Both the position numbers and the translations under genes were made by a program. From the IMG/VR virus record IMGVR_UViG_3300021963_007890, positions 32,001-96,000 of that record: 64,000 bases of DNA; one strand, 5' to 3'. This document shows positions 1 through 64,000 of this stretch, piece by piece (within the stretch, counting starts at the first letter, position 1; every line of letters begins with the position of its first letter). The notes beneath the pieces were generated by a model. It was not told the origin of the DNA. It did no database searches and worked only from the letters and a program-made list of their open reading frames with translations. The stretch is from a virus.

Positions 1-186
1 ACTGGCCCACAGGGCGTTACTGGCCCGCAAGGACCGCAGGGCGTTACTGGCCCGCAAGGACCACAAGGAGTAACTGGCCCGCAAGGACCAGAAGGAGTTC
101 AGGGACCGCAAGGCGTAACTGGACCACAAGGCCCACAAGGCGTAACTGGACCAGAAGGACCTACCGGACCACAAGGTATAAAAGGC
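1..186 (+). repeat. Tandem 9/18/27-bp repeats encoding Gly-X-Y collagen triplets
   Basis: Repeated actggcccgcaagga / ggcgtaactggaccacaa units with synonymous variation. Confidence 0.9.
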
Positions 187-906
187 GATACTGGTACATT
201 AGAGGTAAGCCTAATTACCATAGGCAATACTATAACGAATACTGTAACAAATGTTACAGCACTAAGGTTTGATAGTGACAGTGGTTTTGACCTTATTAAT
301 CTAGGTGGCGGTGCTGCTAAAGTACAACTAAATTCTACATTTAAGTATTGGAATGTTGATGGTAATCCAGGACTTACAGCAGAAGGATTAGATACTGTTA
401 ATTTTATTGCCAGCACAGGCACTAGAATAATTGCTATAACTAGCGGAACTAATAAATCTATTACTTTTGCCGTCAAACCTGCAACTACATCTACCTTAGG
501 AGGTATCAAGGTTGGATCTGGTTTAGCTATCACTACAGATGGTACCCTGAGTGCTACTGGCGGTGGTGGCGGTGGTGTAGCTTCAGGCGTTATAAGAACC
601 TTTAATATTTTAGGAGAATTTTGGAGTCCAGTGGCGGGCACCGCTGCTTATTTTGTAACTAGCGAAACTACATTAAGAAGTGTAAATCTAACTAATGGCA
701 CGGGCACAGTTGAACAAGATTTAATGGCAGGATTATATAGAAATGGTGCATTGATTGGTTTTTATATTCTACCAGCAGGCTACCAAAATTATTGGATAAA
801 TACCCCATCAACTACACTTTATGTAAATGATAGACTGACTGTGAGTATGGTTGCTGGAAAAGGTAATAACTTTACAATGGCTCTATTAAACATAGAGAAA
901 ATATAA
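1..906 (+). CDS. Collagen-repeat fibre protein, 5'-truncated (the ORF-track 631..906 is only its C-terminus)
   Basis: Frame +1 is open from base 1 to TAA at 904-906. It has (GPQ/GVT)n collagen triplets at 1-190 and a head/tail-fibre-like motif [26 protein letters not shown]. Confidence 0.85.
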
Positions 907-913
907 GAAAGTT

Positions 914-921
914 TATAAATA
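914..921 (+). promoter_or_regulatory. T4-type late promoter TATAAATA
   Basis: Exact T4 late -10 consensus, intergenic, upstream of the 969 ORF. Confidence 0.7.
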
Positions 922-968
922 AGATGAATAAAATAGGTTTCCAGATCGGAAAATTAGGAGAAATTTAA

Positions 969-3900
969 ATGGCAACACTGAATGAACTTGGTAGAAATAG
1001 TGCTAGTATTACATATGGACCATTTACAACGGGACAAGACTACTGGCCTACATTAGCATTATTTGATCAATGGATTAAAAATGATGCGATGCAGGGTATT
1101 GTTACTGCCTCAAGTACAACAATTACAGGCGTAGGAACAATTTTCCTAACCCAACTAAGAGCCGGTGATGTAATTATGGTAGCAGGGCAGCTTAGAACTA
1201 TTGCTGCTGTTGCCTCTGATACATCTGCTACAGTTACAGCAGCATTTAATCCTGCGATTACAGTTGCAGCTACGATGTATCATATTAATAACACATTCGG
1301 TGGAAGTAATGGTGCTCTAGCAGGTACAGTGGCTATCAGTGTTAAGAACAGTACTAGCGGTGTTGTCAGTGTTACAGCAGGTTCAGCAACGGTTACGGGT
1401 GTAGGAACTTATTTCTTATCAGATTGTACTAATAGCGTAACTACAGCCGCAGTATCAGGAACAGTTGCAGTAGATACTAGTGGTAACGTCACTGGAACTG
1501 GAACTACCTTTGCTACAGGTGCTGATGGAGCAGCAAATAGATTACAACCAGGTGATAGTGTAATTATAGGTACATCATACCACGTAGTTGTTAGTGTAGC
1601 AAATGATACAACAGCAGTAGTTACTCCAGCACCGGCAGTTGCTATAGGTGCAGGAGCAAGTATAGCAAAAGCTCTCAATGGAGCATCTGGTAGACAAGTT
1701 ATCATTAATGGTAGAGTACGTAGTATTATTTCTATCACTAATAACAATCAACTGATATTAAATGCAGCACTAGACTTTACAGATAGTAATATTAAAATGA
1801 GAACCTTGCCTAGAGGCACAGTGAGCGTAGCAGCTGGGTCACAAGCAGTCACTGGTTCCGGCACAAACTTTAGCTGGGATTGTGTCTCCGGTGATCAAAT
1901 TTGGTTCGGCGATGAATTGAGAACTATGACATTTAGCTCAGGTGCTACTACATCAGCAACAATAACAGATTATACTGGATTCTCAGGAACTGCTATTAAC
2001 CAATTAAGACAGGCAGTGACAGGAATTCCTTTCTATCGTGACGATACATATTTTACCGGTTCGGGTTCTAATTATCTCAATGAACTACGTGTAAATGATG
2101 AATTAATGATTGACGGAACCAAAGTACAGGTTACAGCTATTATCAGTTCAACCAGTTTTAGAGTAGCTATGCCATTTACTCATACCTGTACAACTAGCAA
2201 TGTTTGGAAGTTGAAAAAATTACACGGCTATGTTATGGAAGGTACTAGGGAAGGTGCTGCGGCAGGTGGTAAATTAAGTATAGGTACAACTCTAGCAACA
2301 ACAGCTGGCTCAATTGCACTGGCAGGACAAACCACTATTGCTGTAGCCAGCACAGCCAGTATGACAGCTTTTGGTATAGTCAAGGTTGTAGGAGGAGGTG
2401 GCCCACCAGTAGCTCTAAACGGACAGGTTACTGCCTCTGGTAGTACTGTTAGCGGTGTTAATACATTGTTTACTACTCAGCTTCATATTGGTGCTGAAAT
2501 TGTAATTTCTGGACAATATGCTGTTGTCACAGCTATTACCAATGATGTTACACTTACAGTTGCCCAAACATTAACTGTAGGAGCACTTACACCCATTTAT
2601 AGACCACAACCTCTATATACTTACATTTTATCAATTGGAACTGGAGCTATTACAATAGGTACACCACTTAAAAATACTTTATATAGCACTGGTGTAGGAA
2701 CAGCAGCTCCTTTGATTTACACCCATGCTGCTAATACAGACTTTATTGAGTTTATATATAGTGCCCCTAATTATGCTGCTGATAATTTAACAGGTGGCGG
2801 TACAGCTACATTAAGTAATACCAGTTTAGATAGAAAATATTTTGGTATTAGATATTACCCACAACAACAAGGTGGTGGTTCGGGAACTGCTTTTGCAACA
2901 GCAGGTAGTGCTTATAATATAACAGTTTATGAACGTTGGGCAGCAGGTTATGCAAGTTCAAATGGGGTTGGTATTAACCAAGCAGATTTAAGTGGTGGTA
3001 CTCATGCATTGACTAACACAGCACCGAACTTTTACGGTCCAGATCTAACAAGTATGACACAGGTATCAGGTGGATTTTTATACTTGTTCGCTCATCCTCG
3101 CTATTTTGCCATTCAAGGTAAGACCTTTAGTAACGCACAACAGCGCTGGCTAGGCTGTATTGAATTTGAGCGTGCTCAACCAGAAGATACTGGAACTGGT
3201 CTTGGTTCAACAGCAGGTGTTACATTTAATGCTGGTGCTCCATTACAGTCCGCTGGTGGTACTGGTCAAAATATTCCTGCTCTTAATATTGCTCCATGGC
3301 CCTGTTTTGCCTATTTTAACGGTGAAAGATTCCCAATAGGTGGATCACAACAACCAACACTACCTGTGAGTCAGACACACGGTGTACACGGTATGTTATT
3401 TGCTGTACCTAGGGTTCGTTGCTCAACAGGTGATTTAACTGGACTAAATGCTCATATATATACCGCTTGTACCATTACTACGGGTGCATGGGGTCATATG
3501 ATCGAGTTTATAGGATCTGGTGCTTATCAGTCAGCAGGTACACCTGCACTAGGTGCTCTAGGTGCGCAGGCAGCAGGTGCTGTTCCTCAATTACACATGG
3601 GTCAGATTGTCCCTGTATATACAAACGTCTATAATAGTAAGAGATTTATGTTTAGTCCGGTAGTAGTATTAGGACCAAAATATGATCCAGATATCCGTGG
3701 TAGAATTTATGGTTTGAAGGTTATTCCAAGTGCTTTAGGTACATTAATGGATACTGTTAGCGTTACGATTGACAGCAACTTCTTCTATAATGCCGCAGGT
3801 ACGGCCACTGACCATTGGGTATTAACAGCATCAGTTAACACTGTTCAATTCTCACTGGCTGGAACTTCAGTATCGCAGCAATTTAGGTCATTAGAAGTTA

Positions 3901-3971
3901 ACACCACACCTGGTGCTAACCAAAATAATACTTCAGCTGCTAACAACTTTAGATTCGCTTTACCGGCCTAA
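969..3971 (+). CDS. Virion structural / tail-fibre-like protein with repeated beta modules
   Basis: 1000 aa, Thr/Gly/Ala-rich. About six copies of 'S.TVTG.GT.F.T.L..GD.I...G..R.V.AI'. SD AGGAG upstream. Confidence 0.7.
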   Translation: MATLNELGRNSASITYGPFTTGQDYWPTLALFDQWIKNDAMQGIVTASSTTITGVGTIFLTQLRAGDVIMVAGQLRTIAAVASDTSATVTAAFNPAITVAATMYHINNTFGGSNGALAGTVAISVKNSTSGVVSVTAGSATVTGVGTYFLSDCTNSVTTAAVSGTVAVDTSGNVTGTGTTFATGADGAANRLQPGDSVIIGTSYHVVVSVANDTTAVVTPAPAVAIGAGASIAKALNGASGRQVIINGRVRSIISITNNNQLILNAALDFTDSNIKMRTLPRGTVSVAAGSQAVTGSGTNFSWDCVSGDQIWFGDELRTMTFSSGATTSATITDYTGFSGTAINQLRQAVTGIPFYRDDTYFTGSGSNYLNELRVNDELMIDGTKVQVTAIISSTSFRVAMPFTHTCTTSNVWKLKKLHGYVMEGTREGAAAGGKLSIGTTLATTAGSIALAGQTTIAVASTASMTAFGIVKVVGGGGPPVALNGQVTASGSTVSGVNTLFTTQLHIGAEIVISGQYAVVTAITNDVTLTVAQTLTVGALTPIYRPQPLYTYILSIGTGAITIGTPLKNTLYSTGVGTAAPLIYTHAANTDFIEFIYSAPNYAADNLTGGGTATLSNTSLDRKYFGIRYYPQQQGGGSGTAFATAGSAYNITVYERWAAGYASSNGVGINQADLSGGTHALTNTAPNFYGPDLTSMTQVSGGFLYLFAHPRYFAIQGKTFSNAQQRWLGCIEFERAQPEDTGTGLGSTAGVTFNAGAPLQSAGGTGQNIPALNIAPWPCFAYFNGERFPIGGSQQPTLPVSQTHGVHGMLFAVPRVRCSTGDLTGLNAHIYTACTITTGAWGHMIEFIGSGAYQSAGTPALGALGAQAAGAVPQLHMGQIVPVYTNVYNSKRFMFSPVVVLGPKYDPDIRGRIYGLKVIPSALGTLMDTVSVTIDSNFFYNAAGTATDHWVLTASVNTVQFSLAGTSVSQQFRSLEVNTTPGANQNNTSAANNFRFALPA

Positions 3972-3987
3972 AGTTTATAGACCTATT

Positions 3988-4020
3988 AAAAATACCCGTT
4001 CAAGTAACGGGTATTTTTTT
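3988..4020 (+). terminator. Rho-independent terminator
   Basis: AAAAATACCCGTT-caagt-AACGGGTATTTTTTT stem-loop with U-tract. Confidence 0.85.
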
Positions 4021-4037
4021 GACTAAATATTGAAATT

Positions 4038-7000
4038 ATGCCTGCGACTGTATTCCCTGCTACTGGTTATTCTGTAAGAATAAGTGCTACTGATGATATA
4101 ACCAGTAACGCAGCGGCTTGGTATCTCAATGATTTAAATCAACTGACAACTACAGTCAACACTGCCACAAATAAAACTTTTTATTTTGAAAATGATGTTG
4201 CTACAATTGGCACATTTACTGAAGTTAGGATTTATACATCAAGTACTGTACAGGTCAATTACGATTTAACAACGTACAATATTATATCTAACGATGAAAG
4301 CACAAGTAATTTCATACCTTATTATACTAATGAGCTTAATTTACTTACTTCTATAAGAAATTCACCGCAGATTAGAACTTTTTTTATTAATAATTATAAT
4401 AACATAAATTTAGGTAATTTTGTAAGAGTTAGAATTACAGGCCCATTATATTCAGAAGAAATCGATGTAATAAGAAAAACTAATACCAGTTTTACCATAG
4501 CACTACCCTCTAATTGGCCAGCAAACAGTACAGGATTTACAGTTAGTTTAGGGAGATATGATTTTGTCCCTACCAACCCTTACAGTCAGGTTATATCTGT
4601 AACTAGTAGTACTAGTAGATCATTTAATTTAACAAAGCCTGTAGGTTTTCCAGAAGTTGGTGCTGCAATATATGCGATCATTCCTAGCGGAGCTTATTCT
4701 ATAAGTGATCCAGTTGGTGTTAATGCTAGACTAGATTCTGCATCTTTGAATAAAAATATAGGGAAAATAAATCAACCAGTCGGTATCAATCCTACTTTGT
4801 CGATATTTAAAGGTATAAAAGTAGAACTAAAAAATGATCAAACTAAAAACACTTTTGCATCAACAAAAGTGCCTTTGATTGTAAAAGATCCTACTATTAT
4901 TCCCAGCAGACAGATCACAGTTTCAACCTCAAGTATAATACAATATATAGATTATCCTATAAGAATAACAGGCAGTGACCTTGCTAGAAACTTTGATCTG
5001 TCATGGTACATAAAAGACGAAAATACATTATCTTTAATTTTATCAACATCAAATAGTGTTACCTATAGCTTTGTTAACCCAAATGACCCTTTTAGGTTAG
5101 GAACCTATACTAAGGCTAAATTAATTGGACAATCTTATGAAAAGGTAATAGATGTTGTAACAAATACTAATAATTCTATTACTGTTTTAAAGCTACCTGA
5201 ATTTCCTTTATTGAGTCAACTCAGTGTGTATCTAGGTAATCCAATTGTGGTTACAAATACAACTTTAACTGACTCAAATCAGGTTCCTGTAATTCGGCAA
5301 TTTAAGTCACCTGCGGTTGAATCAAAATCAAATTTACCTTCTGCTCTCATCAATAAATCTGGCATAAAAATTGCAGGTGAAAATACAAGATTTAGATCAG
5401 AACAGATTAGACAACAAAGTCTTCTTCGTGAACCCATTACTGTTCCCGCAAGAACTGTAACCTATACAAATTTTACCAATACTGTTTATTCTGATCTAAT
5501 AAGAGTAACTGGTCGTTCTGGTATAACCAGCAATGCTTCGACTTATTATGTTTTTGAATCTAATCAATTAATAGTAACAAGAACTACTAGCAATTTCGTC
5601 ACACTATTTTTTGTTAATCCCAATAACAACCAGTCAATTGGTCCTGTTTCAACCGTGAGATTGTTAGGCCCAAGATTTGAAGCAACGGTCAGTGTTCAAA
5701 GTTATACTAATGATAGCGTAACTATAGCAGACATTTTTAAATTTTATGATATACAAAGTCAAAATCCTTTTGGGGATTTGTTTATACGATTAGGCGTAAA
5801 TTTTGTAGACAGAACTGTCGGTTACACAAATACAAACCAAATAGGTCAGATAAATTTATTTAAAACTAATGCTATAACAGGCGTTTCTCACTCATTGAGT
5901 GTACCTAAACTTACATCAAGTATAGTTTTGCGTGATACTAGAATAAGATTTACTCATACTGATTTTAGAACAGTTTCTAAAGTAATAGGTGAATCAAGAA
6001 TATTTAGAATTGAGCAAACTCAAAAAACTCAAATACAAATCAAAGAGCCAATCGTTCTACCGTCGAGAACAATTACTTCATCAACCTTTACAACTACGAT
6101 ATTTTCTGATTTAATACGTATAACTGGAAATACAGGTATTAGTAATAATTTTAATAATTATTATATCTACGAAAATAACCAAATAACATTTACAAGATCG
6201 ACATCTAGTTCTGTAACATTATTTTTTAATAATAACAACCAAAACTTTGGTAATATATTAATTGCTAGATTAATCAGTCCTGCGTTTGATATTACAATAA
6301 ATGTTCAGTCATATACTAATAATAGTATCACAGTTGCTAACATATTTGGATTTGGTGATTCTCAGTCTCAAAATACAATTAACGATTTATATGTAAGATT
6401 AGGTATAAATTTCCTAGATAAAACATCAACACTTTCAGATGCAGGACGAGTGGCTCTGATAAATCCGTTAAAGATTCCCGTTGCTTTAAGCTCTAGAGTT
6501 GATCAGGTTGGAAAAACAAAATTAAAAGATAGTAATTTTTCTACAATAGAGATACCTAGAGTCAGTACATATAAAAATGTAACAAGTCTCAGAGATACTA
6601 TATCATATACTCCACAGCCTATAAGTATACCGGCATCAACGGCAACTATATATAGTCCATTAATAGATATTACTGGTAAAGTTGAATCAACTAGTTCTTT
6701 TATTTCATACTATATAAATGAAGAAAATAGTTTCAGGACTTTTACAACTACAACAAGTACAATAACTTTATTATATTCAGGTTTTAATGTATGGACACCC
6801 AATCCTACAGTAATAAAATTATTTGCTTATCAAACGATTGATAATATAGAAAGCCTACGTTACGAAACTACACTACCAATTTTGGCTATCACTAGTCAAA
6901 GCGTTACAATAAATTGGGTTAGAGACAATTACAAATTAAGGGCACAGTTAGGTCGTACAATAAGTTTTTCAAGCGGAACTTATGCCAACTATTATACAAG

Positions 7001-10000
7001 TGGATTGGCAGTGGCCAACATTACAACACCTAATTACAGAGCCACTAGTCAACAGGTTTTTTCTATAGGAACTTCAGGAAAGTTACAAACGCAGTCTCCT
7101 AAATTGTCAACTAGTATTACACCATTGGCAGTAAGCAGATTTAAACAAGAGATAGTTATAAAAGGTGAAGGGAGAACTTTTGCTCAACGTAGCACCATTG
7201 TTACAACATCGACTAATTTAATATTAGATCCGTTTCCAATATATATCTATGGAAATTCTCTAACTACAAGCACGGCTGTAAAATGGTATTATAATGAAGA
7301 AAATATTTTAGGAACATTTAATTCTACTTCAACATTAATTACCTTGTATTTTGGTGTGTTACCAATTTATCAACAATCCACTGCACCTTTTATAAAATTG
7401 TTTGCTCCTAATGGTGGATTTGAAAATATATACCCTGTAGTAACATCTACTATAGATAGTGTAACCATACAAAGTATAGGAATATTTCCTAGCATAAGCG
7501 GCATGTACTTTAATTGGGCAAGAACAAGACAGACAGAAACCTACAGATATAGTGATGTTGGACATACTCCGCAACTGAACTCTCAAACTTTTAGACAATT
7601 CCAAGATCCTAACACAAATAAAATATATTCAAGTTTTACCAGCACCGAACAAGGCTGGGTAGTATACGACAGACGTGTAACTGATATTGCCTATGTAGGT
7701 ACATCCACTGAGCTTATATTAAATGCTCCTATTATTATACCAGAACAAGGTACATTTGCCAAAATTCAGTATGTTAACAGTAATTACTATGAAAGTGTAG
7801 TTAATAGGCGGGCGATAAGATTTAATGGTTCAGATACATCAATACAATTTTCTGCTAGCACAGTAATAGGAATACCACAAACTACAAGAACTCCTATAAT
7901 GGCTGAGGCCTGGATAAACTTAGATGCAGCAGAAGGCTGTATTATAATGAGTGAGGAATATTCAGGAGGTGCTGATCCAATAAATCTTACACTGGCAGTA
8001 GGAGGTAGTGCCCCTACATCTCCAGGTACACAGGTTTGGTTTGGATTTTATGATGGTGTTAGTTGGACCTACGCTCTAACGAATAAATCATTGCTCGCAG
8101 GACAATGGTATCATGTTGCTGGACAATTTGATGGAACTCAAATAAAGATATACATTAATGGGTATCAAGATGGTACTGTAGTTACACCAGCAGGTGGTTG
8201 GCATCAGCCTGGGGCAATAACTAGTTTTTTCATTGGACGCAGATGGGACACATTTCCAGGAGATGGACAAAGACCTTTCTTTAAAGGATTGATATATCAA
8301 GCTAGAATAGTTATGGGACAACTTGTTTATACAAAGGATTTTGTTCCACCTTTGAATACTCGTGTTGGAGAAAACTCAGGAGGCACAAGATTTTTAGCCT
8401 GTTCTGTGCCTATAAGTCAACCTCAGTTATATGTTGAATTTCCTAGAACAGGAAACTATACAGTCAACGGCGCTATCCGTGCAGATGCGGCAACTATTCC
8501 TCCTCGTTATGTATATGATGCATACCCTGAGGAAATATATGAGATAAACAGCGCAACTTCTACAAGGATATACCTTAAAGGAAATATAGCATATAGACCT
8601 ATTGTTAACACAGAATATCTAAGAGATAATTTATTTGATAGACCAATTAATAGGTTTGATATATATTTTCTAGGAATAAGTAAAAATTATCCTGTAATAA
8701 AATCTAGTTCTACTAATGTAACCACATCTATTACTATAGGATCTTTGAGACAATCTATTCCAAAACTAGCTTATGGGATAGAAATACCGCAGGTCGGTAA
8801 GGCAGCAAGTATACCTAAATTACGTGAAACTCTAGGATTTTTTAGCAAATCAATTAGCAGTATCACGTCTTCAACTCAATTAGTTTTTAATCCTACACCA
8901 TTGCCAGTTTATGGAATTACAAGATCAACATCAACATTTGTTTCATATTACATCAATGAAACTAATACTATTCAGGTTTTACCGGTAGGATCAGCATTTA
9001 CAACTTTATACTTGGGCAACAATCCAGAATACTTTAGAGTGTTGGGAACTGTTATTAGAATTGTCAATCCTAACGTAGGTTATGATCGTCAATTCAACAT
9101 TGTAAGCTCTACATTAGAAACAGTTACAATAGCTTTTGCCAACGACCTTCCTAGTGTTAGCGGAATGTTACTGTATTACGGTAGTGTACAAACCAGTTAT
9201 CCTAGTGTAAATTACACAGACAGTAATATGGTTGGGAAGATTAGCAAAAATACTGTAGGTGCTTCCTTTATTGAAATTAGACCTGATCAAGCAGGAGCTG
9301 TTAAGCAAAGTATTTTGGTTAAATCAGATAATATTAGGTTTACTCAAAGTCAACTTGAAAAGAAATTTACGCAACTAAGGGGCGGTATTGAAGTTCCAAA
9401 AACCCAGAGATTATCTACAGTAACTAAAGTAGGTGATCCGGGTATATATCAAAATCCAACCTATACGGTTTCAACTAGTTCTGAGTTATTATTTTATAAC
9501 ACAGTTAATATAACAGGAAGACTAGCATCAACATCTAGTTTTATTACCTATTATACATATGAAAATAACACGATTAGAACATTCACTACTTCTAGTGTCC
9601 AAAAAGTTTTTTATTTAAGTGAATATGTAAGAACTGATTTAGGGTTAAGTCATATAAGATTACAAAATTATAGATTTGACAGCGGTGTAGATAATCTTAT
9701 ATTTGATAGAATTTTTCCAATAACATCTCTTTCTTCAAGCAGTGTAACCTTTAACTTTGTAGGAGATTTACCTGAAGGTAGTTATCGTGGATCTCTAGGT
9801 AGATATATCACTTCATACAACCAGATATTTTCAGGAACCAATAGTGTTTCATTACTAGGTATATATAGAACACCTGTTGTAGGATCTTATCAGACTCCTG
9901 GAATCAGTCAAATTGAAAAGAGGCTGATTGTGCTTAGAGATTTTGTGCCAAGTATTTCTACAGGGATGATGGGACAAAGCACTAAAATAAAGCTAGCAGG

Positions 10001-13000
10001 TGATAGATCTTATAGTAATCCAATTGTTATATCAACATCTAATAGCAGTTTACTTTTCTTAGATCCTGTTAACATATCTGGTAGATCAGGTACTACTAGT
10101 AATTTTGTCACAGTCTACATTAGAGAAGAAGAAATAGTTCGCACGTTTGCCAGCACCAGTGCAAATATTACCTTATATTTTGATAGGCCTATTCAGGTAA
10201 CCGGCGATTATACAGTTGCTAGGTTAACTAATTTTGTTGATTATAATTATACCGCCACCATTGTCAGTGTTACTAACCAAAGCGTTACTATTGTCAATCC
10301 TAATGCGCCTATTATTCCTAACAGCGGTATAACAGTATATCTTGGTAAAATATGGCCAGGAGAACAATTCCGTAGGATCACCTATGATAGTGCTCTACAA
10401 ATACCAGGCATTAATAGATTCAGAATGCCTAATACCTTGCCATCTGTTGGTATGAGCACTATAGAAATTCCATCAGGCATTGGCAAATTAACTACTGCTA
10501 CTCCTTTAAGATATATTTCTAACATTAATAGATTTACAATAAATCAAATTCGTGTTGTAACTAGCTTAAGATCTGAAAAAAATGCCGAACCACAAAGAAC
10601 TAGAACAGTAACAACAGCATCAAGCATATCATACGATCCTTATGCTTACAGAATTTATGGAACAAACCTTAGTACCAGCACAGCAGTTAAATGGTATTAC
10701 AATGAAGAAAATATTTTAACTACATTCTTTACCACATCAACTACATTAATTTTAAATTTAGGTATTTTGCCATTGAGCTTACAGGCGCAATCAAGAAATA
10801 CACACATAAAATTAACAAATGGTATAGGATATGATGAACAATTTACAATTACAAATTATACGGCAGAAACAGTGTCAATTAATATGCCTATTAATTTGCC
10901 AAGTATATCTTCTTTAACCTTATATTTCGGTTCATTAAGATCGTTTGAAACGGTGGTATGGTCTGATAATAGCCAAATAGCAAAGTTTAATTATAAATGG
11001 ACAAATTGGTTCTCACAAAACCAACAAGATAGAGGAGTCCTAAGTAGACAAGTTGTTTCTTTAAAATCGGTTATTGATCAAACCAAACTTAGTCTCATAC
11101 AAAAGCCTGTAAATTATTTAAAGAGCAGTATAGAAGTTCCTAATACAGCTAAAGTCACTGCTCCCATAATCATTAAGGAAGTAGGTAGGTATACCCCACG
11201 CACAATTAGCATAACAACTGCACAAAATATCTTGTATGTTGGACCCTTTGATGCTACGGGTAGAATAGGTAGTACTAGTAGTTTTGTAACAAACTATATA
11301 TTCGATACCGAATTATTAACAACTTCCATTTATACTGGATCTATTGTTACTCTGTTCTTCAGTAATTATTATGCTCAACCAAGTGAAGGTTTTAATACAG
11401 TTAGAGTACAAGGTATAAACGGTCTACAGGAAGCTGTTGATTTTGACTTGACATTGCCTATCACAACTTTAACTAATTATTCTGTAAGTTTTAATATAAA
11501 AGGTCTACCTTTCTCTAGCAGATATAAAATATTCCTTGGTAGGCCTATAGTAACAACTTCTGTATCAGTCAGCGACAGTAACCGAGTAGAATCAATTAAT
11601 AGAGTTAAAAATTATCAAGGATTTAGTGCGGTAGAAACACCAAGAATAAGTCAACTCAACAAGAGCTCAATAGTAGTTAAAGATTTTACTAATAATATAC
11701 GTTTAGGACAGGCTAAGTCCTTGACTAAAATAGCAGGTGATAGGTCTTATAGTGTATCTACATCAACTATTGTATTTTCGACACAGACTATATATCAAGA
11801 TCCGGTACCAATTACAGGAATTAATAGGTCACAGACTAACTTTGTCCAAACCTACATTAATGATCAAGATTTAGTTAATATCAGTTATAATACCAGTTCT
11901 ATTATTACACTATTCTTGGCACAAGGTATTCAATATACTGGTCAGGCAACAACAGTTAAGATAGTAAGGTATAGTTCCGGATCTTATGTAAACAATAGAT
12001 TTACAATAACCAATACTGAGTTCGAATCTGATTATCCTATTATTAGCTATTCTACAAACACAATAACCATTAATGCAGGTTTGAATAGCTTCATTGATTA
12101 TCTTAGACCTCTTGCAGCCTATGTAGGTCAACCCTTTACGACTTCCAGTGCTATAAGATATACTAACACTAGCACATTGGCTGTGGCAGTGGCTGGATAT
12201 AAGCCAACTATAGGAATCACCGGATTCGCTATAAGCACTATAACAGCAAAAGTATCTAGTGGTCTAGTTATTAAAGGATTGCCTAGCTCTCTTAAAGTTG
12301 AAAACTTTAAACCTAAATCTACTGCGGTTGTAAAGTCATTTGCTGATAATATTAAAACAGGGCGTGCTGTAACTATTCCTACAGTAAGAGATGGATATTA
12401 TCCTAATTTAACATCTAGAACAAGAACAGTAACTACGAACACAACCATAGTCTACGATGCTCAGATTTTTAGAATTTATGGTACCAATTTATCTACTAGC
12501 ACCTTTGTAAACAATTATATATTTGAAAATGATATCGTTACAACCTACACACAGAGTACATCTACTATTACATTATTTGTCGGTAGTCTTCCTATAATAG
12601 CACCGGCTCAAGGACTATATGTAAGAATAACAGATTTAGGCAGTTTCAATACTGTTACACAGGTATTAAGCAGAGGATCGGGGCATGTAGTAATCAATAC
12701 TCCAGACAATTTGCCTAGCATCAGTAATTTATATCTATACCTAGGCGCGATGACCAATGTAGAGACTATTGCCTATTCAGATACAAATTATACAGAATTA
12801 AATTTATTCAACGATATTACCGCAGGTATTGCCTATAGAAAAGATCAAATAACTTATCCTACATTTGTCCCTAGAGCCTATTCGTTTACAGGCACTACTA
12901 CAGCATTGACCCTGGGATTCAGTTATCTACAAGGGCAACAATCATTTACAACACCTGGTACTTATTATTGGACAGCACCTCCTGGTGTTACACAAGTCAG

Positions 13001-16000
13001 CGTAGTGGCTGTAGGTGCTGGTGGCCGAGGCGGATTTGGTGGTCAAGCTGGTACTTATAAAGCATCGGGAGGTGGAGGTGGCGGCTTAGGATGGAAGAAC
13101 AATATAACGGTAGTTCCTGGTCAGACCTATCTTGTAGTAGTAGGCGCAGGCGGAAGTATCAGCGCATTATCTGCTGCTGATACAACCAGTCTCGGAGCCA
13201 GTGGAGGTAATAGCTTCTTTATTAGTTCCAGTACTGTTGCTGGTCTCGGTGGTGTTGGAGGTGGATCACCTACTATTACACCTGTAGGTGGGGGTTTTAT
13301 AGGTGATGGTGGTGGAACTGGTGGAACTGGTGGTAGTGGTGGTCAAAATGCTGAAGCAGGTGGAGGTGGTGGTGCTGCCGGTTATACAGGCAACGGGGGA
13401 GATGCTGGAGGATTTGCCTATAGTTCTCCCGGTTCTACGACAGCCACAGCAGGAAGTGGTGGAGGTGGCGGCGGTGGCGATAAAGGAAGCGGTCGTGCTA
13501 ATGGTAGCCCAGGATACGCAGGTGGTGGTGTAGGATTGTTAGGCCTAGGTTCGAACGGCGCAGCAGGATCTAGCGGTGTTGGTGGAGGTGGTAGCGGCGG
13601 CGCTAACGGTGTCTTAGCAACTGATATCGGAGGTACTTATGGTGGGGGTGGCCCAGCAAACAACGGTGCAGGCGGCGGAGGAGCTGTAAGAATTATTTGG
13701 GGAACCAATAGAGGATTTCCATCAACAAGCACAGCCGATGTAAACGCTATAGAATTAGCAACTCCAAAGGCAGGAGATTATATAAAAGTTACCGATGCCG
13801 CAGGAGTTAGTGTTCTAAGTAGAATAAGTTCAGTGGGATTAACTGGTATTAATATCCCTACAGCAGATACAGCTAATTTATCTGGATTACCAACTACTTG
13901 GTCTATGGTATTATGGGATCCAAGTGTTATTCCTCAGTTGCAGGTAAGAACTACTACAGCACCTATAACACCTAGAGAAAGGTTATACTATTCTTTAATA
14001 AGTTCAGGCAAATATGGGAGAAGTTTATCTCTACGTCCTATAGATAGCGTGGTAAGTCCTATTAATCTTATTCCTGCTAAAACAAGAACTGTCACAACCA
14101 GTAGTGGATTAGTTTGGAAATACCAATCATTTAATATCTATGGCACTGATTTAATAAGACAAACAGATTTATCTTGGTATACCACTGAAGGCAATTTATA
14201 CAATTATCAATTTAATACAGGAAGTAATCTTGTTCTATACTTTGGTTCACTGCCTGCGCCTTATAGTGCTATATACTTGACAAATACACATATAAGATTG
14301 AATAACAATCAAGGATATGACCAGGTATTTCCTATATTAACTTCTACGATTGAAACCGTAACCATAAGCAATCCTATAACATTACCGTCAATCAGTTCTT
14401 TGAGAGCTTTCTTCGGTTCGACCGGTACTGTTGAAACATTAGTATGGAATGATCAAGGCATTGTACCAACATTTACTACAATACTGACTAGCTCAATTTA
14501 TCAATCTAAAATCATACTGGCAGAAGGTGGCATAATCAGTTTGCCATCGACATTTAAAACTTCACACAAAGTAATTGACAGTAGCATAATTGTTAATAGA
14601 ACTCAATCTCCTCTAGCTATATTCACTGATACAAGAGCTGGCATCAGCTACAACAGATATTCTGCGGGATATTATAGTGCTCCTGTTGCTCTAAGTTCGT
14701 CAACTTCAGTTACAGGAACTACAACAATATTAAACTTCTTAACGCAGGCTGTAGGGCAGCAAGTTTATACCACACCAGGAACTTATAGTTGGACTGCTCC
14801 TGCTAATGTGTTTTATGTTTCTGCGGTGGCAGTCGGTGCTGGTGGCGCAGGAGGTGTAGGTCGTGCATTTGGAGATAGACAAAGAGGTGGCGGTGGTGGC
14901 GGTGGATTAGGATGGAAGAATATGATTCCAGTTGTTCCTGGACAAAGTTATACCGTGCAGGTTGGTGCTGCTGGAACAGGAACAAGTTCAGCCACTGGAG
15001 CAGGTCCGTTTGGCAATGGAAATCCTGGAGAGGCAAGTTACTTTATAAGCTCTGCTACAGTTGCTGGCTTCGGGGGTACGGGGGCAACCAATGTTAATTT
15101 CGCAGGAGTAGCTGGTGTAGGGGGTGGTTATATAGGAGATGGTGGTGGATTCGGTGGTAACGGTGGAGTTGATGTCACAACTATTTCTGAAGGTAGAGGG
15201 GGTGGAGGTGGTGGTGCTGGAGGTTATGTAGGTAATGGTGGTAGAGGTGGAGATGGTACAAACAGTGCTACACCAGCCACTCAACCGACTAACGGATCAG
15301 GGGGCGGTGGAGCAGGTGGATCTTCTGTTTATGGAACCTTTAATGATAACGGTAACGCACAGGCATCATCAGGTGCAGGCGGCGGTGTGGGTTTACTGGG
15401 GTTAGGCGCAAACGGTATAGCGACACCAAACCAAATTTGGGTTGGAAATCCTGGTAGTTCAGTAGTATTAGGTGGAGGTGGTGGATCTGGAGGAGCACAA
15501 GGTGGTAGTGGACAGACAGCATTTGCCACAGGACTACCTATGCCGGGTGCCGTAGGAGGCGCATATGGTGCTGGAGGTGGTGGAACTGGTGCAGGTGGTA
15601 CACTTTCACCTATCTATACAGGTGGTACAGGTGGAGGTGGTGCTGTTCGATTAATTTGGGGAACTGGTAGAGGATTCCCAAGCTCATATACGGCAGATCA
15701 AACCAGTATAGATTTGACTACATCAATTCAAATCGGTGATTATATAAGAGTGTTAGACAGTGTAGGCAATAGTAGAGTTATAGAAATTAAGGCAATAAGC
15801 ACTACTACAATGAGCGTTGATACTGTAGGTTTAAATGGATTGGTAGGATTACCTGATTCTTGGACTGTTACACCGTGGGATCCAAGCGTTTATCCTCAAT
15901 CCAGTGTTATAATAACAACTAGACCTACCACTCCTAGAGAAAATCTAGCATTACCATTGTTAGCCCCTGGTTTACGATATAATAGAACAATTACCCAGGG

Positions 16001-17453
16001 AATTCAATTCTCTACATCACCGAATGATCCCCCAGTAGGACCTTTAAAATCTAGCATTATTCTAAAATCTCCTACCAACTTGGTAGCAAATACACTGACC
16101 AACTATGTTTTTAAGATTGACAGTGAAAATACAGCTTCAACTATAACCACAGGTTTAGATAATCCCAAAGCCATACTTTACTACACCAATATTGCACCTG
16201 GCATTAGGGGTGGAACCTATTACAACAGCTCTCAGCGAGAAATTTTTGTCACTAGAAGAGATGTAGGTGTTCCTCATTCTTTACCACTGACACCACCTCA
16301 AATCAACACTGATTTGAGAATGAAACTGGTAACTACTACGATTTCGCCTAGTGGCGCTGTTAATAAACAGGTCATCGGAATAAAGCATGTACCTACTCAG
16401 TTTGATAGAGTTGGTAATTTGAAAATGGTTCAGTCTATTAGTGGCGATACTCTACGTTCTACTATAAGTTTTGTCAATCGTCCTAAATTAGCGCCTACAG
16501 GATGGAACAATGTAGAAGTGGTAAGTCGAGGTGTGATTGATAGAAAGTTAACTGTATTAAAGAGCGGAGGAGCTGAAAACTTTGTTTCAGGTAATGTCAA
16601 AGCAGGCATAGAAGTTGTCCCAGATCCTAATAGATACTTTGGCAATCAAAGGATTAGAATAGTACAGTATCTAGCTACACCTTCAACTATAATCCGTCCT
16701 GACATAATTAACATTGCTAAGACTCCTGTTTCAAAGAGCCAGGTATTTGAAGCGCCAATAGCAGCGTCTTTATCTAGACAAATAAGTCAATTAAAAACCG
16801 TTGAGTCAAGCATAAGAATTGTTAGTGATTTAAATTTTGTATCAAAATATATAGCACCTAGTCATTATGCTCCTGTAACACCTATTAATCGAGCAAAACT
16901 ACTAGATCTTGTACAGGTTAGATTTAATGAACAGCGTGGAAAATTAGACGAAATTATAATTTTAAGAACTTTTGATTTAGGTACCCGTGTTGCTCAAATA
17001 CAAAAACCTGTTACCAAATTAATATTCGAGGACAATGATTATTTTAATACTACAGCTAGACTTGCTCCTATACAAAAAGATAAATTTAAATTATTTGATC
17101 TTGATAGAAATCAAGGTCTAATACAAAATCCAGCTGAGTTCATTGATTTAGAAACTATACAATTTGAATATAAAACAGGCAAGATTTTTCAACCGTTTTT
17201 ATCAATTAGAACACCTGTTGATTTAGACGATAAACCTTTTGGTTCGGTGAGTAGAATAGACAAACTAGCTTTACCGGTTAATAATTTTGCTGCAATCGCG
17301 CAGGTTAAGATTGGACAGGAGATAGGTGAAGCTAGTAATGTTAGATTATCAGTTGATGTAAGAGGGCTTATAACCAAGTTTATTGCTAGTAAATCAGGCA
17401 TTTTACATGATCCATCTACTCGCAGAGCACCACCTATTCAATTTTGGAATTGA
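4038..17453 (+). CDS. Giant (4471 aa) virion fibre/structural protein: about 15 internal repeats, a LamG/concanavalin-A-like domain and two Gly-rich domains
   Basis: Single ORF with recurring 'I(T/Y)G...S....YI.E.N' units. LamG-like motifs (EAWIN...WYHVAGQFDGTQIKIYING...FKGLIYQARI) near 7.8-8.4 kb. Gly-rich 'FTTPGTY.WTAP..V..VS.VAVGAGG' domains at about 12.9 and 14.8 kb. Confidence 0.75.
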   Translation: MPATVFPATGYSVRISATDDITSNAAAWYLNDLNQLTTTVNTATNKTFYFENDVATIGTFTEVRIYTSSTVQVNYDLTTYNIISNDESTSNFIPYYTNELNLLTSIRNSPQIRTFFINNYNNINLGNFVRVRITGPLYSEEIDVIRKTNTSFTIALPSNWPANSTGFTVSLGRYDFVPTNPYSQVISVTSSTSRSFNLTKPVGFPEVGAAIYAIIPSGAYSISDPVGVNARLDSASLNKNIGKINQPVGINPTLSIFKGIKVELKNDQTKNTFASTKVPLIVKDPTIIPSRQITVSTSSIIQYIDYPIRITGSDLARNFDLSWYIKDENTLSLILSTSNSVTYSFVNPNDPFRLGTYTKAKLIGQSYEKVIDVVTNTNNSITVLKLPEFPLLSQLSVYLGNPIVVTNTTLTDSNQVPVIRQFKSPAVESKSNLPSALINKSGIKIAGENTRFRSEQIRQQSLLREPITVPARTVTYTNFTNTVYSDLIRVTGRSGITSNASTYYVFESNQLIVTRTTSNFVTLFFVNPNNNQSIGPVSTVRLLGPRFEATVSVQSYTNDSVTIADIFKFYDIQSQNPFGDLFIRLGVNFVDRTVGYTNTNQIGQINLFKTNAITGVSHSLSVPKLTSSIVLRDTRIRFTHTDFRTVSKVIGESRIFRIEQTQKTQIQIKEPIVLPSRTITSSTFTTTIFSDLIRITGNTGISNNFNNYYIYENNQITFTRSTSSSVTLFFNNNNQNFGNILIARLISPAFDITINVQSYTNNSITVANIFGFGDSQSQNTINDLYVRLGINFLDKTSTLSDAGRVALINPLKIPVALSSRVDQVGKTKLKDSNFSTIEIPRVSTYKNVTSLRDTISYTPQPISIPASTATIYSPLIDITGKVESTSSFISYYINEENSFRTFTTTTSTITLLYSGFNVWTPNPTVIKLFAYQTIDNIESLRYETTLPILAITSQSVTINWVRDNYKLRAQLGRTISFSSGTYANYYTSGLAVANITTPNYRATSQQVFSIGTSGKLQTQSPKLSTSITPLAVSRFKQEIVIKGEGRTFAQRSTIVTTSTNLILDPFPIYIYGNSLTTSTAVKWYYNEENILGTFNSTSTLITLYFGVLPIYQQSTAPFIKLFAPNGGFENIYPVVTSTIDSVTIQSIGIFPSISGMYFNWARTRQTETYRYSDVGHTPQLNSQTFRQFQDPNTNKIYSSFTSTEQGWVVYDRRVTDIAYVGTSTELILNAPIIIPEQGTFAKIQYVNSNYYESVVNRRAIRFNGSDTSIQFSASTVIGIPQTTRTPIMAEAWINLDAAEGCIIMSEEYSGGADPINLTLAVGGSAPTSPGTQVWFGFYDGVSWTYALTNKSLLAGQWYHVAGQFDGTQIKIYINGYQDGTVVTPAGGWHQPGAITSFFIGRRWDTFPGDGQRPFFKGLIYQARIVMGQLVYTKDFVPPLNTRVGENSGGTRFLACSVPISQPQLYVEFPRTGNYTVNGAIRADAATIPPRYVYDAYPEEIYEINSATSTRIYLKGNIAYRPIVNTEYLRDNLFDRPINRFDIYFLGISKNYPVIKSSSTNVTTSITIGSLRQSIPKLAYGIEIPQVGKAASIPKLRETLGFFSKSISSITSSTQLVFNPTPLPVYGITRSTSTFVSYYINETNTIQVLPVGSAFTTLYLGNNPEYFRVLGTVIRIVNPNVGYDRQFNIVSSTLETVTIAFANDLPSVSGMLLYYGSVQTSYPSVNYTDSNMVGKISKNTVGASFIEIRPDQAGAVKQSILVKSDNIRFTQSQLEKKFTQLRGGIEVPKTQRLSTVTKVGDPGIYQNPTYTVSTSSELLFYNTVNITGRLASTSSFITYYTYENNTIRTFTTSSVQKVFYLSEYVRTDLGLSHIRLQNYRFDSGVDNLIFDRIFPITSLSSSSVTFNFVGDLPEGSYRGSLGRYITSYNQIFSGTNSVSLLGIYRTPVVGSYQTPGISQIEKRLIVLRDFVPSISTGMMGQSTKIKLAGDRSYSNPIVISTSNSSLLFLDPVNISGRSGTTSNFVTVYIREEEIVRTFASTSANITLYFDRPIQVTGDYTVARLTNFVDYNYTATIVSVTNQSVTIVNPNAPIIPNSGITVYLGKIWPGEQFRRITYDSALQIPGINRFRMPNTLPSVGMSTIEIPSGIGKLTTATPLRYISNINRFTINQIRVVTSLRSEKNAEPQRTRTVTTASSISYDPYAYRIYGTNLSTSTAVKWYYNEENILTTFFTTSTTLILNLGILPLSLQAQSRNTHIKLTNGIGYDEQFTITNYTAETVSINMPINLPSISSLTLYFGSLRSFETVVWSDNSQIAKFNYKWTNWFSQNQQDRGVLSRQVVSLKSVIDQTKLSLIQKPVNYLKSSIEVPNTAKVTAPIIIKEVGRYTPRTISITTAQNILYVGPFDATGRIGSTSSFVTNYIFDTELLTTSIYTGSIVTLFFSNYYAQPSEGFNTVRVQGINGLQEAVDFDLTLPITTLTNYSVSFNIKGLPFSSRYKIFLGRPIVTTSVSVSDSNRVESINRVKNYQGFSAVETPRISQLNKSSIVVKDFTNNIRLGQAKSLTKIAGDRSYSVSTSTIVFSTQTIYQDPVPITGINRSQTNFVQTYINDQDLVNISYNTSSIITLFLAQGIQYTGQATTVKIVRYSSGSYVNNRFTITNTEFESDYPIISYSTNTITINAGLNSFIDYLRPLAAYVGQPFTTSSAIRYTNTSTLAVAVAGYKPTIGITGFAISTITAKVSSGLVIKGLPSSLKVENFKPKSTAVVKSFADNIKTGRAVTIPTVRDGYYPNLTSRTRTVTTNTTIVYDAQIFRIYGTNLSTSTFVNNYIFENDIVTTYTQSTSTITLFVGSLPIIAPAQGLYVRITDLGSFNTVTQVLSRGSGHVVINTPDNLPSISNLYLYLGAMTNVETIAYSDTNYTELNLFNDITAGIAYRKDQITYPTFVPRAYSFTGTTTALTLGFSYLQGQQSFTTPGTYYWTAPPGVTQVSVVAVGAGGRGGFGGQAGTYKASGGGGGGLGWKNNITVVPGQTYLVVVGAGGSISALSAADTTSLGASGGNSFFISSSTVAGLGGVGGGSPTITPVGGGFIGDGGGTGGTGGSGGQNAEAGGGGGAAGYTGNGGDAGGFAYSSPGSTTATAGSGGGGGGGDKGSGRANGSPGYAGGGVGLLGLGSNGAAGSSGVGGGGSGGANGVLATDIGGTYGGGGPANNGAGGGGAVRIIWGTNRGFPSTSTADVNAIELATPKAGDYIKVTDAAGVSVLSRISSVGLTGINIPTADTANLSGLPTTWSMVLWDPSVIPQLQVRTTTAPITPRERLYYSLISSGKYGRSLSLRPIDSVVSPINLIPAKTRTVTTSSGLVWKYQSFNIYGTDLIRQTDLSWYTTEGNLYNYQFNTGSNLVLYFGSLPAPYSAIYLTNTHIRLNNNQGYDQVFPILTSTIETVTISNPITLPSISSLRAFFGSTGTVETLVWNDQGIVPTFTTILTSSIYQSKIILAEGGIISLPSTFKTSHKVIDSSIIVNRTQSPLAIFTDTRAGISYNRYSAGYYSAPVALSSSTSVTGTTTILNFLTQAVGQQVYTTPGTYSWTAPANVFYVSAVAVGAGGAGGVGRAFGDRQRGGGGGGGLGWKNMIPVVPGQSYTVQVGAAGTGTSSATGAGPFGNGNPGEASYFISSATVAGFGGTGATNVNFAGVAGVGGGYIGDGGGFGGNGGVDVTTISEGRGGGGGGAGGYVGNGGRGGDGTNSATPATQPTNGSGGGGAGGSSVYGTFNDNGNAQASSGAGGGVGLLGLGANGIATPNQIWVGNPGSSVVLGGGGGSGGAQGGSGQTAFATGLPMPGAVGGAYGAGGGGTGAGGTLSPIYTGGTGGGGAVRLIWGTGRGFPSSYTADQTSIDLTTSIQIGDYIRVLDSVGNSRVIEIKAISTTTMSVDTVGLNGLVGLPDSWTVTPWDPSVYPQSSVIITTRPTTPRENLALPLLAPGLRYNRTITQGIQFSTSPNDPPVGPLKSSIILKSPTNLVANTLTNYVFKIDSENTASTITTGLDNPKAILYYTNIAPGIRGGTYYNSSQREIFVTRRDVGVPHSLPLTPPQINTDLRMKLVTTTISPSGAVNKQVIGIKHVPTQFDRVGNLKMVQSISGDTLRSTISFVNRPKLAPTGWNNVEVVSRGVIDRKLTVLKSGGAENFVSGNVKAGIEVVPDPNRYFGNQRIRIVQYLATPSTIIRPDIINIAKTPVSKSQVFEAPIAASLSRQISQLKTVESSIRIVSDLNFVSKYIAPSHYAPVTPINRAKLLDLVQVRFNEQRGKLDEIIILRTFDLGTRVAQIQKPVTKLIFEDNDYFNTTARLAPIQKDKFKLFDLDRNQGLIQNPAEFIDLETIQFEYKTGKIFQPFLSIRTPVDLDDKPFGSVSRIDKLALPVNNFAAIAQVKIGQEIGEASNVRLSVDVRGLITKFIASKSGILHDPSTRRAPPIQFWN

Positions 17454-17510
17454 TTACTCTCTTTAGAATTTTTGCTAAATAAAAGCATCTATATTTGAGA
17501 GGATTACAAA

Positions 17511-17765
17511 ATGTTTGAAACTCTAAATGCTGCATTTCCTAATCATACACATTTTTATGTGGTAAACGGATTGAGCATGGCAGATGCATTGGATAGGTGC
17601 GCTAGAATGACAGGTGATGATGGTCAGGTTTTTAATTATCAAAATCAAATTATTTTTGCTGTAAAACACGCTTTAGATACTGCTTTGATCCCTTGGCTAG
17701 ATCCGGTTCAAGGTTCGCCCGTTGATGTAACACCCAATGATCCAGCTCAAGATCAACCAGAATAA
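17511..17765 (+). CDS. Hypothetical protein
   Basis: 84-aa ORF with SD GAGGA and an upstream TAAATA. Confidence 0.65.
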   Translation: MFETLNAAFPNHTHFYVVNGLSMADALDRCARMTGDDGQVFNYQNQIIFAVKHALDTALIPWLDPVQGSPVDVTPNDPAQDQPE

Positions 17766-17784
17766 AGAATCTTAGGAGTCTCTA

Positions 17785-20700
17785 ATGGCTAAACGAATTA
17801 TTCAAGAAAATTATACCTTTACACCCGGTTCAAGAACCTTTGTCATAAGCAATAGGTTTTTGCGTAGGGAACAATTGTTATTAATTACCAATGTCACAAC
17901 TGGTGTTGTAATTTATAACTTTTCAGATACAGTTCTTACTCTGTCTAGTTTCAGTTCTACCGTTGTTAACAATGTAGAAACTACAACCATTCAGGTAACT
18001 GCACCTGCTGCTTCTTCAATGAACGCTAATGATAAGTTTGCGATCTTAATTGAAGAAACCAATGAAACTTTGCAGCCAGCAGAGGTTTATATTGACCCTG
18101 TCCAGAAAATGCGTGTATCTACACCACAGAGTTTGATTGATACAGACTTTGAATATGGAATTCAGCCAACAAAGTGGGAAACTCTAAATTTGATGAATAA
18201 TAGGCCTAGTGGGTTTTATGATCCAACAAGTCCGTTACCTTTAACTGCCATCGCAGGTGCAGGAACTAGGTTAGTCACTGTTACAATGACCAACACCAAT
18301 GGTGTGCTCACAGGGAACCCAATTTATATTCAGGATACCACTGATCCAGCTGCTAACGGTTATTTTATTATTAACAGCACTAGCACAACACAGTTTACCT
18401 ATTATGCAAGTAGTACAGTAACTAATGCTAGTATTTTCGATGCTACAAAAACCTATATATTCCATGCTATCCCTTATACTGGTGCAAGTATTGCTCTTGC
18501 GGTAGGCGCTAATAACGCTTTTGTTAGAACAGCGCTTAACGAAGTAACCTGTTTTACCAAAGATAATCATGGATTATCAGTCGGTGATGCTATCTTTGTT
18601 ACTGGAACAACAGCGGCAACTTCTAATCCACCAAATGGTTCTTGGTTTGTTCGTAGAACCCCTGATAGCAATCGTTTTGTATTTGATACTGTTTTAGATC
18701 CAAGTGGCGCCATATCAGCCCAGGGCGGAGGTACAGGTTTAACATTGAATACCACAGTTGATGCAGCAGGTAGAATTGTAGGCTTAGTAGTTAACGCGGC
18801 AGGTTCAAATTATGCTGTTGGTGACATCGTCAGTATCTCAGGCGGAGATGGTAATGGTAGAGCCAAGGTTACTGCTATTATTCCTGTAGATTCTACAACT
18901 AACGGTAGAAGTCTAATAGGTGCTGTAAATGGCATACAGGTAAACAGAGCAGGACTTACATATACATCTGCTTCAGGAGTTGCTACAACTATTCAATTCA
19001 GCGGTGGTAGCCTTTATGTTCGCCCATGGGGCAGTGCTATACATAGACCATTCGATGGTGGTGTTTACTTTACAGCTGGTGTACCTTATCATGGTAATCA
19101 ATTGATTAGACAGACTCGTAGATATTTCCGCTATCAATCTGGTAAGGGCATACAGTTTTCGACTGGTTCTAATATGTGCTCACCATTTATTGTTGACAGT
19201 TTAACAGCAGTTGGATCAACAATTACAGTGACTACAAAATTCCCTCATAATTTATTCACTGGCGCTAATATACGTGTAAGTAACGCAGACCAAAGCACCT
19301 ATAATGGTGTGTTTAATGTTACATCTGTTCCTAGTCCTCTAACATTTACCTATACAGCAAGTGGAACCCCTGCTGTGAGTCCTGCCACAGGTTTAGGTAT
19401 CACGGTTCAACCAAACACATGGTTTGGAGCAACAATACGCTTAGGTATGTTTGACAGTCAGAATGGTTTTTACTTTGAATATGATGGTCAGGGCTTATTT
19501 GCTTGCAGAAGATCAAGCACTAGTCAATTGGCTGGATATATCAGCTCTTTAGGAACAGGAGAACAGGCTGTAACTGGAATTAATACTAGATGGTCTACTC
19601 AATTAAGTCCTGGAGATTTTGTTGTAATTAGAGGGATGAGTTATACTGTGGTAAGTATAGAAAGTGATCTTGCTATGACTATCTATCCAGATTATCGTGG
19701 AACGGCCATTGTACCACCTACCCAGTTAATCATATCCAGAACTGATACACTACGTATTCCTCAGAGCTCTTGGAATATTGATAAGATGGATGGAACAGGC
19801 GATAGCGGGTTCACCCTTGATATCAATAAGATGCAGATGTGGTATATTGACTATACCTGGTATGGAGCTGGTTCGATTCGTTGGGGTTTTAGAACACAGC
19901 GTGGAACAGTAGTTTATGCTCATAGATTAGCTCACGGAAATGCTCAAACTGAAGCTTATATGCGTTCAGGTAATTTACCAGCTCGTTATGAAGTTAGTAC
20001 TATTGCTCCGTTTACAAAACTCACAGCTACTCTAACTAATCTAACTACAGCTTCAATGGATGTAGCCAGCACTGTTGGATTTCCTACTACAGGAACAGTG
20101 GTAATTTCAGCACCAGGAAATACTGGTGCTGTGATTGAATACATTAGTTATAGTGGTAAAACAGCAACGCAACTTCAAAACCTAGTAAGAGCTGTAACGA
20201 CCTTAACTGGACCTGCTGGATTAACGTTAGGTGGTGGAACAAGCACTACGGCTACATTTGTTGTAACTGCTACATCTTTCCCATCGGTGAGCTACTTTAG
20301 TCCACAATGTAGTAATACAATTAGCCATTGGGGATCATCTGTAATGATGGACGGTAGGTTTGATGATGATAAATCTCTTGTGTTTATTGCTGGAATGAGC
20401 ACAGCCTACTCAAATATTGGTAACGGTGTCACTGTACCTCTATTAAGTATTCGTGTATCGCCAAGTGTAGATAGTGGTTTAACAGGGGTCATTGGCGCCA
20501 GAGAACTTATCAATAGAATGCAATTAATTCTTCGTTCAACAGGAATTCAGACATCAGGAACAAACTTCTTTATCACAGGGCGCCTAAATGCTAGGGTGGC
20601 AGGCGGCACAGCAACTTTCTTCGGTGCTGCTGGTGGATCGAGCCTAGCTCAGGTAAATTATCACGCAAGTAATAATAGTATATTTGGTGGTGAAGTTTGT

Positions 20701-20925
20701 TTCGGAGCATTTACTACTCCTGGTGTTAACGTTCTTGATCTTTCAGTTGTACGTGATCTGGGAAATAGTATACTAGGTGGCGGTGCTACATTAGCTATGC
20801 CAGCTAGTGATAACAATAAATATCCAGATGGTCCTGATATTCTAACTTTGGCAGCTACTCAAACTGGTGGTGTTACAACTAATACTATTATTGCACGTAT
20901 TGGTTGGACAGAAGCACAGGCCTAA
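17785..20925 (+). CDS. Virion structural protein (baseplate/tail-associated)
   Basis: 1046 aa, beta/Thr-rich. Contains 'HGLSVGDAI.VTG', 'GSNYAVGDIVSISGG' and 'RQTRRYFRYQSGKG' motifs typical of large myovirus structural proteins. Confidence 0.65.
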   Translation: MAKRIIQENYTFTPGSRTFVISNRFLRREQLLLITNVTTGVVIYNFSDTVLTLSSFSSTVVNNVETTTIQVTAPAASSMNANDKFAILIEETNETLQPAEVYIDPVQKMRVSTPQSLIDTDFEYGIQPTKWETLNLMNNRPSGFYDPTSPLPLTAIAGAGTRLVTVTMTNTNGVLTGNPIYIQDTTDPAANGYFIINSTSTTQFTYYASSTVTNASIFDATKTYIFHAIPYTGASIALAVGANNAFVRTALNEVTCFTKDNHGLSVGDAIFVTGTTAATSNPPNGSWFVRRTPDSNRFVFDTVLDPSGAISAQGGGTGLTLNTTVDAAGRIVGLVVNAAGSNYAVGDIVSISGGDGNGRAKVTAIIPVDSTTNGRSLIGAVNGIQVNRAGLTYTSASGVATTIQFSGGSLYVRPWGSAIHRPFDGGVYFTAGVPYHGNQLIRQTRRYFRYQSGKGIQFSTGSNMCSPFIVDSLTAVGSTITVTTKFPHNLFTGANIRVSNADQSTYNGVFNVTSVPSPLTFTYTASGTPAVSPATGLGITVQPNTWFGATIRLGMFDSQNGFYFEYDGQGLFACRRSSTSQLAGYISSLGTGEQAVTGINTRWSTQLSPGDFVVIRGMSYTVVSIESDLAMTIYPDYRGTAIVPPTQLIISRTDTLRIPQSSWNIDKMDGTGDSGFTLDINKMQMWYIDYTWYGAGSIRWGFRTQRGTVVYAHRLAHGNAQTEAYMRSGNLPARYEVSTIAPFTKLTATLTNLTTASMDVASTVGFPTTGTVVISAPGNTGAVIEYISYSGKTATQLQNLVRAVTTLTGPAGLTLGGGTSTTATFVVTATSFPSVSYFSPQCSNTISHWGSSVMMDGRFDDDKSLVFIAGMSTAYSNIGNGVTVPLLSIRVSPSVDSGLTGVIGARELINRMQLILRSTGIQTSGTNFFITGRLNARVAGGTATFFGAAGGSSLAQVNYHASNNSIFGGEVCFGAFTTPGVNVLDLSVVRDLGNSILGGGATLAMPASDNNKYPDGPDILTLAATQTGGVTTNTIIARIGWTEAQA

Positions 20926-20930
20926 AACAA

Positions 20931-20953
20931 AGTGGGGGATAAATTCCCCCACT
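20931..20953 (+). promoter_or_regulatory. GC-rich hairpin AGTGGGGGA-taaat-TCCCCCACT (no U-tract)
   Basis: 9-bp inverted repeat right after the 20925 stop. A near-identical copy lies at 46767-46785. Confidence 0.6.
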
Positions 20954-21028
20954 ATCCTCAAAATATCATACACTTTACAACAAGTTCTTAAATACTTTAC
21001 TTCACGTAGGGTATAGTTTAATTTGGAC

Positions 21029-21718
21029 ATGATAGTTGAAAACTCAGTTTGGGATAGTCTAATAGATATTCAGCGTTACCTTGAAAATGCATTTTCAAGA
21101 TCTGGTCATGAAATAGAAGAGCCTGGAATGTCTCAGTTTAATCAGCCAGGATGGGTGAATAGAGTGTGGACAAGCGACATTTATCGAAGAGCTCATGTTG
21201 ATGTAGTTGATGCTAGACAGAAAAAAGGTCTATGGATGATGCATTGCTGTATATTTCCACATATTCACAATCCTGCTCCTATCTATGGGTTTGACGTTGT
21301 GGCAGGTAAAAATAAAATTACAGGCTGTTTCCATGACTTTTCATCGGCAGGAGATACCAATCATACTATGATAAAATGGTTTGCCGAACAGACAAAAGGA
21401 TTAGAGTGGAAAAAAGAAAGAGCATTACCTGAATGGGCACAAAATATTTTTAGCAATAATATGATAGCCGCAGGTAATGTACATAATGACATTGAACTTG
21501 AAACTATTGTTCAATTAACAAAAATTACACTAGATTATTATCTAAAACATGTAGGAAATAGTAATAATACACATGAAAATACTTCAAAATTTCAAAATTT
21601 TTACTGTTTTAATCAAAAGAGAAATCCACACACTTCTAAAGTAATGACCAGTCTAGGACTAGAGGAAGAGGACGTCCGTATTTTTATCCAAGATTGTTTG
21701 TTTCCTGAAATTCAATAA
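21029..21718 (+). CDS. pcyX: Ferredoxin-dependent bilin reductase, PcyX-like (copy 1)
   Basis: RRAHVDVVD, LWMMHCCIFP, PIYGFDVVAG, GCFHDFS, RALPEWAQNIFS, QKRNPHT motifs of the PcyA/PcyX family. ATG at 21029 preferred over TTG at 21023. Confidence 0.85.
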   Translation: MIVENSVWDSLIDIQRYLENAFSRSGHEIEEPGMSQFNQPGWVNRVWTSDIYRRAHVDVVDARQKKGLWMMHCCIFPHIHNPAPIYGFDVVAGKNKITGCFHDFSSAGDTNHTMIKWFAEQTKGLEWKKERALPEWAQNIFSNNMIAAGNVHNDIELETIVQLTKITLDYYLKHVGNSNNTHENTSKFQNFYCFNQKRNPHTSKVMTSLGLEEEDVRIFIQDCLFPEIQ

Positions 21719-21728
21719 ATATTTCATC

Positions 21729-24647
21729 ATGCGTGCCAGTGAATTAGATCCTAAACAACAAGAATTTCAAGAAATGTTCGGTAAATTTCTTGAGGTAGCT
21801 ATAGATGTTCTAAAACTAGATAGTCTTCCTGAATTTCACTTTGAAGCGTTCTTAGATCATCCCGAACAACCTACCTTTGGAATGTATGTCAATGGTGAAA
21901 ATAAATTGTATGTAGGTCTTAGTGGACGCCATCCTAATGATATCTTTAGAACCATAGCACATGAACTAACTCACTACAAGCAAGACACTGAACACATGCT
22001 AGATGCACACAGTGGAGAAACAGGTAGTCCTATTGAAAATCAAGCACACGCTATGGCAGGCATCATCATGCGTCATTTTAATAAACGATATCCTGACTAT
22101 CTTCGCAGTAAGCCTGTGATGGAAGATTTTGATCTAACTGATGAAAGTCTCAAAGGTTTAGCCGCAGCGGGTCTAATAGGTCTAGGCATGTTAGGTGGAC
22201 CCAAAGATGTGGCCAGTGGTAATCTACCGCAGGACCTACAAAAGGCACAACAGCAACATCGTGTTCAAATGGCTAAGAAACCATTAGTTAAAACACAGAC
22301 ATCAAAACCAGCAGCGGCCAAACCTTTGCCCGCCAAAGCAACACCTTTATTAAAGGTAGCCAAGGCCAATGGTATTAAAGGAATAGAACTGGCACAGTTT
22401 CTAGCACAAATGGAACATGAAAGTCTTGACTTTAAGAAGATGAAGGAGTTAGGTAAATCTACCTACTTCAACAAATATGACCCTAAGCATAACCCAAAGT
22501 TAGCAACTAAATTAGGAAACAAATATAAAGGAGACGGCGCACATTTTAGAGGTCGTGGCTTTATACAATTAACAGGTAGAGAAAACTACACACAAGCCAG
22601 TCGTGATATATTCGGTGACGATCGTCTAGTGAAGAAACCTGACCTAGCAGCACAGCCAGATATAGCCGCACGTATCGCGGTTTGGTATTGGACTGATCGT
22701 GTGAAACCTTTGGTCAAAGATTTTTCAGATACTACTCGTGTTACCAAGATTATCAACGGTGGACTAAACGGTCTTGAAGATAGAGAAAATAATTTTAGAG
22801 ACTACATGGCCAGTCTTGGTCTAATGGAAAAGTGGTCAATGAAATATAAAAAGAGCATCAACTGTGCTAATCCCAAAGGATTCAGTCAGCGTGCTCATTG
22901 TCAAGGTCGTAAGAAAACAGAAGATGTAGAACAAGATCCAGGAGATCCTATACCTTTTCCAGCAGGCACTACTTCAGTAGATGTTAGTGATCCCTATGAT
23001 TGGTATAAACTAGGCATGGTAATCAGTGATCTAGATGATGCTAATCCTCAAGCATTTGGACGAGGAGGTCCTAGCACTGTGATTGCCTTTGGCAGTGAAG
23101 ATGAAGAACATAGACTATTACCTCATCTTAAACGACTTGGACTTAAATTACAAGACATAGATAAACCCAGTGACACTAGAAAAATTGTGCCCGCGAAGGC
23201 TGTTTTAGATAAACTGGAAGAAGATTTTAGACTAGATATTATCAAAAATAATCTTCAAGAACTAGGAACTACACAATATAAAGTAACAGAACCTAGAGAT
23301 ATGGTAAATGTTGATTTTAGAACCAAGCAAATCACCTACAAAGTTTTCAAGTTCAAAGTAGATAAGCAGGTATTTCTAATTGTGCTCACTGTAAAAGATC
23401 AGGCAATGCCAGGCGCTAAGAAAAAGGTTCCAACACTAAATGTGGCTTTTGGTAGGCAAGATAAAAACGGGTGGGATGTTGACGATATTGACACTAACCT
23501 AACTGGTGACAATCAAAATCAATTTCAAATCTATTCTACTGTGATCAAGGCCATACAAAAGTTTATTACTCAACTGAACCCTAATGTAGCACAAATTATA
23601 ATAAAAGGAGACAATGAGAGACAACAGGTGATGTATGATAGATTTTTTAACTCACGCTATTTAGAGAAATTCTTTCCAGGTTGGCAATTAAACCCAACAA
23701 CTAAAACTCTAATAAAAAATCAAAGTCAGAATCTGAAAGAACTTTTGGACCCTAAACTAGCCGTAGATCTTGAATGGGCAGAGGGTAGTGACTATATTGC
23801 GGCTAGAGGTTATGTCACAGTGACAGATCAATATGGCAACAAAGAAGATGAAGAATTAGAAGTAGAATTCGGGGAATTTCCACACAGAAATCGCAAAGAA
23901 TACGAAGTTCAATTTAAAGTAGGCGATAGTTATGATATAACAGGTGGTGGCAACGCTAATGTGATTTTTGCCACGGTTAGACAGGCTTGTAAAGATTTCG
24001 TGGAAATGTATAACCCAGATCGATTATTCTTCACAGCAAAAGAGCAGTCCAGAGCAAGAATGTATGACACCATAACTAAACGTGTGGCCAAGGAAGTAGG
24101 CTGGCACGTTATACCATTTGATGAAATACAAAAGGATCCATTGTATAGGAATAGGAGTGATAACGGGTTTGTGTTTGTCATACAAAAAGGTCAAGCACCT
24201 GAAAAATGGTCCAGTAGTCAAAAGCCACAACACGGTAGTTTTATGCCTATCTGGTTTGTGTATAATGTAGATAAAGATACACCTACTGTGGCAGTTAAGG
24301 TTAGGGCTCCAAATAGAGAGACTGCTGTTCAGCACGCTATGAAAATAGAACCCAGTTTTAAAGATTTGGATTTGATGCAGATACATGCCTTGAACAGCCT
24401 ACCCAAGCGTGAAGTCACTGCGGTAAAGGATGGCGGCACAGCAGAAGATCCTAGTAAGGTAGGAGAAAACTTTGCTGATGGTCGTAACCCACAGGACAAA
24501 GGCGATAGTGGTAGACACGGCATTAAAAAAGGTATTACAATAGCACAACTAAAAAAGATTAGATCCAGTGACTCAGCCAGTCCGAGAAAGAAACAACTGG
24601 CGCATTGGCAGATCAATATGAGACAGGGGCGTAGTAAAAAAGGATAA
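21729..24647 (+). CDS. Multi-module putative internal head polyprotein: HExxH zincin-like domain, GH19 lysozyme/chitinase, and several unknown modules
   Basis: IAHELTH motif. GH19 motifs AQFLAQMEHES, FRGRGFIQLTGRENY, VTKIINGGLNGLEDR. Modules are separated by hydrophobic-X-E motifs. Confidence 0.75.
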   Translation: MRASELDPKQQEFQEMFGKFLEVAIDVLKLDSLPEFHFEAFLDHPEQPTFGMYVNGENKLYVGLSGRHPNDIFRTIAHELTHYKQDTEHMLDAHSGETGSPIENQAHAMAGIIMRHFNKRYPDYLRSKPVMEDFDLTDESLKGLAAAGLIGLGMLGGPKDVASGNLPQDLQKAQQQHRVQMAKKPLVKTQTSKPAAAKPLPAKATPLLKVAKANGIKGIELAQFLAQMEHESLDFKKMKELGKSTYFNKYDPKHNPKLATKLGNKYKGDGAHFRGRGFIQLTGRENYTQASRDIFGDDRLVKKPDLAAQPDIAARIAVWYWTDRVKPLVKDFSDTTRVTKIINGGLNGLEDRENNFRDYMASLGLMEKWSMKYKKSINCANPKGFSQRAHCQGRKKTEDVEQDPGDPIPFPAGTTSVDVSDPYDWYKLGMVISDLDDANPQAFGRGGPSTVIAFGSEDEEHRLLPHLKRLGLKLQDIDKPSDTRKIVPAKAVLDKLEEDFRLDIIKNNLQELGTTQYKVTEPRDMVNVDFRTKQITYKVFKFKVDKQVFLIVLTVKDQAMPGAKKKVPTLNVAFGRQDKNGWDVDDIDTNLTGDNQNQFQIYSTVIKAIQKFITQLNPNVAQIIIKGDNERQQVMYDRFFNSRYLEKFFPGWQLNPTTKTLIKNQSQNLKELLDPKLAVDLEWAEGSDYIAARGYVTVTDQYGNKEDEELEVEFGEFPHRNRKEYEVQFKVGDSYDITGGGNANVIFATVRQACKDFVEMYNPDRLFFTAKEQSRARMYDTITKRVAKEVGWHVIPFDEIQKDPLYRNRSDNGFVFVIQKGQAPEKWSSSQKPQHGSFMPIWFVYNVDKDTPTVAVKVRAPNRETAVQHAMKIEPSFKDLDLMQIHALNSLPKREVTAVKDGGTAEDPSKVGENFADGRNPQDKGDSGRHGIKKGITIAQLKKIRSSDSASPRKKQLAHWQINMRQGRSKKG

Positions 24648-24649
24648 CG

Positions 24650-24862
24650 ATGTTTCTAAATACAATCGCAGCAATTTTTATTATATACGCAATTTTAATT
24701 TTATTTTCAACCAAAGACGGAATTAGCAAACAAGTAAGACAAGCCCTAGGCCCCGAAGATTTAGAAAGACTTCAAACTGAACTAGACTATCGTGAATATT
24801 GGGCGGTATTATTACTCTTATTCGGTTTATTAATATTATTACCTAAATTAATAATGTGGTAA
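24650..24862 (+). CDS. Small membrane protein (2 TM)
   Basis: 70 aa with two hydrophobic stretches. Confidence 0.55.
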   Translation: MFLNTIAAIFIIYAILILFSTKDGISKQVRQALGPEDLERLQTELDYREYWAVLLLLFGLLILLPKLIMW

Positions 24863-24885
24863 AAAAAAGGACCCTAAGGTCCTTT
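24861..24885. terminator. Terminator between convergent genes (U-tract on the minus strand)
   Basis: AAAAAAAAGGACC-ctaa-GGTCCTTT. Confidence 0.75.
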
Positions 24886-24905
24886 AAATCTCTATGAGAT
24901 AGATT

Positions 24906-25190
24906 TTATTTCCTACCACCTGCTGCATTAACAAATTGATACATCTTTTCAGCAGTCTCTAGAACTTTATCAAGTCCTGGAAATTCAGGCATAGAAACTG
25001 TGCTGACAATTTGTCCAGTTTTTTCATCACGCTTGGCTGACAATTCCCAACCTTGGAATTTAGTATGAAATTCTGTTTGAACTAGGTCCTTGGCCATACC
25101 TAAGATTTCTGTGCGGATTTCATATCCGTTCTTATTAAATTTTACTTCAGGTAATTTTATTTCTGGTAAAATTGGTTGACTGTTTGACAT
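24906..25190 (-). CDS. Conserved phage hypothetical protein
   Basis: 94 aa (KNGYEIRTEILGMAKD...VLETAEKMYQFV) with strong SD AAGGAG and a CA-rich leader. Confidence 0.75.
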   Translation of the reverse strand: MSNSQPILPEIKLPEVKFNKNGYEIRTEILGMAKDLVQTEFHTKFQGWELSAKRDEKTGQIVSTVSMPEFPGLDKVLETAEKMYQFVNAAGGRK

Positions 25191-25223
25191 ATTTTTCTCC
25201 TTTGTGTATGTGTATGTCTTATA

Positions 25224-25514
25224 TTAGGATTTTTGTGCTGCACGACTCTGCGAAGACCAGGCATCCCAACCTGCCTTGAACCAGTCAATACTAAAAGGAT
25301 TGACTAATTTTTCTACTTTGGTATGTAATATTTCTCTGCCACATGTTGAAATAATATTGCTTGTGGCTTCTACGGCACTGTGCAAAAATTTAGTTTGAGC
25401 ATCAATATAGATAATCATATCTGCTTTGATATCTTGATGACGTACATATTTTTCTACAAATTGCCTCTTAGCATTTTGCACGCTGTCGATGAACAGTAAA
25501 GGTTGATTAAACAT
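25224..25514 (-). CDS. Hypothetical helical protein, possibly phasin-like
   Basis: 96 aa, amphipathic helical pattern (FIDSVQNAKRQFVEKYV...YIDAQTKF). SD GGGAG. Confidence 0.55.
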   Translation of the reverse strand: MFNQPLLFIDSVQNAKRQFVEKYVRHQDIKADMIIYIDAQTKFLHSAVEATSNIISTCGREILHTKVEKLVNPFSIDWFKAGWDAWSSQSRAAQKS

Positions 25515-25543
25515 AATTGTCTCCCTGTCTGTATTATAAAACG

Positions 25544-25699
25544 TTATTTATTAATGTCAATAGGTCTGGGAATAAAATTTATTCTTGTAAAATCCCATTC
25601 CTCACCAAGTACAGTCTTTCTTTCTAACATTTCATCAATTGCTACAATGCCTAATAAAAACACTAGAAATCCTAGTGCTGCGATTAATTCGAATTCCAT
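25544..25699 (-). CDS. Small membrane protein (51 aa)
   Basis: ATG at 25699 follows SD AGGAGA. N-terminal hydrophobic helix. Confidence 0.5.
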   Translation of the reverse strand: MEFELIAALGFLVFLLGIVAIDEMLERKTVLGEEWDFTRINFIPRPIDINK

Positions 25700-25707
25700 A
25701 AATTCTC

Positions 25708-25839
25708 CTAAGTATTTACTAACCAGTTTATAACATTTAGAAAACAGAATAATGGGCCTAACATTAGAAATATAATGATAGCCCACATCTTCTTATCGAA
25801 GTTTTTATAGTCCTTTTCACCTTCCATCCATTCTGTCAT
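25708..25839 (-). CDS. Small membrane protein (43 aa; below the ORF-track cutoff)
   Basis: MTEWMEGEKDYKNFDKKMWAIIIFLMLGPLFCFLNVINWLVNT. Tightly packed with its neighbours. Confidence 0.45.
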   Translation of the reverse strand: MTEWMEGEKDYKNFDKKMWAIIIFLMLGPLFCFLNVINWLVNT

Positions 25840-25840
25840 A

Positions 25841-25948
25841 TCAGCGGCCCATTAATTTTACCGCACTTTGCCATTTACCTCTACGTGTCAAATGGCTAGC
25901 TACTAGACCTGTACACCAAACTTCATATAATATTTTTATTAAATTCAT
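25841..25948 (-). CDS. Small protein (35 aa)
   Basis: MNLIKILYEVWCTGLVASHLTRRGKWQSAVKLMGR. ATGA overlap with the upstream ORF. Confidence 0.45.
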   Translation of the reverse strand: MNLIKILYEVWCTGLVASHLTRRGKWQSAVKLMGR

Positions 25949-26058
25949 TGCCATGCTCCTGGGTTGCGAGTGCTTAGGTATCTACGGGCACGAGCCTGGC
26001 CGCTGCGCTCTAGGGCGAGAAAAATTTTATGAAATACAGCTAAGATATAACTTATCAT
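25945..26058 (-). CDS. Small basic protein (37 aa)
   Basis: MISYILAVFHKIFLALERSGQARARRYLSTRNPGAWQ. Starts 1 nt after the upstream stop. Confidence 0.45.
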   Translation of the reverse strand: MISYILAVFHKIFLALERSGQARARRYLSTRNPGAWQ

Positions 26059-26059
26059 A

Positions 26060-26232
26060 TTAAAAGTCCTTATGGGATTTGTATTCAAACTCTTTGATAT
26101 GATTATCAAGAGTCGCAGCATCGGTAATGCTTTTTGTGCTTAGGTATGTTTCTAAACGGCTTTGGTATCCATCTTTTGGAAACATCTCTGCCAGTCGCTC
26201 AAGGTATTGAGCATAATAGTTGATATAGACAT
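26060..26232 (-). pseudogene. Small DUF3563-like gene with an apparent frameshift
   Basis: SD AGGAGA + ATG at 26232 (MSISTIMLN...) is out of frame with the body LERLAEMFP...RLETYLSTKSITDAATLDNHIKEFE, which ends at 26060. Confidence 0.45.
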
Positions 26233-26355
26233 TGCTTATATTTCTCCTATATGTATATGTGTATATGATTATATTTAGTATTATATTGTGCGACGCCGCA
26301 ATAACAAATGATTTTGAAAAGTTTTTTTCAAATAAATAGTTCATAGGAAACTTAG

Positions 26356-26604
26356 ATGAAAAAGACCACGAAAAGTTTAATGGAAGAGCTCAACAGCATT
26401 GCTGCCAAAAAAGACAATAATGCTGTGATAGAATCTAGAGCTACTCATGTTATTAACAGTGCTATAAACTTACTTTCTTCACTGAAAGAAAACTTTCCAA
26501 TTGAACAAGCGCAAGAGCTTGAAAGACGTTTTTTGAATAGTATAAAATCTTCTGATCCGGCTAAATTTACAAGAGGTATAAGAAAATACAGAGATAGTAA
26601 ATGA
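26356..26604 (+). CDS. Conserved phage hypothetical protein
   Basis: 82 aa with TAAATA at 26333 upstream. Confidence 0.7.
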   Translation: MKKTTKSLMEELNSIAAKKDNNAVIESRATHVINSAINLLSSLKENFPIEQAQELERRFLNSIKSSDPAKFTRGIRKYRDSK

Positions 26605-26689
26605 TCCTGTAAACCATAAATTTATTTTTTTATAATAAATAAAAACATATTAGTGTGCATTTACACTTATAGATTTAGGAGAAATTAAA

Positions 26690-27100
26690 ATGCCAAGTAT
26701 TGTTAAAAAGAATGAAGCTGTAGTTTTACCTGCATTTAAGAATGGTGTCAGTCTACAGTTTTTTAAAGTTACATTCCCAAGTGACGTTAGTGCTAAACTA
26801 ACAGCCGTTTCAACATCTGGTGTAAGAAGCCCTGTAGCACAAGCTATTGAGGCTATCCAGGCTCGTGTTAGTGTTGAAGTAATGGCTCCGTTACAGACAG
26901 GCGGTACTGTTCTTCCAATCGCTGTAGCAGCCATCGGTGGTGATTATCCTACAGATAATTATGATGGTACAGCAGGAACAGAATCAATGGCTGCTTATCT
27001 ACAGAGCGTTGTTCAGGCAGCAGGTACAGTAACTGGTGCATTACAGGGTGTAGCGAACACAGCTACAACTGTTACAGGTGGTTGGCCCACAATTGCCTAA
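26690..27100 (+). CDS. Probable abundant virion structural protein
   Basis: 136 aa, Ala/Val/Thr/Gly-rich. Has its own late promoter (26636), SD AGGAG and terminator. Confidence 0.6.
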   Translation: MPSIVKKNEAVVLPAFKNGVSLQFFKVTFPSDVSAKLTAVSTSGVRSPVAQAIEAIQARVSVEVMAPLQTGGTVLPIAVAAIGGDYPTDNYDGTAGTESMAAYLQSVVQAAGTVTGALQGVANTATTVTGGWPTIA

Positions 27101-27117
27101 TTAGTTATTAGGAAATC

Positions 27118-27143
27118 AAAAGCGGCTTCGGCCGCTTTTTTTT
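27118..27143 (+). terminator. Rho-independent terminator with cUUCGg tetraloop
   Basis: AAAAGCGGC-TTCG-GCCGCTTTTTTTT. Confidence 0.9.
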
Positions 27144-27145
27144 GC

Positions 27146-27153
27146 TATAAATA
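27146..27153 (+). promoter_or_regulatory. Late promoter TATAAATA (second TAAATA at 27158-27163)
   Basis: Consensus match directly after the terminator. Confidence 0.7.
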
Positions 27154-27173
27154 TCTTTAAATAGGTAGTTAAT

Positions 27174-27599
27174 ATGAAGATAATTGAAATCCAAACTCTA
27201 ATTGACATCACAAATACTAAAGTTAATAGACCAAGAAAAGATTTTTTAAAGGAATATGATCAATTTAAAAATTTTGTCACTTTGAAACAATGTTTAGAAC
27301 TTCGTTCAATTATAAATTATCAAACTGATCCAGTAGTAGAAACTAAAGATGTTAAAAATTTAGATTTTGGTTCTAAATTTAAAGGAAAACATAATGTATG
27401 GACATTTAGATTTAGTCCTGATAGATCGGGTGTATACTCCGATGGTATTTCCGAAATTGGATTATTAGTGGAAGATATTCATGAAGTACCATTCATTCAA
27501 AATCTTACAGAAACGATAAATATTGCTAGGCCGGTCTTTGATTTAAAAGATACCGAGTCTAAAAATACAATCATCAAGGCATACGAAGGCTCAATTTAG
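27174..27599 (+). CDS. Conserved phage hypothetical protein
   Basis: 141 aa (TLIDITNT...NFVTLKQCLELRS). Confidence 0.7.
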   Translation: MKIIEIQTLIDITNTKVNRPRKDFLKEYDQFKNFVTLKQCLELRSIINYQTDPVVETKDVKNLDFGSKFKGKHNVWTFRFSPDRSGVYSDGISEIGLLVEDIHEVPFIQNLTETINIARPVFDLKDTESKNTIIKAYEGSI

Positions 27600-27644
27600 G
27601 CACATAAATTCTTGTTTGACAATTTATTAGGAGATCTTCGGAGT

Positions 27645-27872
27645 ATGGCCAGCGATATAGAAAAAGCCAATCTAGAGGCACATGTTGAATTATGTGCAGA
27701 AAGATATAAATCATTAGAATCTAGATTAGATGCTATAGAATTAAAGGTAGGCGACCTATCAAAAACTATAAAAGATAGTCATCTCAGTACCATTAAGGTT
27801 TTAATTGGCACGGCAGGAACAGTTGTAGCTAGTGTGTTAGGTTTAGTTGTAGTGATGATTCAAAAATTATGA
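27645..27872 (+). CDS. Coiled-coil protein with C-terminal TM helix
   Basis: LEAHVELCAERY coiled coil and hydrophobic C-terminus. ATG at 27645 follows GGAG. Confidence 0.6.
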   Translation: MASDIEKANLEAHVELCAERYKSLESRLDAIELKVGDLSKTIKDSHLSTIKVLIGTAGTVVASVLGLVVVMIQKL

Positions 27873-28267
27873 GAATTTTTGAACTTTTGGAACAAACCAT
27901 AGGAACAACTGGATCATCTACAGGCCAGATGAGCACTGTTCAACCTGTTAGTAATAAACCAAGTGATCAGCCAGCCACTGCTACAAGTCCAAAAGACAAA
28001 TCTCCAACAATAGATCCTAAACAACAGCAGCAACTTGATAATTTATTAAAACAAAATCAAATTAATGTTAAAAGCTCAGATGATTTTCTTAGAGCGTTTG
28101 ATGCCATCCAACAAAAAACAGATATCAATAAGCTGCCTCCAGAACAACAAAAGGCTATAAGTGATTATACAAAAGCAACTATTACTAAGCCAGGATTACC
28201 TACTCAGATGAACATGTTGATGAAATCAGCTATTACTTCTAAACCCGCAGTAAATCCTAAAGTATAA
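27869..28267 (+). CDS. Hypothetical protein, putative internal head protein
   Basis: N-terminus MRIFELLE followed by low-complexity Q/P/T sequence. Confidence 0.6.
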   Translation: MRIFELLEQTIGTTGSSTGQMSTVQPVSNKPSDQPATATSPKDKSPTIDPKQQQQLDNLLKQNQINVKSSDDFLRAFDAIQQKTDINKLPPEQQKAISDYTKATITKPGLPTQMNMLMKSAITSKPAVNPKV

Positions 28268-28268
28268 T

Positions 28269-28730
28269 ATGGTTATATCTGATTCGCTGTTACAAAAATT
28301 ATTTTTGCTGAATAATGAGGTACAGAAATCCTTAAAAAAGAAAGGATTTAATTCGGCAAAAAAGTTAGAAGATGGCTCTATACAGGTAGGGAAATTTACT
28401 ATTAAGAAATGTAATAATGGGTTTTTTTCTGTGCTAGATCAAAATCATTATATAATACTTGATAAGATTAATTTACCTCATACAGCAGCAATTCTTGCGA
28501 ATAAACTAGCATGTGGAAAATGGACTGATAGAGAAATTTTAGATCTAGATAGAAAATATGGACACTATAGTTTTGTAGAAGAACTTTACACAGAACAAAT
28601 GAAAAAATCTAAAAAAGACTATGACAAACTGGACATCCTTAGTGAAAAACAAAAAATAGCTAGAATTAAAAAAGCCATGTATAAAAAACAGATCCAAATT
28701 GGATTTGATAAACTTTTAAAAATAGCATAA
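28269..28730 (+). CDS. Hypothetical protein
   Basis: 153-aa ORF, Lys-rich, in operon. Confidence 0.65.
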   Translation: MVISDSLLQKLFLLNNEVQKSLKKKGFNSAKKLEDGSIQVGKFTIKKCNNGFFSVLDQNHYIILDKINLPHTAAILANKLACGKWTDREILDLDRKYGHYSFVEELYTEQMKKSKKDYDKLDILSEKQKIARIKKAMYKKQIQIGFDKLLKIA

Positions 28731-28757
28731 ATAAAACTATAAAATTTGGATGTTTCT

Positions 28758-30323
28758 ATGAAAACAAGTGATTTTAAAAAAAAATTAACCAGTAAGGCTC
28801 TTTTAGAAAACATCTCTCGCCAATTTAATATCAAGTTAAATCTTGATGGTTATAACAGAGAGCAATTAGAAGATTATAGAAATAAGTTGAGAACTAGAGT
28901 ATTTCAACAAGAAAACAATTCAGCTATAAATTCATTACTTACAGATGAAACATACCAGAAAGATAAAGCAATGCTGGAATTGCTAAACACAAGGATTAAA
29001 GAAATGCTAGGCGAAGATCTTAAAAAACTTAGAGATAAAATTGATGCTTTGGAAGAAGCGAAAAAAGGTGTTAGAGCACCAAAATATACCAAGAAAGCAA
29101 AAGGTGCTGATGATGGTAACCTAGCCAATAACTATCCTCCGTTTGATAAAGTTACCAGAGGCGATGTAATTGCCGGTGCTACTGGTAAAGATCAAAAAGG
29201 TGGAAAGAAGAAAGATGTAAAAGCAGACGAAGGTCGTCGCATTGCAGGCAAAGGTTACGATAATCCTGAACACGATAGTAAACCGCCAGAGGGTAAAGTT
29301 CCCTTTACCAGTTTTCATCAAGGCAAGCAAGGTGATCAGGCCGCAAGACTACATGCTACACAGGTTAAAGGTAAGTTGGTCAAGGGCAAGGCACAGAGCG
29401 CAAAACAAGATGAGCCAGGTGTAAAAGAAGAAAAGTTCGATCCGTTAAAGCATGTTAAAAATCCTACACCAGGTGAAAAGAAGGCTGCTAAGGATGTTAA
29501 GCGTAGTAGCTATGCTGATCGTGCCGCAATGTTAAGATCAGCCGAAAAAGATGGACGCTTAAAAGAAGCAGATGACAAGTGTAATCATACACCAAAAGGT
29601 AAGAAATGTCCAGTACATGGTCTAAAAGAGTGTGGCACAATGGAAGGCAAGGACGAAGGTAAGCCAGGTAAGAACTTTGCTAAGATTGCTAAGAAAGCAG
29701 GCGAAAAGTATGGCAGCAAGGCAGCAGGTGAGCGTGTAGCAGGTGCTGTTCGTCAAAAATTAAAGAAGGCTGGTAAATTAGAAGAAGCTAATCTAGTCTT
29801 CAAACGTAATGTTCGTACAGTAAATGAAAGTCTTGCTTATCTATTAAGCGAGGATGAGGAAGGTAAGGCCAAAGCTATCACAGCCGCAGGTGATATGGTA
29901 AATGATTATACAAGCTGGATGCAGCGTGTTGGCCAATACCAAACTAAGAGTATGATTGAACTTGCTGATGCTATCCGTGCTGACTTTGGACCTGCCGAAG
30001 CAGAGGCATTTAAGCAGGCTGTAGGCCCAGCGTTAAGTGCTACATTAGAAGTTCTTACTCAACAACGTGAAGCAATTTCAAATGCTGTAGCAGCACTGGC
30101 AGGAGAACAAATGCCTACAGAGCCGATGGGCATGGACACAGGTATGGAACCAGATATGGATGCTGCGGCTCCAGATATGATGAATGAACCTGCTGCCGAT
30201 GAGTTTGGTGCTGCTGATGCTGCTGCGGGTGGTCCTGAGGCTGCTGGTCGTGAAATGCGTGAAAGTAAGTTTGCTCGCAAAATAGCAGAATCTCATAGCA
30301 TAATTACCAAACTAGCAAAATGA
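28758..30323 (+). CDS. Putative prohead core/scaffold-like protein
   Basis: Highly charged, helical, with an acidic Met/Pro/Ala-rich tail and many L/M/V-X-E sites. Late promoter at 28728; ATG at 28758. Confidence 0.55.
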   Translation: MKTSDFKKKLTSKALLENISRQFNIKLNLDGYNREQLEDYRNKLRTRVFQQENNSAINSLLTDETYQKDKAMLELLNTRIKEMLGEDLKKLRDKIDALEEAKKGVRAPKYTKKAKGADDGNLANNYPPFDKVTRGDVIAGATGKDQKGGKKKDVKADEGRRIAGKGYDNPEHDSKPPEGKVPFTSFHQGKQGDQAARLHATQVKGKLVKGKAQSAKQDEPGVKEEKFDPLKHVKNPTPGEKKAAKDVKRSSYADRAAMLRSAEKDGRLKEADDKCNHTPKGKKCPVHGLKECGTMEGKDEGKPGKNFAKIAKKAGEKYGSKAAGERVAGAVRQKLKKAGKLEEANLVFKRNVRTVNESLAYLLSEDEEGKAKAITAAGDMVNDYTSWMQRVGQYQTKSMIELADAIRADFGPAEAEAFKQAVGPALSATLEVLTQQREAISNAVAALAGEQMPTEPMGMDTGMEPDMDAAAPDMMNEPAADEFGAADAAAGGPEAAGREMRESKFARKIAESHSIITKLAK

Positions 30324-30667
30324 AAATAAAGGAACTTTTTGAAGACCCGAGTTATGATATCGGGTCTCTTAGAAGTGCCTTGGCTGTCAGGCAGGGACAG
30401 GTTAAAAAAAGTGGTGCCTCTAAAGAACTTCCCCTTGCTGTGATAAAAGATATAGCAAGAGATCTTGGATTTTCTATCACAGATCTTGATACATTAAAAG
30501 CATTCAAAGATAAAATTGATCCCACAGGTGATGTTTTTGATATCACGGACAAAGGCACAATTATTCTAAATAAACCAGAATCAGCTATGATGCCTGGTAA
30601 AGGTGCAGGCCCTAGTGTAGATGCAATGGCCGCAAGCAACAGCAAAACACTATCTCCAAAAATTTGA
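30320..30667 (+). CDS. Hypothetical protein, putative internal head protein
   Basis: N-terminus MKIKELFE. Confidence 0.6.
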   Translation: MKIKELFEDPSYDIGSLRSALAVRQGQVKKSGASKELPLAVIKDIARDLGFSITDLDTLKAFKDKIDPTGDVFDITDKGTIILNKPESAMMPGKGAGPSVDAMAASNSKTLSPKI

Positions 30668-30692
30668 CTTAGGTAATTAGGACTAGTATAAT
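30664..30692 (+). promoter_or_regulatory. Sigma70-type promoter TTGACT-N17-TATAAT
   Basis: Near-consensus -35/-10 with 17-nt spacer, 7 nt before the ATG at 30700. Confidence 0.8.
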
Positions 30693-30699
30693 TAGCAGT

Positions 30700-31389
30700 A
30701 TGAATTATACTCCACCTCCTTTTGTTGATAAATTTCAATATAAAAATTGTAAGCAGATTAACGATCCAATTACTCGTAAGCGTGTATATCTTACACCTGA
30801 CGGCGAACGCTTACCCAGTGTTACTACCATCCTCAGTGCTACCAAAGATATGACAGCATTAAATGAATGGCGTGATAGAATTGGGCACGAAAAGGCTCAA
30901 CAGATTACTACAGAAGCGGCAGGCATAGGAACAGCCATGCACGGTAACCTAGAACGTTTTATCGCAGGTCTACAAAGACAACCGGGTAATAATCCTGTTC
31001 ATGTACAAGCTAATAAAATGGCAGATATTATAATTGAAAACGGACTAAAAGATGTGGATGAAGTTTGGGCTATGGAACAAAGTCTTTATTATCCTGGCTT
31101 ATATTCAGGGACCACCGACCTTGTTGGTGTTTATAAAGGTAATCCTAGTGTAATGGACTATAAACAGACTAATAAGCCCAAAAAAGAAGCCTGGATAGAT
31201 GATTATAAAATTCAGCTAGTTGCCTATATTATGGCACATAACCAAGTCTACGGTACTGATATAAAAGAAGGTCATGTCTTCATGTGCTCTAGAGATCTTC
31301 AATATCAACAGTTTGACCTAAGGCCTGACGAATTTGAACATTGGCAAAATCAATGGTTAGATAAAGTAGAAGAATACTATACCAAGTGA
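30700..31389 (+). CDS. PD-(D/E)XK exonuclease (lambda-exo/Cas4-like phage family)
   Basis: LPSVTTIL, GTAMH, YSGTTDLVG...VMDYKQT, QLVAY motifs. Confidence 0.8.
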   Translation: MNYTPPPFVDKFQYKNCKQINDPITRKRVYLTPDGERLPSVTTILSATKDMTALNEWRDRIGHEKAQQITTEAAGIGTAMHGNLERFIAGLQRQPGNNPVHVQANKMADIIIENGLKDVDEVWAMEQSLYYPGLYSGTTDLVGVYKGNPSVMDYKQTNKPKKEAWIDDYKIQLVAYIMAHNQVYGTDIKEGHVFMCSRDLQYQQFDLRPDEFEHWQNQWLDKVEEYYTK

Positions 31390-31446
31390 ATGCAAGGACT
31401 TAAACAACTTCTAACCTGATAAATATCCTATAAGGGGATATTATCT

Positions 31447-33465
31447 ATGCCAGTTGTTGAAATAGCGAAAATTCAGGTTCGCAGAGGACAAGAAAACCAA
31501 TCTGGGACTCCTGTTTTGGATAGTGGGGAATTTGGATGGGCTTCAGATACTGAAAAACTTTATATCGGGCTCCGTAGGGTAGATGGTGGATCGAGAGACG
31601 CCAATGTAAGAATTCTGACAGAAAATGATCTAAGAAACTTTTTTCAATCATCAGTAATCGCTAATCTTAATACAACTACTTTATATACATTTAAAGTTGG
31701 CACTTTTATTGCAACCAGTAATACTACACATATTCCTCCCACTGGCCCACAGGTTGTTAGAAGTATTCAAGGTAAATTAGATGATATTGTTAGTATCAAA
31801 GATTTTGGGGCTATCGGTGATGGTATAAATGATGACCATATGGCTTTTCAAACTGCCATAGATAATCTCTACCTTTATGATAGATGGAAAAACACTTTAA
31901 GCCTTGCTACAGGCACAGAGAAAACACTATTTTTACCAAAAGGTTCTTATTTAATCAGTCAAACTTTGTATATACCTTCTAAAGTTAGAATTCAAGGTGA
32001 AGGAATAGAAAATACCAAAATAGTGCTGATAAGCACAGGATCTCACTTTTTTCAAACTATTGACGGTAACAGCACAGACAATAATAGAATACATTTCGAT
32101 AATACTGGTAACTTTTCTACAAGTGGTCCTATGGGAAGTCCTGCTCCTGATTTTATCAGCCTCGAAAAACTGTCTTTAGTTCATCAATCTAGTACAGCGA
32201 CAGGGTTGAGTTTTATCAGCATGGATGTTTCAGATTGTTCTATTATTAGAGATGTAAAATTTCAAGGCGCTTACACAGGGACATTTGCAGTAACTACTAA
32301 TACTTATGTAGGAATAGATTTAAGAGGTTACGGTGCTGCTACTACCCAAAATCTAATGATTGAAAATTGTCATTTCGACGGCCTATACGCAGGTATTAAA
32401 AGTAATTATAATGTACAAGATATAACTATAGATTCTTGTAGTTTTGTAGTTTGTGATAGAGGAATTTCATTTTTAGAGTCTATAGCAGGAAATGGACCGA
32501 AAAATGTCAAAATTACCAATAGCTCATTTGACAGAATTAGACGAGAGGCGATCTATGTAGGGGCTAACAGTAACCAAACAAATTGTCATATTTTAAGCCA
32601 AAATAATAGTTTTGTTCAGGTTGGAAATTATTTACCAGCTGGTGGAGAGGAGAACACCAATACAGGAACCAGCATAATCTATTTCACGCAAAAAGGTGGT
32701 ATTAGTCAAAATGATTATTTTGCTAGATATGAATCAATGGCTGCTAATATAGATGCGAATACAGGAACTTTTTTTCCATTAATAGGTGGTCAAGGGATTT
32801 TAGATTTTACTTATCATCAAAGATTGCCGGTTATTGCCCGTGCGACAGCCACAGTGTGGGTAGTTCCTATAACTGGAGATTTTCAAAATATTGATGTAAA
32901 ATACTCCTTGATCGGCGCTACTATTGATAGGATTGGGGATTTTAAAATAAATATATCGTCTGGTTCTAACCCAAATTTTGGTGTAACAGATAACTTTATC
33001 TACGATAATGGCTTATTAGTAGATAATATTCCATTTGATTTAAATTCTAACAGGAAATTTTTAAGAATACCGCTATATAATCTACCTCCTCCGGGTGTGA
33101 ACGCTGCTTTTACTATACAAAATTCTCCATATCCGGCCTGGACAGGTTCTACTGTTACGGGAACCTATACTAACCTAACGCTAGTAAGTCCAGGAGTAGA
33201 TTTTATAGTAGGAGATCAAATAATATTACCTGGTGTAAGTTTTACTACAGGCACTTTTTTAGCTACAACACCTGTTAATAATGTATACGTTACTATTACT
33301 GGTGTCGATGGAGTTGGAGGCATAAACGCTTTTACTTTTATCGGTACAGCCACTAATATAATTAATACAGCTACCTTCTCATTTGCTGGCTTAAGTTCGA
33401 TTAGAGTAGGTGGCCCGGGACAAACTGTTGAGTTTCTAAGCCAAACTAAAATTTTATATTCATGA
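31447..33465 (+). CDS. Virion protein with pectate-lyase-like beta-helix (tailspike-like)
   Basis: N-terminal IQVRRG...LDSGEFGW motif, VSIKDFGAIGDGINDD, LFLPKGSYLIS, and beta-helix repeats (IENCHF, IDSCSF, ITNSSF). Confidence 0.75.
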   Translation: MPVVEIAKIQVRRGQENQSGTPVLDSGEFGWASDTEKLYIGLRRVDGGSRDANVRILTENDLRNFFQSSVIANLNTTTLYTFKVGTFIATSNTTHIPPTGPQVVRSIQGKLDDIVSIKDFGAIGDGINDDHMAFQTAIDNLYLYDRWKNTLSLATGTEKTLFLPKGSYLISQTLYIPSKVRIQGEGIENTKIVLISTGSHFFQTIDGNSTDNNRIHFDNTGNFSTSGPMGSPAPDFISLEKLSLVHQSSTATGLSFISMDVSDCSIIRDVKFQGAYTGTFAVTTNTYVGIDLRGYGAATTQNLMIENCHFDGLYAGIKSNYNVQDITIDSCSFVVCDRGISFLESIAGNGPKNVKITNSSFDRIRREAIYVGANSNQTNCHILSQNNSFVQVGNYLPAGGEENTNTGTSIIYFTQKGGISQNDYFARYESMAANIDANTGTFFPLIGGQGILDFTYHQRLPVIARATATVWVVPITGDFQNIDVKYSLIGATIDRIGDFKINISSGSNPNFGVTDNFIYDNGLLVDNIPFDLNSNRKFLRIPLYNLPPPGVNAAFTIQNSPYPAWTGSTVTGTYTNLTLVSPGVDFIVGDQIILPGVSFTTGTFLATTPVNNVYVTITGVDGVGGINAFTFIGTATNIINTATFSFAGLSSIRVGGPGQTVEFLSQTKILYS

Positions 33466-33899
33466 TTTTTAAGTCCAGTCTAGAAGATAGACTAGAATCT
33501 TGGAAAACTCTTAGGCGAAAGGCCAATAATTCTCAATATCCGCTTCAAGATATTTGGGACTATTGGCATTTGGCACCATTTAGTCCTTTAAACCATAATA
33601 TTAATCCCTATCACAAGGAAAAATGGCCTTGTCCGTGGCAAATTATAGCTGATAATATCTATGATGACTTTACCAAAGCTCTTATGATAGCATATACTAT
33701 TAAATTATTAGAAAGATATAATGATTCGAGTGTCAAACTCAAAATATTACTAGACAAACATAAAAAAATTGAATACAATCTTGTATTCGTAGATGATATC
33801 TCGGTACTAAACTATAGTGATAATGGCCCGATAAATGCTGATAATTTGCCCGATTCATTTATCCTACAAAATACAATAGAAGTTGAATGTCCTAGGTAA
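33462..33899 (+). CDS. Conserved phage hypothetical protein
   Basis: 145 aa (RLESWKTLR...WPCPWQII). Confidence 0.65.
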   Translation: MIFKSSLEDRLESWKTLRRKANNSQYPLQDIWDYWHLAPFSPLNHNINPYHKEKWPCPWQIIADNIYDDFTKALMIAYTIKLLERYNDSSVKLKILLDKHKKIEYNLVFVDDISVLNYSDNGPINADNLPDSFILQNTIEVECPR

Positions 33900-33931
33900 A
33901 TATCTCATCCAAACAAAAGAGGTGAAGTCCT

Positions 33932-36241
33932 ATGATCACAGTGGTCAAAAGGAACGGGGATCGTGTTCCCCTAGACATTAGTAAGATACAGAGACAGGTG
34001 CTAAATTCTTGCAGGGGTATAGATGGAGTAAGCCCAAGCATGATTGAAATAAAAGCACAAATAGAAATACACGACGGGATGAAAACCCAAACTATAGACG
34101 AATTATTGCTCAAAGCAATGGTCGATTTAATAGATGAAACAGAAAACCCTGAAATAAACAACATTAATTATCAATATGTAGCAGGTAGACAAAGAGTTAG
34201 TATGCTTCGTAAAGAAGTCTACGGCCAATATACTCCAGATAAACTCTATGATATTATTAAAAAAAATATAGAATTGGGATTATATACACCAGACTTGCTT
34301 ACCTGGTATTCAGCTGATGAATGGAATACTATAGAATTATTCATAGATCATGATAAAGATTTAAATTATACCTATGCGGCCATTGCCCAGCTTTGTGAAA
34401 AGTATTTGGTACAAAATAGAACAACAGGCAAAATTTATGAAACCCCACAGGTTAGATACGCTGTGGCTGCGGCGACTGCTTTTCATTCTGAACCTCGAGA
34501 TAAAAGATTAAAGTATGTAAAGGACTACTATGAGTGCGCTTCAGATGGCCATTTCACTCTTGCCACCCCTGTGCTTGCTGGGCTTGGCACTACTACTAAA
34601 CAGTTCAGCAGTTGCGTTCTTATCAGCAGTGATGATACCCTTGATAGCATATTCGCTGCTGGTGAAATGATGGCCAAATATGCCAGTAAACGTGCTGGCA
34701 TCGGTTTAGAGATTGGTCGTATTCGTCCATTGGGTTCACCTATTCGTAATGGCGAGATCAAGCACACAGGAATGGTACCTTTCCTTAAGAAGTGGTTCTC
34801 AGACCTGCGTAGTTGTAGTCAAGGGGGAATACGTAACGCAAGTTGCACAGTGACTTTTCCAATTTGGCATTATCAATTTGAAGATCTTATTGTATTAAAA
34901 AATAATCAGGGTACAGAAGAAACTCGTGTGCGCCAAATGGACTATTCAGTTGTAGTAAACTCTTTATTTTGGAATAGGTTTAAAAACAAAGAAAATATAA
35001 CCTTATTTGATCCCCATGAGGTACCTGATCTATACGAAGCCTACTACAGAGATAGCAAAGAATTTGAAAGACTATATCTACGCTATGAGCAAGATAAGAC
35101 AAAAAAGAAAAAAATATTATCCGCGGATGAGATATTCAAAAATGGAATACTTAAGGAGCGAACTGACACTGGCAGAATATACCTGGTCAATATTGACAAT
35201 GTCATCCAACAAGGTCCCTTTGATACAAGCACTGATCCGATTTATCAATCAAATTTATGCCAGGAGATACTTTTACCCACGAAGCCTTTCCAAAGAATTG
35301 AAGATCCTGAAGGACGAATTGCTCTTTGCACTCTTGGATCCATCAACTGGGGTGCCTTTCGCAATCCGCAGGATATGCGAAAAGCCTGTAGAGTATTGGT
35401 TCGATCACTAAGCAACCTACTCAACTATCAAGACTTCCTAAGCATACAGAGTAAGCTGGCTAATGAGGATTTCGAACCATTGGGTGTAGGTATTACCAAT
35501 CTGGCGTATTGGCACGCTAGGCGTGGAATGAAATATGGAGAGACTGATAGTCTTGCCGAAGTTAAGCGTTGGGTAGAACACCAGGCTTTTTATCTCACTG
35601 AGACCAGTGTTGAGCTTGCCGAAGAAAGAGGTTCCTGTAAGCGTAGTCAATATACTTGGTATGGACGTGGAGTGTTTCCTTGGGAAAGGAGAAGTAAAAA
35701 TGTTGACGAACTTACAGATTTCAAGCCCTCGTTAGATTGGGAGATTCTTAGGGCTAAAATGAAAAAGCATGGCATTAGAAATGGTACTTTAATGGCAGTA
35801 GCCCCAGTTGAATCAAGTTCTGTTGTATTGAACAGTACCAATGGCATCGAAATGCCTATGGAACTTATTAGTGTAAAAGAATCTAAGGCAGGCAGTTTTG
35901 TTCAGGTAGTTCCTGAATATAAGCGCCTTAAAAATAGATATGAACTTATGTGGGAACAAAAAGACTGTATAGGATATCTTAAAACAGCAGCAGTGCTAGC
36001 AGCCTATATAGATCAAAGTCTAAGCACTAATACATTTTATAATCCAGGAAACTATCGCGGAGGAAAAATTCCAGGAACATTGATCGCTAGGAACTTAATG
36101 TTAGCCTATAAATGGGGTATCAAAACAGTATATTATAGTTTAATCAACAAGGTAGGAGCTAAGTCAGAAATTACAACAGCCACTCAAATACAAAAAGTGG
36201 TAGTTGAAGATATAGAAAATTGTGAGGCATGCGTTTTATGA
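33932..36241 (+). CDS. nrdA: Ribonucleotide reductase class Ia alpha subunit
   Basis: ATP-cone (ITVVKRNG), TKQFSSCVL, SCSQGGIR, SNLCQEI, APVESSS and C-terminal CEAC. Confidence 0.96.
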   Translation: MITVVKRNGDRVPLDISKIQRQVLNSCRGIDGVSPSMIEIKAQIEIHDGMKTQTIDELLLKAMVDLIDETENPEINNINYQYVAGRQRVSMLRKEVYGQYTPDKLYDIIKKNIELGLYTPDLLTWYSADEWNTIELFIDHDKDLNYTYAAIAQLCEKYLVQNRTTGKIYETPQVRYAVAAATAFHSEPRDKRLKYVKDYYECASDGHFTLATPVLAGLGTTTKQFSSCVLISSDDTLDSIFAAGEMMAKYASKRAGIGLEIGRIRPLGSPIRNGEIKHTGMVPFLKKWFSDLRSCSQGGIRNASCTVTFPIWHYQFEDLIVLKNNQGTEETRVRQMDYSVVVNSLFWNRFKNKENITLFDPHEVPDLYEAYYRDSKEFERLYLRYEQDKTKKKKILSADEIFKNGILKERTDTGRIYLVNIDNVIQQGPFDTSTDPIYQSNLCQEILLPTKPFQRIEDPEGRIALCTLGSINWGAFRNPQDMRKACRVLVRSLSNLLNYQDFLSIQSKLANEDFEPLGVGITNLAYWHARRGMKYGETDSLAEVKRWVEHQAFYLTETSVELAEERGSCKRSQYTWYGRGVFPWERRSKNVDELTDFKPSLDWEILRAKMKKHGIRNGTLMAVAPVESSSVVLNSTNGIEMPMELISVKESKAGSFVQVVPEYKRLKNRYELMWEQKDCIGYLKTAAVLAAYIDQSLSTNTFYNPGNYRGGKIPGTLIARNLMLAYKWGIKTVYYSLINKVGAKSEITTATQIQKVVVEDIENCEACVL

Positions 36242-36468
36242 GTGATGATCTAGAAGCCAAAAGAATAGAAATTACAACTCTATTGGCATACTATGGGCTA
36301 CGTAGCTATGTTGAAATTGAGGATGAAGCAGTACCGATGATTCTTACTACACTTAAGAGTGATGAAGTTATAAGAGTAAGAATTGATGAGGAAGGAGGAC
36401 TGGTTATTGACCTCGATGACACAGTTACATACAAACAGGAAAAACCAAATGAGCCAAGAACAATATAA
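36238..36468 (+). CDS. Small acidic hypothetical protein between nrdA and nrdB
   Basis: ATG overlaps the nrdA stop (ATGA). 76 aa. Confidence 0.5.
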   Translation: MSDDLEAKRIEITTLLAYYGLRSYVEIEDEAVPMILTTLKSDEVIRVRIDEEGGLVIDLDDTVTYKQEKPNEPRTI

Positions 36469-37552
36469 TTTAAAAAAACAGACTAATTATCTTAAACGTA
36501 AAATGTTTTTAGATCCTGAAGGTCCCGTTACCGTACAAAGATTCGAAGAAGTCAAATATCCTAAAATACAAAGATTTGAAGAGCTGGCTCGGGGGTTCTT
36601 CTGGGTGCCGGAAGAGATAAGTTTGACAAAGGATAAAATTGATCACAAGGAAGCTAGTGACGCTGTACGTCATATTTTTACCAGCAATCTTTTAAGACAA
36701 ACTGCGCTTGATAGTATACAGGGTAGAGCCCCATCGCAAATATTCAGTCCTGTGATCAGCATACCCGAATTAGAAGCATTGGTTAGTAATTGGAGTTTTT
36801 TCGAAACAAATATCCACAGTAAGAGTTATAGTCATATTATACGTAATGTCTATGGTGTGCCAAAAGAGGAATTTAATAAGATTCACGACACACAAGAAAT
36901 CGTCAATATGGCATCTACTGTAGGAGAGTACTATGATCGCTTACATAAACTGAATAGCCATAAAGAAACGAAACCTGAGTCAGTAAGTGAAAAGGAACAC
37001 ATTAAATCTATTTGGTTAGCACTAAATGCCAGTTACGCCTTAGAAGCCCTACGATTTATGGTAAGTTTTGCCACAAGTTTAGCCATGGTAGAAAATCGTA
37101 TTTTTATAGGTAATGGCAATATTATAAGTTTAATCCTACAAGACGAGTTGCTTCATGCTGAATGGACTGCTTTTCTTATTAATCAAGTGGTCAAAGAAGA
37201 TCAAAGATTTGCCAATATAGTTGACGAATGTCGTAGTGAAGTATATAACATGTATATGGACGTTATAGAGGAAGAAAAATCTTGGGCAGACTATCTGTTT
37301 AAAAAGGGAGTGGTCATAGGACTCAATGCTCAGATTCTCAAGGATTTTGTAGACTATACAGCCTATTCAAGACTGAAGGATATCGGTATCAAATATCAAG
37401 CCGACCATCCTAAAAATAATCCAATTCCTTGGTTTAACAAACACGTTCATATCAACAAAAAACAAACAGCATTACAAGAAAACGAATCTACAAACTATGT
37501 TATAGGAGTAATGAGTGACATAGTTGAGTACGATGATCTGCCCGCACTATAA
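36449..37552 (+). CDS. nrdB: Ribonucleotide reductase class Ia beta subunit
   Basis: FFWVPEE, QTALDSIQGR, ETNIHSKSY, LEALRFMVSF, QDELLH motifs. ATG at 36449 follows SD AGGA. Confidence 0.95.
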   Translation: MSQEQYNLKKQTNYLKRKMFLDPEGPVTVQRFEEVKYPKIQRFEELARGFFWVPEEISLTKDKIDHKEASDAVRHIFTSNLLRQTALDSIQGRAPSQIFSPVISIPELEALVSNWSFFETNIHSKSYSHIIRNVYGVPKEEFNKIHDTQEIVNMASTVGEYYDRLHKLNSHKETKPESVSEKEHIKSIWLALNASYALEALRFMVSFATSLAMVENRIFIGNGNIISLILQDELLHAEWTAFLINQVVKEDQRFANIVDECRSEVYNMYMDVIEEEKSWADYLFKKGVVIGLNAQILKDFVDYTAYSRLKDIGIKYQADHPKNNPIPWFNKHVHINKKQTALQENESTNYVIGVMSDIVEYDDLPAL

Positions 37553-37563
37553 GGAGAATAATA

Positions 37564-37800
37564 ATGAAGGCAATAATATGGAGCAAATACCACTGTAGTT
37601 ATTGTGATCAGGCGATAACGTTATTGAAACAACGTGGTATTGAATTTGAAGAACGTAAAATAGGTGACGGGTGGTCAAAAGAGGAATTACTAGAAGTAGT
37701 TCCTACAGCTAGAACAGTTCCGCAAATCTTCATCGATGATAAACACATCGGTGGCTACACAGAATTAAGGCAATATCTAGCAGAGGCAGCAAATGGATAA
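37564..37800 (+). CDS. grxC: Glutaredoxin
   Basis: CSYC active site, TVPQIF, IGGY. Confidence 0.9.
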   Translation: MKAIIWSKYHCSYCDQAITLLKQRGIEFEERKIGDGWSKEELLEVVPTARTVPQIFIDDKHIGGYTELRQYLAEAANG

Positions 37801-38278
37801 AGATGAAGAACAGTTCATAATTTCAGCAAGTGATGATATGTCATCTCCAGTTATATCTGCACTAAGCTCTGAACAGATTAAGCCATTGGATCTTTCAGAC
37901 CTAAACTTAGACACTATCACCATAGATACATCTTTGAACAATTATGGGTCTGGTCTAACAGGAGCAGGACAATATGCGGCTGCTGGTAATTATGTCCTTA
38001 GCACTAACGGAACTGGTCCTGGTTGGAGTCCTCTTAGTTGGCCTTCAATCACGAGTAGTGTATCTACGATCGACAACACACTTTCAGTTAAGGGTGATGC
38101 AGAATTTGGAGGTGATGTGAAAATTCAAGGACATAGTATCCTACATCTGTTGAAAAAAATTGAGGATAGATTAGCGGTGCTTCAAGAACCAGATCCGGAA
38201 AAGCTAGAAAAGTTTGCTGCTTTGAAAAAGGCCTACGAACATTACAAGACTTTAGAACGACTTATAGGTGATGAATAA
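37793..38278 (+). CDS. Conserved phage hypothetical protein
   Basis: 161 aa (VKGDAEFGGDVKIQG...LKKAYEHYK). Confidence 0.65.
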   Translation: MDKDEEQFIISASDDMSSPVISALSSEQIKPLDLSDLNLDTITIDTSLNNYGSGLTGAGQYAAAGNYVLSTNGTGPGWSPLSWPSITSSVSTIDNTLSVKGDAEFGGDVKIQGHSILHLLKKIEDRLAVLQEPDPEKLEKFAALKKAYEHYKTLERLIGDE

Positions 38279-38568
38279 TGCTAGTAAACAAAGGTTTTAG
38301 TTCAGGTGATATTGTCAGTATTAAACTGATTAACGGTGATGAGATTCTTGCTAGATTTGAATCAGAAACCAATGAAGATGTAACAATAACAAGACCTTTG
38401 GTATTGACTATGAACCATACGGACGGATTAGGTATGATGCCTTGGATAATTTTAAGTGCCAAAGAATTAATCACCATTGACAAACGTAAGTTTTTTGTTA
38501 TGGTTCCTTGTAAGCCAGATGCTGCTAAACAGTACATGGAAGGCACGACAGGGATAGCTTTAGGATAA
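38278..38568 (+). CDS. Small beta-barrel (Sm-like) hypothetical protein
   Basis: 'IKLINGDEILA...ITRPLVL...GMMPW' pattern. Confidence 0.55.
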   Translation: MLVNKGFSSGDIVSIKLINGDEILARFESETNEDVTITRPLVLTMNHTDGLGMMPWIILSAKELITIDKRKFFVMVPCKPDAAKQYMEGTTGIALG

Positions 38569-38572
38569 TCTT

Positions 38573-39460
38573 ATGCCATATGTAAGGGGTGCAACTGCTC
38601 ACGGAGTTGTTCACGTAGCGGACGTTTATAACAGCGGTAATGTATTTGCCAATGGGACACAGATAGCATTGTGGAACGCTCCTGGTAATTCAGAAAGTTT
38701 TGTATTAGCAGCAATCAATAGTCCTTCTTTCAATACGGAACAAGTGCTCTTCGAAATAGATGGTGAAGAGGATGAAGCTATCGTTGAGGCAAAACAGCAA
38801 GAGCTTGTTAAAAAAGGTGTTATTACCCAATATGAATTAGACAAGGGTAAAGGGGCGGGCGCAAATCCAGCTAATACCAATACTGCTCCCTCGGCTGCTG
38901 GTCCAGGCGACACAACAGGGACAGCAACCTTGGCTTCTGAGGTAGATGAAACTTTACTTTATGACGGTACCGCCACTTCGGGCGTAAAATGGTATGTCAA
39001 GACTGTAACTAAGCAGCCATTTGTAATCTTCCCCTATGATGTTGCTACAGTTGCCCCTCAGAACGGTACAACTGTTCAGGCTGTATGTGATAATTTGAGA
39101 TTACTTGTCAAGAATTGTATAGACCCAATCAAAGCAAAATATAAAGATATGTTTTTAACCTGTACATTTAGAAAAGCAGGTGTAGGTGCTACAACTAGCC
39201 AACATCCAAAAGGTATGGCCTGTGATATACAATATAGCAGTGCATCAAAAGCAGATTATTATACAAGAGCTCTATGGATTAAAGATAATATTCCATTTGA
39301 TCAATTTATTTTAGAATACAAAACAACAGGTACAGGTAACCCGTGGCACCATTTAAGTTTTGCTGCTGCAGGAAATAGACAACAGGTGCTTACATTTATG
39401 AATGACAAAAACTGTAAAGGGCCTGGAGTTACAGGACTGTATGATTTAAGCAACAGTTGA
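38573..39460 (+). CDS. Peptidase M15-family (peptidoglycan peptidase) domain protein
   Basis: FR...SQHPKGMACDI and WHHLSF zinc-ligand motifs in the C-terminal half. Confidence 0.8.
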   Translation: MPYVRGATAHGVVHVADVYNSGNVFANGTQIALWNAPGNSESFVLAAINSPSFNTEQVLFEIDGEEDEAIVEAKQQELVKKGVITQYELDKGKGAGANPANTNTAPSAAGPGDTTGTATLASEVDETLLYDGTATSGVKWYVKTVTKQPFVIFPYDVATVAPQNGTTVQAVCDNLRLLVKNCIDPIKAKYKDMFLTCTFRKAGVGATTSQHPKGMACDIQYSSASKADYYTRALWIKDNIPFDQFILEYKTTGTGNPWHHLSFAAAGNRQQVLTFMNDKNCKGPGVTGLYDLSNS

Positions 39461-39485
39461 CCATTTCATTTATATGTCATATAAT
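39457..39485 (+). promoter_or_regulatory. Sigma70-type promoter TTGACC-N17-TATAAT
   Basis: Near-consensus -35/-10 with 17-nt spacer. Confidence 0.8.
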
Positions 39486-39516
39486 ACGTGAACTAAACAA
39501 CTTATTGGAGAATAAC

Positions 39517-39666
39517 GTGTACAAATATGCCCTTTGGATCAGAATTAATGCTTATCAAACTGCTAACACCTTTATCTTCGCTAATAACGACTATGAAGCC
39601 AAAATGCTTGCTGAAGCCCAATACGGTCAAGGAAATGTACTGAATTATAGTCGTGTAAGCGAATAA
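39517..39666 (+). CDS. Small hypothetical protein (49 aa)
   Basis: GTG start after SD GGAG. The ORF-track TTG start is actually the -35 box. Confidence 0.6.
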   Translation: MYKYALWIRINAYQTANTFIFANNDYEAKMLAEAQYGQGNVLNYSRVSE

Positions 39667-39737
39667 TTCTAGATCACCACCAGTACATATCGGCTGGTGA
39701 ATTTTATTAGCTATTTTTATCGCAGGAATGTTTCAAT

Positions 39738-40130
39738 ATGTCAATGCACCTAGAAGGCCCTTGGTTATCAACTACTGGTAAGCGTAAAGGTAAATTCAAA
39801 TATACTTCTGCCGAAGCCAAACGCCGTCAACAAGAGCTTGAAAATGATTGGAAAAATCTCAAGTCTAAATATCAAATTGAAGCAGATGAACGTAAAAAAC
39901 AACATGGTCTAACTGCTAAAAAATTGGTGTATAACCTAGCACCGCCTCCTGGTCGCTCTACCACAGCCAATATCAAAAGTTTAGACAGTGGATTAGGTAA
40001 TGCTACTAAAAAAGATGCACCAGTGTACACAGGAGATAAAATAGTCGGTATTGGTACTATGCACAAAAGCAACGCTGTTCCAATTTTTTCTGACGCACAG
40101 GCCAAAGAAATTTCTAGTATGCGCAGATAA
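39738..40130 (+). CDS. Conserved phage hypothetical protein (basic)
   Basis: C-terminal YTG...GIGTMHKSNAVPIFS motif seen in large myoviruses. Confidence 0.7.
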   Translation: MSMHLEGPWLSTTGKRKGKFKYTSAEAKRRQQELENDWKNLKSKYQIEADERKKQHGLTAKKLVYNLAPPPGRSTTANIKSLDSGLGNATKKDAPVYTGDKIVGIGTMHKSNAVPIFSDAQAKEISSMRR

Positions 40131-40160
40131 TTACCCCGTTTTGGGCTAATAAATATCTCT

Positions 40161-41231
40161 ATGAGTAAATTCAATGAGATACTATTAGCCTACTTGGCCT
40201 TGTTAAGCGGACTGGCAATTTCTGCTGTCGCAGTTTATTATTCGGTTGTTGGATTAACTGCCATTTTTGCTGCCGCGGCTATCCCCATTATCATTATGGG
40301 TGTGGCTTTGGAAATAGGTAAACTAGTTGCTACAGTTTGGCTAAAGCAAAATTGGTCTATATGTCCTAAATCTGTTAAAATATACTTAATTTCTGCTATC
40401 ATATTATTGATGGTCATTACCAGTATGGGCATATTTGGATTTTTGTCTAAAGCCCATAGTGACCAAAGCCTAGTGGGTGGACAAGTTCTAAGTCAGTTAG
40501 CCATATATGATGAAAAAATTAAAACTACCAAAGAGAGTATTGAAACCAAGCGCCGCGAACTTAAACAAATGGACGATGCAGTGGATCAAGTTATGGCACG
40601 ATCGCAGGACGAAAAAGGTGCGGATAAATCCATTGCTCTACGTAAAAGTCAACAAAGGGATCGCACTCGTATTTCCCAAGAAATTGAAACCGAACAGAAA
40701 AGACTTAGTGAACTTACTAACGAGGCCGCACCAATACGTGCGCAGGTTAGGCAAGTTGAGGCTGAGGTAGGGCCTCTTAAGTACATAGCGGCCTTCTTCT
40801 ATGGTGAAACTGATCAAACAGTTTTAGAAAAGTCAGTTGTTTGGGTTATAATTATTTTGATCGTGGTATTTGATCCGTTGGCTATAATTCTTCTTTTAGC
40901 CAGCCAAATAAGTTTTCAAAATTTAAGAGACATTAAAGATACACCTATAATTGAACAGACTCCTATTGAAACCAAATCAAAAACAGATGAACCCGTCATA
41001 CCGATAAGTACACTGACTAATACGGTTATTTTCGAAAACTCGGAATCAGTTGATCCCTGGACTCAAGAACAAATTGATTTGAAAAGAACAAAATTGAATG
41101 TGAAAGAATATAGAGGTGGCAGTGTTTTAGTTGACTATTATGCTAATATGATCACCACCAAACAATTAAAATTACATCAGGTTCCTGAACAACTGGTAAA
41201 AGAAGTCAAAGCGAGATTAAATGAAAAATAA
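40161..41231 (+). CDS. Membrane protein with long coiled coil
   Basis: Three N-terminal TM helices, a coiled coil and one further TM (IVVFDPLAI). Confidence 0.75.
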   Translation: MSKFNEILLAYLALLSGLAISAVAVYYSVVGLTAIFAAAAIPIIIMGVALEIGKLVATVWLKQNWSICPKSVKIYLISAIILLMVITSMGIFGFLSKAHSDQSLVGGQVLSQLAIYDEKIKTTKESIETKRRELKQMDDAVDQVMARSQDEKGADKSIALRKSQQRDRTRISQEIETEQKRLSELTNEAAPIRAQVRQVEAEVGPLKYIAAFFYGETDQTVLEKSVVWVIIILIVVFDPLAIILLLASQISFQNLRDIKDTPIIEQTPIETKSKTDEPVIPISTLTNTVIFENSESVDPWTQEQIDLKRTKLNVKEYRGGSVLVDYYANMITTKQLKLHQVPEQLVKEVKARLNEK

Positions 41232-41628
41232 AATCACACTAATAACTCCCCCTGACAAATTTGAAAACGCAAACTTTAATCTTACATTGATAAATTTAAA
41301 TCAAAGTCAACAAGAATCTGTTACCAATTGGTTAGAGCAAGTAGAGATAGAAAAAGATATGAATATATACTATTTCGGACCAAACGATGACGCTCAATGG
41401 TTGTTATATGCTGTAAATCAATCACATCTTACCTACTGTAATATAGATAATCAATGCCAAACAATGTCTGTACTACTATCTTGGATTGTTGCCAAGAATA
41501 AAGTTTATTTCAATAGTGAAAACGAAAAGACTTCAACAATATTATCTAATATTACTCATAATAGAGTACCGGATATTAGCTTTTTTTTAGATCATTGCCT
41601 TTTTGATAAATTAAAGTTTTACGAATAA
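41221..41628 (+). CDS. Hypothetical protein
   Basis: 135 aa (ITLITPPD...WLL). Confidence 0.6.
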   Translation: MKNKITLITPPDKFENANFNLTLINLNQSQQESVTNWLEQVEIEKDMNIYYFGPNDDAQWLLYAVNQSHLTYCNIDNQCQTMSVLLSWIVAKNKVYFNSENEKTSTILSNITHNRVPDISFFLDHCLFDKLKFYE

Positions 41629-41649
41629 ATATTTTTTTGATTTGATAAA

Positions 41650-41883
41650 ATGGCTAAAAAACAACAAATTACTGGCAATAAAATAATCTGCGGTGATATA
41701 CCGCTGAACACAGCACTAAAAAAGTTTAAACAAAAAGTTGAGGATTCTGGAATTTTAGAAGAAGTAAAAAACCGTATGTTTTACGAAAAACCAACTAGTG
41801 TAAAAAAACGTAAAAAAGGTGCTGCTCGTGCTCGATGGTTGAAAAAATTAAAAAGTCAAGAATTACCAAAGAAAAATTATTGA
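41650..41883 (+). CDS. rpsU: Ribosomal protein bS21
   Basis: ALKKFKQKVEDSGILEEVKNRMFYEKPTSVKKRKKGAARAR matches the S21 signature (ALRRFK...G...E.R.R..YEKP). Confidence 0.9.
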   Translation: MAKKQQITGNKIICGDIPLNTALKKFKQKVEDSGILEEVKNRMFYEKPTSVKKRKKGAARARWLKKLKSQELPKKNY

Positions 41884-41908
41884 CTTTAGCTAATTCCTAG
41901 TGTACAAT
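41880..41908 (+). promoter_or_regulatory. Sigma70-type promoter TTGACT-N17-TACAAT
   Basis: 17-nt spacer with a TG immediately before the -10 hexamer; 5 nt before the ATG at 41914. Confidence 0.75.
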
Positions 41909-41913
41909 ACACT

Positions 41914-42144
41914 ATGAATAAAAAACTTACTCTTAAATTCGCCCCAGGCGCTTTTGATGACTTTGATGGAACTCAAGAGGAACTGGATCAACTTGTGAAA
42001 ACTATCCAAGAAGCAGTAGATTCTGGAGAGATTCTACGAATGTCACAAGAAGTTGATCTAGATGATCTGGTCACTGAAGATCCGGAATTAGCAGAAACCT
42101 TAAGATTAATGTTGGAAGACCCTAATAAAAGGAAACTAAACTAA
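41914..42144 (+). CDS. Acidic hypothetical protein
   Basis: FAPGAFDDFDGTQEELD motif; 76 aa. Confidence 0.65.
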   Translation: MNKKLTLKFAPGAFDDFDGTQEELDQLVKTIQEAVDSGEILRMSQEVDLDDLVTEDPELAETLRLMLEDPNKRKLN

Positions 42145-42677
42145 TGAGCAAGCACCTAATGGTTGATATGGAAACTTTGTCCGTAACTCCTCAGGCTGTG
42201 ATTTTATCCATAGGAGCAGTGATATTCAATCCATATCATGAAGGACATACAGACGAGTTTTACTTGAAAGTCACACTAGATGATCAGGATCAATTAGGTA
42301 GAGAAATAGATCCTAAAACTATCGACTGGTGGAGTAAACAAGATCCTGCAATAATGGAAGAAGCTTTTGATGAAACTGGTAGAATACTACTTAGCGAATC
42401 TATTGAACGATTTCATAAATTTGCCTGGGGGTGTGATGCTTTTTGGAGTCACGGTGCTACTTTTGACCTTGTAATACTTGAAAACATATACAAGAGCTTT
42501 AATAAAGGGTTACCTTGGAATTATTGGCAGTTAAGAGATACCCGTACATTATTTGATCTAGGATTTGATCCAGAAATGCCGCAAAATAGTAAACACGATG
42601 CTTTGCAAGATGCTATTAGGCAGGCTATCGGTGTTCAAAATGTTTATAGGAAAATAGCTCTGCTGAGGCAAGAATGA
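42144..42677 (+). CDS. DEDDh 3'-5' exonuclease (DexA/DUF5051-like)
   Basis: HLMVDMETL, WSHGATFD, RDTRT, HDALQDA. Confidence 0.85.
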   Translation: MSKHLMVDMETLSVTPQAVILSIGAVIFNPYHEGHTDEFYLKVTLDDQDQLGREIDPKTIDWWSKQDPAIMEEAFDETGRILLSESIERFHKFAWGCDAFWSHGATFDLVILENIYKSFNKGLPWNYWQLRDTRTLFDLGFDPEMPQNSKHDALQDAIRQAIGVQNVYRKIALLRQE

Positions 42678-42928
42678 AAATAGGTAAATTAGATAAAAGG
42701 CATAACGGATATGATCGATTCAAATACTTCGCCAGTTTCTCCTCTACCAATCTATATAAATTTGTAGAAGTAAGAAACTGGTGTTGGCAAAATTGGGGTC
42801 CTAGTTCTGAGTTGGACATAACCGGTTTAGGTGACCAGAAATGGGCCTGGATTCATGGTCAATATAATACAAGGATTTATTTGGCTACAGACGCAGAATA
42901 CCAATGGTTCGTTTTAAAATGGAAATAG
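42674..42928 (+). CDS. Hypothetical protein
   Basis: 84 aa (RNWCWQNWGPS...WFVLKW). Confidence 0.6.
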   Translation: MKIGKLDKRHNGYDRFKYFASFSSTNLYKFVEVRNWCWQNWGPSSELDITGLGDQKWAWIHGQYNTRIYLATDAEYQWFVLKWK

Positions 42929-42929
42929 T

Positions 42930-43784
42930 ATGAAAATTACCCTAGTATCAGATCTACATCTTGAGTTTAGCGACGTCAACCTTACTAACGAACAAGGTGC
43001 TGATGTTCTAATCCTTGGTGGCGATATTATGGTAGCACAAGACCTACACGATCATCCCGAGCCTGCCAATGCCATTGAGCGATCAATGATTGCTCATGGT
43101 CAAGGTTTAGGACGTAGGCAGGAAAAGGCTCAACAATTTAGGGATTTTCTAAAAAGAGTAAGTTTTCAATTCCCACACGTTATCTACATTGCGGGTAACC
43201 ACGAGTACTATCATGGTAAATGGCCAGATAGCATTCGATACCTACGTGATGAAGTCAGTGTATTTCCTAACATTTATTTTTTAGAAAATGACGTAAAGGA
43301 AATTGATGATGTAGTATTTGTGGGTGGTACCCTTTGGACTGATATGAACCGGGGTGATAGTGCGACTATTAACATGGTAAAGGCCATGTTAAATGACTAT
43401 CGTGTTGTAAGAGATAGCACTAAAGAATATAGCAAACTACATCCACTTACTACATTAGGTAGACATCGTGAAACCTTGAAGTATATAAAGAATGTTGTAG
43501 ACAGTGATCCCACTCGTAAGTATGTAGTGGTTGGTCATCACGCACCTAGTAAACGCAGCACCAAGCCAAAGTATGAAAAAGAATTTCACTTGAATGGTGG
43601 TTATAGCAGTGACCTAAATGAATTCATTGAGGCACGCCCACAGATCAAATTATGGACTCATGGACATACACATGATGTTTATGATTATATAGTTGGTAGT
43701 ACTCGCATTGTATGTAACCCCCGTGGCTATGAGGGTTATGAGCCAGATAGTGGATGGGATCCTAACTTCACAATTGAGGTATGA
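42930..43784 (+). CDS. Calcineurin-like metallophosphoesterase
   Basis: SDLHLE, GGDI, GNHEYY, HHAP, HGHTH, NPRGY. Confidence 0.9.
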   Translation: MKITLVSDLHLEFSDVNLTNEQGADVLILGGDIMVAQDLHDHPEPANAIERSMIAHGQGLGRRQEKAQQFRDFLKRVSFQFPHVIYIAGNHEYYHGKWPDSIRYLRDEVSVFPNIYFLENDVKEIDDVVFVGGTLWTDMNRGDSATINMVKAMLNDYRVVRDSTKEYSKLHPLTTLGRHRETLKYIKNVVDSDPTRKYVVVGHHAPSKRSTKPKYEKEFHLNGGYSSDLNEFIEARPQIKLWTHGHTHDVYDYIVGSTRIVCNPRGYEGYEPDSGWDPNFTIEV

Positions 43785-43990
43785 TAGCACTCAGAGTTTT
43801 TGATATAAAACCCAACGAGGTTTTAGAGATAGTTCACCAAGTTAAGCAGCAGGGTTATAAACAGGGTATTGATTTTGATTTCGCACATTTTCAAGCAAAA
43901 ATATCAATAGATGGTGTAGAAAGACGTTATACTAACTTTATGTTTTACAATGAAAAATTAGCTACTTATTTTGCTTTGAGGTATCAATGA
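43781..43990 (+). CDS. Hypothetical protein
   Basis: 69 aa ending ATYFALRY; similar in style to the 42674 ORF. Confidence 0.6.
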   Translation: MIALRVFDIKPNEVLEIVHQVKQQGYKQGIDFDFAHFQAKISIDGVERRYTNFMFYNEKLATYFALRYQ

Positions 43991-44265
43991 GACCAATCCA
44001 AGATGAACTATATGAAAATTGGTGCGATCGATCTCGTATTTTTGAGCGAAATGTTGCTATTAGTCGAATATCTCAGAATGAAAATATCAAACTCGTTTTG
44101 GAAGAAATGTCTAATAAACTCTTATCCAAAATGATGCATCCGTTATTTGAAATAATCAAAGAAGAAATTGTTAATGATTATGATCCTGTTAAATCTAGAG
44201 AAGAATACAAACGATTATATTTGGATAAAGTTGGGCCTAGAGCCGACCACGTTTCTAATGACTAA
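43987..44265 (+). CDS. Stand-alone protein resembling the glutamyl-tRNA reductase (HemA) C-terminal dimerisation domain
   Basis: RIFERNVAISRISQNENIKLVLEEMSNKLLSKMMHPL resembles the HemA C-terminal pattern 'R..EL..A...L..G.D...VL......L.NKLLH.P'. Confidence 0.55.
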   Translation: MRPIQDELYENWCDRSRIFERNVAISRISQNENIKLVLEEMSNKLLSKMMHPLFEIIKEEIVNDYDPVKSREEYKRLYLDKVGPRADHVSND

Positions 44266-44344
44266 TTTTTAAAATTTGTATATAATATAGATAAATAAAT
44301 TTATATCAGACCTAATGGCTGATATATAGGCATAAGCCAAATTA

Positions 44345-44360
44345 CTCACTTTTTAAGGAG
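44345..44360 (+). promoter_or_regulatory. ROSE-like SD-occluding hairpin upstream of dnaK
   Basis: CTCACT-TTTTA-AGGAG pairs across the SD with one bulged base. Confidence 0.5.
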
Positions 44361-44368
44361 AACAGATT

Positions 44369-46261
44369 ATGAGTAAAGTCATCGGTATCGATCTCGGTAC
44401 TACCAATAGCTGCGTCGCAGTAATCGAAAACGGAAATCCCAAGGTAATTGAAAATTCAGAAGGTGCTCGTACTACACCTAGTATCATTGCCTACGGTGAG
44501 GAAATACTTGTTGGAGCACCGGCAAAGCGCCAAGCAGTAACCAATCCCAAGAACACTATCTATGCTGCTAAACGACTGATCGGCAGAAAATTTAAGGAAA
44601 ATGCTGTACAAAAAGATATCGATTTAATGCCCTATAAAATCATCGAGGCAGACAATGGTGATGCTTGGGTAGAAGCCAATAATCAAAAACTAGCACCTCC
44701 TCAGATCAGCGCAGAAGTATTGCGTAAAATGAAAAAGACTGCTGAAGATTATCTAGGTGCGGAAGTAACACAGGCTGTAATCACTGTACCTGCCTACTTT
44801 AACGATAGTCAAAGACAGGCTACTAAAGATGCAGGCCGTATAGCTGGACTTGAAGTTCTACGTATTATTAACGAACCTACTGCGGCGGCATTGGCCTACG
44901 GCGTAGACAAAACAGATAAAAAAGATCGTAAAATTGCTGTATATGATCTAGGTGGTGGAACATTTGATATTAGTATTATTGAGATAGCCAACATTGACGA
45001 TGATAAGCAAATTGAAGTATTAAGTACCAATGGTGATACATTTTTAGGTGGTGAAGATTTTGATCAACGCATTATGGATTTCCTAGTCACCGAGTTCAAA
45101 AAAGAACAAGGAGTTGATCTAACTAAAGACGTTTTGGCACTTCAGCGTCTCAAAGAGGCTGCTGAAAAAGCTAAAATTGAACTAAGTAATAGCGCTCAAA
45201 CCAATGTAAATCTGCCATATGTAACCGCAGATGCTACAGGACCCAAACATTTAAACATAAGCATAACCAGAGCTAAATTAGAAAGTCTTGTGGATGAACT
45301 TATTCAACGCAGTATTGAACCTTGCCGTATCGCTATGAAGGATGCAGGAGTAACTGCAGCAGATATAGATGAGGTTATCCTTGTAGGTGGTATGACACGC
45401 ATGCCTAAGGTACAGGCTACAGTTGAACAGGTATTTGGGAAGGCTCCGCGTCGAGATGTCAATCCAGATGAAGCTGTAGCAGCAGGGGCAGCTGTTCAAG
45501 GAGCAGTGCTTGCAGGTGATCGTAAAGATGTTCTTTTACTTGATGTCACTCCATTGAGCCTAGGTATTGAAACACAAGGCGGCGTAATGACCAAGGTTAT
45601 TCAAAAGAATACAACTATTCCTACTAAAAGTAGCGAAATTTTTAGCACCGCAGAAGACAATCAACCTGCAGTTAGCATTAGAGTATTCCAGGGCGAAAGA
45701 GATCTTGTAGTGTACAATAAGTTACTAGGAGATTTTAGTTTAGGTGGTATTAACCCGGCTGCTAGAGGAACTCCTCAAATCGAAGTAACTTTTGATATAG
45801 ATGCTAATGGTATCTTAAATGTTAGTGCTAAAGATAAAAGCACAGGTAAGGAAAATCAAATTACCATTAAATCAAGCAGTGGTCTAACCGAGTCTGAAAT
45901 TAAAAAGATGATCAAAGAAGCGGAGGAAAATGCTGAGGCAGATAAGAAGCTAAAGGATCTTATCACTAGCCGTAACAGTGCAGAATCTCAACTTTATTCT
46001 GTAAAGAAAGATCTAACCGAGTTTGATACTATAATTACAGAAGAAGAAAAAACTAGGATAAATGACAGTATTAAAGATCTAGAAGAAAAGGTCAAATCTG
46101 AAGATGCAGAAGCTATTCAAAAGGCCACTATGACATTAGTCCAAGATTCCTTGCCAATTCTTAAAGCCAAACAGGAAAAAGAAAAGGCAGAAAAAACTGC
46201 TAAAGATCAACCTAAAGACGAAAAGGTTGTTGATGCAGAATTTACTGAAGTTAAAAACTAA
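44369..46261 (+). CDS. dnaK: Chaperone DnaK (Hsp70)
   Basis: [43 protein letters not shown] and C-terminal DAEFTEV. Confidence 0.97.
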
Positions 46262-46300
46262 TTTCAGTATAATTGGGGGTACCTAATAGGGCCCCATAAG

Positions 46301-46322
46301 TGTCTTACTTTTTAAGGAGATA
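46301..46322 (+). promoter_or_regulatory. ROSE-like SD-occluding hairpin upstream of hsp20
   Basis: TGTCTTACT-TTTTA-AGGAGATA. Confidence 0.55.
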
Positions 46323-46326
46323 TATT

Positions 46327-46761
46327 ATGACACAATTAGTTAGATTTGATACAAACGCTTTAAATAGGTCCTTTTTGGGTTTTGATCATTTGTTTAATGA
46401 TTTGGAACGTAGATTTACTAATCAAATCAATAACAATTATCCGCCCTATAATATTATTAAGACCAAAGAAAATCACTATAATCTTGAGGTGGCTGTCACA
46501 GGATTTCAAAAAGATGAAATTACTGTAGAAGTAGATCAAGACATGTTGATTGTCAAAGGCGAAAGGCAACGTCAAGACGATGATGAAGTACAATATCTAC
46601 ATCATGGACTGGCCAATAGGGATTTTACAAGAACTTGGCCTTTGGCTGAACATATTGAAGTAGGCGAAGTTACTATTAAAAATGGTGTGCTTACTATCAA
46701 TCTAGAAAGAAAAATTCCTGAATCATTAAAACCCCGTGTTTTGAAGATTAAGGAAGCCTAA
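46327..46761 (+). CDS. ibpA: Small heat-shock protein (Hsp20/IbpA family)
   Basis: YPPYNI, EVAVTGF, YLHHGLANRDF, NGVLTI. ATG at 46327 follows AAGGAG. Confidence 0.92.
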   Translation: MTQLVRFDTNALNRSFLGFDHLFNDLERRFTNQINNNYPPYNIIKTKENHYNLEVAVTGFQKDEITVEVDQDMLIVKGERQRQDDDEVQYLHHGLANRDFTRTWPLAEHIEVGEVTIKNGVLTINLERKIPESLKPRVLKIKEA

Positions 46762-46766
46762 TCACC

Positions 46767-46785
46767 GTGGGGGATAATCCCCCAC
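46767..46785 (+). promoter_or_regulatory. Hairpin GTGGGGGA-taa-TCCCCCAC
   Basis: Inverted repeat after the hsp20 stop, nearly identical to 20931-20953. Confidence 0.6.
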
Positions 46786-46807
46786 TAAATTATAGCTAAA
46801 TATAATT

Positions 46808-47113
46808 ATGACAACTGAAACTGTTCTTGAGAAAACTAACAAAACTCTTGACAAATTTAAGGAGCCAAAAAAATATAAAGTCATTGTTTTAAATGATGAC
46901 GTTACACCTATGGAATTTGTTATAGCATTATTAACCACAGTTTTTAGACACAGTATGGAGGCCGCCAGAGATATTACGCTGAAAATTCATAATGAAGGTA
47001 GTGCTGTGGTTGGGATATATAATTATGAAGTAGCAGAACAAAAGACATTTGAAGCGAAAAGTTTAGCTAAGGCCAATAACCTACCTTTACAGATAACTAT
47101 GGATCAAGAGTAA
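46808..47113 (+). CDS. clpS: ATP-dependent Clp protease adaptor ClpS
   Basis: YKVIVLNDDVTPMEFV, IHNEGSAVVGIY...AEQK. Confidence 0.92.
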   Translation: MTTETVLEKTNKTLDKFKEPKKYKVIVLNDDVTPMEFVIALLTTVFRHSMEAARDITLKIHNEGSAVVGIYNYEVAEQKTFEAKSLAKANNLPLQITMDQE

Positions 47114-47115
47114 CA

Positions 47116-47670
47116 ATGAGTTTAAAAGAACGTACTAAAGAAAAGCACAAGCAGGCAGAATCAACTTTATTTATGGAATCAGTTTTCAAAAAGAAACTAC
47201 CAACTGACTTATGGATAGACTGGACGAAACAAAAAAGTTTTTTTTATAATAAGATAGAATATTATTCAGACCAATTAGGGATTTTAGAGGGAATTGAAGA
47301 TATTAGAAGAAGTTATTACCTGCTTCAAGATTACTCAATTATGAATAACGGTAATTTGATTCATTCTATAAGGACACCAGTATTAGAATATGGTAATTAC
47401 CTTGATTCTATAGGTAATGATAGAAATAAAATTCTTGCTCATTTATATACCTGGCATATGGGAGATATGTTTGGCGGGCAAATGATAAAGAAAATTGTAC
47501 CTGGATCACATTTAGCATTGGAATTTAACAATTCTCAAAGTATTATGTCTAATCTTAGAGAGAAACTAAGTGACGATTTGGCAGACGAAGCTAATATAGC
47601 GTTTGATTGGGCCATAGAAATGATGAGCGATTATGACAACCACTTGGAACAAAATTATCAACTTAGCTGA
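47116..47670 (+). CDS. hemO: Heme oxygenase (biliverdin-producing)
   Basis: LKERTKEKHKQAE (proximal His), AHLYTWHMGDMFGGQMIKK, EANIAF. Confidence 0.9.
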   Translation: MSLKERTKEKHKQAESTLFMESVFKKKLPTDLWIDWTKQKSFFYNKIEYYSDQLGILEGIEDIRRSYYLLQDYSIMNNGNLIHSIRTPVLEYGNYLDSIGNDRNKILAHLYTWHMGDMFGGQMIKKIVPGSHLALEFNNSQSIMSNLREKLSDDLADEANIAFDWAIEMMSDYDNHLEQNYQLS

Positions 47671-48301
47671 AAGCATTGAAGATAAATTCAAAGCTACCGG
47701 CGAACGTTATCAAGAAAAAGAACATGCCTACGATTGGTATAATAATCTATATTCTAGTATAAGATATAGAAGAGCACACATTGAAATAGTAGATAAAAGA
47801 AATACACACGGTATATATATTTTACATTCAACAGTGTTCCCTCATTTTAACGACCCTAGTCCAATTTGGGGATTTGATGCTATCTGCGGCAAAAATAAAA
47901 TAACAGGCGCTTTTCACGATTTTAGTAATGGTGGAGATCCTACGCACGACATGATGAATTGGTTTGATAAAGCAACACAGGATCTAGCTTGGTCTAAACC
48001 TCGACAACTTCCAGATTGGGCTAAACAAATTTTTAGTAAAAGTATGGTAGCTGCTGGTAATATACAAGAGGAAATAGAAATTGATCTACTTTGTCATTTA
48101 GCTAATACTTCTCTTAAGTATTATCTTGAAAATGTAGGAATAACTCAGACTTGCGGGGGAGATTTTCATATGGCGCAAAATCGTTACTGTCATTACCAAA
48201 AACAAAACCCACAAGTGATCAAAAGTATGGTAGCTATGGGTGTTCCTGAACCTACTATTATAAAATTTGTAGACGAAATTTTGTTCCCAGAAACCGTATA
48301 A
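47633..48301 (+). CDS. Ferredoxin-dependent bilin reductase, PcyA/PcyX family (copy 2)
   Basis: RRAHIEIVD, ILHSTVFP, PIWGFD, GAFHDFS, RQLPDWAKQIFS, QKQNPQ. Confidence 0.85.
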   Translation: MTTTWNKIINLAESIEDKFKATGERYQEKEHAYDWYNNLYSSIRYRRAHIEIVDKRNTHGIYILHSTVFPHFNDPSPIWGFDAICGKNKITGAFHDFSNGGDPTHDMMNWFDKATQDLAWSKPRQLPDWAKQIFSKSMVAAGNIQEEIEIDLLCHLANTSLKYYLENVGITQTCGGDFHMAQNRYCHYQKQNPQVIKSMVAMGVPEPTIIKFVDEILFPETV

Positions 48302-48311
48302 ATATTTTATT

Positions 48312-49433
48312 ATGCGATTTAGTGAATTCTCAACCCCATTAGAAGAAGGTGGAAAAAGCAGCGGTGTTAGGTATAACAGCGAAATTGCGATGTTATGCGC
48401 TCTCATAGGTTCTGATCCTGAAACATTTAATCCTGCTAATCCTCAGTTAACTATTCCTTCTGAATCATTATCAGATCCAACTGGTACATATAATTCAATA
48501 AAAAAACTTTTAGGACCTAACTTTGATCAAGGACTATTTTTAAGATGGTTCCAGATAGGCTCTAAATATTCTGAACTTATTAAAAATAAACTATCAGAAA
48601 CAGGAGAGTCAATTATCAGTTTCTCATGGGCAGGTGGAAAAAACAAAGCAGACAATGCTGCAGATATCGGATTTGAAGGAACTAGCATAGCAGGAATAAG
48701 TCTTAAGGCAGAAGGAGGAATCACTCTTGCTAACCTAACACCTAAGGCTCTGGGACTGACTCCAGAAAGAGGAAATGATATATTTTATCAATACGCTCAA
48801 GACGAATTTAAAAAAATGAAGCAGGATATTTTCAATGATGTGTTGGCGCAGGCACAAAGCCAACCGGGTGAAGTAATCGCTCCATTGACAGACAAATATA
48901 CAATAATGTTTGACCCTGCTACACAAAAGTTTACTTGTAAAGGTAAAACCAGTTTAACAGCAGATGCTAATACTATTATTGCCTCTTCAGGTAAAAATGC
49001 AAAATGGCAACGTGTGTTTGGTGATTGGTTTCAGGCCAATTGGCAAACAAAGAAAGCATATGCTACTCCTTTATTTTCTAAGATTGCTACTGTTTTTGAA
49101 GCTATAATTGAAAACAATCTTAAACAAAATAACAGTCTTACATCTATGCTTAGATTTTCCAAACAGCCTTACTTTTATGCAAGTGTAAACGGACTTTATT
49201 ATGTACCTAGTATAACAGAAGTTGAGGACCTCCAACTAATGGGATTGAAGTATGGAGCCCCAGACGGAACTAGTCAACTATTTGTAGCCCAAATTGGACG
49301 TCCTGACAGCAACGAGTTCGCAGAGTTAGATATCTATATTAGATATGCTAACGGTATGTTTGAAAGTAATCCTACAGTTAGAATTCAAACTCTACGAAAT
49401 CCTCAATTTATCAGTTGGGAAAAATTATCTTAA
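48312..49433 (+). CDS. Putative PD-(D/E)XK restriction-endonuclease-fold protein with a head-targeting-like N-terminus
   Basis: E (NSEIA)...ADI...GISLK catalytic-like pattern. N-terminus MRFSEF...LEE. TATAAATA at 48297. Confidence 0.55.
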   Translation: MRFSEFSTPLEEGGKSSGVRYNSEIAMLCALIGSDPETFNPANPQLTIPSESLSDPTGTYNSIKKLLGPNFDQGLFLRWFQIGSKYSELIKNKLSETGESIISFSWAGGKNKADNAADIGFEGTSIAGISLKAEGGITLANLTPKALGLTPERGNDIFYQYAQDEFKKMKQDIFNDVLAQAQSQPGEVIAPLTDKYTIMFDPATQKFTCKGKTSLTADANTIIASSGKNAKWQRVFGDWFQANWQTKKAYATPLFSKIATVFEAIIENNLKQNNSLTSMLRFSKQPYFYASVNGLYYVPSITEVEDLQLMGLKYGAPDGTSQLFVAQIGRPDSNEFAELDIYIRYANGMFESNPTVRIQTLRNPQFISWEKLS

Positions 49434-49461
49434 TTAGATAAGTATCCATATAAATAGTTAT

Positions 49462-49839
49462 ATGGAGATATTACTATTAATGTTTCTGCTACAGGCCAAA
49501 CATTGGTACGCAGACTTTTTCATTCAAACATATGATCAAACTGTAAAAAAGGGAATTTATGGTGATCCTATAGGTTTAAGCCACTCATTAGATCATATCC
49601 TATGGAGCATAGTGGCTCTTGTAATTTTTAGTTTCTTTCATTATCTTACCCCAGTTGAAATACTGGCTATCAGCATTTTAGAAGGTATCGCTCACTATCA
49701 TATAGACTGGTTTAAGGTAAAGTATGGAACTAAGGACATGACCAAGCCTAGATTTTGGCGAGAGTTTGGTGCAGATCAAATGGCACATCATATCTGCTAC
49801 TTGTTTATAATTTGGTATATAATGGTTAGAAGCAGTTAA
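49462..49839 (+). CDS. DUF3307-like membrane protein
   Basis: KHWYADF..Q, HSLDH, HYHIDWFK, GADQMAH motifs with TM helices. Confidence 0.75.
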   Translation: MEILLLMFLLQAKHWYADFFIQTYDQTVKKGIYGDPIGLSHSLDHILWSIVALVIFSFFHYLTPVEILAISILEGIAHYHIDWFKVKYGTKDMTKPRFWREFGADQMAHHICYLFIIWYIMVRSS

Positions 49840-49883
49840 ATTCTTAAACGCTCCGATAAATAATATATAACTAAGGAGCGACT

Positions 49884-50357
49884 ATGAAGAAAATTGCGTT
49901 GGTATTGCTTCTCATTCCAACACTTGTTCATGCTGAATTGGTTCAACAATTTAAGAGTCCAAGTTTTAACGGACAAAATTGGAGCAGCCATGTTCTTACC
50001 ATAGACAGTATAGAAAAAGCACGTAAAGATAACATCGAGAGCCAGAAGAAATCAGAAGAGGCTAAATTGTTAGCCGAAGCACAGAATACACCATTGGCTC
50101 GCTTTATGAGCCTGTTTACCAGTCAAGTATATGCTCAATTGGCCAGTCAACTTAGCACAAATCTATTCCAAAATAAATGCCAAGGTGCAGACGGATTAGC
50201 CATACCCGGTTGCGTTAATCCTTCAAGCGGAGTGTTTAGTTTAGATGGTAATACTATTACCTGGGTAAAAACGGACAAAGATGTTACTTTGACAGTGGTT
50301 GATAAGGCAGGCACCGTAACTGTTGTCAAAGTTCCTATAGCAAGTTTTGGATTCTAA
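49884..50357 (+). CDS. csgF: Curli assembly protein CsgF-like
   Basis: Signal peptide followed by ELVQQFKSPSFNG (CsgF 'F.NP.FGG'-like N-terminus), then SQVYAQLASQL...LF. Confidence 0.75.
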   Translation: MKKIALVLLLIPTLVHAELVQQFKSPSFNGQNWSSHVLTIDSIEKARKDNIESQKKSEEAKLLAEAQNTPLARFMSLFTSQVYAQLASQLSTNLFQNKCQGADGLAIPGCVNPSSGVFSLDGNTITWVKTDKDVTLTVVDKAGTVTVVKVPIASFGF

Positions 50358-50358
50358 T

Positions 50359-51270
50359 ATGAAGAATATATTTAAACTAACTATCATAGCGGCCAGTATA
50401 GCCATATCGGGCTGTAATGCCATTCGTCCAGTGTTAGATGCTAAAGCAGCCAGTGAACCCAGAGTCAGCCAAAACATGCTGAAAGAACTTAATCAAGTTC
50501 CAGCACCAATGGGTCCTCCTATCACTGTGGCTGTATATAACTTTAGAGACCTAACAGGACAACGTAAACCCAGTAACACACTGAGTCTTTTTAGTTCAGC
50601 AGTGACACAGGGCGCAGAAAGTTATCTAATTAAAACACTGGCAGAAGTAGGTAATCGTCAATGGTTTACTGTGGTAGAACGTGTTGGTCTTGACAATCTA
50701 TTAAAAGAACGTCAAATGATCAAACAGACTCGTGAGATCTATGACGGTGAAAAGGCCAAGATGCTGCCACCGATGACACTGGCAGGTGTTATCATTGAGG
50801 GCGGTATTATAGATTATAATTCAAACACACTGACAGGTGGAACTGGAGCACGTTGGTTAGGCATAGGGCCATATACTCAATATACACAAGATTTGGTCGT
50901 TATTAGTCTAAGACTGGTCAGTGTTCAAACAGGTGAAGTATTAACCAGCGTCACTATTGAAAAGAACTTACTATCTACAGCAGAAGGTGTTACTACATTT
51001 AAATTCTTCAACACTGCCACAAGAGCCTTTGAATTAGACTCAAGTCAGACTTTTAATGAACCGGGCAACTATGCTCTACGTTCGGCCATAGAAGCGGGTG
51101 TAATAGAACTTATTCGTCAAGGAGAAAGCCAAGGACTGTGGAAATACAAGGAGCAAGTGAAACATGACGTGGTTCCGACACCGCAGCCCAAAACTGCCCC
51201 CCAGTCTACTGAATCAGCCCCCAATCAAGGATTGGTCGACTCCAGCGGCCAACCAGTTAAAACAAACTAA
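50359..51270 (+). CDS. csgG: Curli secretion pore lipoprotein CsgG
   Basis: Lipobox ISGC, VAVYNFRDLTGQRKP, SSAVTQGA, WFTVVERVGLDNLLKERQMI, EGGIIDY. Confidence 0.92.
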   Translation: MKNIFKLTIIAASIAISGCNAIRPVLDAKAASEPRVSQNMLKELNQVPAPMGPPITVAVYNFRDLTGQRKPSNTLSLFSSAVTQGAESYLIKTLAEVGNRQWFTVVERVGLDNLLKERQMIKQTREIYDGEKAKMLPPMTLAGVIIEGGIIDYNSNTLTGGTGARWLGIGPYTQYTQDLVVISLRLVSVQTGEVLTSVTIEKNLLSTAEGVTTFKFFNTATRAFELDSSQTFNEPGNYALRSAIEAGVIELIRQGESQGLWKYKEQVKHDVVPTPQPKTAPQSTESAPNQGLVDSSGQPVKTN

Positions 51271-51286
51271 GAAGGACGGAGCGAAC

Positions 51287-52153
51287 ATGAAAAAAACACT
51301 ATTAACACTGCTGATGATCTCAGCATTTCCGGTAGCAGCACAAACAACAGTGGCAGCACCAACTCCAACGACCCCCGTTGATCCCACAGTGGGAGTGATG
51401 GCAGGCACCGCCACAGCACTGACACAGAGTGCGACCAATCGTGTGTTCGTAGATCAAGACGGCGAACGTCCTAATGTCAGCATTACACAAACAGGTAGTG
51501 GCAATACAGCAGGCAGTGATTCAACATATAGCAAAATTATAACAGGTATTGTGGATCGACTAAACGCAGGTGGTGTGCGTCAATACACAGTAAACAGTGC
51601 TTTGTATCTACGTGGTGACGATCATAACATTATCTTAAATCAAGTGGGCAACAATAACACCATTGCTATGAAGGCCATAAGCCCAGATGTAGCAGCACAG
51701 GGAGTAGATATTACTATTCAACAATTAGGCAACAGTAACTTTGCTGATGTCCTATGCGGATCAGGATCAAGTTCAGCAGGAACAGCATTGACAGGTTGTA
51801 AAGATGCTGTGCTGAATTGGAAATTTACAGGCAATAGCAATGCCATACAGTTTCGTGGCACAGGTGATGATCTAAACAGCCAGATCACAGTGACCAGTGG
51901 AAACAGCAATGAATTTAACATTGACTCTGTAGGTAATAAGCATAATCAAACTATCACCGTGGCAGGTAACTTCAATGTGTTTAATATCAGTCAAACAGGT
52001 AACAGCGCCTATGGTAGCAGTGTTTGGATGGATGTAAATGGAGCAAGTAATAGGTTTGCTATCAGTCAAGCAGGCACACAGGACAATGTAGTTAAAATTA
52101 CCACTGTGGGCAGTAGTGGAGTTTGGAATATAATCCAAAGAACAACACCATAA
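51287..52153 (+). CDS. Secreted curlin-repeat protein (CsgA/CsgB-like)
   Basis: Sec signal MKKTLL...AAQ, then repeats with Q-x-G-x-x-N (ITQTGSGN, LNQVGNNN, IQQLGNSN, ISQAGTQDN). Confidence 0.7.
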   Translation: MKKTLLTLLMISAFPVAAQTTVAAPTPTTPVDPTVGVMAGTATALTQSATNRVFVDQDGERPNVSITQTGSGNTAGSDSTYSKIITGIVDRLNAGGVRQYTVNSALYLRGDDHNIILNQVGNNNTIAMKAISPDVAAQGVDITIQQLGNSNFADVLCGSGSSSAGTALTGCKDAVLNWKFTGNSNAIQFRGTGDDLNSQITVTSGNSNEFNIDSVGNKHNQTITVAGNFNVFNISQTGNSAYGSSVWMDVNGASNRFAISQAGTQDNVVKITTVGSSGVWNIIQRTTP

Positions 52154-52162
52154 GGAGTTGTC

Positions 52163-53317
52163 GTGCGTTATTACTTTTTAAGTTTATTATTTTGCGCCAC
52201 CACGGCCTGGGCAGACATAGGTTCAGTTACAGAGATCACAGGCAGTGGCACAATAAAACGTGGTAAAGATTCTGTGACAATAGCCAAGGGAACGGTGATT
52301 CAAACCAATGATAAGATTGAAACAAAGAATGGCAAGGTTAAAATTACTTTTAAGGACAATACTACAGTATCAGTCACGGAACACAGTAGTTTGGTTATTG
52401 ATGATTTTGTTTATGATCCTAAAAATGCTCAGGGAGGAAAACTTGGTCTAAAGGCCACTGGTGGTGCTGTGCGCTATGTAAGTGGTGCCATAGCTGGTGC
52501 TAATCCTAATGCTGTGAAAATTAATACACCCACTGCTGCTATTGCTGTGCGTGGCACTGACTTTGTTATGGCAGTAAATGAAACTGGAGCATCTACTGTG
52601 ATATTGATGCCCAGTTGCGAAGATAACACAGGACCTAATGTAAAAGGTGCTGTATGTGGCAGTGGTGCTATTGATGTAGAAAGTGGCCCTAACCTTGTCA
52701 CTATGAATCGTCCATTTCAAGCCACTATGGTAGAAACAGCGGGCGCACCACCTACGCCACCATTGACAGTGAATTTGTTTGCTACACCCGTAGGCACTAA
52801 TTTATTAGTCAGTCCTCCACCTATAATGAGCGGTGCGCCGTTGGTAGCAGCCGCAAGAGCAGCCGCGGCAGCAGCAGGTGTTCCGGGAGCAAAGAAAAAT
52901 GACGCAAAGAAAGAGAGCAAAGAAGAGAGCAAAGATGGTGGCGACAATTCTGAACAGGTCGCAAGTAACCAGGCGGCAGAAAGTAAAAAGGCTCAAGAAG
53001 CCCCTGCTTCAGACAGCAAGACCACAGTAGCACAGGCTGAGGCCAAAGAAGAAGTTGTAGCCACTGCTGCCAAAGAAGAAACAAAGTCAGAAGATCCAGA
53101 ATGGCTACGTAAGATTTATAAAGATAAAAGTGAAACCAAACAGGTAGGTTGGGCCATAGAATCAGTAAGTCAAAATGGTCGCAATGTAGCACAGGTTTCG
53201 CTACAGATGAGCACACAAGTCCAAGTTAGCGTTACACAGGATATGATGAGTATCAGTAACAATTTTAGTTCAGGACGCCCTCAAGGACAGATTATAATTA
53301 ATCAAACATACAGATGA
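52163..53317 (+). CDS. FecR-domain protein (secreted)
   Basis: Signal peptide, IGSVTEITG, D.I.T...ITFKDNT.V.V.EHS.L.ID.FVYDP, INTPTAAIAVRGTDF. Confidence 0.85.
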   Translation: MRYYFLSLLFCATTAWADIGSVTEITGSGTIKRGKDSVTIAKGTVIQTNDKIETKNGKVKITFKDNTTVSVTEHSSLVIDDFVYDPKNAQGGKLGLKATGGAVRYVSGAIAGANPNAVKINTPTAAIAVRGTDFVMAVNETGASTVILMPSCEDNTGPNVKGAVCGSGAIDVESGPNLVTMNRPFQATMVETAGAPPTPPLTVNLFATPVGTNLLVSPPPIMSGAPLVAAARAAAAAAGVPGAKKNDAKKESKEESKDGGDNSEQVASNQAAESKKAQEAPASDSKTTVAQAEAKEEVVATAAKEETKSEDPEWLRKIYKDKSETKQVGWAIESVSQNGRNVAQVSLQMSTQVQVSVTQDMMSISNNFSSGRPQGQIIINQTYR

Positions 53318-55161
53318 AATACGGATATAAATGGGTCACAGGATTTGGCATATTTGTTCTTATACTATGCCTAAGTTTAGTTTTTATAGCAATCTCGCCT
53401 ACTCCGGCTCGTGCTGACGTCACCGACCTACAACTACCTGTAGGTAAGGTATTTGACAGTCAATGGAACGTAGGAGCCTGCACCGCAGCCAGTGGAACCT
53501 GCTCAGTCAGCGGCCTTGTATCAAGTCAACTTTATAGTCCATCAGCAGGATGGAAAAGTTTTACCTCAGGTATGACTGTGCGTTTTAGTTATAATAACGG
53601 CAGTGTGGCAGGCAACCCTATACAGTTAGAACTATGGAATAGTAATAATACTCTAAACACTGTGATGATACCTTATGGCAGATTTATTGCTTTTGAAAAT
53701 GGTGCTAATGAAGGTCGTCAATATATGTTTGTGGATAACACCACTTGGTATGGATATTATATAAATTTACAAGCATCAACCTCAACTACCAGTTCAACTT
53801 GGAATCACGGTGGTGCTGCCACTACAGCACAATATCAAGCAATCACACAGGCCATGGTCACTGCGCCACCGCCACCAGCCATACCCACAAATAATGTAGC
53901 ACAGACCAGTGGGTCAAGTCTATATCCCTATACCAGAGGAACATCAAATCGTGGATGGACAATACAATGGTGGGACTGCTGTGGCAGCGGTGGTTGGAAT
54001 ATGTCAAATGCTACCTGGAGTCAAGGCGGCACAGGCAGTGGATTTTATGCTTGGGTCACAGGATATCTCCGCTGGCCAGGTGCTCAAGACGGTGTAAGTA
54101 GAACCATATGGTTTAGAACAGGTTGGGATGACAAGCATAGATTATACATAAATGGCACACAGGTAACTAATGGTGATTGCTGTTCCTACTCTTATGGTTC
54201 ATATACTGCCAAACCTGGTGAAATACTTTATGTTCAATTTTATACAGACAACAGTGGCGGTGGTCCTACCAGTTGGGAAATAGCCTGGGATCCACAGGGT
54301 GACGGCACCTATGAAATATTAGGTGGCGAAAGCATAGGATTAGAAGCAGGTGGTGGTTCCAGCTGGTATTCAAGCACAGAGACTGCCGCACAACTTAATC
54401 AAAAGAATTCAGATCGTGCTCGATTAGCAGCATTGGCACAGGGCAATAAATTATATATCGCACAAAGTGGCAGTTACGCAGATGTTGATATTATACAAGA
54501 AGGTTCAACAAATTATATACAGGGTCGTGGTGGTGTAGGTGATGCTCAACTCATAGGTAATTATAATACTCTACGTATTAGACAAGGTGATGGCCTAGGT
54601 TCAGGTAAGAACCTAATTGAGTTTGATGTTAATGGAACTGCTAATACTGTGACACTGTTACAAGGGTGGAATGGAACTTGGCCCTCTGTCAGTAAGGATG
54701 GATTAGAAAGTGGCGGACATTTTATTGATCTAAAACTAACAGGTAACAATAACACAGTGACATTTCAACAGGCCAACGTGGGTGCGGCAAATTCAGGACA
54801 CTATAATAGATCAGAAATCACAGGTGACACTAATACAGTGTTAGTAAGACAACTATGGGGCAGCGCAGCCTATCACACATTCTTCGGCAACATTACTGGT
54901 AATAGTAATAATGTAGATGTATTACAGACAGGCTCAGCAGCCAAGTATATGGATCTTACCTTGACAGGAAATGGACACACTGTGGTGGCCTCACAGTCAG
55001 GCACAGGTAGTCATAGAGCAACAATTGATCTAACCAGAGTGCTAGGATCATCCACTTTAAATCTTACTCAACAAGGTGCTGTCACACAACAATATAACAT
55101 TACTCAGGCCTGCGCTAATCTTAGTGGTTGCTCAGTGACAGTAACACAGGGTTCGCCATGA
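53314..55161 (+). CDS. Secreted protein with PA14-like lectin domain and C-terminal curlin-like repeats
   Basis: Signal/TM N-terminus. WVTGYL...FRTGWDD...LYING (PA14-like). C-terminal N.V.I.Q.G repeats. Confidence 0.65.
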   Translation: MKYGYKWVTGFGIFVLILCLSLVFIAISPTPARADVTDLQLPVGKVFDSQWNVGACTAASGTCSVSGLVSSQLYSPSAGWKSFTSGMTVRFSYNNGSVAGNPIQLELWNSNNTLNTVMIPYGRFIAFENGANEGRQYMFVDNTTWYGYYINLQASTSTTSSTWNHGGAATTAQYQAITQAMVTAPPPPAIPTNNVAQTSGSSLYPYTRGTSNRGWTIQWWDCCGSGGWNMSNATWSQGGTGSGFYAWVTGYLRWPGAQDGVSRTIWFRTGWDDKHRLYINGTQVTNGDCCSYSYGSYTAKPGEILYVQFYTDNSGGGPTSWEIAWDPQGDGTYEILGGESIGLEAGGGSSWYSSTETAAQLNQKNSDRARLAALAQGNKLYIAQSGSYADVDIIQEGSTNYIQGRGGVGDAQLIGNYNTLRIRQGDGLGSGKNLIEFDVNGTANTVTLLQGWNGTWPSVSKDGLESGGHFIDLKLTGNNNTVTFQQANVGAANSGHYNRSEITGDTNTVLVRQLWGSAAYHTFFGNITGNSNNVDVLQTGSAAKYMDLTLTGNGHTVVASQSGTGSHRATIDLTRVLGSSTLNLTQQGAVTQQYNITQACANLSGCSVTVTQGSP

Positions 55162-55391
55162 ACATCAATCAATTACACAAAGAAATTTGTCTACAGATCT
55201 TTCGTGTGATAGAATTATGCTATAGTCAAGGTGTTACAACAACCTGGCGTGACATTTATCTATTTCTTAGACTACCTAAAAAAATTTGGGAAGGTGATAC
55301 TGATTTAGATGAAAAAATTATAGTATCTTCAGATGAAGAACTAGAAATGATCCGCGACCTTTTAATGGCCAACTTCGCTACAAAACATTAA
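55158..55391 (+). CDS. Hypothetical protein
   Basis: ATG overlaps the upstream stop; 77 aa. Confidence 0.5.
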   Translation: MNINQLHKEICLQIFRVIELCYSQGVTTTWRDIYLFLRLPKKIWEGDTDLDEKIIVSSDEELEMIRDLLMANFATKH

Positions 55392-55399
55392 ATATACAC

Positions 55400-55476
55400 A
55401 TAGGATCCTTACAGCAAAATTATTTGGCCTTCTTGATCGCTGTTCACAGCGTGTGATATCCCAAAACGGATCCTGT
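55400..55476 (+). ncRNA. Candidate small structured RNA / structured leader
   Basis: Follows TAAATA (55389). Closing stem AGGATCC/GGATCCT, unpaired TTACAGCAA, inner hairpin CGCTG-TTCA-CAGCG. Confidence 0.4.
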
Positions 55477-55491
55477 TTATAAAGCAACCAC

Positions 55492-55788
55492 ATGAAAAAA
55501 TTCTTATTAGTATTGTTGTTATTTCCATTCACTGCTCATGCTCAACAAACTGCCTATAAGGCCGTAATGTGTGCAGATACTCAAAATGTTATAAAATCTC
55601 TTACTGGAAATGATTATAAAGAACGACCATTCTGGATGGGTGTTGATCAGAAAGATCATACATTCTCAATTTTTTATAATAAAGAAACTACAGGGTGGAC
55701 CATAATTGAATTTAAAGGTAAGACTGCCTGTATATTGGGCGCTGGTGAGGAAAGTCAATTAAGTCAAGAGCTAAGTAAAATAAAGTAA
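55492..55788 (+). CDS. Secreted hypothetical protein
   Basis: Signal peptide (AHA-Q) and two Cys (VMC...TGWTIIE...ACILGAG). Confidence 0.7.
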   Translation: MKKFLLVLLLFPFTAHAQQTAYKAVMCADTQNVIKSLTGNDYKERPFWMGVDQKDHTFSIFYNKETTGWTIIEFKGKTACILGAGEESQLSQELSKIK

Positions 55789-55802
55789 AGGGATAAAGCA
55801 TT

Positions 55803-56561
55803 ATGTTCATATTATCAGGTGGCATGACATTATCGGGAGGGCTCACATTTACACCGACCTATAATTTAGCCTCATCTGGATTGAGAGTTCATTTAGATGC
55901 TGCTAATACTAGCAGTTATCCGGGATCGGGTTCGACCTGGACAGATCTAAGCGGAACTGGAAATAATGCTACATTAATTAATACTCCTGTTTATAGTGCT
56001 AGTTTTGGTGGATACATAGGAGATAATGGTTCTAATACAGCATATATGTCGCTGGCAAATGCGTCTAGTACTCTAGTTTTCGGAACAGGTGATTTTACTA
56101 TAGAAATCTGGCATAGACCGAAATTTGATACTACGAGTGGTAGTGTATCTGCTGTATTATTCCAAATTGGAGGAGTATTGTTATCCTGGGATAATATTTA
56201 CAAATCTTGGAACGGTGAATCTATTTCAACAGGTGGGAGTGGAACTTATACCGCAAGACCAGATAGTAATAATAATATATTAGCATTGTGTCCTCAAAAT
56301 ATATGGAAGCAGGTAGTGTATAGAAGGCAAGGAACAACAGCACAGATTTTTTATAATGGGGCTTTGGTAGCTACTGGAACTGATAATGCCAATTACACAG
56401 GAGGAGGTCCTCAAGGTAATTATTGGATAGGTGAAAGAGATCCTTATCCTGAACAGCAATTTAAATGCGATGTAAGTATTTTAAGAATCTACAATAGAGC
56501 TATCTCTAATTTAGAAATAAGTGATAATTTTAATCTCCAGAAAACAAGATATAGCATTTAA
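55803..56561 (+). CDS. LamG/concanavalin A-like domain protein
   Basis: LRVHLDAAN..SYPGSGSTWTDLSG, FTIEIW, RIYNRAIS. Confidence 0.8.
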   Translation: MFILSGGMTLSGGLTFTPTYNLASSGLRVHLDAANTSSYPGSGSTWTDLSGTGNNATLINTPVYSASFGGYIGDNGSNTAYMSLANASSTLVFGTGDFTIEIWHRPKFDTTSGSVSAVLFQIGGVLLSWDNIYKSWNGESISTGGSGTYTARPDSNNNILALCPQNIWKQVVYRRQGTTAQIFYNGALVATGTDNANYTGGGPQGNYWIGERDPYPEQQFKCDVSILRIYNRAISNLEISDNFNLQKTRYSI

Positions 56562-56579
56562 AAATAAGGATAGGGAATA

Positions 56580-57488
56580 ATGTTAATTCAAGGAGGAGTA
56601 TTAATTAGTAGTGGAGTATCTATGATAGGTATTCCTTCACAAATAGATATTCTTCTTGTGGCAGGTGGGGCCGGCGGTACTAGGTCTTTTAATGGTGGCA
56701 GTCCCGGAGGTGGGGCCGGAGGATGGATAGAAGTTTTTAATATTGATCTAGTATCTGGTACAACTTATAATATCACAATAGGTTCCGGTGGTAACGGTGG
56801 CGGATATAGTACTTCTAATAATGGTAATGACAGTTTATTTGGCACATTGCTCACAGCCAAGGGCGGAGGCGCTAATATATTAAATGGTTTTTGGTCTGAA
56901 AATGGTCGAAGTGGTGGAAGTGGTGGTGGAAGTGCTCCAGGATCTACTTGGGTAGGAGGATCCGCAACACAACCACTACAACCTGGTCTAAGTGGCGCAT
57001 ATGGATTTGGTAATCGTGGCGCCAGTGTTGTAGTATCAAATGGTGATGTAGGAGGGGGAGGTGGTGGAGCAGGCGGACCTGGCGGATCTGTAACAACTGT
57101 TGCAGATGGAGGAGCTGGCAAACAAAGTTCTATATCAGGAACCCCTACATTTTACGCTGGGGGAGGTGGCGGAGCATCTTATGGAACAGCAGGAACTCCC
57201 CCTCAACGAGCAGGAGCAGGAGGCAGTGGTATAGGCGGTGATGGGAGCAATCTAAATGGTGCCGCTGCCGCTGTGGGCGGAAGTGGAAGTATCAATGGTT
57301 TACTAAATTCCGGATCTGGTGGAGGTGGAGCTTACGGATTCACTTCGGGAAATGGAGGATCTGGAGTGTGTATATTAAGACATCCAAATACAATACCACA
57401 AAAAACTACCACCGGATCTCCTACTATAACAACCAGCAGCGGATATATTATATATATATGGACTGGAACTGGAAGTATAACATGGTGA
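56580..57488 (+). CDS. Glycine-rich fibre-tip-like protein
   Basis: LLVAGGAGG...GGGAGG, YNITIGSGG, GGSGVCILR...WTGTGSITW. Confidence 0.75.
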   Translation: MLIQGGVLISSGVSMIGIPSQIDILLVAGGAGGTRSFNGGSPGGGAGGWIEVFNIDLVSGTTYNITIGSGGNGGGYSTSNNGNDSLFGTLLTAKGGGANILNGFWSENGRSGGSGGGSAPGSTWVGGSATQPLQPGLSGAYGFGNRGASVVVSNGDVGGGGGGAGGPGGSVTTVADGGAGKQSSISGTPTFYAGGGGGASYGTAGTPPQRAGAGGSGIGGDGSNLNGAAAAVGGSGSINGLLNSGSGGGGAYGFTSGNGGSGVCILRHPNTIPQKTTTGSPTITTSSGYIIYIWTGTGSITW

Positions 57489-57494
57489 GATCTT

Positions 57495-57866
57495 ATGGCA
57501 CATTTTGCTAAGTTAGACGAAAACAACATAGTATTATTAGTATGTACGGTTAATAATAATGTAATACTTGATGAACAAGGTATTGAAAGAGAATCTAAAG
57601 GAATTGACTTTTTAACCGGATGGTCTGGTGGGCACCGTAATTGGAAACAAACTAGTTATAATTGCTCTTTTAGAAAAAACTATGCCGGTATCGGTGATAG
57701 ATATGATCCTGTTTTAGATGCTTTTATCTCACCCTCACCTTACCCTAGTTGGAACCTAAATACACAAACTTGTAGATATGAACCTCCTGTTCCGTTTCCG
57801 AGTATTCATGAAAATAAACGATGGGGTTGGGACGAAAATATTCAAAACTGGATTGAAATACCTTAA
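57495..57866 (+). CDS. Conserved phage protein usually paired with Gly-rich fibres
   Basis: MAHFAKLDENNIV...WKQTSYN..FRKNYAGIG..YD...DAFI.P.PYPSW. Confidence 0.7.
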   Translation: MAHFAKLDENNIVLLVCTVNNNVILDEQGIERESKGIDFLTGWSGGHRNWKQTSYNCSFRKNYAGIGDRYDPVLDAFISPSPYPSWNLNTQTCRYEPPVPFPSIHENKRWGWDENIQNWIEIP

Positions 57867-57900
57867 TTCTATATAGAAAAATTAAACACAGGGAGACGCA

Positions 57901-58533
57901 ATGTTAGAAACTTGCTGCGATGTTTTAGCAGAAGCATATCACCGTAATTGGATTACCAGTAGAGACGGTAATCTCAGTATTAGATACCACGATCGTAATC
58001 ATTTTTATATAACACCAAGTGGTGTGCGCAAACAAAAACTACAATACGATATGTTTAAAAAGATACGTATTGCTAATAAGGGTACGACAGAATATCCTGA
58101 AGTCATAGAACAAGATGATATCAGTGGTAATTTACAGCCCAGTGGAGAACTGCCATTACATTGGGGACTTCAGAGACAAATGGGACAGCACTCAGAAGAT
58201 ATTCGTGTGGTAGTTCATCTTCACCCAACATACACCATAGCGGCCATGCACCGTGGCATAATCCTACAAGACCTAGTGAAAGACTTTCCTGAACTTAGTC
58301 GTTATACTAAAGTAGCACCTAATGTAGGTGATGTTGCTCCGATCAGCCAAGAACTAGCAGATGAATGCCACCGCGCCCTAGAGCTAGATAAGTTTGGCAA
58401 TATTGCCTATGACATAGTAGGCATAAAAGGACATGGAGTAGTGGCCATAGATACCACACCCTGGCGAGCCTTTGAGCATATAGAGAGATTAGAGCACATT
58501 TGCCAAATAGTCTTGGCCAGCGGTGTAAAATAG
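57901..58533 (+). CDS. Class II aldolase/adducin family protein
   Basis: DGNLS, ITPSG, PSGELPLH, VVHLHP, HGVVA zinc-binding motifs. Confidence 0.88.
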   Translation: MLETCCDVLAEAYHRNWITSRDGNLSIRYHDRNHFYITPSGVRKQKLQYDMFKKIRIANKGTTEYPEVIEQDDISGNLQPSGELPLHWGLQRQMGQHSEDIRVVVHLHPTYTIAAMHRGIILQDLVKDFPELSRYTKVAPNVGDVAPISQELADECHRALELDKFGNIAYDIVGIKGHGVVAIDTTPWRAFEHIERLEHICQIVLASGVK

Positions 58534-58589
58534 TGTATAATCCTTGTATAGGACAATAAATATCACACCTAACACATATAGAGGATTTT

Positions 58590-58886
58590 ATGAAACAACT
58601 AGCAATTCTAGCATTATCAGCCCTACCATTTACAGCACAGGCAGACGAGGCTCTACTTAAAAAGTATAACTGCACTGCCTGTCATCAAAACGCTGCCAAA
58701 CTAGTAGGACCAGCATATAAGGATGTAGCAGCAAAATACACAGGCCAGAATATGACCGATAAACTAGCGGCCAAGATCAAGGCAGGTGGTGCTGGTGTAT
58801 GGGGACAAGTTCCTATGCCCCCTCATCCACAGATTCCGGACGCTGATCTTAAGAAAATGGCCGCATATATTCTAACCATTAAGTAA
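58590..58886 (+). CDS. Periplasmic class I cytochrome c (c551/c552-like)
   Basis: Signal peptide, CTACH heme-binding motif, KLVGPAYKDVAAKY, GVWGQVPMPP (axial Met). Confidence 0.92.
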   Translation: MKQLAILALSALPFTAQADEALLKKYNCTACHQNAAKLVGPAYKDVAAKYTGQNMTDKLAAKIKAGGAGVWGQVPMPPHPQIPDADLKKMAAYILTIK

Positions 58887-58891
58887 CAGAT

Positions 58892-59050
58892 ATGAAATAC
58901 GCCATCGCTACATTTGTAGCCTTTATCTTGCCCGTTTTAATTGGTCTTGGTCTATACGCCATCAAGGATCAACACTACGGTGTAACTAACATATGTAATG
59001 AACAATTTTACCCAGATCTCTGCGGTAAAAAGACTGACAAAGAATCTTAA
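58892..59050 (+). CDS. Small membrane protein (52 aa; below the ORF-track cutoff)
   Basis: MKYAIATFVAFILPVLIGLGLYAIKDQHYG...; fills the gap between genes. Confidence 0.5.
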   Translation: MKYAIATFVAFILPVLIGLGLYAIKDQHYGVTNICNEQFYPDLCGKKTDKES

Positions 59051-59073
59051 TTTTTTAACAGGAGACACAGACC

Positions 59074-59448
59074 ATGTTCGGACTTATTAAATTTCTCATT
59101 TCTCTATATCGTGCTTTCGTAGCACTACTTGATCCCAATCGTAATGCGCTCAAAGATGCACCCCCTCAAATTAAGTATATCACCAGCGTATTTTTAGCGA
59201 CATTTTGGGCATTAGCATTCAATCTATATACAGGAGAACTTTGGTATCTTGGGTATAACATCATTGGACACTTTGCTATAGTGAGTATGGCATTTGTCAC
59301 TTGGTTGGTATTCCGTCATTTCCGTAAGACCTATACAAATAGATCGGAGTACGATCTACTACGTGATCCTAACCGCTTGCCCAAGTGTTATGAACTGACC
59401 GATGAAGAGAGACTACAGGCCGCACAGAAAGCAAGTTTTCAAAATTAA
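59074..59448 (+). CDS. Membrane hypothetical protein
   Basis: LDPNRNALK motif and two TM helices; SD AGGAG. Confidence 0.65.
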   Translation: MFGLIKFLISLYRAFVALLDPNRNALKDAPPQIKYITSVFLATFWALAFNLYTGELWYLGYNIIGHFAIVSMAFVTWLVFRHFRKTYTNRSEYDLLRDPNRLPKCYELTDEERLQAAQKASFQN

Positions 59449-59508
59449 ACCAAATCCCTGTATCTCGGCATTAAATATTCCATATTATGGCAACTATAAA
59501 GGCACAAC

Positions 59509-61173
59509 ATGGAATCAAGATACAGGGAACTAGAACACCTCATCACTAAATTTACCAGGCAAATACCCGATACTGAAGAATATAACACAAGACTAGCAGA
59601 AGAATTAGAACTCATAGCACAACTAGGTTTTGCCAAACACTTTCTAAGAGTTAGAGAAATATTGGATCTAACTCGTGACATTCCACACATAACCAGAGGT
59701 TCAGCAGGCTCAAGCCTGATCTGTTATCTAATGGCTATATCAGATGTAGATCCTGTTAAGGAACGCATACCTTTAGCACGTTTTATGAATCCTAAACGTG
59801 ATGACTTACCTGACATAGACTTAGACTTTCCTCACTGGCAACAGGAAACTGTGATGAACAGGATATACAAAAGATGGCCAGGACAATCTGCCCGTGTGTC
59901 AAACTATGTAACCTATAAAGAAAAATCTGCCATACGAGAAGCCGCTAAGAGATATGGTGCCAAGGGCAGACTACCTCGCAATATTGATCTCGATAAGGTT
60001 GTGCCCGAATTCGCCGAAGATGCCAAAAGGCTAGTTAAAAAACTACTAGGTAAGAAACGCTGTATATCTAAACACTGCGGTGGCATATTGATCTTTGATC
60101 GCTCAGTGCCTAAAAGCCTAATCAATGCTGAGAATCAAATTCTACTGGACAAATATGAAATTGAAGATCTTGAACACTTTAAGATAGATATCTTGGCTAA
60201 TCGTGGGCTAAGTCAACTATGGGAAATAGAACAGCGTTCATTGTCTGACTATCCCGAACATGATGAGGCTACCAGCGAACTATTGTGTCGTGGTGATATA
60301 CTGGGTGTAACACAGGGTGAAAGCCCTGCTATGAAGCGTCTGTTTCGTGCTATTCGTCCTAAGAGCAAGAGTGACTGCACCTTGGCCACAGCACTGATTC
60401 GTCCAGTGGCTACACAAGGTCGTCGTAAGGCCAGTTTCTTTCAAGACTGGTCAAAGGATGGATTTCAAGATACCATAGTGTTCGAAGATGATGCCATAGA
60501 ACTTATATCAGAGATTCTAGGCTGTGATACGTATACCGCAGACATGTGGCGTCGTGCTTTTGCCAAAAAGAACGAAGAAAAGATGTTCGAATTCCTACAA
60601 CTAGTGGGCGATCATCCACGTAAGGACGATGTGTTTATGGCGCTGAAAGAACTCAGCCACTTTGGTCTGTGTCGTGCTCATGCCATAAACTTAGGAAGGT
60701 TGATCTGGGCCTTGGCATACCAAAAGGCTCATAACCCCGAAGCATTCTGGCGTGCTGCCCTCAAACACTGTCAAGGCTCATATGCTCGTTGGGTCTATTG
60801 GCAAGAAGCAAAGTTAGCGGGTGCTGTGCCTTCCATAGGCCAGGGTGGTGAAATTGAGGATCTAATGAAAATGGGTCGTTGGCGTTCAAAGAGTTTTATA
60901 CCTGTGTGCCAGGAAATTCGCAAGCCAGGGCAGGTAGAGTTCTGTGGATTGGTAGCAAACTATCGTGTGTTCAAATCTAAGCCTAAAGAGTATATAACAT
61001 TTGTCACACTGGGCACAGGCAATGGTCGTTACTTGGATGTGGTTCTACCTCATGCTGTGAGCCTACATGATCATCCTATTATCTGGGGCACGGGCAAATT
61101 GGGGTATAAAAATAACACAGAATATGTTACAGTATACAAGCATAAAAGAATCAAACTACAAGAATTAGTATGA
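59509..61173 (+). CDS. dnaE: Minimal family-C DNA polymerase (DnaE-like, lacking the PHP domain)
   Basis: RGSAGSSLICY, FMNPKRDDLPDIDLDF, HCGGI, KIDILANRGL, RAHAI and a C-terminal OB-like FVTL motif; only 554 aa. Confidence 0.85.
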   Translation: MESRYRELEHLITKFTRQIPDTEEYNTRLAEELELIAQLGFAKHFLRVREILDLTRDIPHITRGSAGSSLICYLMAISDVDPVKERIPLARFMNPKRDDLPDIDLDFPHWQQETVMNRIYKRWPGQSARVSNYVTYKEKSAIREAAKRYGAKGRLPRNIDLDKVVPEFAEDAKRLVKKLLGKKRCISKHCGGILIFDRSVPKSLINAENQILLDKYEIEDLEHFKIDILANRGLSQLWEIEQRSLSDYPEHDEATSELLCRGDILGVTQGESPAMKRLFRAIRPKSKSDCTLATALIRPVATQGRRKASFFQDWSKDGFQDTIVFEDDAIELISEILGCDTYTADMWRRAFAKKNEEKMFEFLQLVGDHPRKDDVFMALKELSHFGLCRAHAINLGRLIWALAYQKAHNPEAFWRAALKHCQGSYARWVYWQEAKLAGAVPSIGQGGEIEDLMKMGRWRSKSFIPVCQEIRKPGQVEFCGLVANYRVFKSKPKEYITFVTLGTGNGRYLDVVLPHAVSLHDHPIIWGTGKLGYKNNTEYVTVYKHKRIKLQELV

Positions 61174-61457
61174 GATCACGACTACAAATATACACAGGTA
61201 AAGATGTCAAAGACCCCGCTTACATAGTGGGAGAACGTGCCGCATTGAAAGAACTAGCACAGGCTCTAATACAGGCAGCAGACAGCCCCGCAGGTTTTCA
61301 AACGGTGAACCTATACAAGGGCAACGGACACGACTATGAAATCTTTGTTACTAAAAACGTCAAAGAAGCAGAATGGCAGGACATGCCACAACAACCTGAT
61401 AAACTGGACTTTATATCCGAGTACGATAGTTTGAAGAAAAGTCTTCAGAAACTGTAA
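61170..61457 (+). CDS. Hypothetical protein
   Basis: 95 aa (AYIVGERAALKELA). Confidence 0.6.
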   Translation: MRSRLQIYTGKDVKDPAYIVGERAALKELAQALIQAADSPAGFQTVNLYKGNGHDYEIFVTKNVKEAEWQDMPQQPDKLDFISEYDSLKKSLQKL

Positions 61458-61469
61458 TAATTCTGTAAT
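61452..61469 (+). promoter_or_regulatory. Pho box (PhoB binding site)
   Basis: CTGTAAT-AATT-CTGTAAT direct repeat with 11-bp period, matching CTGTCAT-A(A/T)A(T/A)-CTGT(C/A)A(C/T). A TGnTAATAT -10 lies 10 nt downstream. Directly upstream of phoX-pstS. Confidence 0.8.
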
Positions 61470-61528
61470 TATTATATGCTAATATAAATGTAAATATTAG
61501 CAACAATCATTTACATAGGAGAAAGCAG

Positions 61529-63742
61529 ATGATTACAGAGACTGAGAATACGTCTAACAATTCACATATCAGTGATGTGATTAAAGAGATGTTAGGCAAC
61601 CCAAATCGCCGAAGTTTCCTAAAAGGAAGTTCGGCTTTTTTAACGGCGGCAACAGGTGCCACATTGGCAGGTTGTGCCAGTGGTGACGATGATTTTTTTA
61701 CTCGTCCTACGGCCTTAACTTTTGAAGCAGTTCCTAAGAACACTTTAGATAAGGTCACACTACCCCCAGGTTATCAATTCACAGTGCTACACGGCACTGG
61801 TGATAGACTAGTAAGTAGTATTCCTGCTTATTCAAACAAAGGTACAGAAACCGATGACTGGAGCCAGCGAGTAGGCGATCATCACGATGGTATTGAATTA
61901 TTTCACTTAGACAGTGCTGGCAAATATACTAAAAATATGACTGATCGTGCTCTACTATGTATGAACCATGAAAGTTCAGCAGACGCACATTTCTTTCATC
62001 CTAACGGACAGACCAGTAATGGCGTCAGTGGAAAGAAATATGATCAATTCGGTCAATGGGACCTAGGCACACGCCCAGGATTAGAAGCACTTAAAGAAAT
62101 CAATCATCACGGTGTTAGTATTGTAGAGATCAACCGAGGCAGCACTGGCTGGACCTACAAGTTAGATAGTGCCTTCAATCGTAGAATAAACCCACAAACT
62201 GTTTGTCGTGTGGCAGGACCAGCAGCAGAGTTAGCCAATATTAAAGCATTATTAGCAACTAAGTTTGATACCACTGGTGCTACTGCTCGTGGAACCCTAA
62301 ACAACTGCGGCACAGGATATACTCCTTGGGGCACATTCTTAACCTGTGAAGAAAACTGGGCTACCTATTTTGCCATGCCCAAAGGAAGTCAAGCACCAGA
62401 CGCTCGTATGACACAGACCAGAGCAAGATATGGTGTTCGTAACTCAGCAACTGCTGCCACTGCTACAACAGCAAACACACAGGGATGGCATACTGTAACC
62501 GATCAACCAGATACAGCATTTAGATTTAGTCGTTGGGATGTCAGCATCAAAGGTGCTACAGAGCGTGACGACTTCCGTAACGAACCACAGACCTTCGGAT
62601 ATATTGTTGAGATTGATCCTACCCAGCCAAACAGTCAACCTGTTAAACGAGTGGCCATGGGAAGGACCGCTCACGAGGCCTGTGTGTTCGGCAAATTGGA
62701 AGCAGGCAAGCCAGTGACATTTTATATGGGTTGTGACAGTCGCAATGAGTACATTTACAAATGGGTAAGTACAAAAACTTGGGATCCTGCTGATTTCGGT
62801 GGCGGCACTGCTGCTGGCGACAAGTATCTCAATGATGGTAAATTGTATGTGGCCAAGTTTGCTGCTGATGGCACAGGTATGTGGTTAGAACTCTCAATCA
62901 CTAATCCTGCTATTGCTAACTATGCTACATTTAAGTTTAACAATCAAGCAGAAATTTATGTGTTCACAAGATTGGCGGCTGATGCTGTAGGTGCTACAAA
63001 AATGGATCGTCCTGAGTGGGGTGCTGTGAATCCTGCCAATGGCGAGATTTATTTCGCACTGACAAATAATAGTGCGGCAAATCGTACCCCAAATACCACT
63101 GACGCAGCCAACCCAAGAAGTTATGCTGATCCAGATGGAAAAATGGGTTCAGGCAATCCTAACGGACATATTATTCGTTTTAAGGAAAGTTCAACAGGAC
63201 TAACATTCCAGTTTGATATTTTCTTATTCGGTTCTGAAGAAGATAACGCTGCCAGTAACATCAGTAAACTTACTGCTAAAAACTCATTCAGTAGCCCAGA
63301 TGGTTTATGGTTCAGCAAGGCCACTGGTCTATGCTGGATTCAAACCGATGACGGTGCTTACACAGATGAAGTTCATTGTATGCTATTGGTTGCAATTCCA
63401 GGACAAGTTGGTGATGGTAAGGCTGTAACAATTACCAATACCCTAAGTGGTGCTACTAAAGATCAGGCAACATTTGTCGGTGCCGAATTAGGTGAAACAA
63501 AGTTGCGTAGATTCTTAACAGGTCCAGCAGGTTGTGAAATAACCGGTATTGCTGAATCCGCAGATGGTAGAACTATATTTGTCAATGTTCAACATCCTGG
63601 CGAAAATACCACAGCAGCATTTTGGACAGGCACAGCACCTGAAAGCCAATGGCCTGGTAACGCAGGTTATGGTGTAACAGGTCGTCCTCGTTCTGCTACC
63701 TTGGTAATCACAAAGGTTGACGGCGGACTAATAGGTGTATAA
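61529..63742 (+). CDS. phoX: PhoX-family alkaline phosphatase (Tat-exported)
   Basis: NRRSFLK Tat motif, GDHHDG, MNHE, NNCGTG.TPWGTFLTCEEN, GRTAHE, MDRPEW, SPDGL, EITG, NVQHPG. Confidence 0.93.
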   Translation: MITETENTSNNSHISDVIKEMLGNPNRRSFLKGSSAFLTAATGATLAGCASGDDDFFTRPTALTFEAVPKNTLDKVTLPPGYQFTVLHGTGDRLVSSIPAYSNKGTETDDWSQRVGDHHDGIELFHLDSAGKYTKNMTDRALLCMNHESSADAHFFHPNGQTSNGVSGKKYDQFGQWDLGTRPGLEALKEINHHGVSIVEINRGSTGWTYKLDSAFNRRINPQTVCRVAGPAAELANIKALLATKFDTTGATARGTLNNCGTGYTPWGTFLTCEENWATYFAMPKGSQAPDARMTQTRARYGVRNSATAATATTANTQGWHTVTDQPDTAFRFSRWDVSIKGATERDDFRNEPQTFGYIVEIDPTQPNSQPVKRVAMGRTAHEACVFGKLEAGKPVTFYMGCDSRNEYIYKWVSTKTWDPADFGGGTAAGDKYLNDGKLYVAKFAADGTGMWLELSITNPAIANYATFKFNNQAEIYVFTRLAADAVGATKMDRPEWGAVNPANGEIYFALTNNSAANRTPNTTDAANPRSYADPDGKMGSGNPNGHIIRFKESSTGLTFQFDIFLFGSEEDNAASNISKLTAKNSFSSPDGLWFSKATGLCWIQTDDGAYTDEVHCMLLVAIPGQVGDGKAVTITNTLSGATKDQATFVGAELGETKLRRFLTGPAGCEITGIAESADGRTIFVNVQHPGENTTAAFWTGTAPESQWPGNAGYGVTGRPRSATLVITKVDGGLIGV

Positions 63743-63745
63743 AAT

Positions 63746-63769
63746 AGTAGGGGACTCTGGTCCCCTACT
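63746..63769 (+). promoter_or_regulatory. Intergenic hairpin AGTAGGGGA-ctctgg-TCCCCTACT
   Basis: Inverted repeat between phoX and pstS with no U-tract. Confidence 0.55.
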
Positions 63770-63792
63770 CTAACACACATAAGGAAAATTTA

Positions 63793-64000
63793 ATGAAACG
63801 ACTAATCGCAGCCGTTGCGACTGCTCTATTCGCAACGATCACACAAGCAGCGGAAATCACAGGGGCCGGTGCTACATTTCCCTATCCTATCTACGCCAAA
63901 TGGGCCGAAGCATATAATAAGGCCACTGGTAATACACTAAACTATCAAAGTATTGGCAGTTCAGGTGGTATCCGTCAAATCAATAATAAGACAGTCTCAT
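63793..64000 (+). CDS. pstS: Phosphate ABC transporter substrate-binding protein PstS (3'-truncated by the window)
   Basis: [41 protein letters not shown]...[14 protein letters not shown]. Confidence 0.92.

Follow-up and report, generated by a model that had tools for sequence, protein, structure and literature searches.

A 92-aa protein, ORF92, encoded in the window (the whole 64,000-nucleotide stretch of DNA analysed here, from a giant aquatic phage) is, on family-level profile evidence, a free homologue of the C-terminal dimerisation region of glutamyl-tRNA reductase (GluTR, HemA/GtrR), and in a clade of large phages its gene invariably comes first in a conserved gene block. GluTR commits Glu-tRNA to 5-aminolevulinate (5-ALA) and hence to heme, and the ORF92 block suggests a possible route for phage action on the host heme pathway. 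We give a probability of about 40% to the reading that ORF92 mimics the dimerisation domain and acts on host GluTR.

Layout of the locus

All six ORFs that an earlier note on this DNA had placed at the locus were confirmed at the same coordinates, as was a cytochrome c ORF some distance away:

43987..44265, + strand: ORF92, 92 aa, stand-alone homologue of the GluTR (HemA/GtrR) C-terminal dimerisation region, on profile evidence
44266..44368, + strand: intergenic stretch before dnaK, with a small GGC/GCC hairpin and a ribosome-binding site
44369..46261, + strand: dnaK (Hsp70 chaperone), 630 aa, full length; Pfam HSP70 2e-255
46300..46761, + strand: hsp20, IbpA/IbpB-like small heat-shock protein; Pfam HSP20 8e-18
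46808..47113, + strand: clpS, adaptor of the ClpA/ClpC-ClpP protease; Pfam ClpS 1.7e-29, whole domain
47116..47670, + strand: hemO, short heme oxygenase; Pfam Heme_oxygenase 7.7e-15, profile positions 6-141 of 204
47633..48301, + strand: FDBR, ferredoxin-dependent bilin reductase of the PcyA/PcyX kind; Pfam Fe_bilin_red 9e-12; phrog_7278
58590-58886: cytochrome c ORF, ~10 kb downstream of the block

Upstream of ORF92 lie a metallophosphoesterase ORF and a 69-aa ORF without a family match. The dnaK product scores above the NCBIfam DnaK equivalog cut-offs (NF001413, 982 bits, cut-off 648; TIGR02350, 905 bits, cut-off 823), and by sequence the chaperone at 44369..46261 is of the DnaK type, not HscA. 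Since relatives start MTQ(T)QLVRF, translation of hsp20 probably begins at the ATG at 46327. ClpS falls below the NCBIfam equivalog cut-offs, and the FDBR matches the NCBIfam PcyA model with a score below its cut-off. The intergenic sequence before dnaK is kept in 4 of 5 aligned lineage-1 loci (L005 is an incomplete piece). A scan for sigma-70 promoters and terminators gave scores no better than those of shuffled sequence, and the window shows no enrichment of the motif conserved before dnaK, with 4 matches where 3.0 were expected. The cytochrome c that the earlier note had mentioned 10 kb away is in place, but it is one among many auxiliary genes of the phage.

Homology of ORF92 to the GluTR dimerisation region

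On its own, ORF92 scores 13.8 bits against the Pfam model PF00745 GlutR_dimer (E 0.076), its sole Pfam match at E<=1, and does not reach the gathering cut-off of 22.9. Its sole NCBIfam match is likewise glutamyl-tRNA reductase (model positions 346-385 of 412, E 0.004), with 16.4 bits against NF000752 for a cut-off of 381; the copies at two other loci, L056 and L054, score 24.7 and 21.6 bits against GlutR_dimer. We place ORF92 in GlutR_dimer because its homology runs through the family and not through its own score. This virus-borne family consists of stand-alone proteins of ~90 aa with 145 cluster representatives, and GlutR_dimer, the sole recurrent Pfam match, is the top match for 108 of the 109 aligned members at E<=1 and is matched at E<=1e-4 in 71 of them.

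The family-level match holds in both directions. Against the PDB the best match of the family profile is GluTR itself (1gpj_A, residues 339-393, E 0.015), with the free Arabidopsis dimerisation domain 4yvq_A also among the matches; a profile of this depth was required, a 6-sequence profile having found nothing but a COG2 chain at E 1.6. When the family was aligned by hhalign to 31 bacterial HemA C-termini, the probability was 93.2% (E 3e-7) over ~53 residues, with ORF92 residues 8-61 facing HemA residues ~348-402 of 425. The family HMM matches the C-terminus of 14 of the 31 HemA ORFs (94 long ORFs searched), and an HMM of the HemA C-terminus matches 61 of 152 collected proteins against 0 of 152 shuffled ones, ORF92 itself being missed. 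The resemblance that the earlier note had read from the single ORF thus stands through family profiles, but not by ORF92 alone, which stays below the curated cut-offs of both Pfam and NCBIfam.

In the alignment the near-invariant residues E20 (108/109), K48 (107/109) and H51 (90/109) face the HemA-segment residues E60, K89 and H92 (conserved in 31/31, 31/31 and 30/31), and the E ... K-L-L-H motif of GlutR_dimer is present in the family with its proline displaced by one position. Residues 62-92 have no HemA counterpart in the alignment and hold strongly conserved tail residues (Y74 108/109, D87 98/109, H88 87/109), which points to an added or different function. ORF92 might accordingly be an exapted helical module, derived from HemA and now serving another function in the block with host GluTR untouched; it could hold heme or bilin for HemO and FDBR by way of two conserved histidines, or could be a small ClpS or chaperone adaptor. 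The third helix and tail, family-specific and outside the HemA alignment, agree with such a fate, whereas the best-kept positions of ORF92 are those invariant in HemA, and no heme-binding or adaptor family is matched next to the recurrent GlutR_dimer. We hold exaptation to be possible, if on the doubtful side.

The model of ORF92 has three helices (predicted at residues 9-29, 34-60 and 67-79; pLDDT 91) and fits the three-helix dimerisation domain described in passages of PMC6399207. Structure searches are uninformative for so small a helical protein: Foldseek against the PDB gave no match at E<=0.001, and VIA-align gave generic helical hairpins (Z<=6.8), GluTR being absent among the 50 matches listed. 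As judged from its domain content, ORF92 is not an enzyme, lacking the N-terminal catalytic and the NADPH-binding domains. GlutR_N has no match at E<=1 in the 118-kb record to which the window belongs (~28% complete), and longer or fused forms were not found in the family. In the search for family members, P0142 (1117 aa) was rejected as a falsely matched repeat protein, and P0105 (151 aa) seems to be a call with an N-terminal extension.

The ORF92 gene is under purifying selection, with dN/dS of 0.09-0.33 in 8 of 10 pairs, those with unsaturated dS. A decaying, functionless remnant of a captured hemA, in a block that is plain inherited synteny, would agree with the weak single-sequence match to HemA, and the genes of large phages are co-directional and syntenic anyway. 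However, this explanation is largely refuted by the dN/dS values, by the constant length and conserved motifs across 145 clusters, by the confident model, and by the retention of the gene while its flanks change, and we find it hardly credible.

The gene block and its relatives

The order ORF92-like gene, dnaK, hsp20, clpS, hemO, FDBR recurs in 7 loci (the window, L002-L005, L054 and L056). L053 has the block without dnaK; the complete 322-kb relative G050 has ORF92-like-hsp20-clpS-hemO-FDBR with no HSP70 anywhere in its genome. Upstream neighbours vary among the block loci (metallophosphoesterase, GT17 or S11 peptidase), and the L054 block carries insertions, a PfkB gene between the ORF92-like gene and dnaK, and an alpha/beta hydrolase. 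Of the module outlined in the earlier note, ORF92 at the head of hsp20, clpS, hemO and FDBR is borne out, this arrangement being kept in divergent relatives despite changed flanks and insertions; dnaK as a fixed member is not, given the block without HSP70 in G050.

A second lineage (L009-L015, fragments only) has the small gene in a different context, with a J-domain gene 2 kb from one copy; no HSP70, HemO, FDBR or ClpS was found in the four records searched, each 11-37% complete. Co-occurrence with hemO and FDBR, a check named in the earlier note, is seen at the block-bearing loci but not in these fragments, where the small gene stands without the block. These findings bear on two of the alternatives. 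An exapted module would fit the constant position of ORF92 upstream of hsp20-clpS-hemO-FDBR in block-bearing loci and its rank as the fastest-evolving block gene (36-49% identity against 46-82% for the others), but lineage 2 retains the gene with no block nearby. Alternatively, ORF92 might be a co-factor or client-selector of the downstream phage DnaK, as it lies directly upstream of dnaK in the 7 loci (PfkB intervening in L054), a J-domain gene accompanies the lineage-2 copy, and no J-domain gene was found in 118 kb of the window phage. Against such a helper role, G050 combines the ORF92-like gene and block with a genome free of HSP70, the partial lineage-2 records likewise show none, and no GrpE or other co-chaperone match was found for ORF92 or among the recurrent matches of the 109 members; we consider it very unlikely.

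Gene context was read for a minority of the 145 family representatives, and all block-bearing loci are syntenic relatives within one broad phage clade, so that the linkage may in part reflect inherited gene order. The matches at L006-L008 arose by chance: their records contain nothing that the family profile recognises. No loci came from scans with the single proteins P0024, P0021 (viral collection) and P0018, and tblastn with four family members gave no match in 50,697 GenBank phage records. A CsgG scan of genomes for the host yielded nothing beyond a 41% match in a Desulfobotulus genome. The 'moraphage' paper PMC12619734 has DnaK, DnaJ and Hsp20 but does not mention heme, and no link to the window lineage was found.

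Proposed action on GluTR and known systems

In the mimic reading, ORF92 would use the retained GluTR surface, with its E, K and H positions invariant in HemA, at the host GluTR node, and two routes can be envisaged. ORF92 might pair with a host GluTR chain in a mixed dimer, which would break the V-shaped GluTR dimer to which HemL, the next enzyme and itself dimeric, docks; or it might substitute for the GluTR dimerisation domain in the contact with a partner by which this domain is recognised. By either route the phage, and not the host, would set 5-ALA synthesis, and meanwhile HemO and FDBR would convert heme to bilin and free iron. As to the effect on GluTR, uncoupling or inhibition seems to us slightly more likely than stimulation. 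The GluTR node may be a target of ClpS and the chaperones as well, by analogy only with their plant counterparts. The mimic reading may be weighed down by two points: GluTR is already a dimer, whose exchange with a free domain could be slow, and host protein synthesis could be shut off during infection.

A wider proposal, and one we think improbable, would make the block a single device through which large aquatic phages control GluTR, the rate-limiting tetrapyrrole enzyme of the host, at the post-translational level, and in which the mimic, ClpS and the IbpA-like protein and DnaK would reset GluTR assembly, stability and solubility while HemO and FDBR pull heme to bilin and iron. If true, the block would be a viral counterpart of the FLU/ClpS/chaperone control network of plants.

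MicroProteins, which consist of a domain only, dimerise with multidomain relatives and thereby poison or sequester them; those described are, to our knowledge, eukaryotic regulators of transcription factors. Like them, ORF92 is separately encoded and consists only of the oligomerisation domain of a larger enzyme, without the functional domains of that enzyme; unlike microProteins, with their transcription-factor targets, it is viral and would be aimed at a host metabolic enzyme. No published description of the ORF92 family was found, and the earlier note's statement that it knew of no characterised system of this kind still holds, nothing similar having been found in print.

Compared with the GluTR C-terminal domain itself (PF00745; 1GPJ; isolated Arabidopsis 4YVQ), ORF92 has the same E, K and H positions and three (predicted) helices, but it is free-standing and virus-borne, whereas the GluTR domain sits in an enzyme with catalytic and NADPH domains. 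The ORF92 motif reads LLHP against LLHxP, and the C-terminal third of ORF92, which holds Y74/D87/H88, is peculiar to it. According to passages of PMC4726326, the isolated GluTR dimerisation domain is a folded, stable unit that binds the TPR domain of the regulator FLU. Plant GluTR is controlled by FLU on the dimerisation domain, by ClpS1/ClpF/ClpC1, by the chaperone cpSRP43 and by GBP (PMC11969407 and PMC4726326), and in enterobacteria heme-bound HemA is a target of Lon/ClpAP (passages of PMC6399207). The block resembles the plant system, by analogy only, in its ClpS adaptor, its chaperones and a proposed dimerisation-domain interaction; the plant factors, unlike the mimicry proposed for ORF92, bind mostly the N-terminal region, and we know of no FLU-like partner in bacteria.

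The tetrapyrrole auxiliary genes so far known from phages encode enzymes (heme oxygenase, bilin reductases and ALA synthase). If ORF92 is indeed a mimic, a different principle would apply, namely the control of a host pathway through protein-protein interface mimicry by a conserved, selected, non-catalytic fragment of its committed-step enzyme. It would also open a direct way to ask why hemO and bilin reductases occur in phages whose hosts are not photosynthetic, a question left open in PMC11480375. That hemO and FDBR belong to the module, as the earlier note had it, is true of their place in the block, but they are a known two-gene phage unit that also occurs without the other block genes. 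In Pelagibacter phage Mosig EXVC030M (MT647606.1), to whose enzyme the window FDBR is 39% identical, hemO adjoins FDBR as in the window, and yet the flanking genes there encode a ferrochelatase and 2OG-Fe(II) oxygenases, with no chaperones and no ClpS.

Other phages couple the 5-ALA-step gene valaS to hemO-pcyA/X (PMC11480375), and these cassettes (PMC11480375; pmoC phages, bioRxiv 10.1101/2020.02.13.942896) are like the window in belonging to aquatic phages, in having hemO adjoin a PcyA/X-like FDBR, and in setting a gene tied to the 5-ALA step beside hemO/FDBR. DnaK, ClpS and 'dimeri' have 0 occurrences in the main text of PMC11480375. Among the scanned ORFs of the 118-kb record no ALA synthase of the aminotransferase class (I/II) was found, nor was there one in any of 3 related records, the complete G050 included. 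The window differs from the valaS cassettes in having hsp20, clpS and usually dnaK in between, and in its 5-ALA-step gene, which encodes a non-catalytic fragment of the C5-pathway enzyme where the cassettes, as described, carry an active ALA synthase; if the proposal is true, the block would be a non-catalytic alternative to that viral enzyme.

Homology of the small ORF to the glutamyl-tRNA reductase dimerisation region

The earlier note had likened a 92-aa ORF (ORF92, window 43987-44265, + strand) to the C-terminal dimerisation helices of glutamyl-tRNA reductase (GluTR, HemA) and to no other part of the enzyme, and the likeness was borne out at the level of the family. ORF92 alone scored below threshold against the Pfam GlutR_dimer profile (13.8 bits, cut-off 22.9, E 0.076), its residues 12-60 aligning to profile positions 32-80 of 99, and it matched weakly to positions 346-385 of the 412-position NCBIfam glutamyl-tRNA reductase model. 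A profile of ORF92 and five close relatives (68-74% identity, 92-96 aa) found 145 proteins with E<=1e-3, of which 59 reach E<=1e-10, among 1.84 billion cluster representatives; nearly all of the 145 are 54-109 aa in length and are matched end to end. Of two longer matches, one is a repeat protein matched falsely and the other a 151-aa form with an apparently extended start. Of 109 aligned family members, 108 matched GlutR_dimer at E<=1 (best 8.5e-10) and 71 at E<=1e-4, approximately Pfam's own threshold, and the small protein of the more distant locus L056 exceeded the cut-off with 24.7 bits. The closest ESM Atlas clusters, of 92, 81 and 66 aa, carry automatic names as GlutR dimerisation-domain proteins and are 92-100% viral; a bacterial cluster of 102 aa is also among the closest.

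When the family alignment was compared with solved structures, the top match was Methanopyrus GluTR (1gpj_A residues 339-393, E 0.015), and the isolated Arabidopsis dimerisation domain was also among the matches (4yvq_A, E 0.39). HemA C-termini from 31 genomes of one bacterial phylum served as an independent test set. An hhalign comparison matched them to the family alignment over 53 columns (Prob 93.2%, E 3e-7), pairing ORF92 residues 8-61 with HemA residues about 348-402 of 425. An HMM of the family recovered the HemA C-terminus in 14 of the 31 HemA ORFs (94 long ORFs searched), and an HMM of the HemA C-terminus found 61/152 stored family proteins and 0/152 shuffled copies; the latter HMM gave no match to the window's ORF92. 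The best-kept family positions, E20 (108/109), K48 (107/109) and H51 (90/109), land on HemA positions that are E in 31/31, K in 31/31 and H in 30/31 sequences. With the family alignment as input, AlphaFold2 gave a confident model (pLDDT 91.2, pTM 0.62) with predicted helices at 9-29, 34-60 and 67-79 and a loose tail at 80-92, fitting the three-helix description of the HemA dimerisation domain (PMC6399207). Foldseek against PDB gave no match at E<=0.001, and the 50 VIA-align matches listed were generic helical hairpins (Z<=6.8) without GluTR among them; neither search is informative for a small helical protein. Residues 62-92 lie beyond the HemA alignment, yet Y74, D87 and H88 are strongly conserved; this family-specific tail suggests, as a rival reading, a new role for ORF92 inside its gene block, such as heme or bilin handling or an adaptor function, which we consider possible but somewhat unlikely.

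ORF92 is neither an enzyme nor half of a split gene, since GlutR_N had no match anywhere in its own record; the two ORFs upstream encode a metallophosphoesterase and a 69-aa protein without family match. No longer relatives were found, in a search that is weak evidence. Against four relatives, dN/dS was 0.09-0.33 in 8/10 pairs with unsaturated dS, and length and motifs are conserved through the family; a functionless remnant is therefore hardly credible. By sequence comparison, ORF92 is a selected, domain-only homologue of the GluTR dimerisation region that retains the domain's invariant polar residues.

The gene block and its persistence in relatives

All six ORFs described for 43987..48301 are present, and Pfam confirmed beyond doubt the names given to the five that accompany ORF92:

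Block genes accompanying ORF92, with Pfam family
dnaK: HSP70, E 2e-255
hsp20, window 46300-46761: HSP20, E 8e-18
clpS: ClpS, E 1.7e-29
hemO: Heme_oxygenase, E 7.7e-15
ferredoxin-dependent bilin reductase (FDBR) of the block: Fe_bilin_red, E 9e-12

By NCBIfam models the Hsp70 is a true DnaK (above two DnaK equivalog cut-offs, under those of HscA) and the small heat-shock protein is IbpA/IbpB-like, and for the window's two bilin reductases PcyA models are closest, with scores under their cut-offs. The second FDBR (window 21023-21718, + strand) is 40% identical to that of the block (E 2e-70) and sits 26 kb upstream of it, adjoining a GH19/DUF6934 protein. The hsp20 frame starts with GTG; as relatives begin MTQ(T)QLVRF, translation probably starts from the ATG at 46327. 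The spacer ahead of dnaK (44266-44368) is kept in four loci, including a small GGC-ATAA-GCC hairpin and a ribosome-binding site, and no consensus promoter or terminator accounting for its conservation was found. The 69-aa ORF (window 43781-43990, + strand) shares 4 bases with the beginning of ORF92; it shows strong conservation across lineage 1, that of the window (dN/dS 0.02-0.13), and is missing ahead of the small gene in the more distant loci L053, L054 and L056.

In four IMG/VR loci of the same lineage (L002-L005), with ORF92 42-73% identical, the order is that of the window: metallophosphoesterase, 69-aa ORF, ORF92, dnaK, hsp20, clpS, hemO, FDBR, one sequence (L003) ending within FDBR. 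The more distant loci are arranged as follows:

Gene order in more distant block loci
L056: S11 peptidase, ORF97, dnaK, hsp20, clpS, hemO, FDBR
L054: GT17 glycosyltransferase, ORF93, PfkB-like gene, dnaK, hsp20, clpS, hemO, alpha/beta hydrolase, FDBR
L053: metallophosphoesterase, ORF92-like, hsp20, clpS, hemO, FDBR

As these orders differ in flanks, insertions and dnaK, the block persists where flanks change or genes are inserted, and it can do without dnaK. The genome around L053 is complete (322.5 kb, with terminal repeats) and has no HSP70 anywhere. The idea of a module is partly supported by the conserved linkage, and it is improbable that ORF92 is a helper of DnaK, given a complete block-bearing genome without that gene. 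A ClpX-like gene (zinc finger and AAA_2; L053 4068-5297) lies 3 kb upstream of the L053 block, and an AAA_2/ClpB_D2-small ORF is at the edge of L056 (53-814); between the window's 135-aa and 77-aa ORFs (41221-41883) there is no ClpX-like/AAA_2 gene. The small protein of L055 is as close to the family query P0021 as that of L054 (92%).

ORF92 diverges fastest in the block (36-49% identity to the window), compared with DnaK (75-82%), Hsp20 (53-82%), ClpS (53-58%), HemO (46-73%) and FDBR (60-76%). Since wider synteny is common to all block-bearing phages, they are not independent lineages. Lineage 2 comprises seven loci (L009-L015), and in the two from which gene content was taken the small gene neighbours DnaB, a J-domain gene, an S11 peptidase, an RNase H-like gene, rubrerythrin and a wHTH gene. 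HSP70, HemO, FDBR and ClpS were absent from the four lineage-2 records searched, which are 11-37% complete. At L010 5397-5966 and L015 5398-6561 (both - strand), lineage 2 has a J-domain protein gene at a distance of 2 kb from its small GluTR-like gene and on the opposite strand, and, in L015, rubrerythrin next after the small gene; another rubrerythrin gene is upstream of the block in L056. Among 50,697 GenBank phage records there were no family members.

The phage and its other genes

The window covers bases 32001-96000 of an IMG/VR virus record of 118,417 bases. CheckV put this record at 28% completeness, so the full genome probably runs to several hundred kb. Almost every gene lies on the + strand, and auxiliary genes are abundant. 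A single open frame of 4471 aa occupies window 4038-17453 (+), and a DnaE-like polymerase piece lies at 59509-61173. Curli secretion genes (CsgF, CsgG), a curlin-repeat protein and a FecR-like protein are at 49884-53317 (+), with G+C of 0.43 against about 0.35. Past the signal peptide, CsgF and CsgG are near-identical between the window and L004 (15875-17261), whereas neighbouring genes are 42-82% identical, which suggests recent exchange. Outside the window (L016 4392-15738 and L017 2330-3570), the record carries nine consecutive radical-SAM ORFs (SPASM domain in six, B12-binding domain in one), after which come IscU (NifU_N) and IscA-like genes. Host-like genes at window 58590-58886 (the cytochrome c that had been noted near the block), at 61529-63742 and in the locus L018 also include PhoX, a PstS-like binding protein, TerC, a fatty-acid desaturase, IF-1 and two nucleotide cyclases, one with CHASE2.

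A possible action on host GluTR and comparison with known systems

Our main reading, to which we give a probability of about 0.4, is that ORF92 may act on host GluTR, working at this node through the retained GluTR surface. Mixed ORF92-GluTR dimers could disrupt the V-shaped dimer of GluTR and, with it, the link to dimeric HemL; by a second route, ORF92 could substitute for the GluTR dimerisation domain towards some partner. We lean slightly towards uncoupling or inhibition over stimulation. Without inhibition, the loss of heme to HemO would make HemA more stable, draining Glu-tRNA and iron that the phage needs for its many Fe-S enzymes; the iron-sulfur demand of this phage is heavy and relevant to an iron-salvage reading of hemO. 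Stimulation would parallel cassettes with a viral ALA synthase gene (valaS).

A phage unit of hemO and an adjoining PcyA/X-type reductase, to which some phages add an active viral ALA synthase, is already described; its authors argue that it pays phages to have the regulated 5-ALA step as their own, and they leave open why phages of non-phototrophs carry hemO/pcy, mentioning iron supply (PMC11480375). Such units are also covered in bioRxiv 10.1101/2020.02.13.942896. In PMC11480375, 'dimeri', DnaK and ClpS are all absent from the main text. In Pelagibacter phage Mosig, hemO-pcyX stands beside ferrochelatase and 2OG oxygenases, without chaperones, and the complete relative that carries L053 has no ALAS-class gene. 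Plant GluTR is aggregation-prone and is controlled by FLU on the dimerisation domain, ClpS/ClpF/ClpC1, GBP and the chaperone cpSRP43 (PMC11969407, PMC4726326), and in enterobacteria Lon and ClpAP degrade heme-bound HemA (PMC6399207). We found no description of a phage GluTR dimerisation domain in the literature, and the ORF92 family is named by automatic annotation, with no published description found. We rate the ORF92 block as a variant on phage tetrapyrrole cassettes and domain-only interface mimics.
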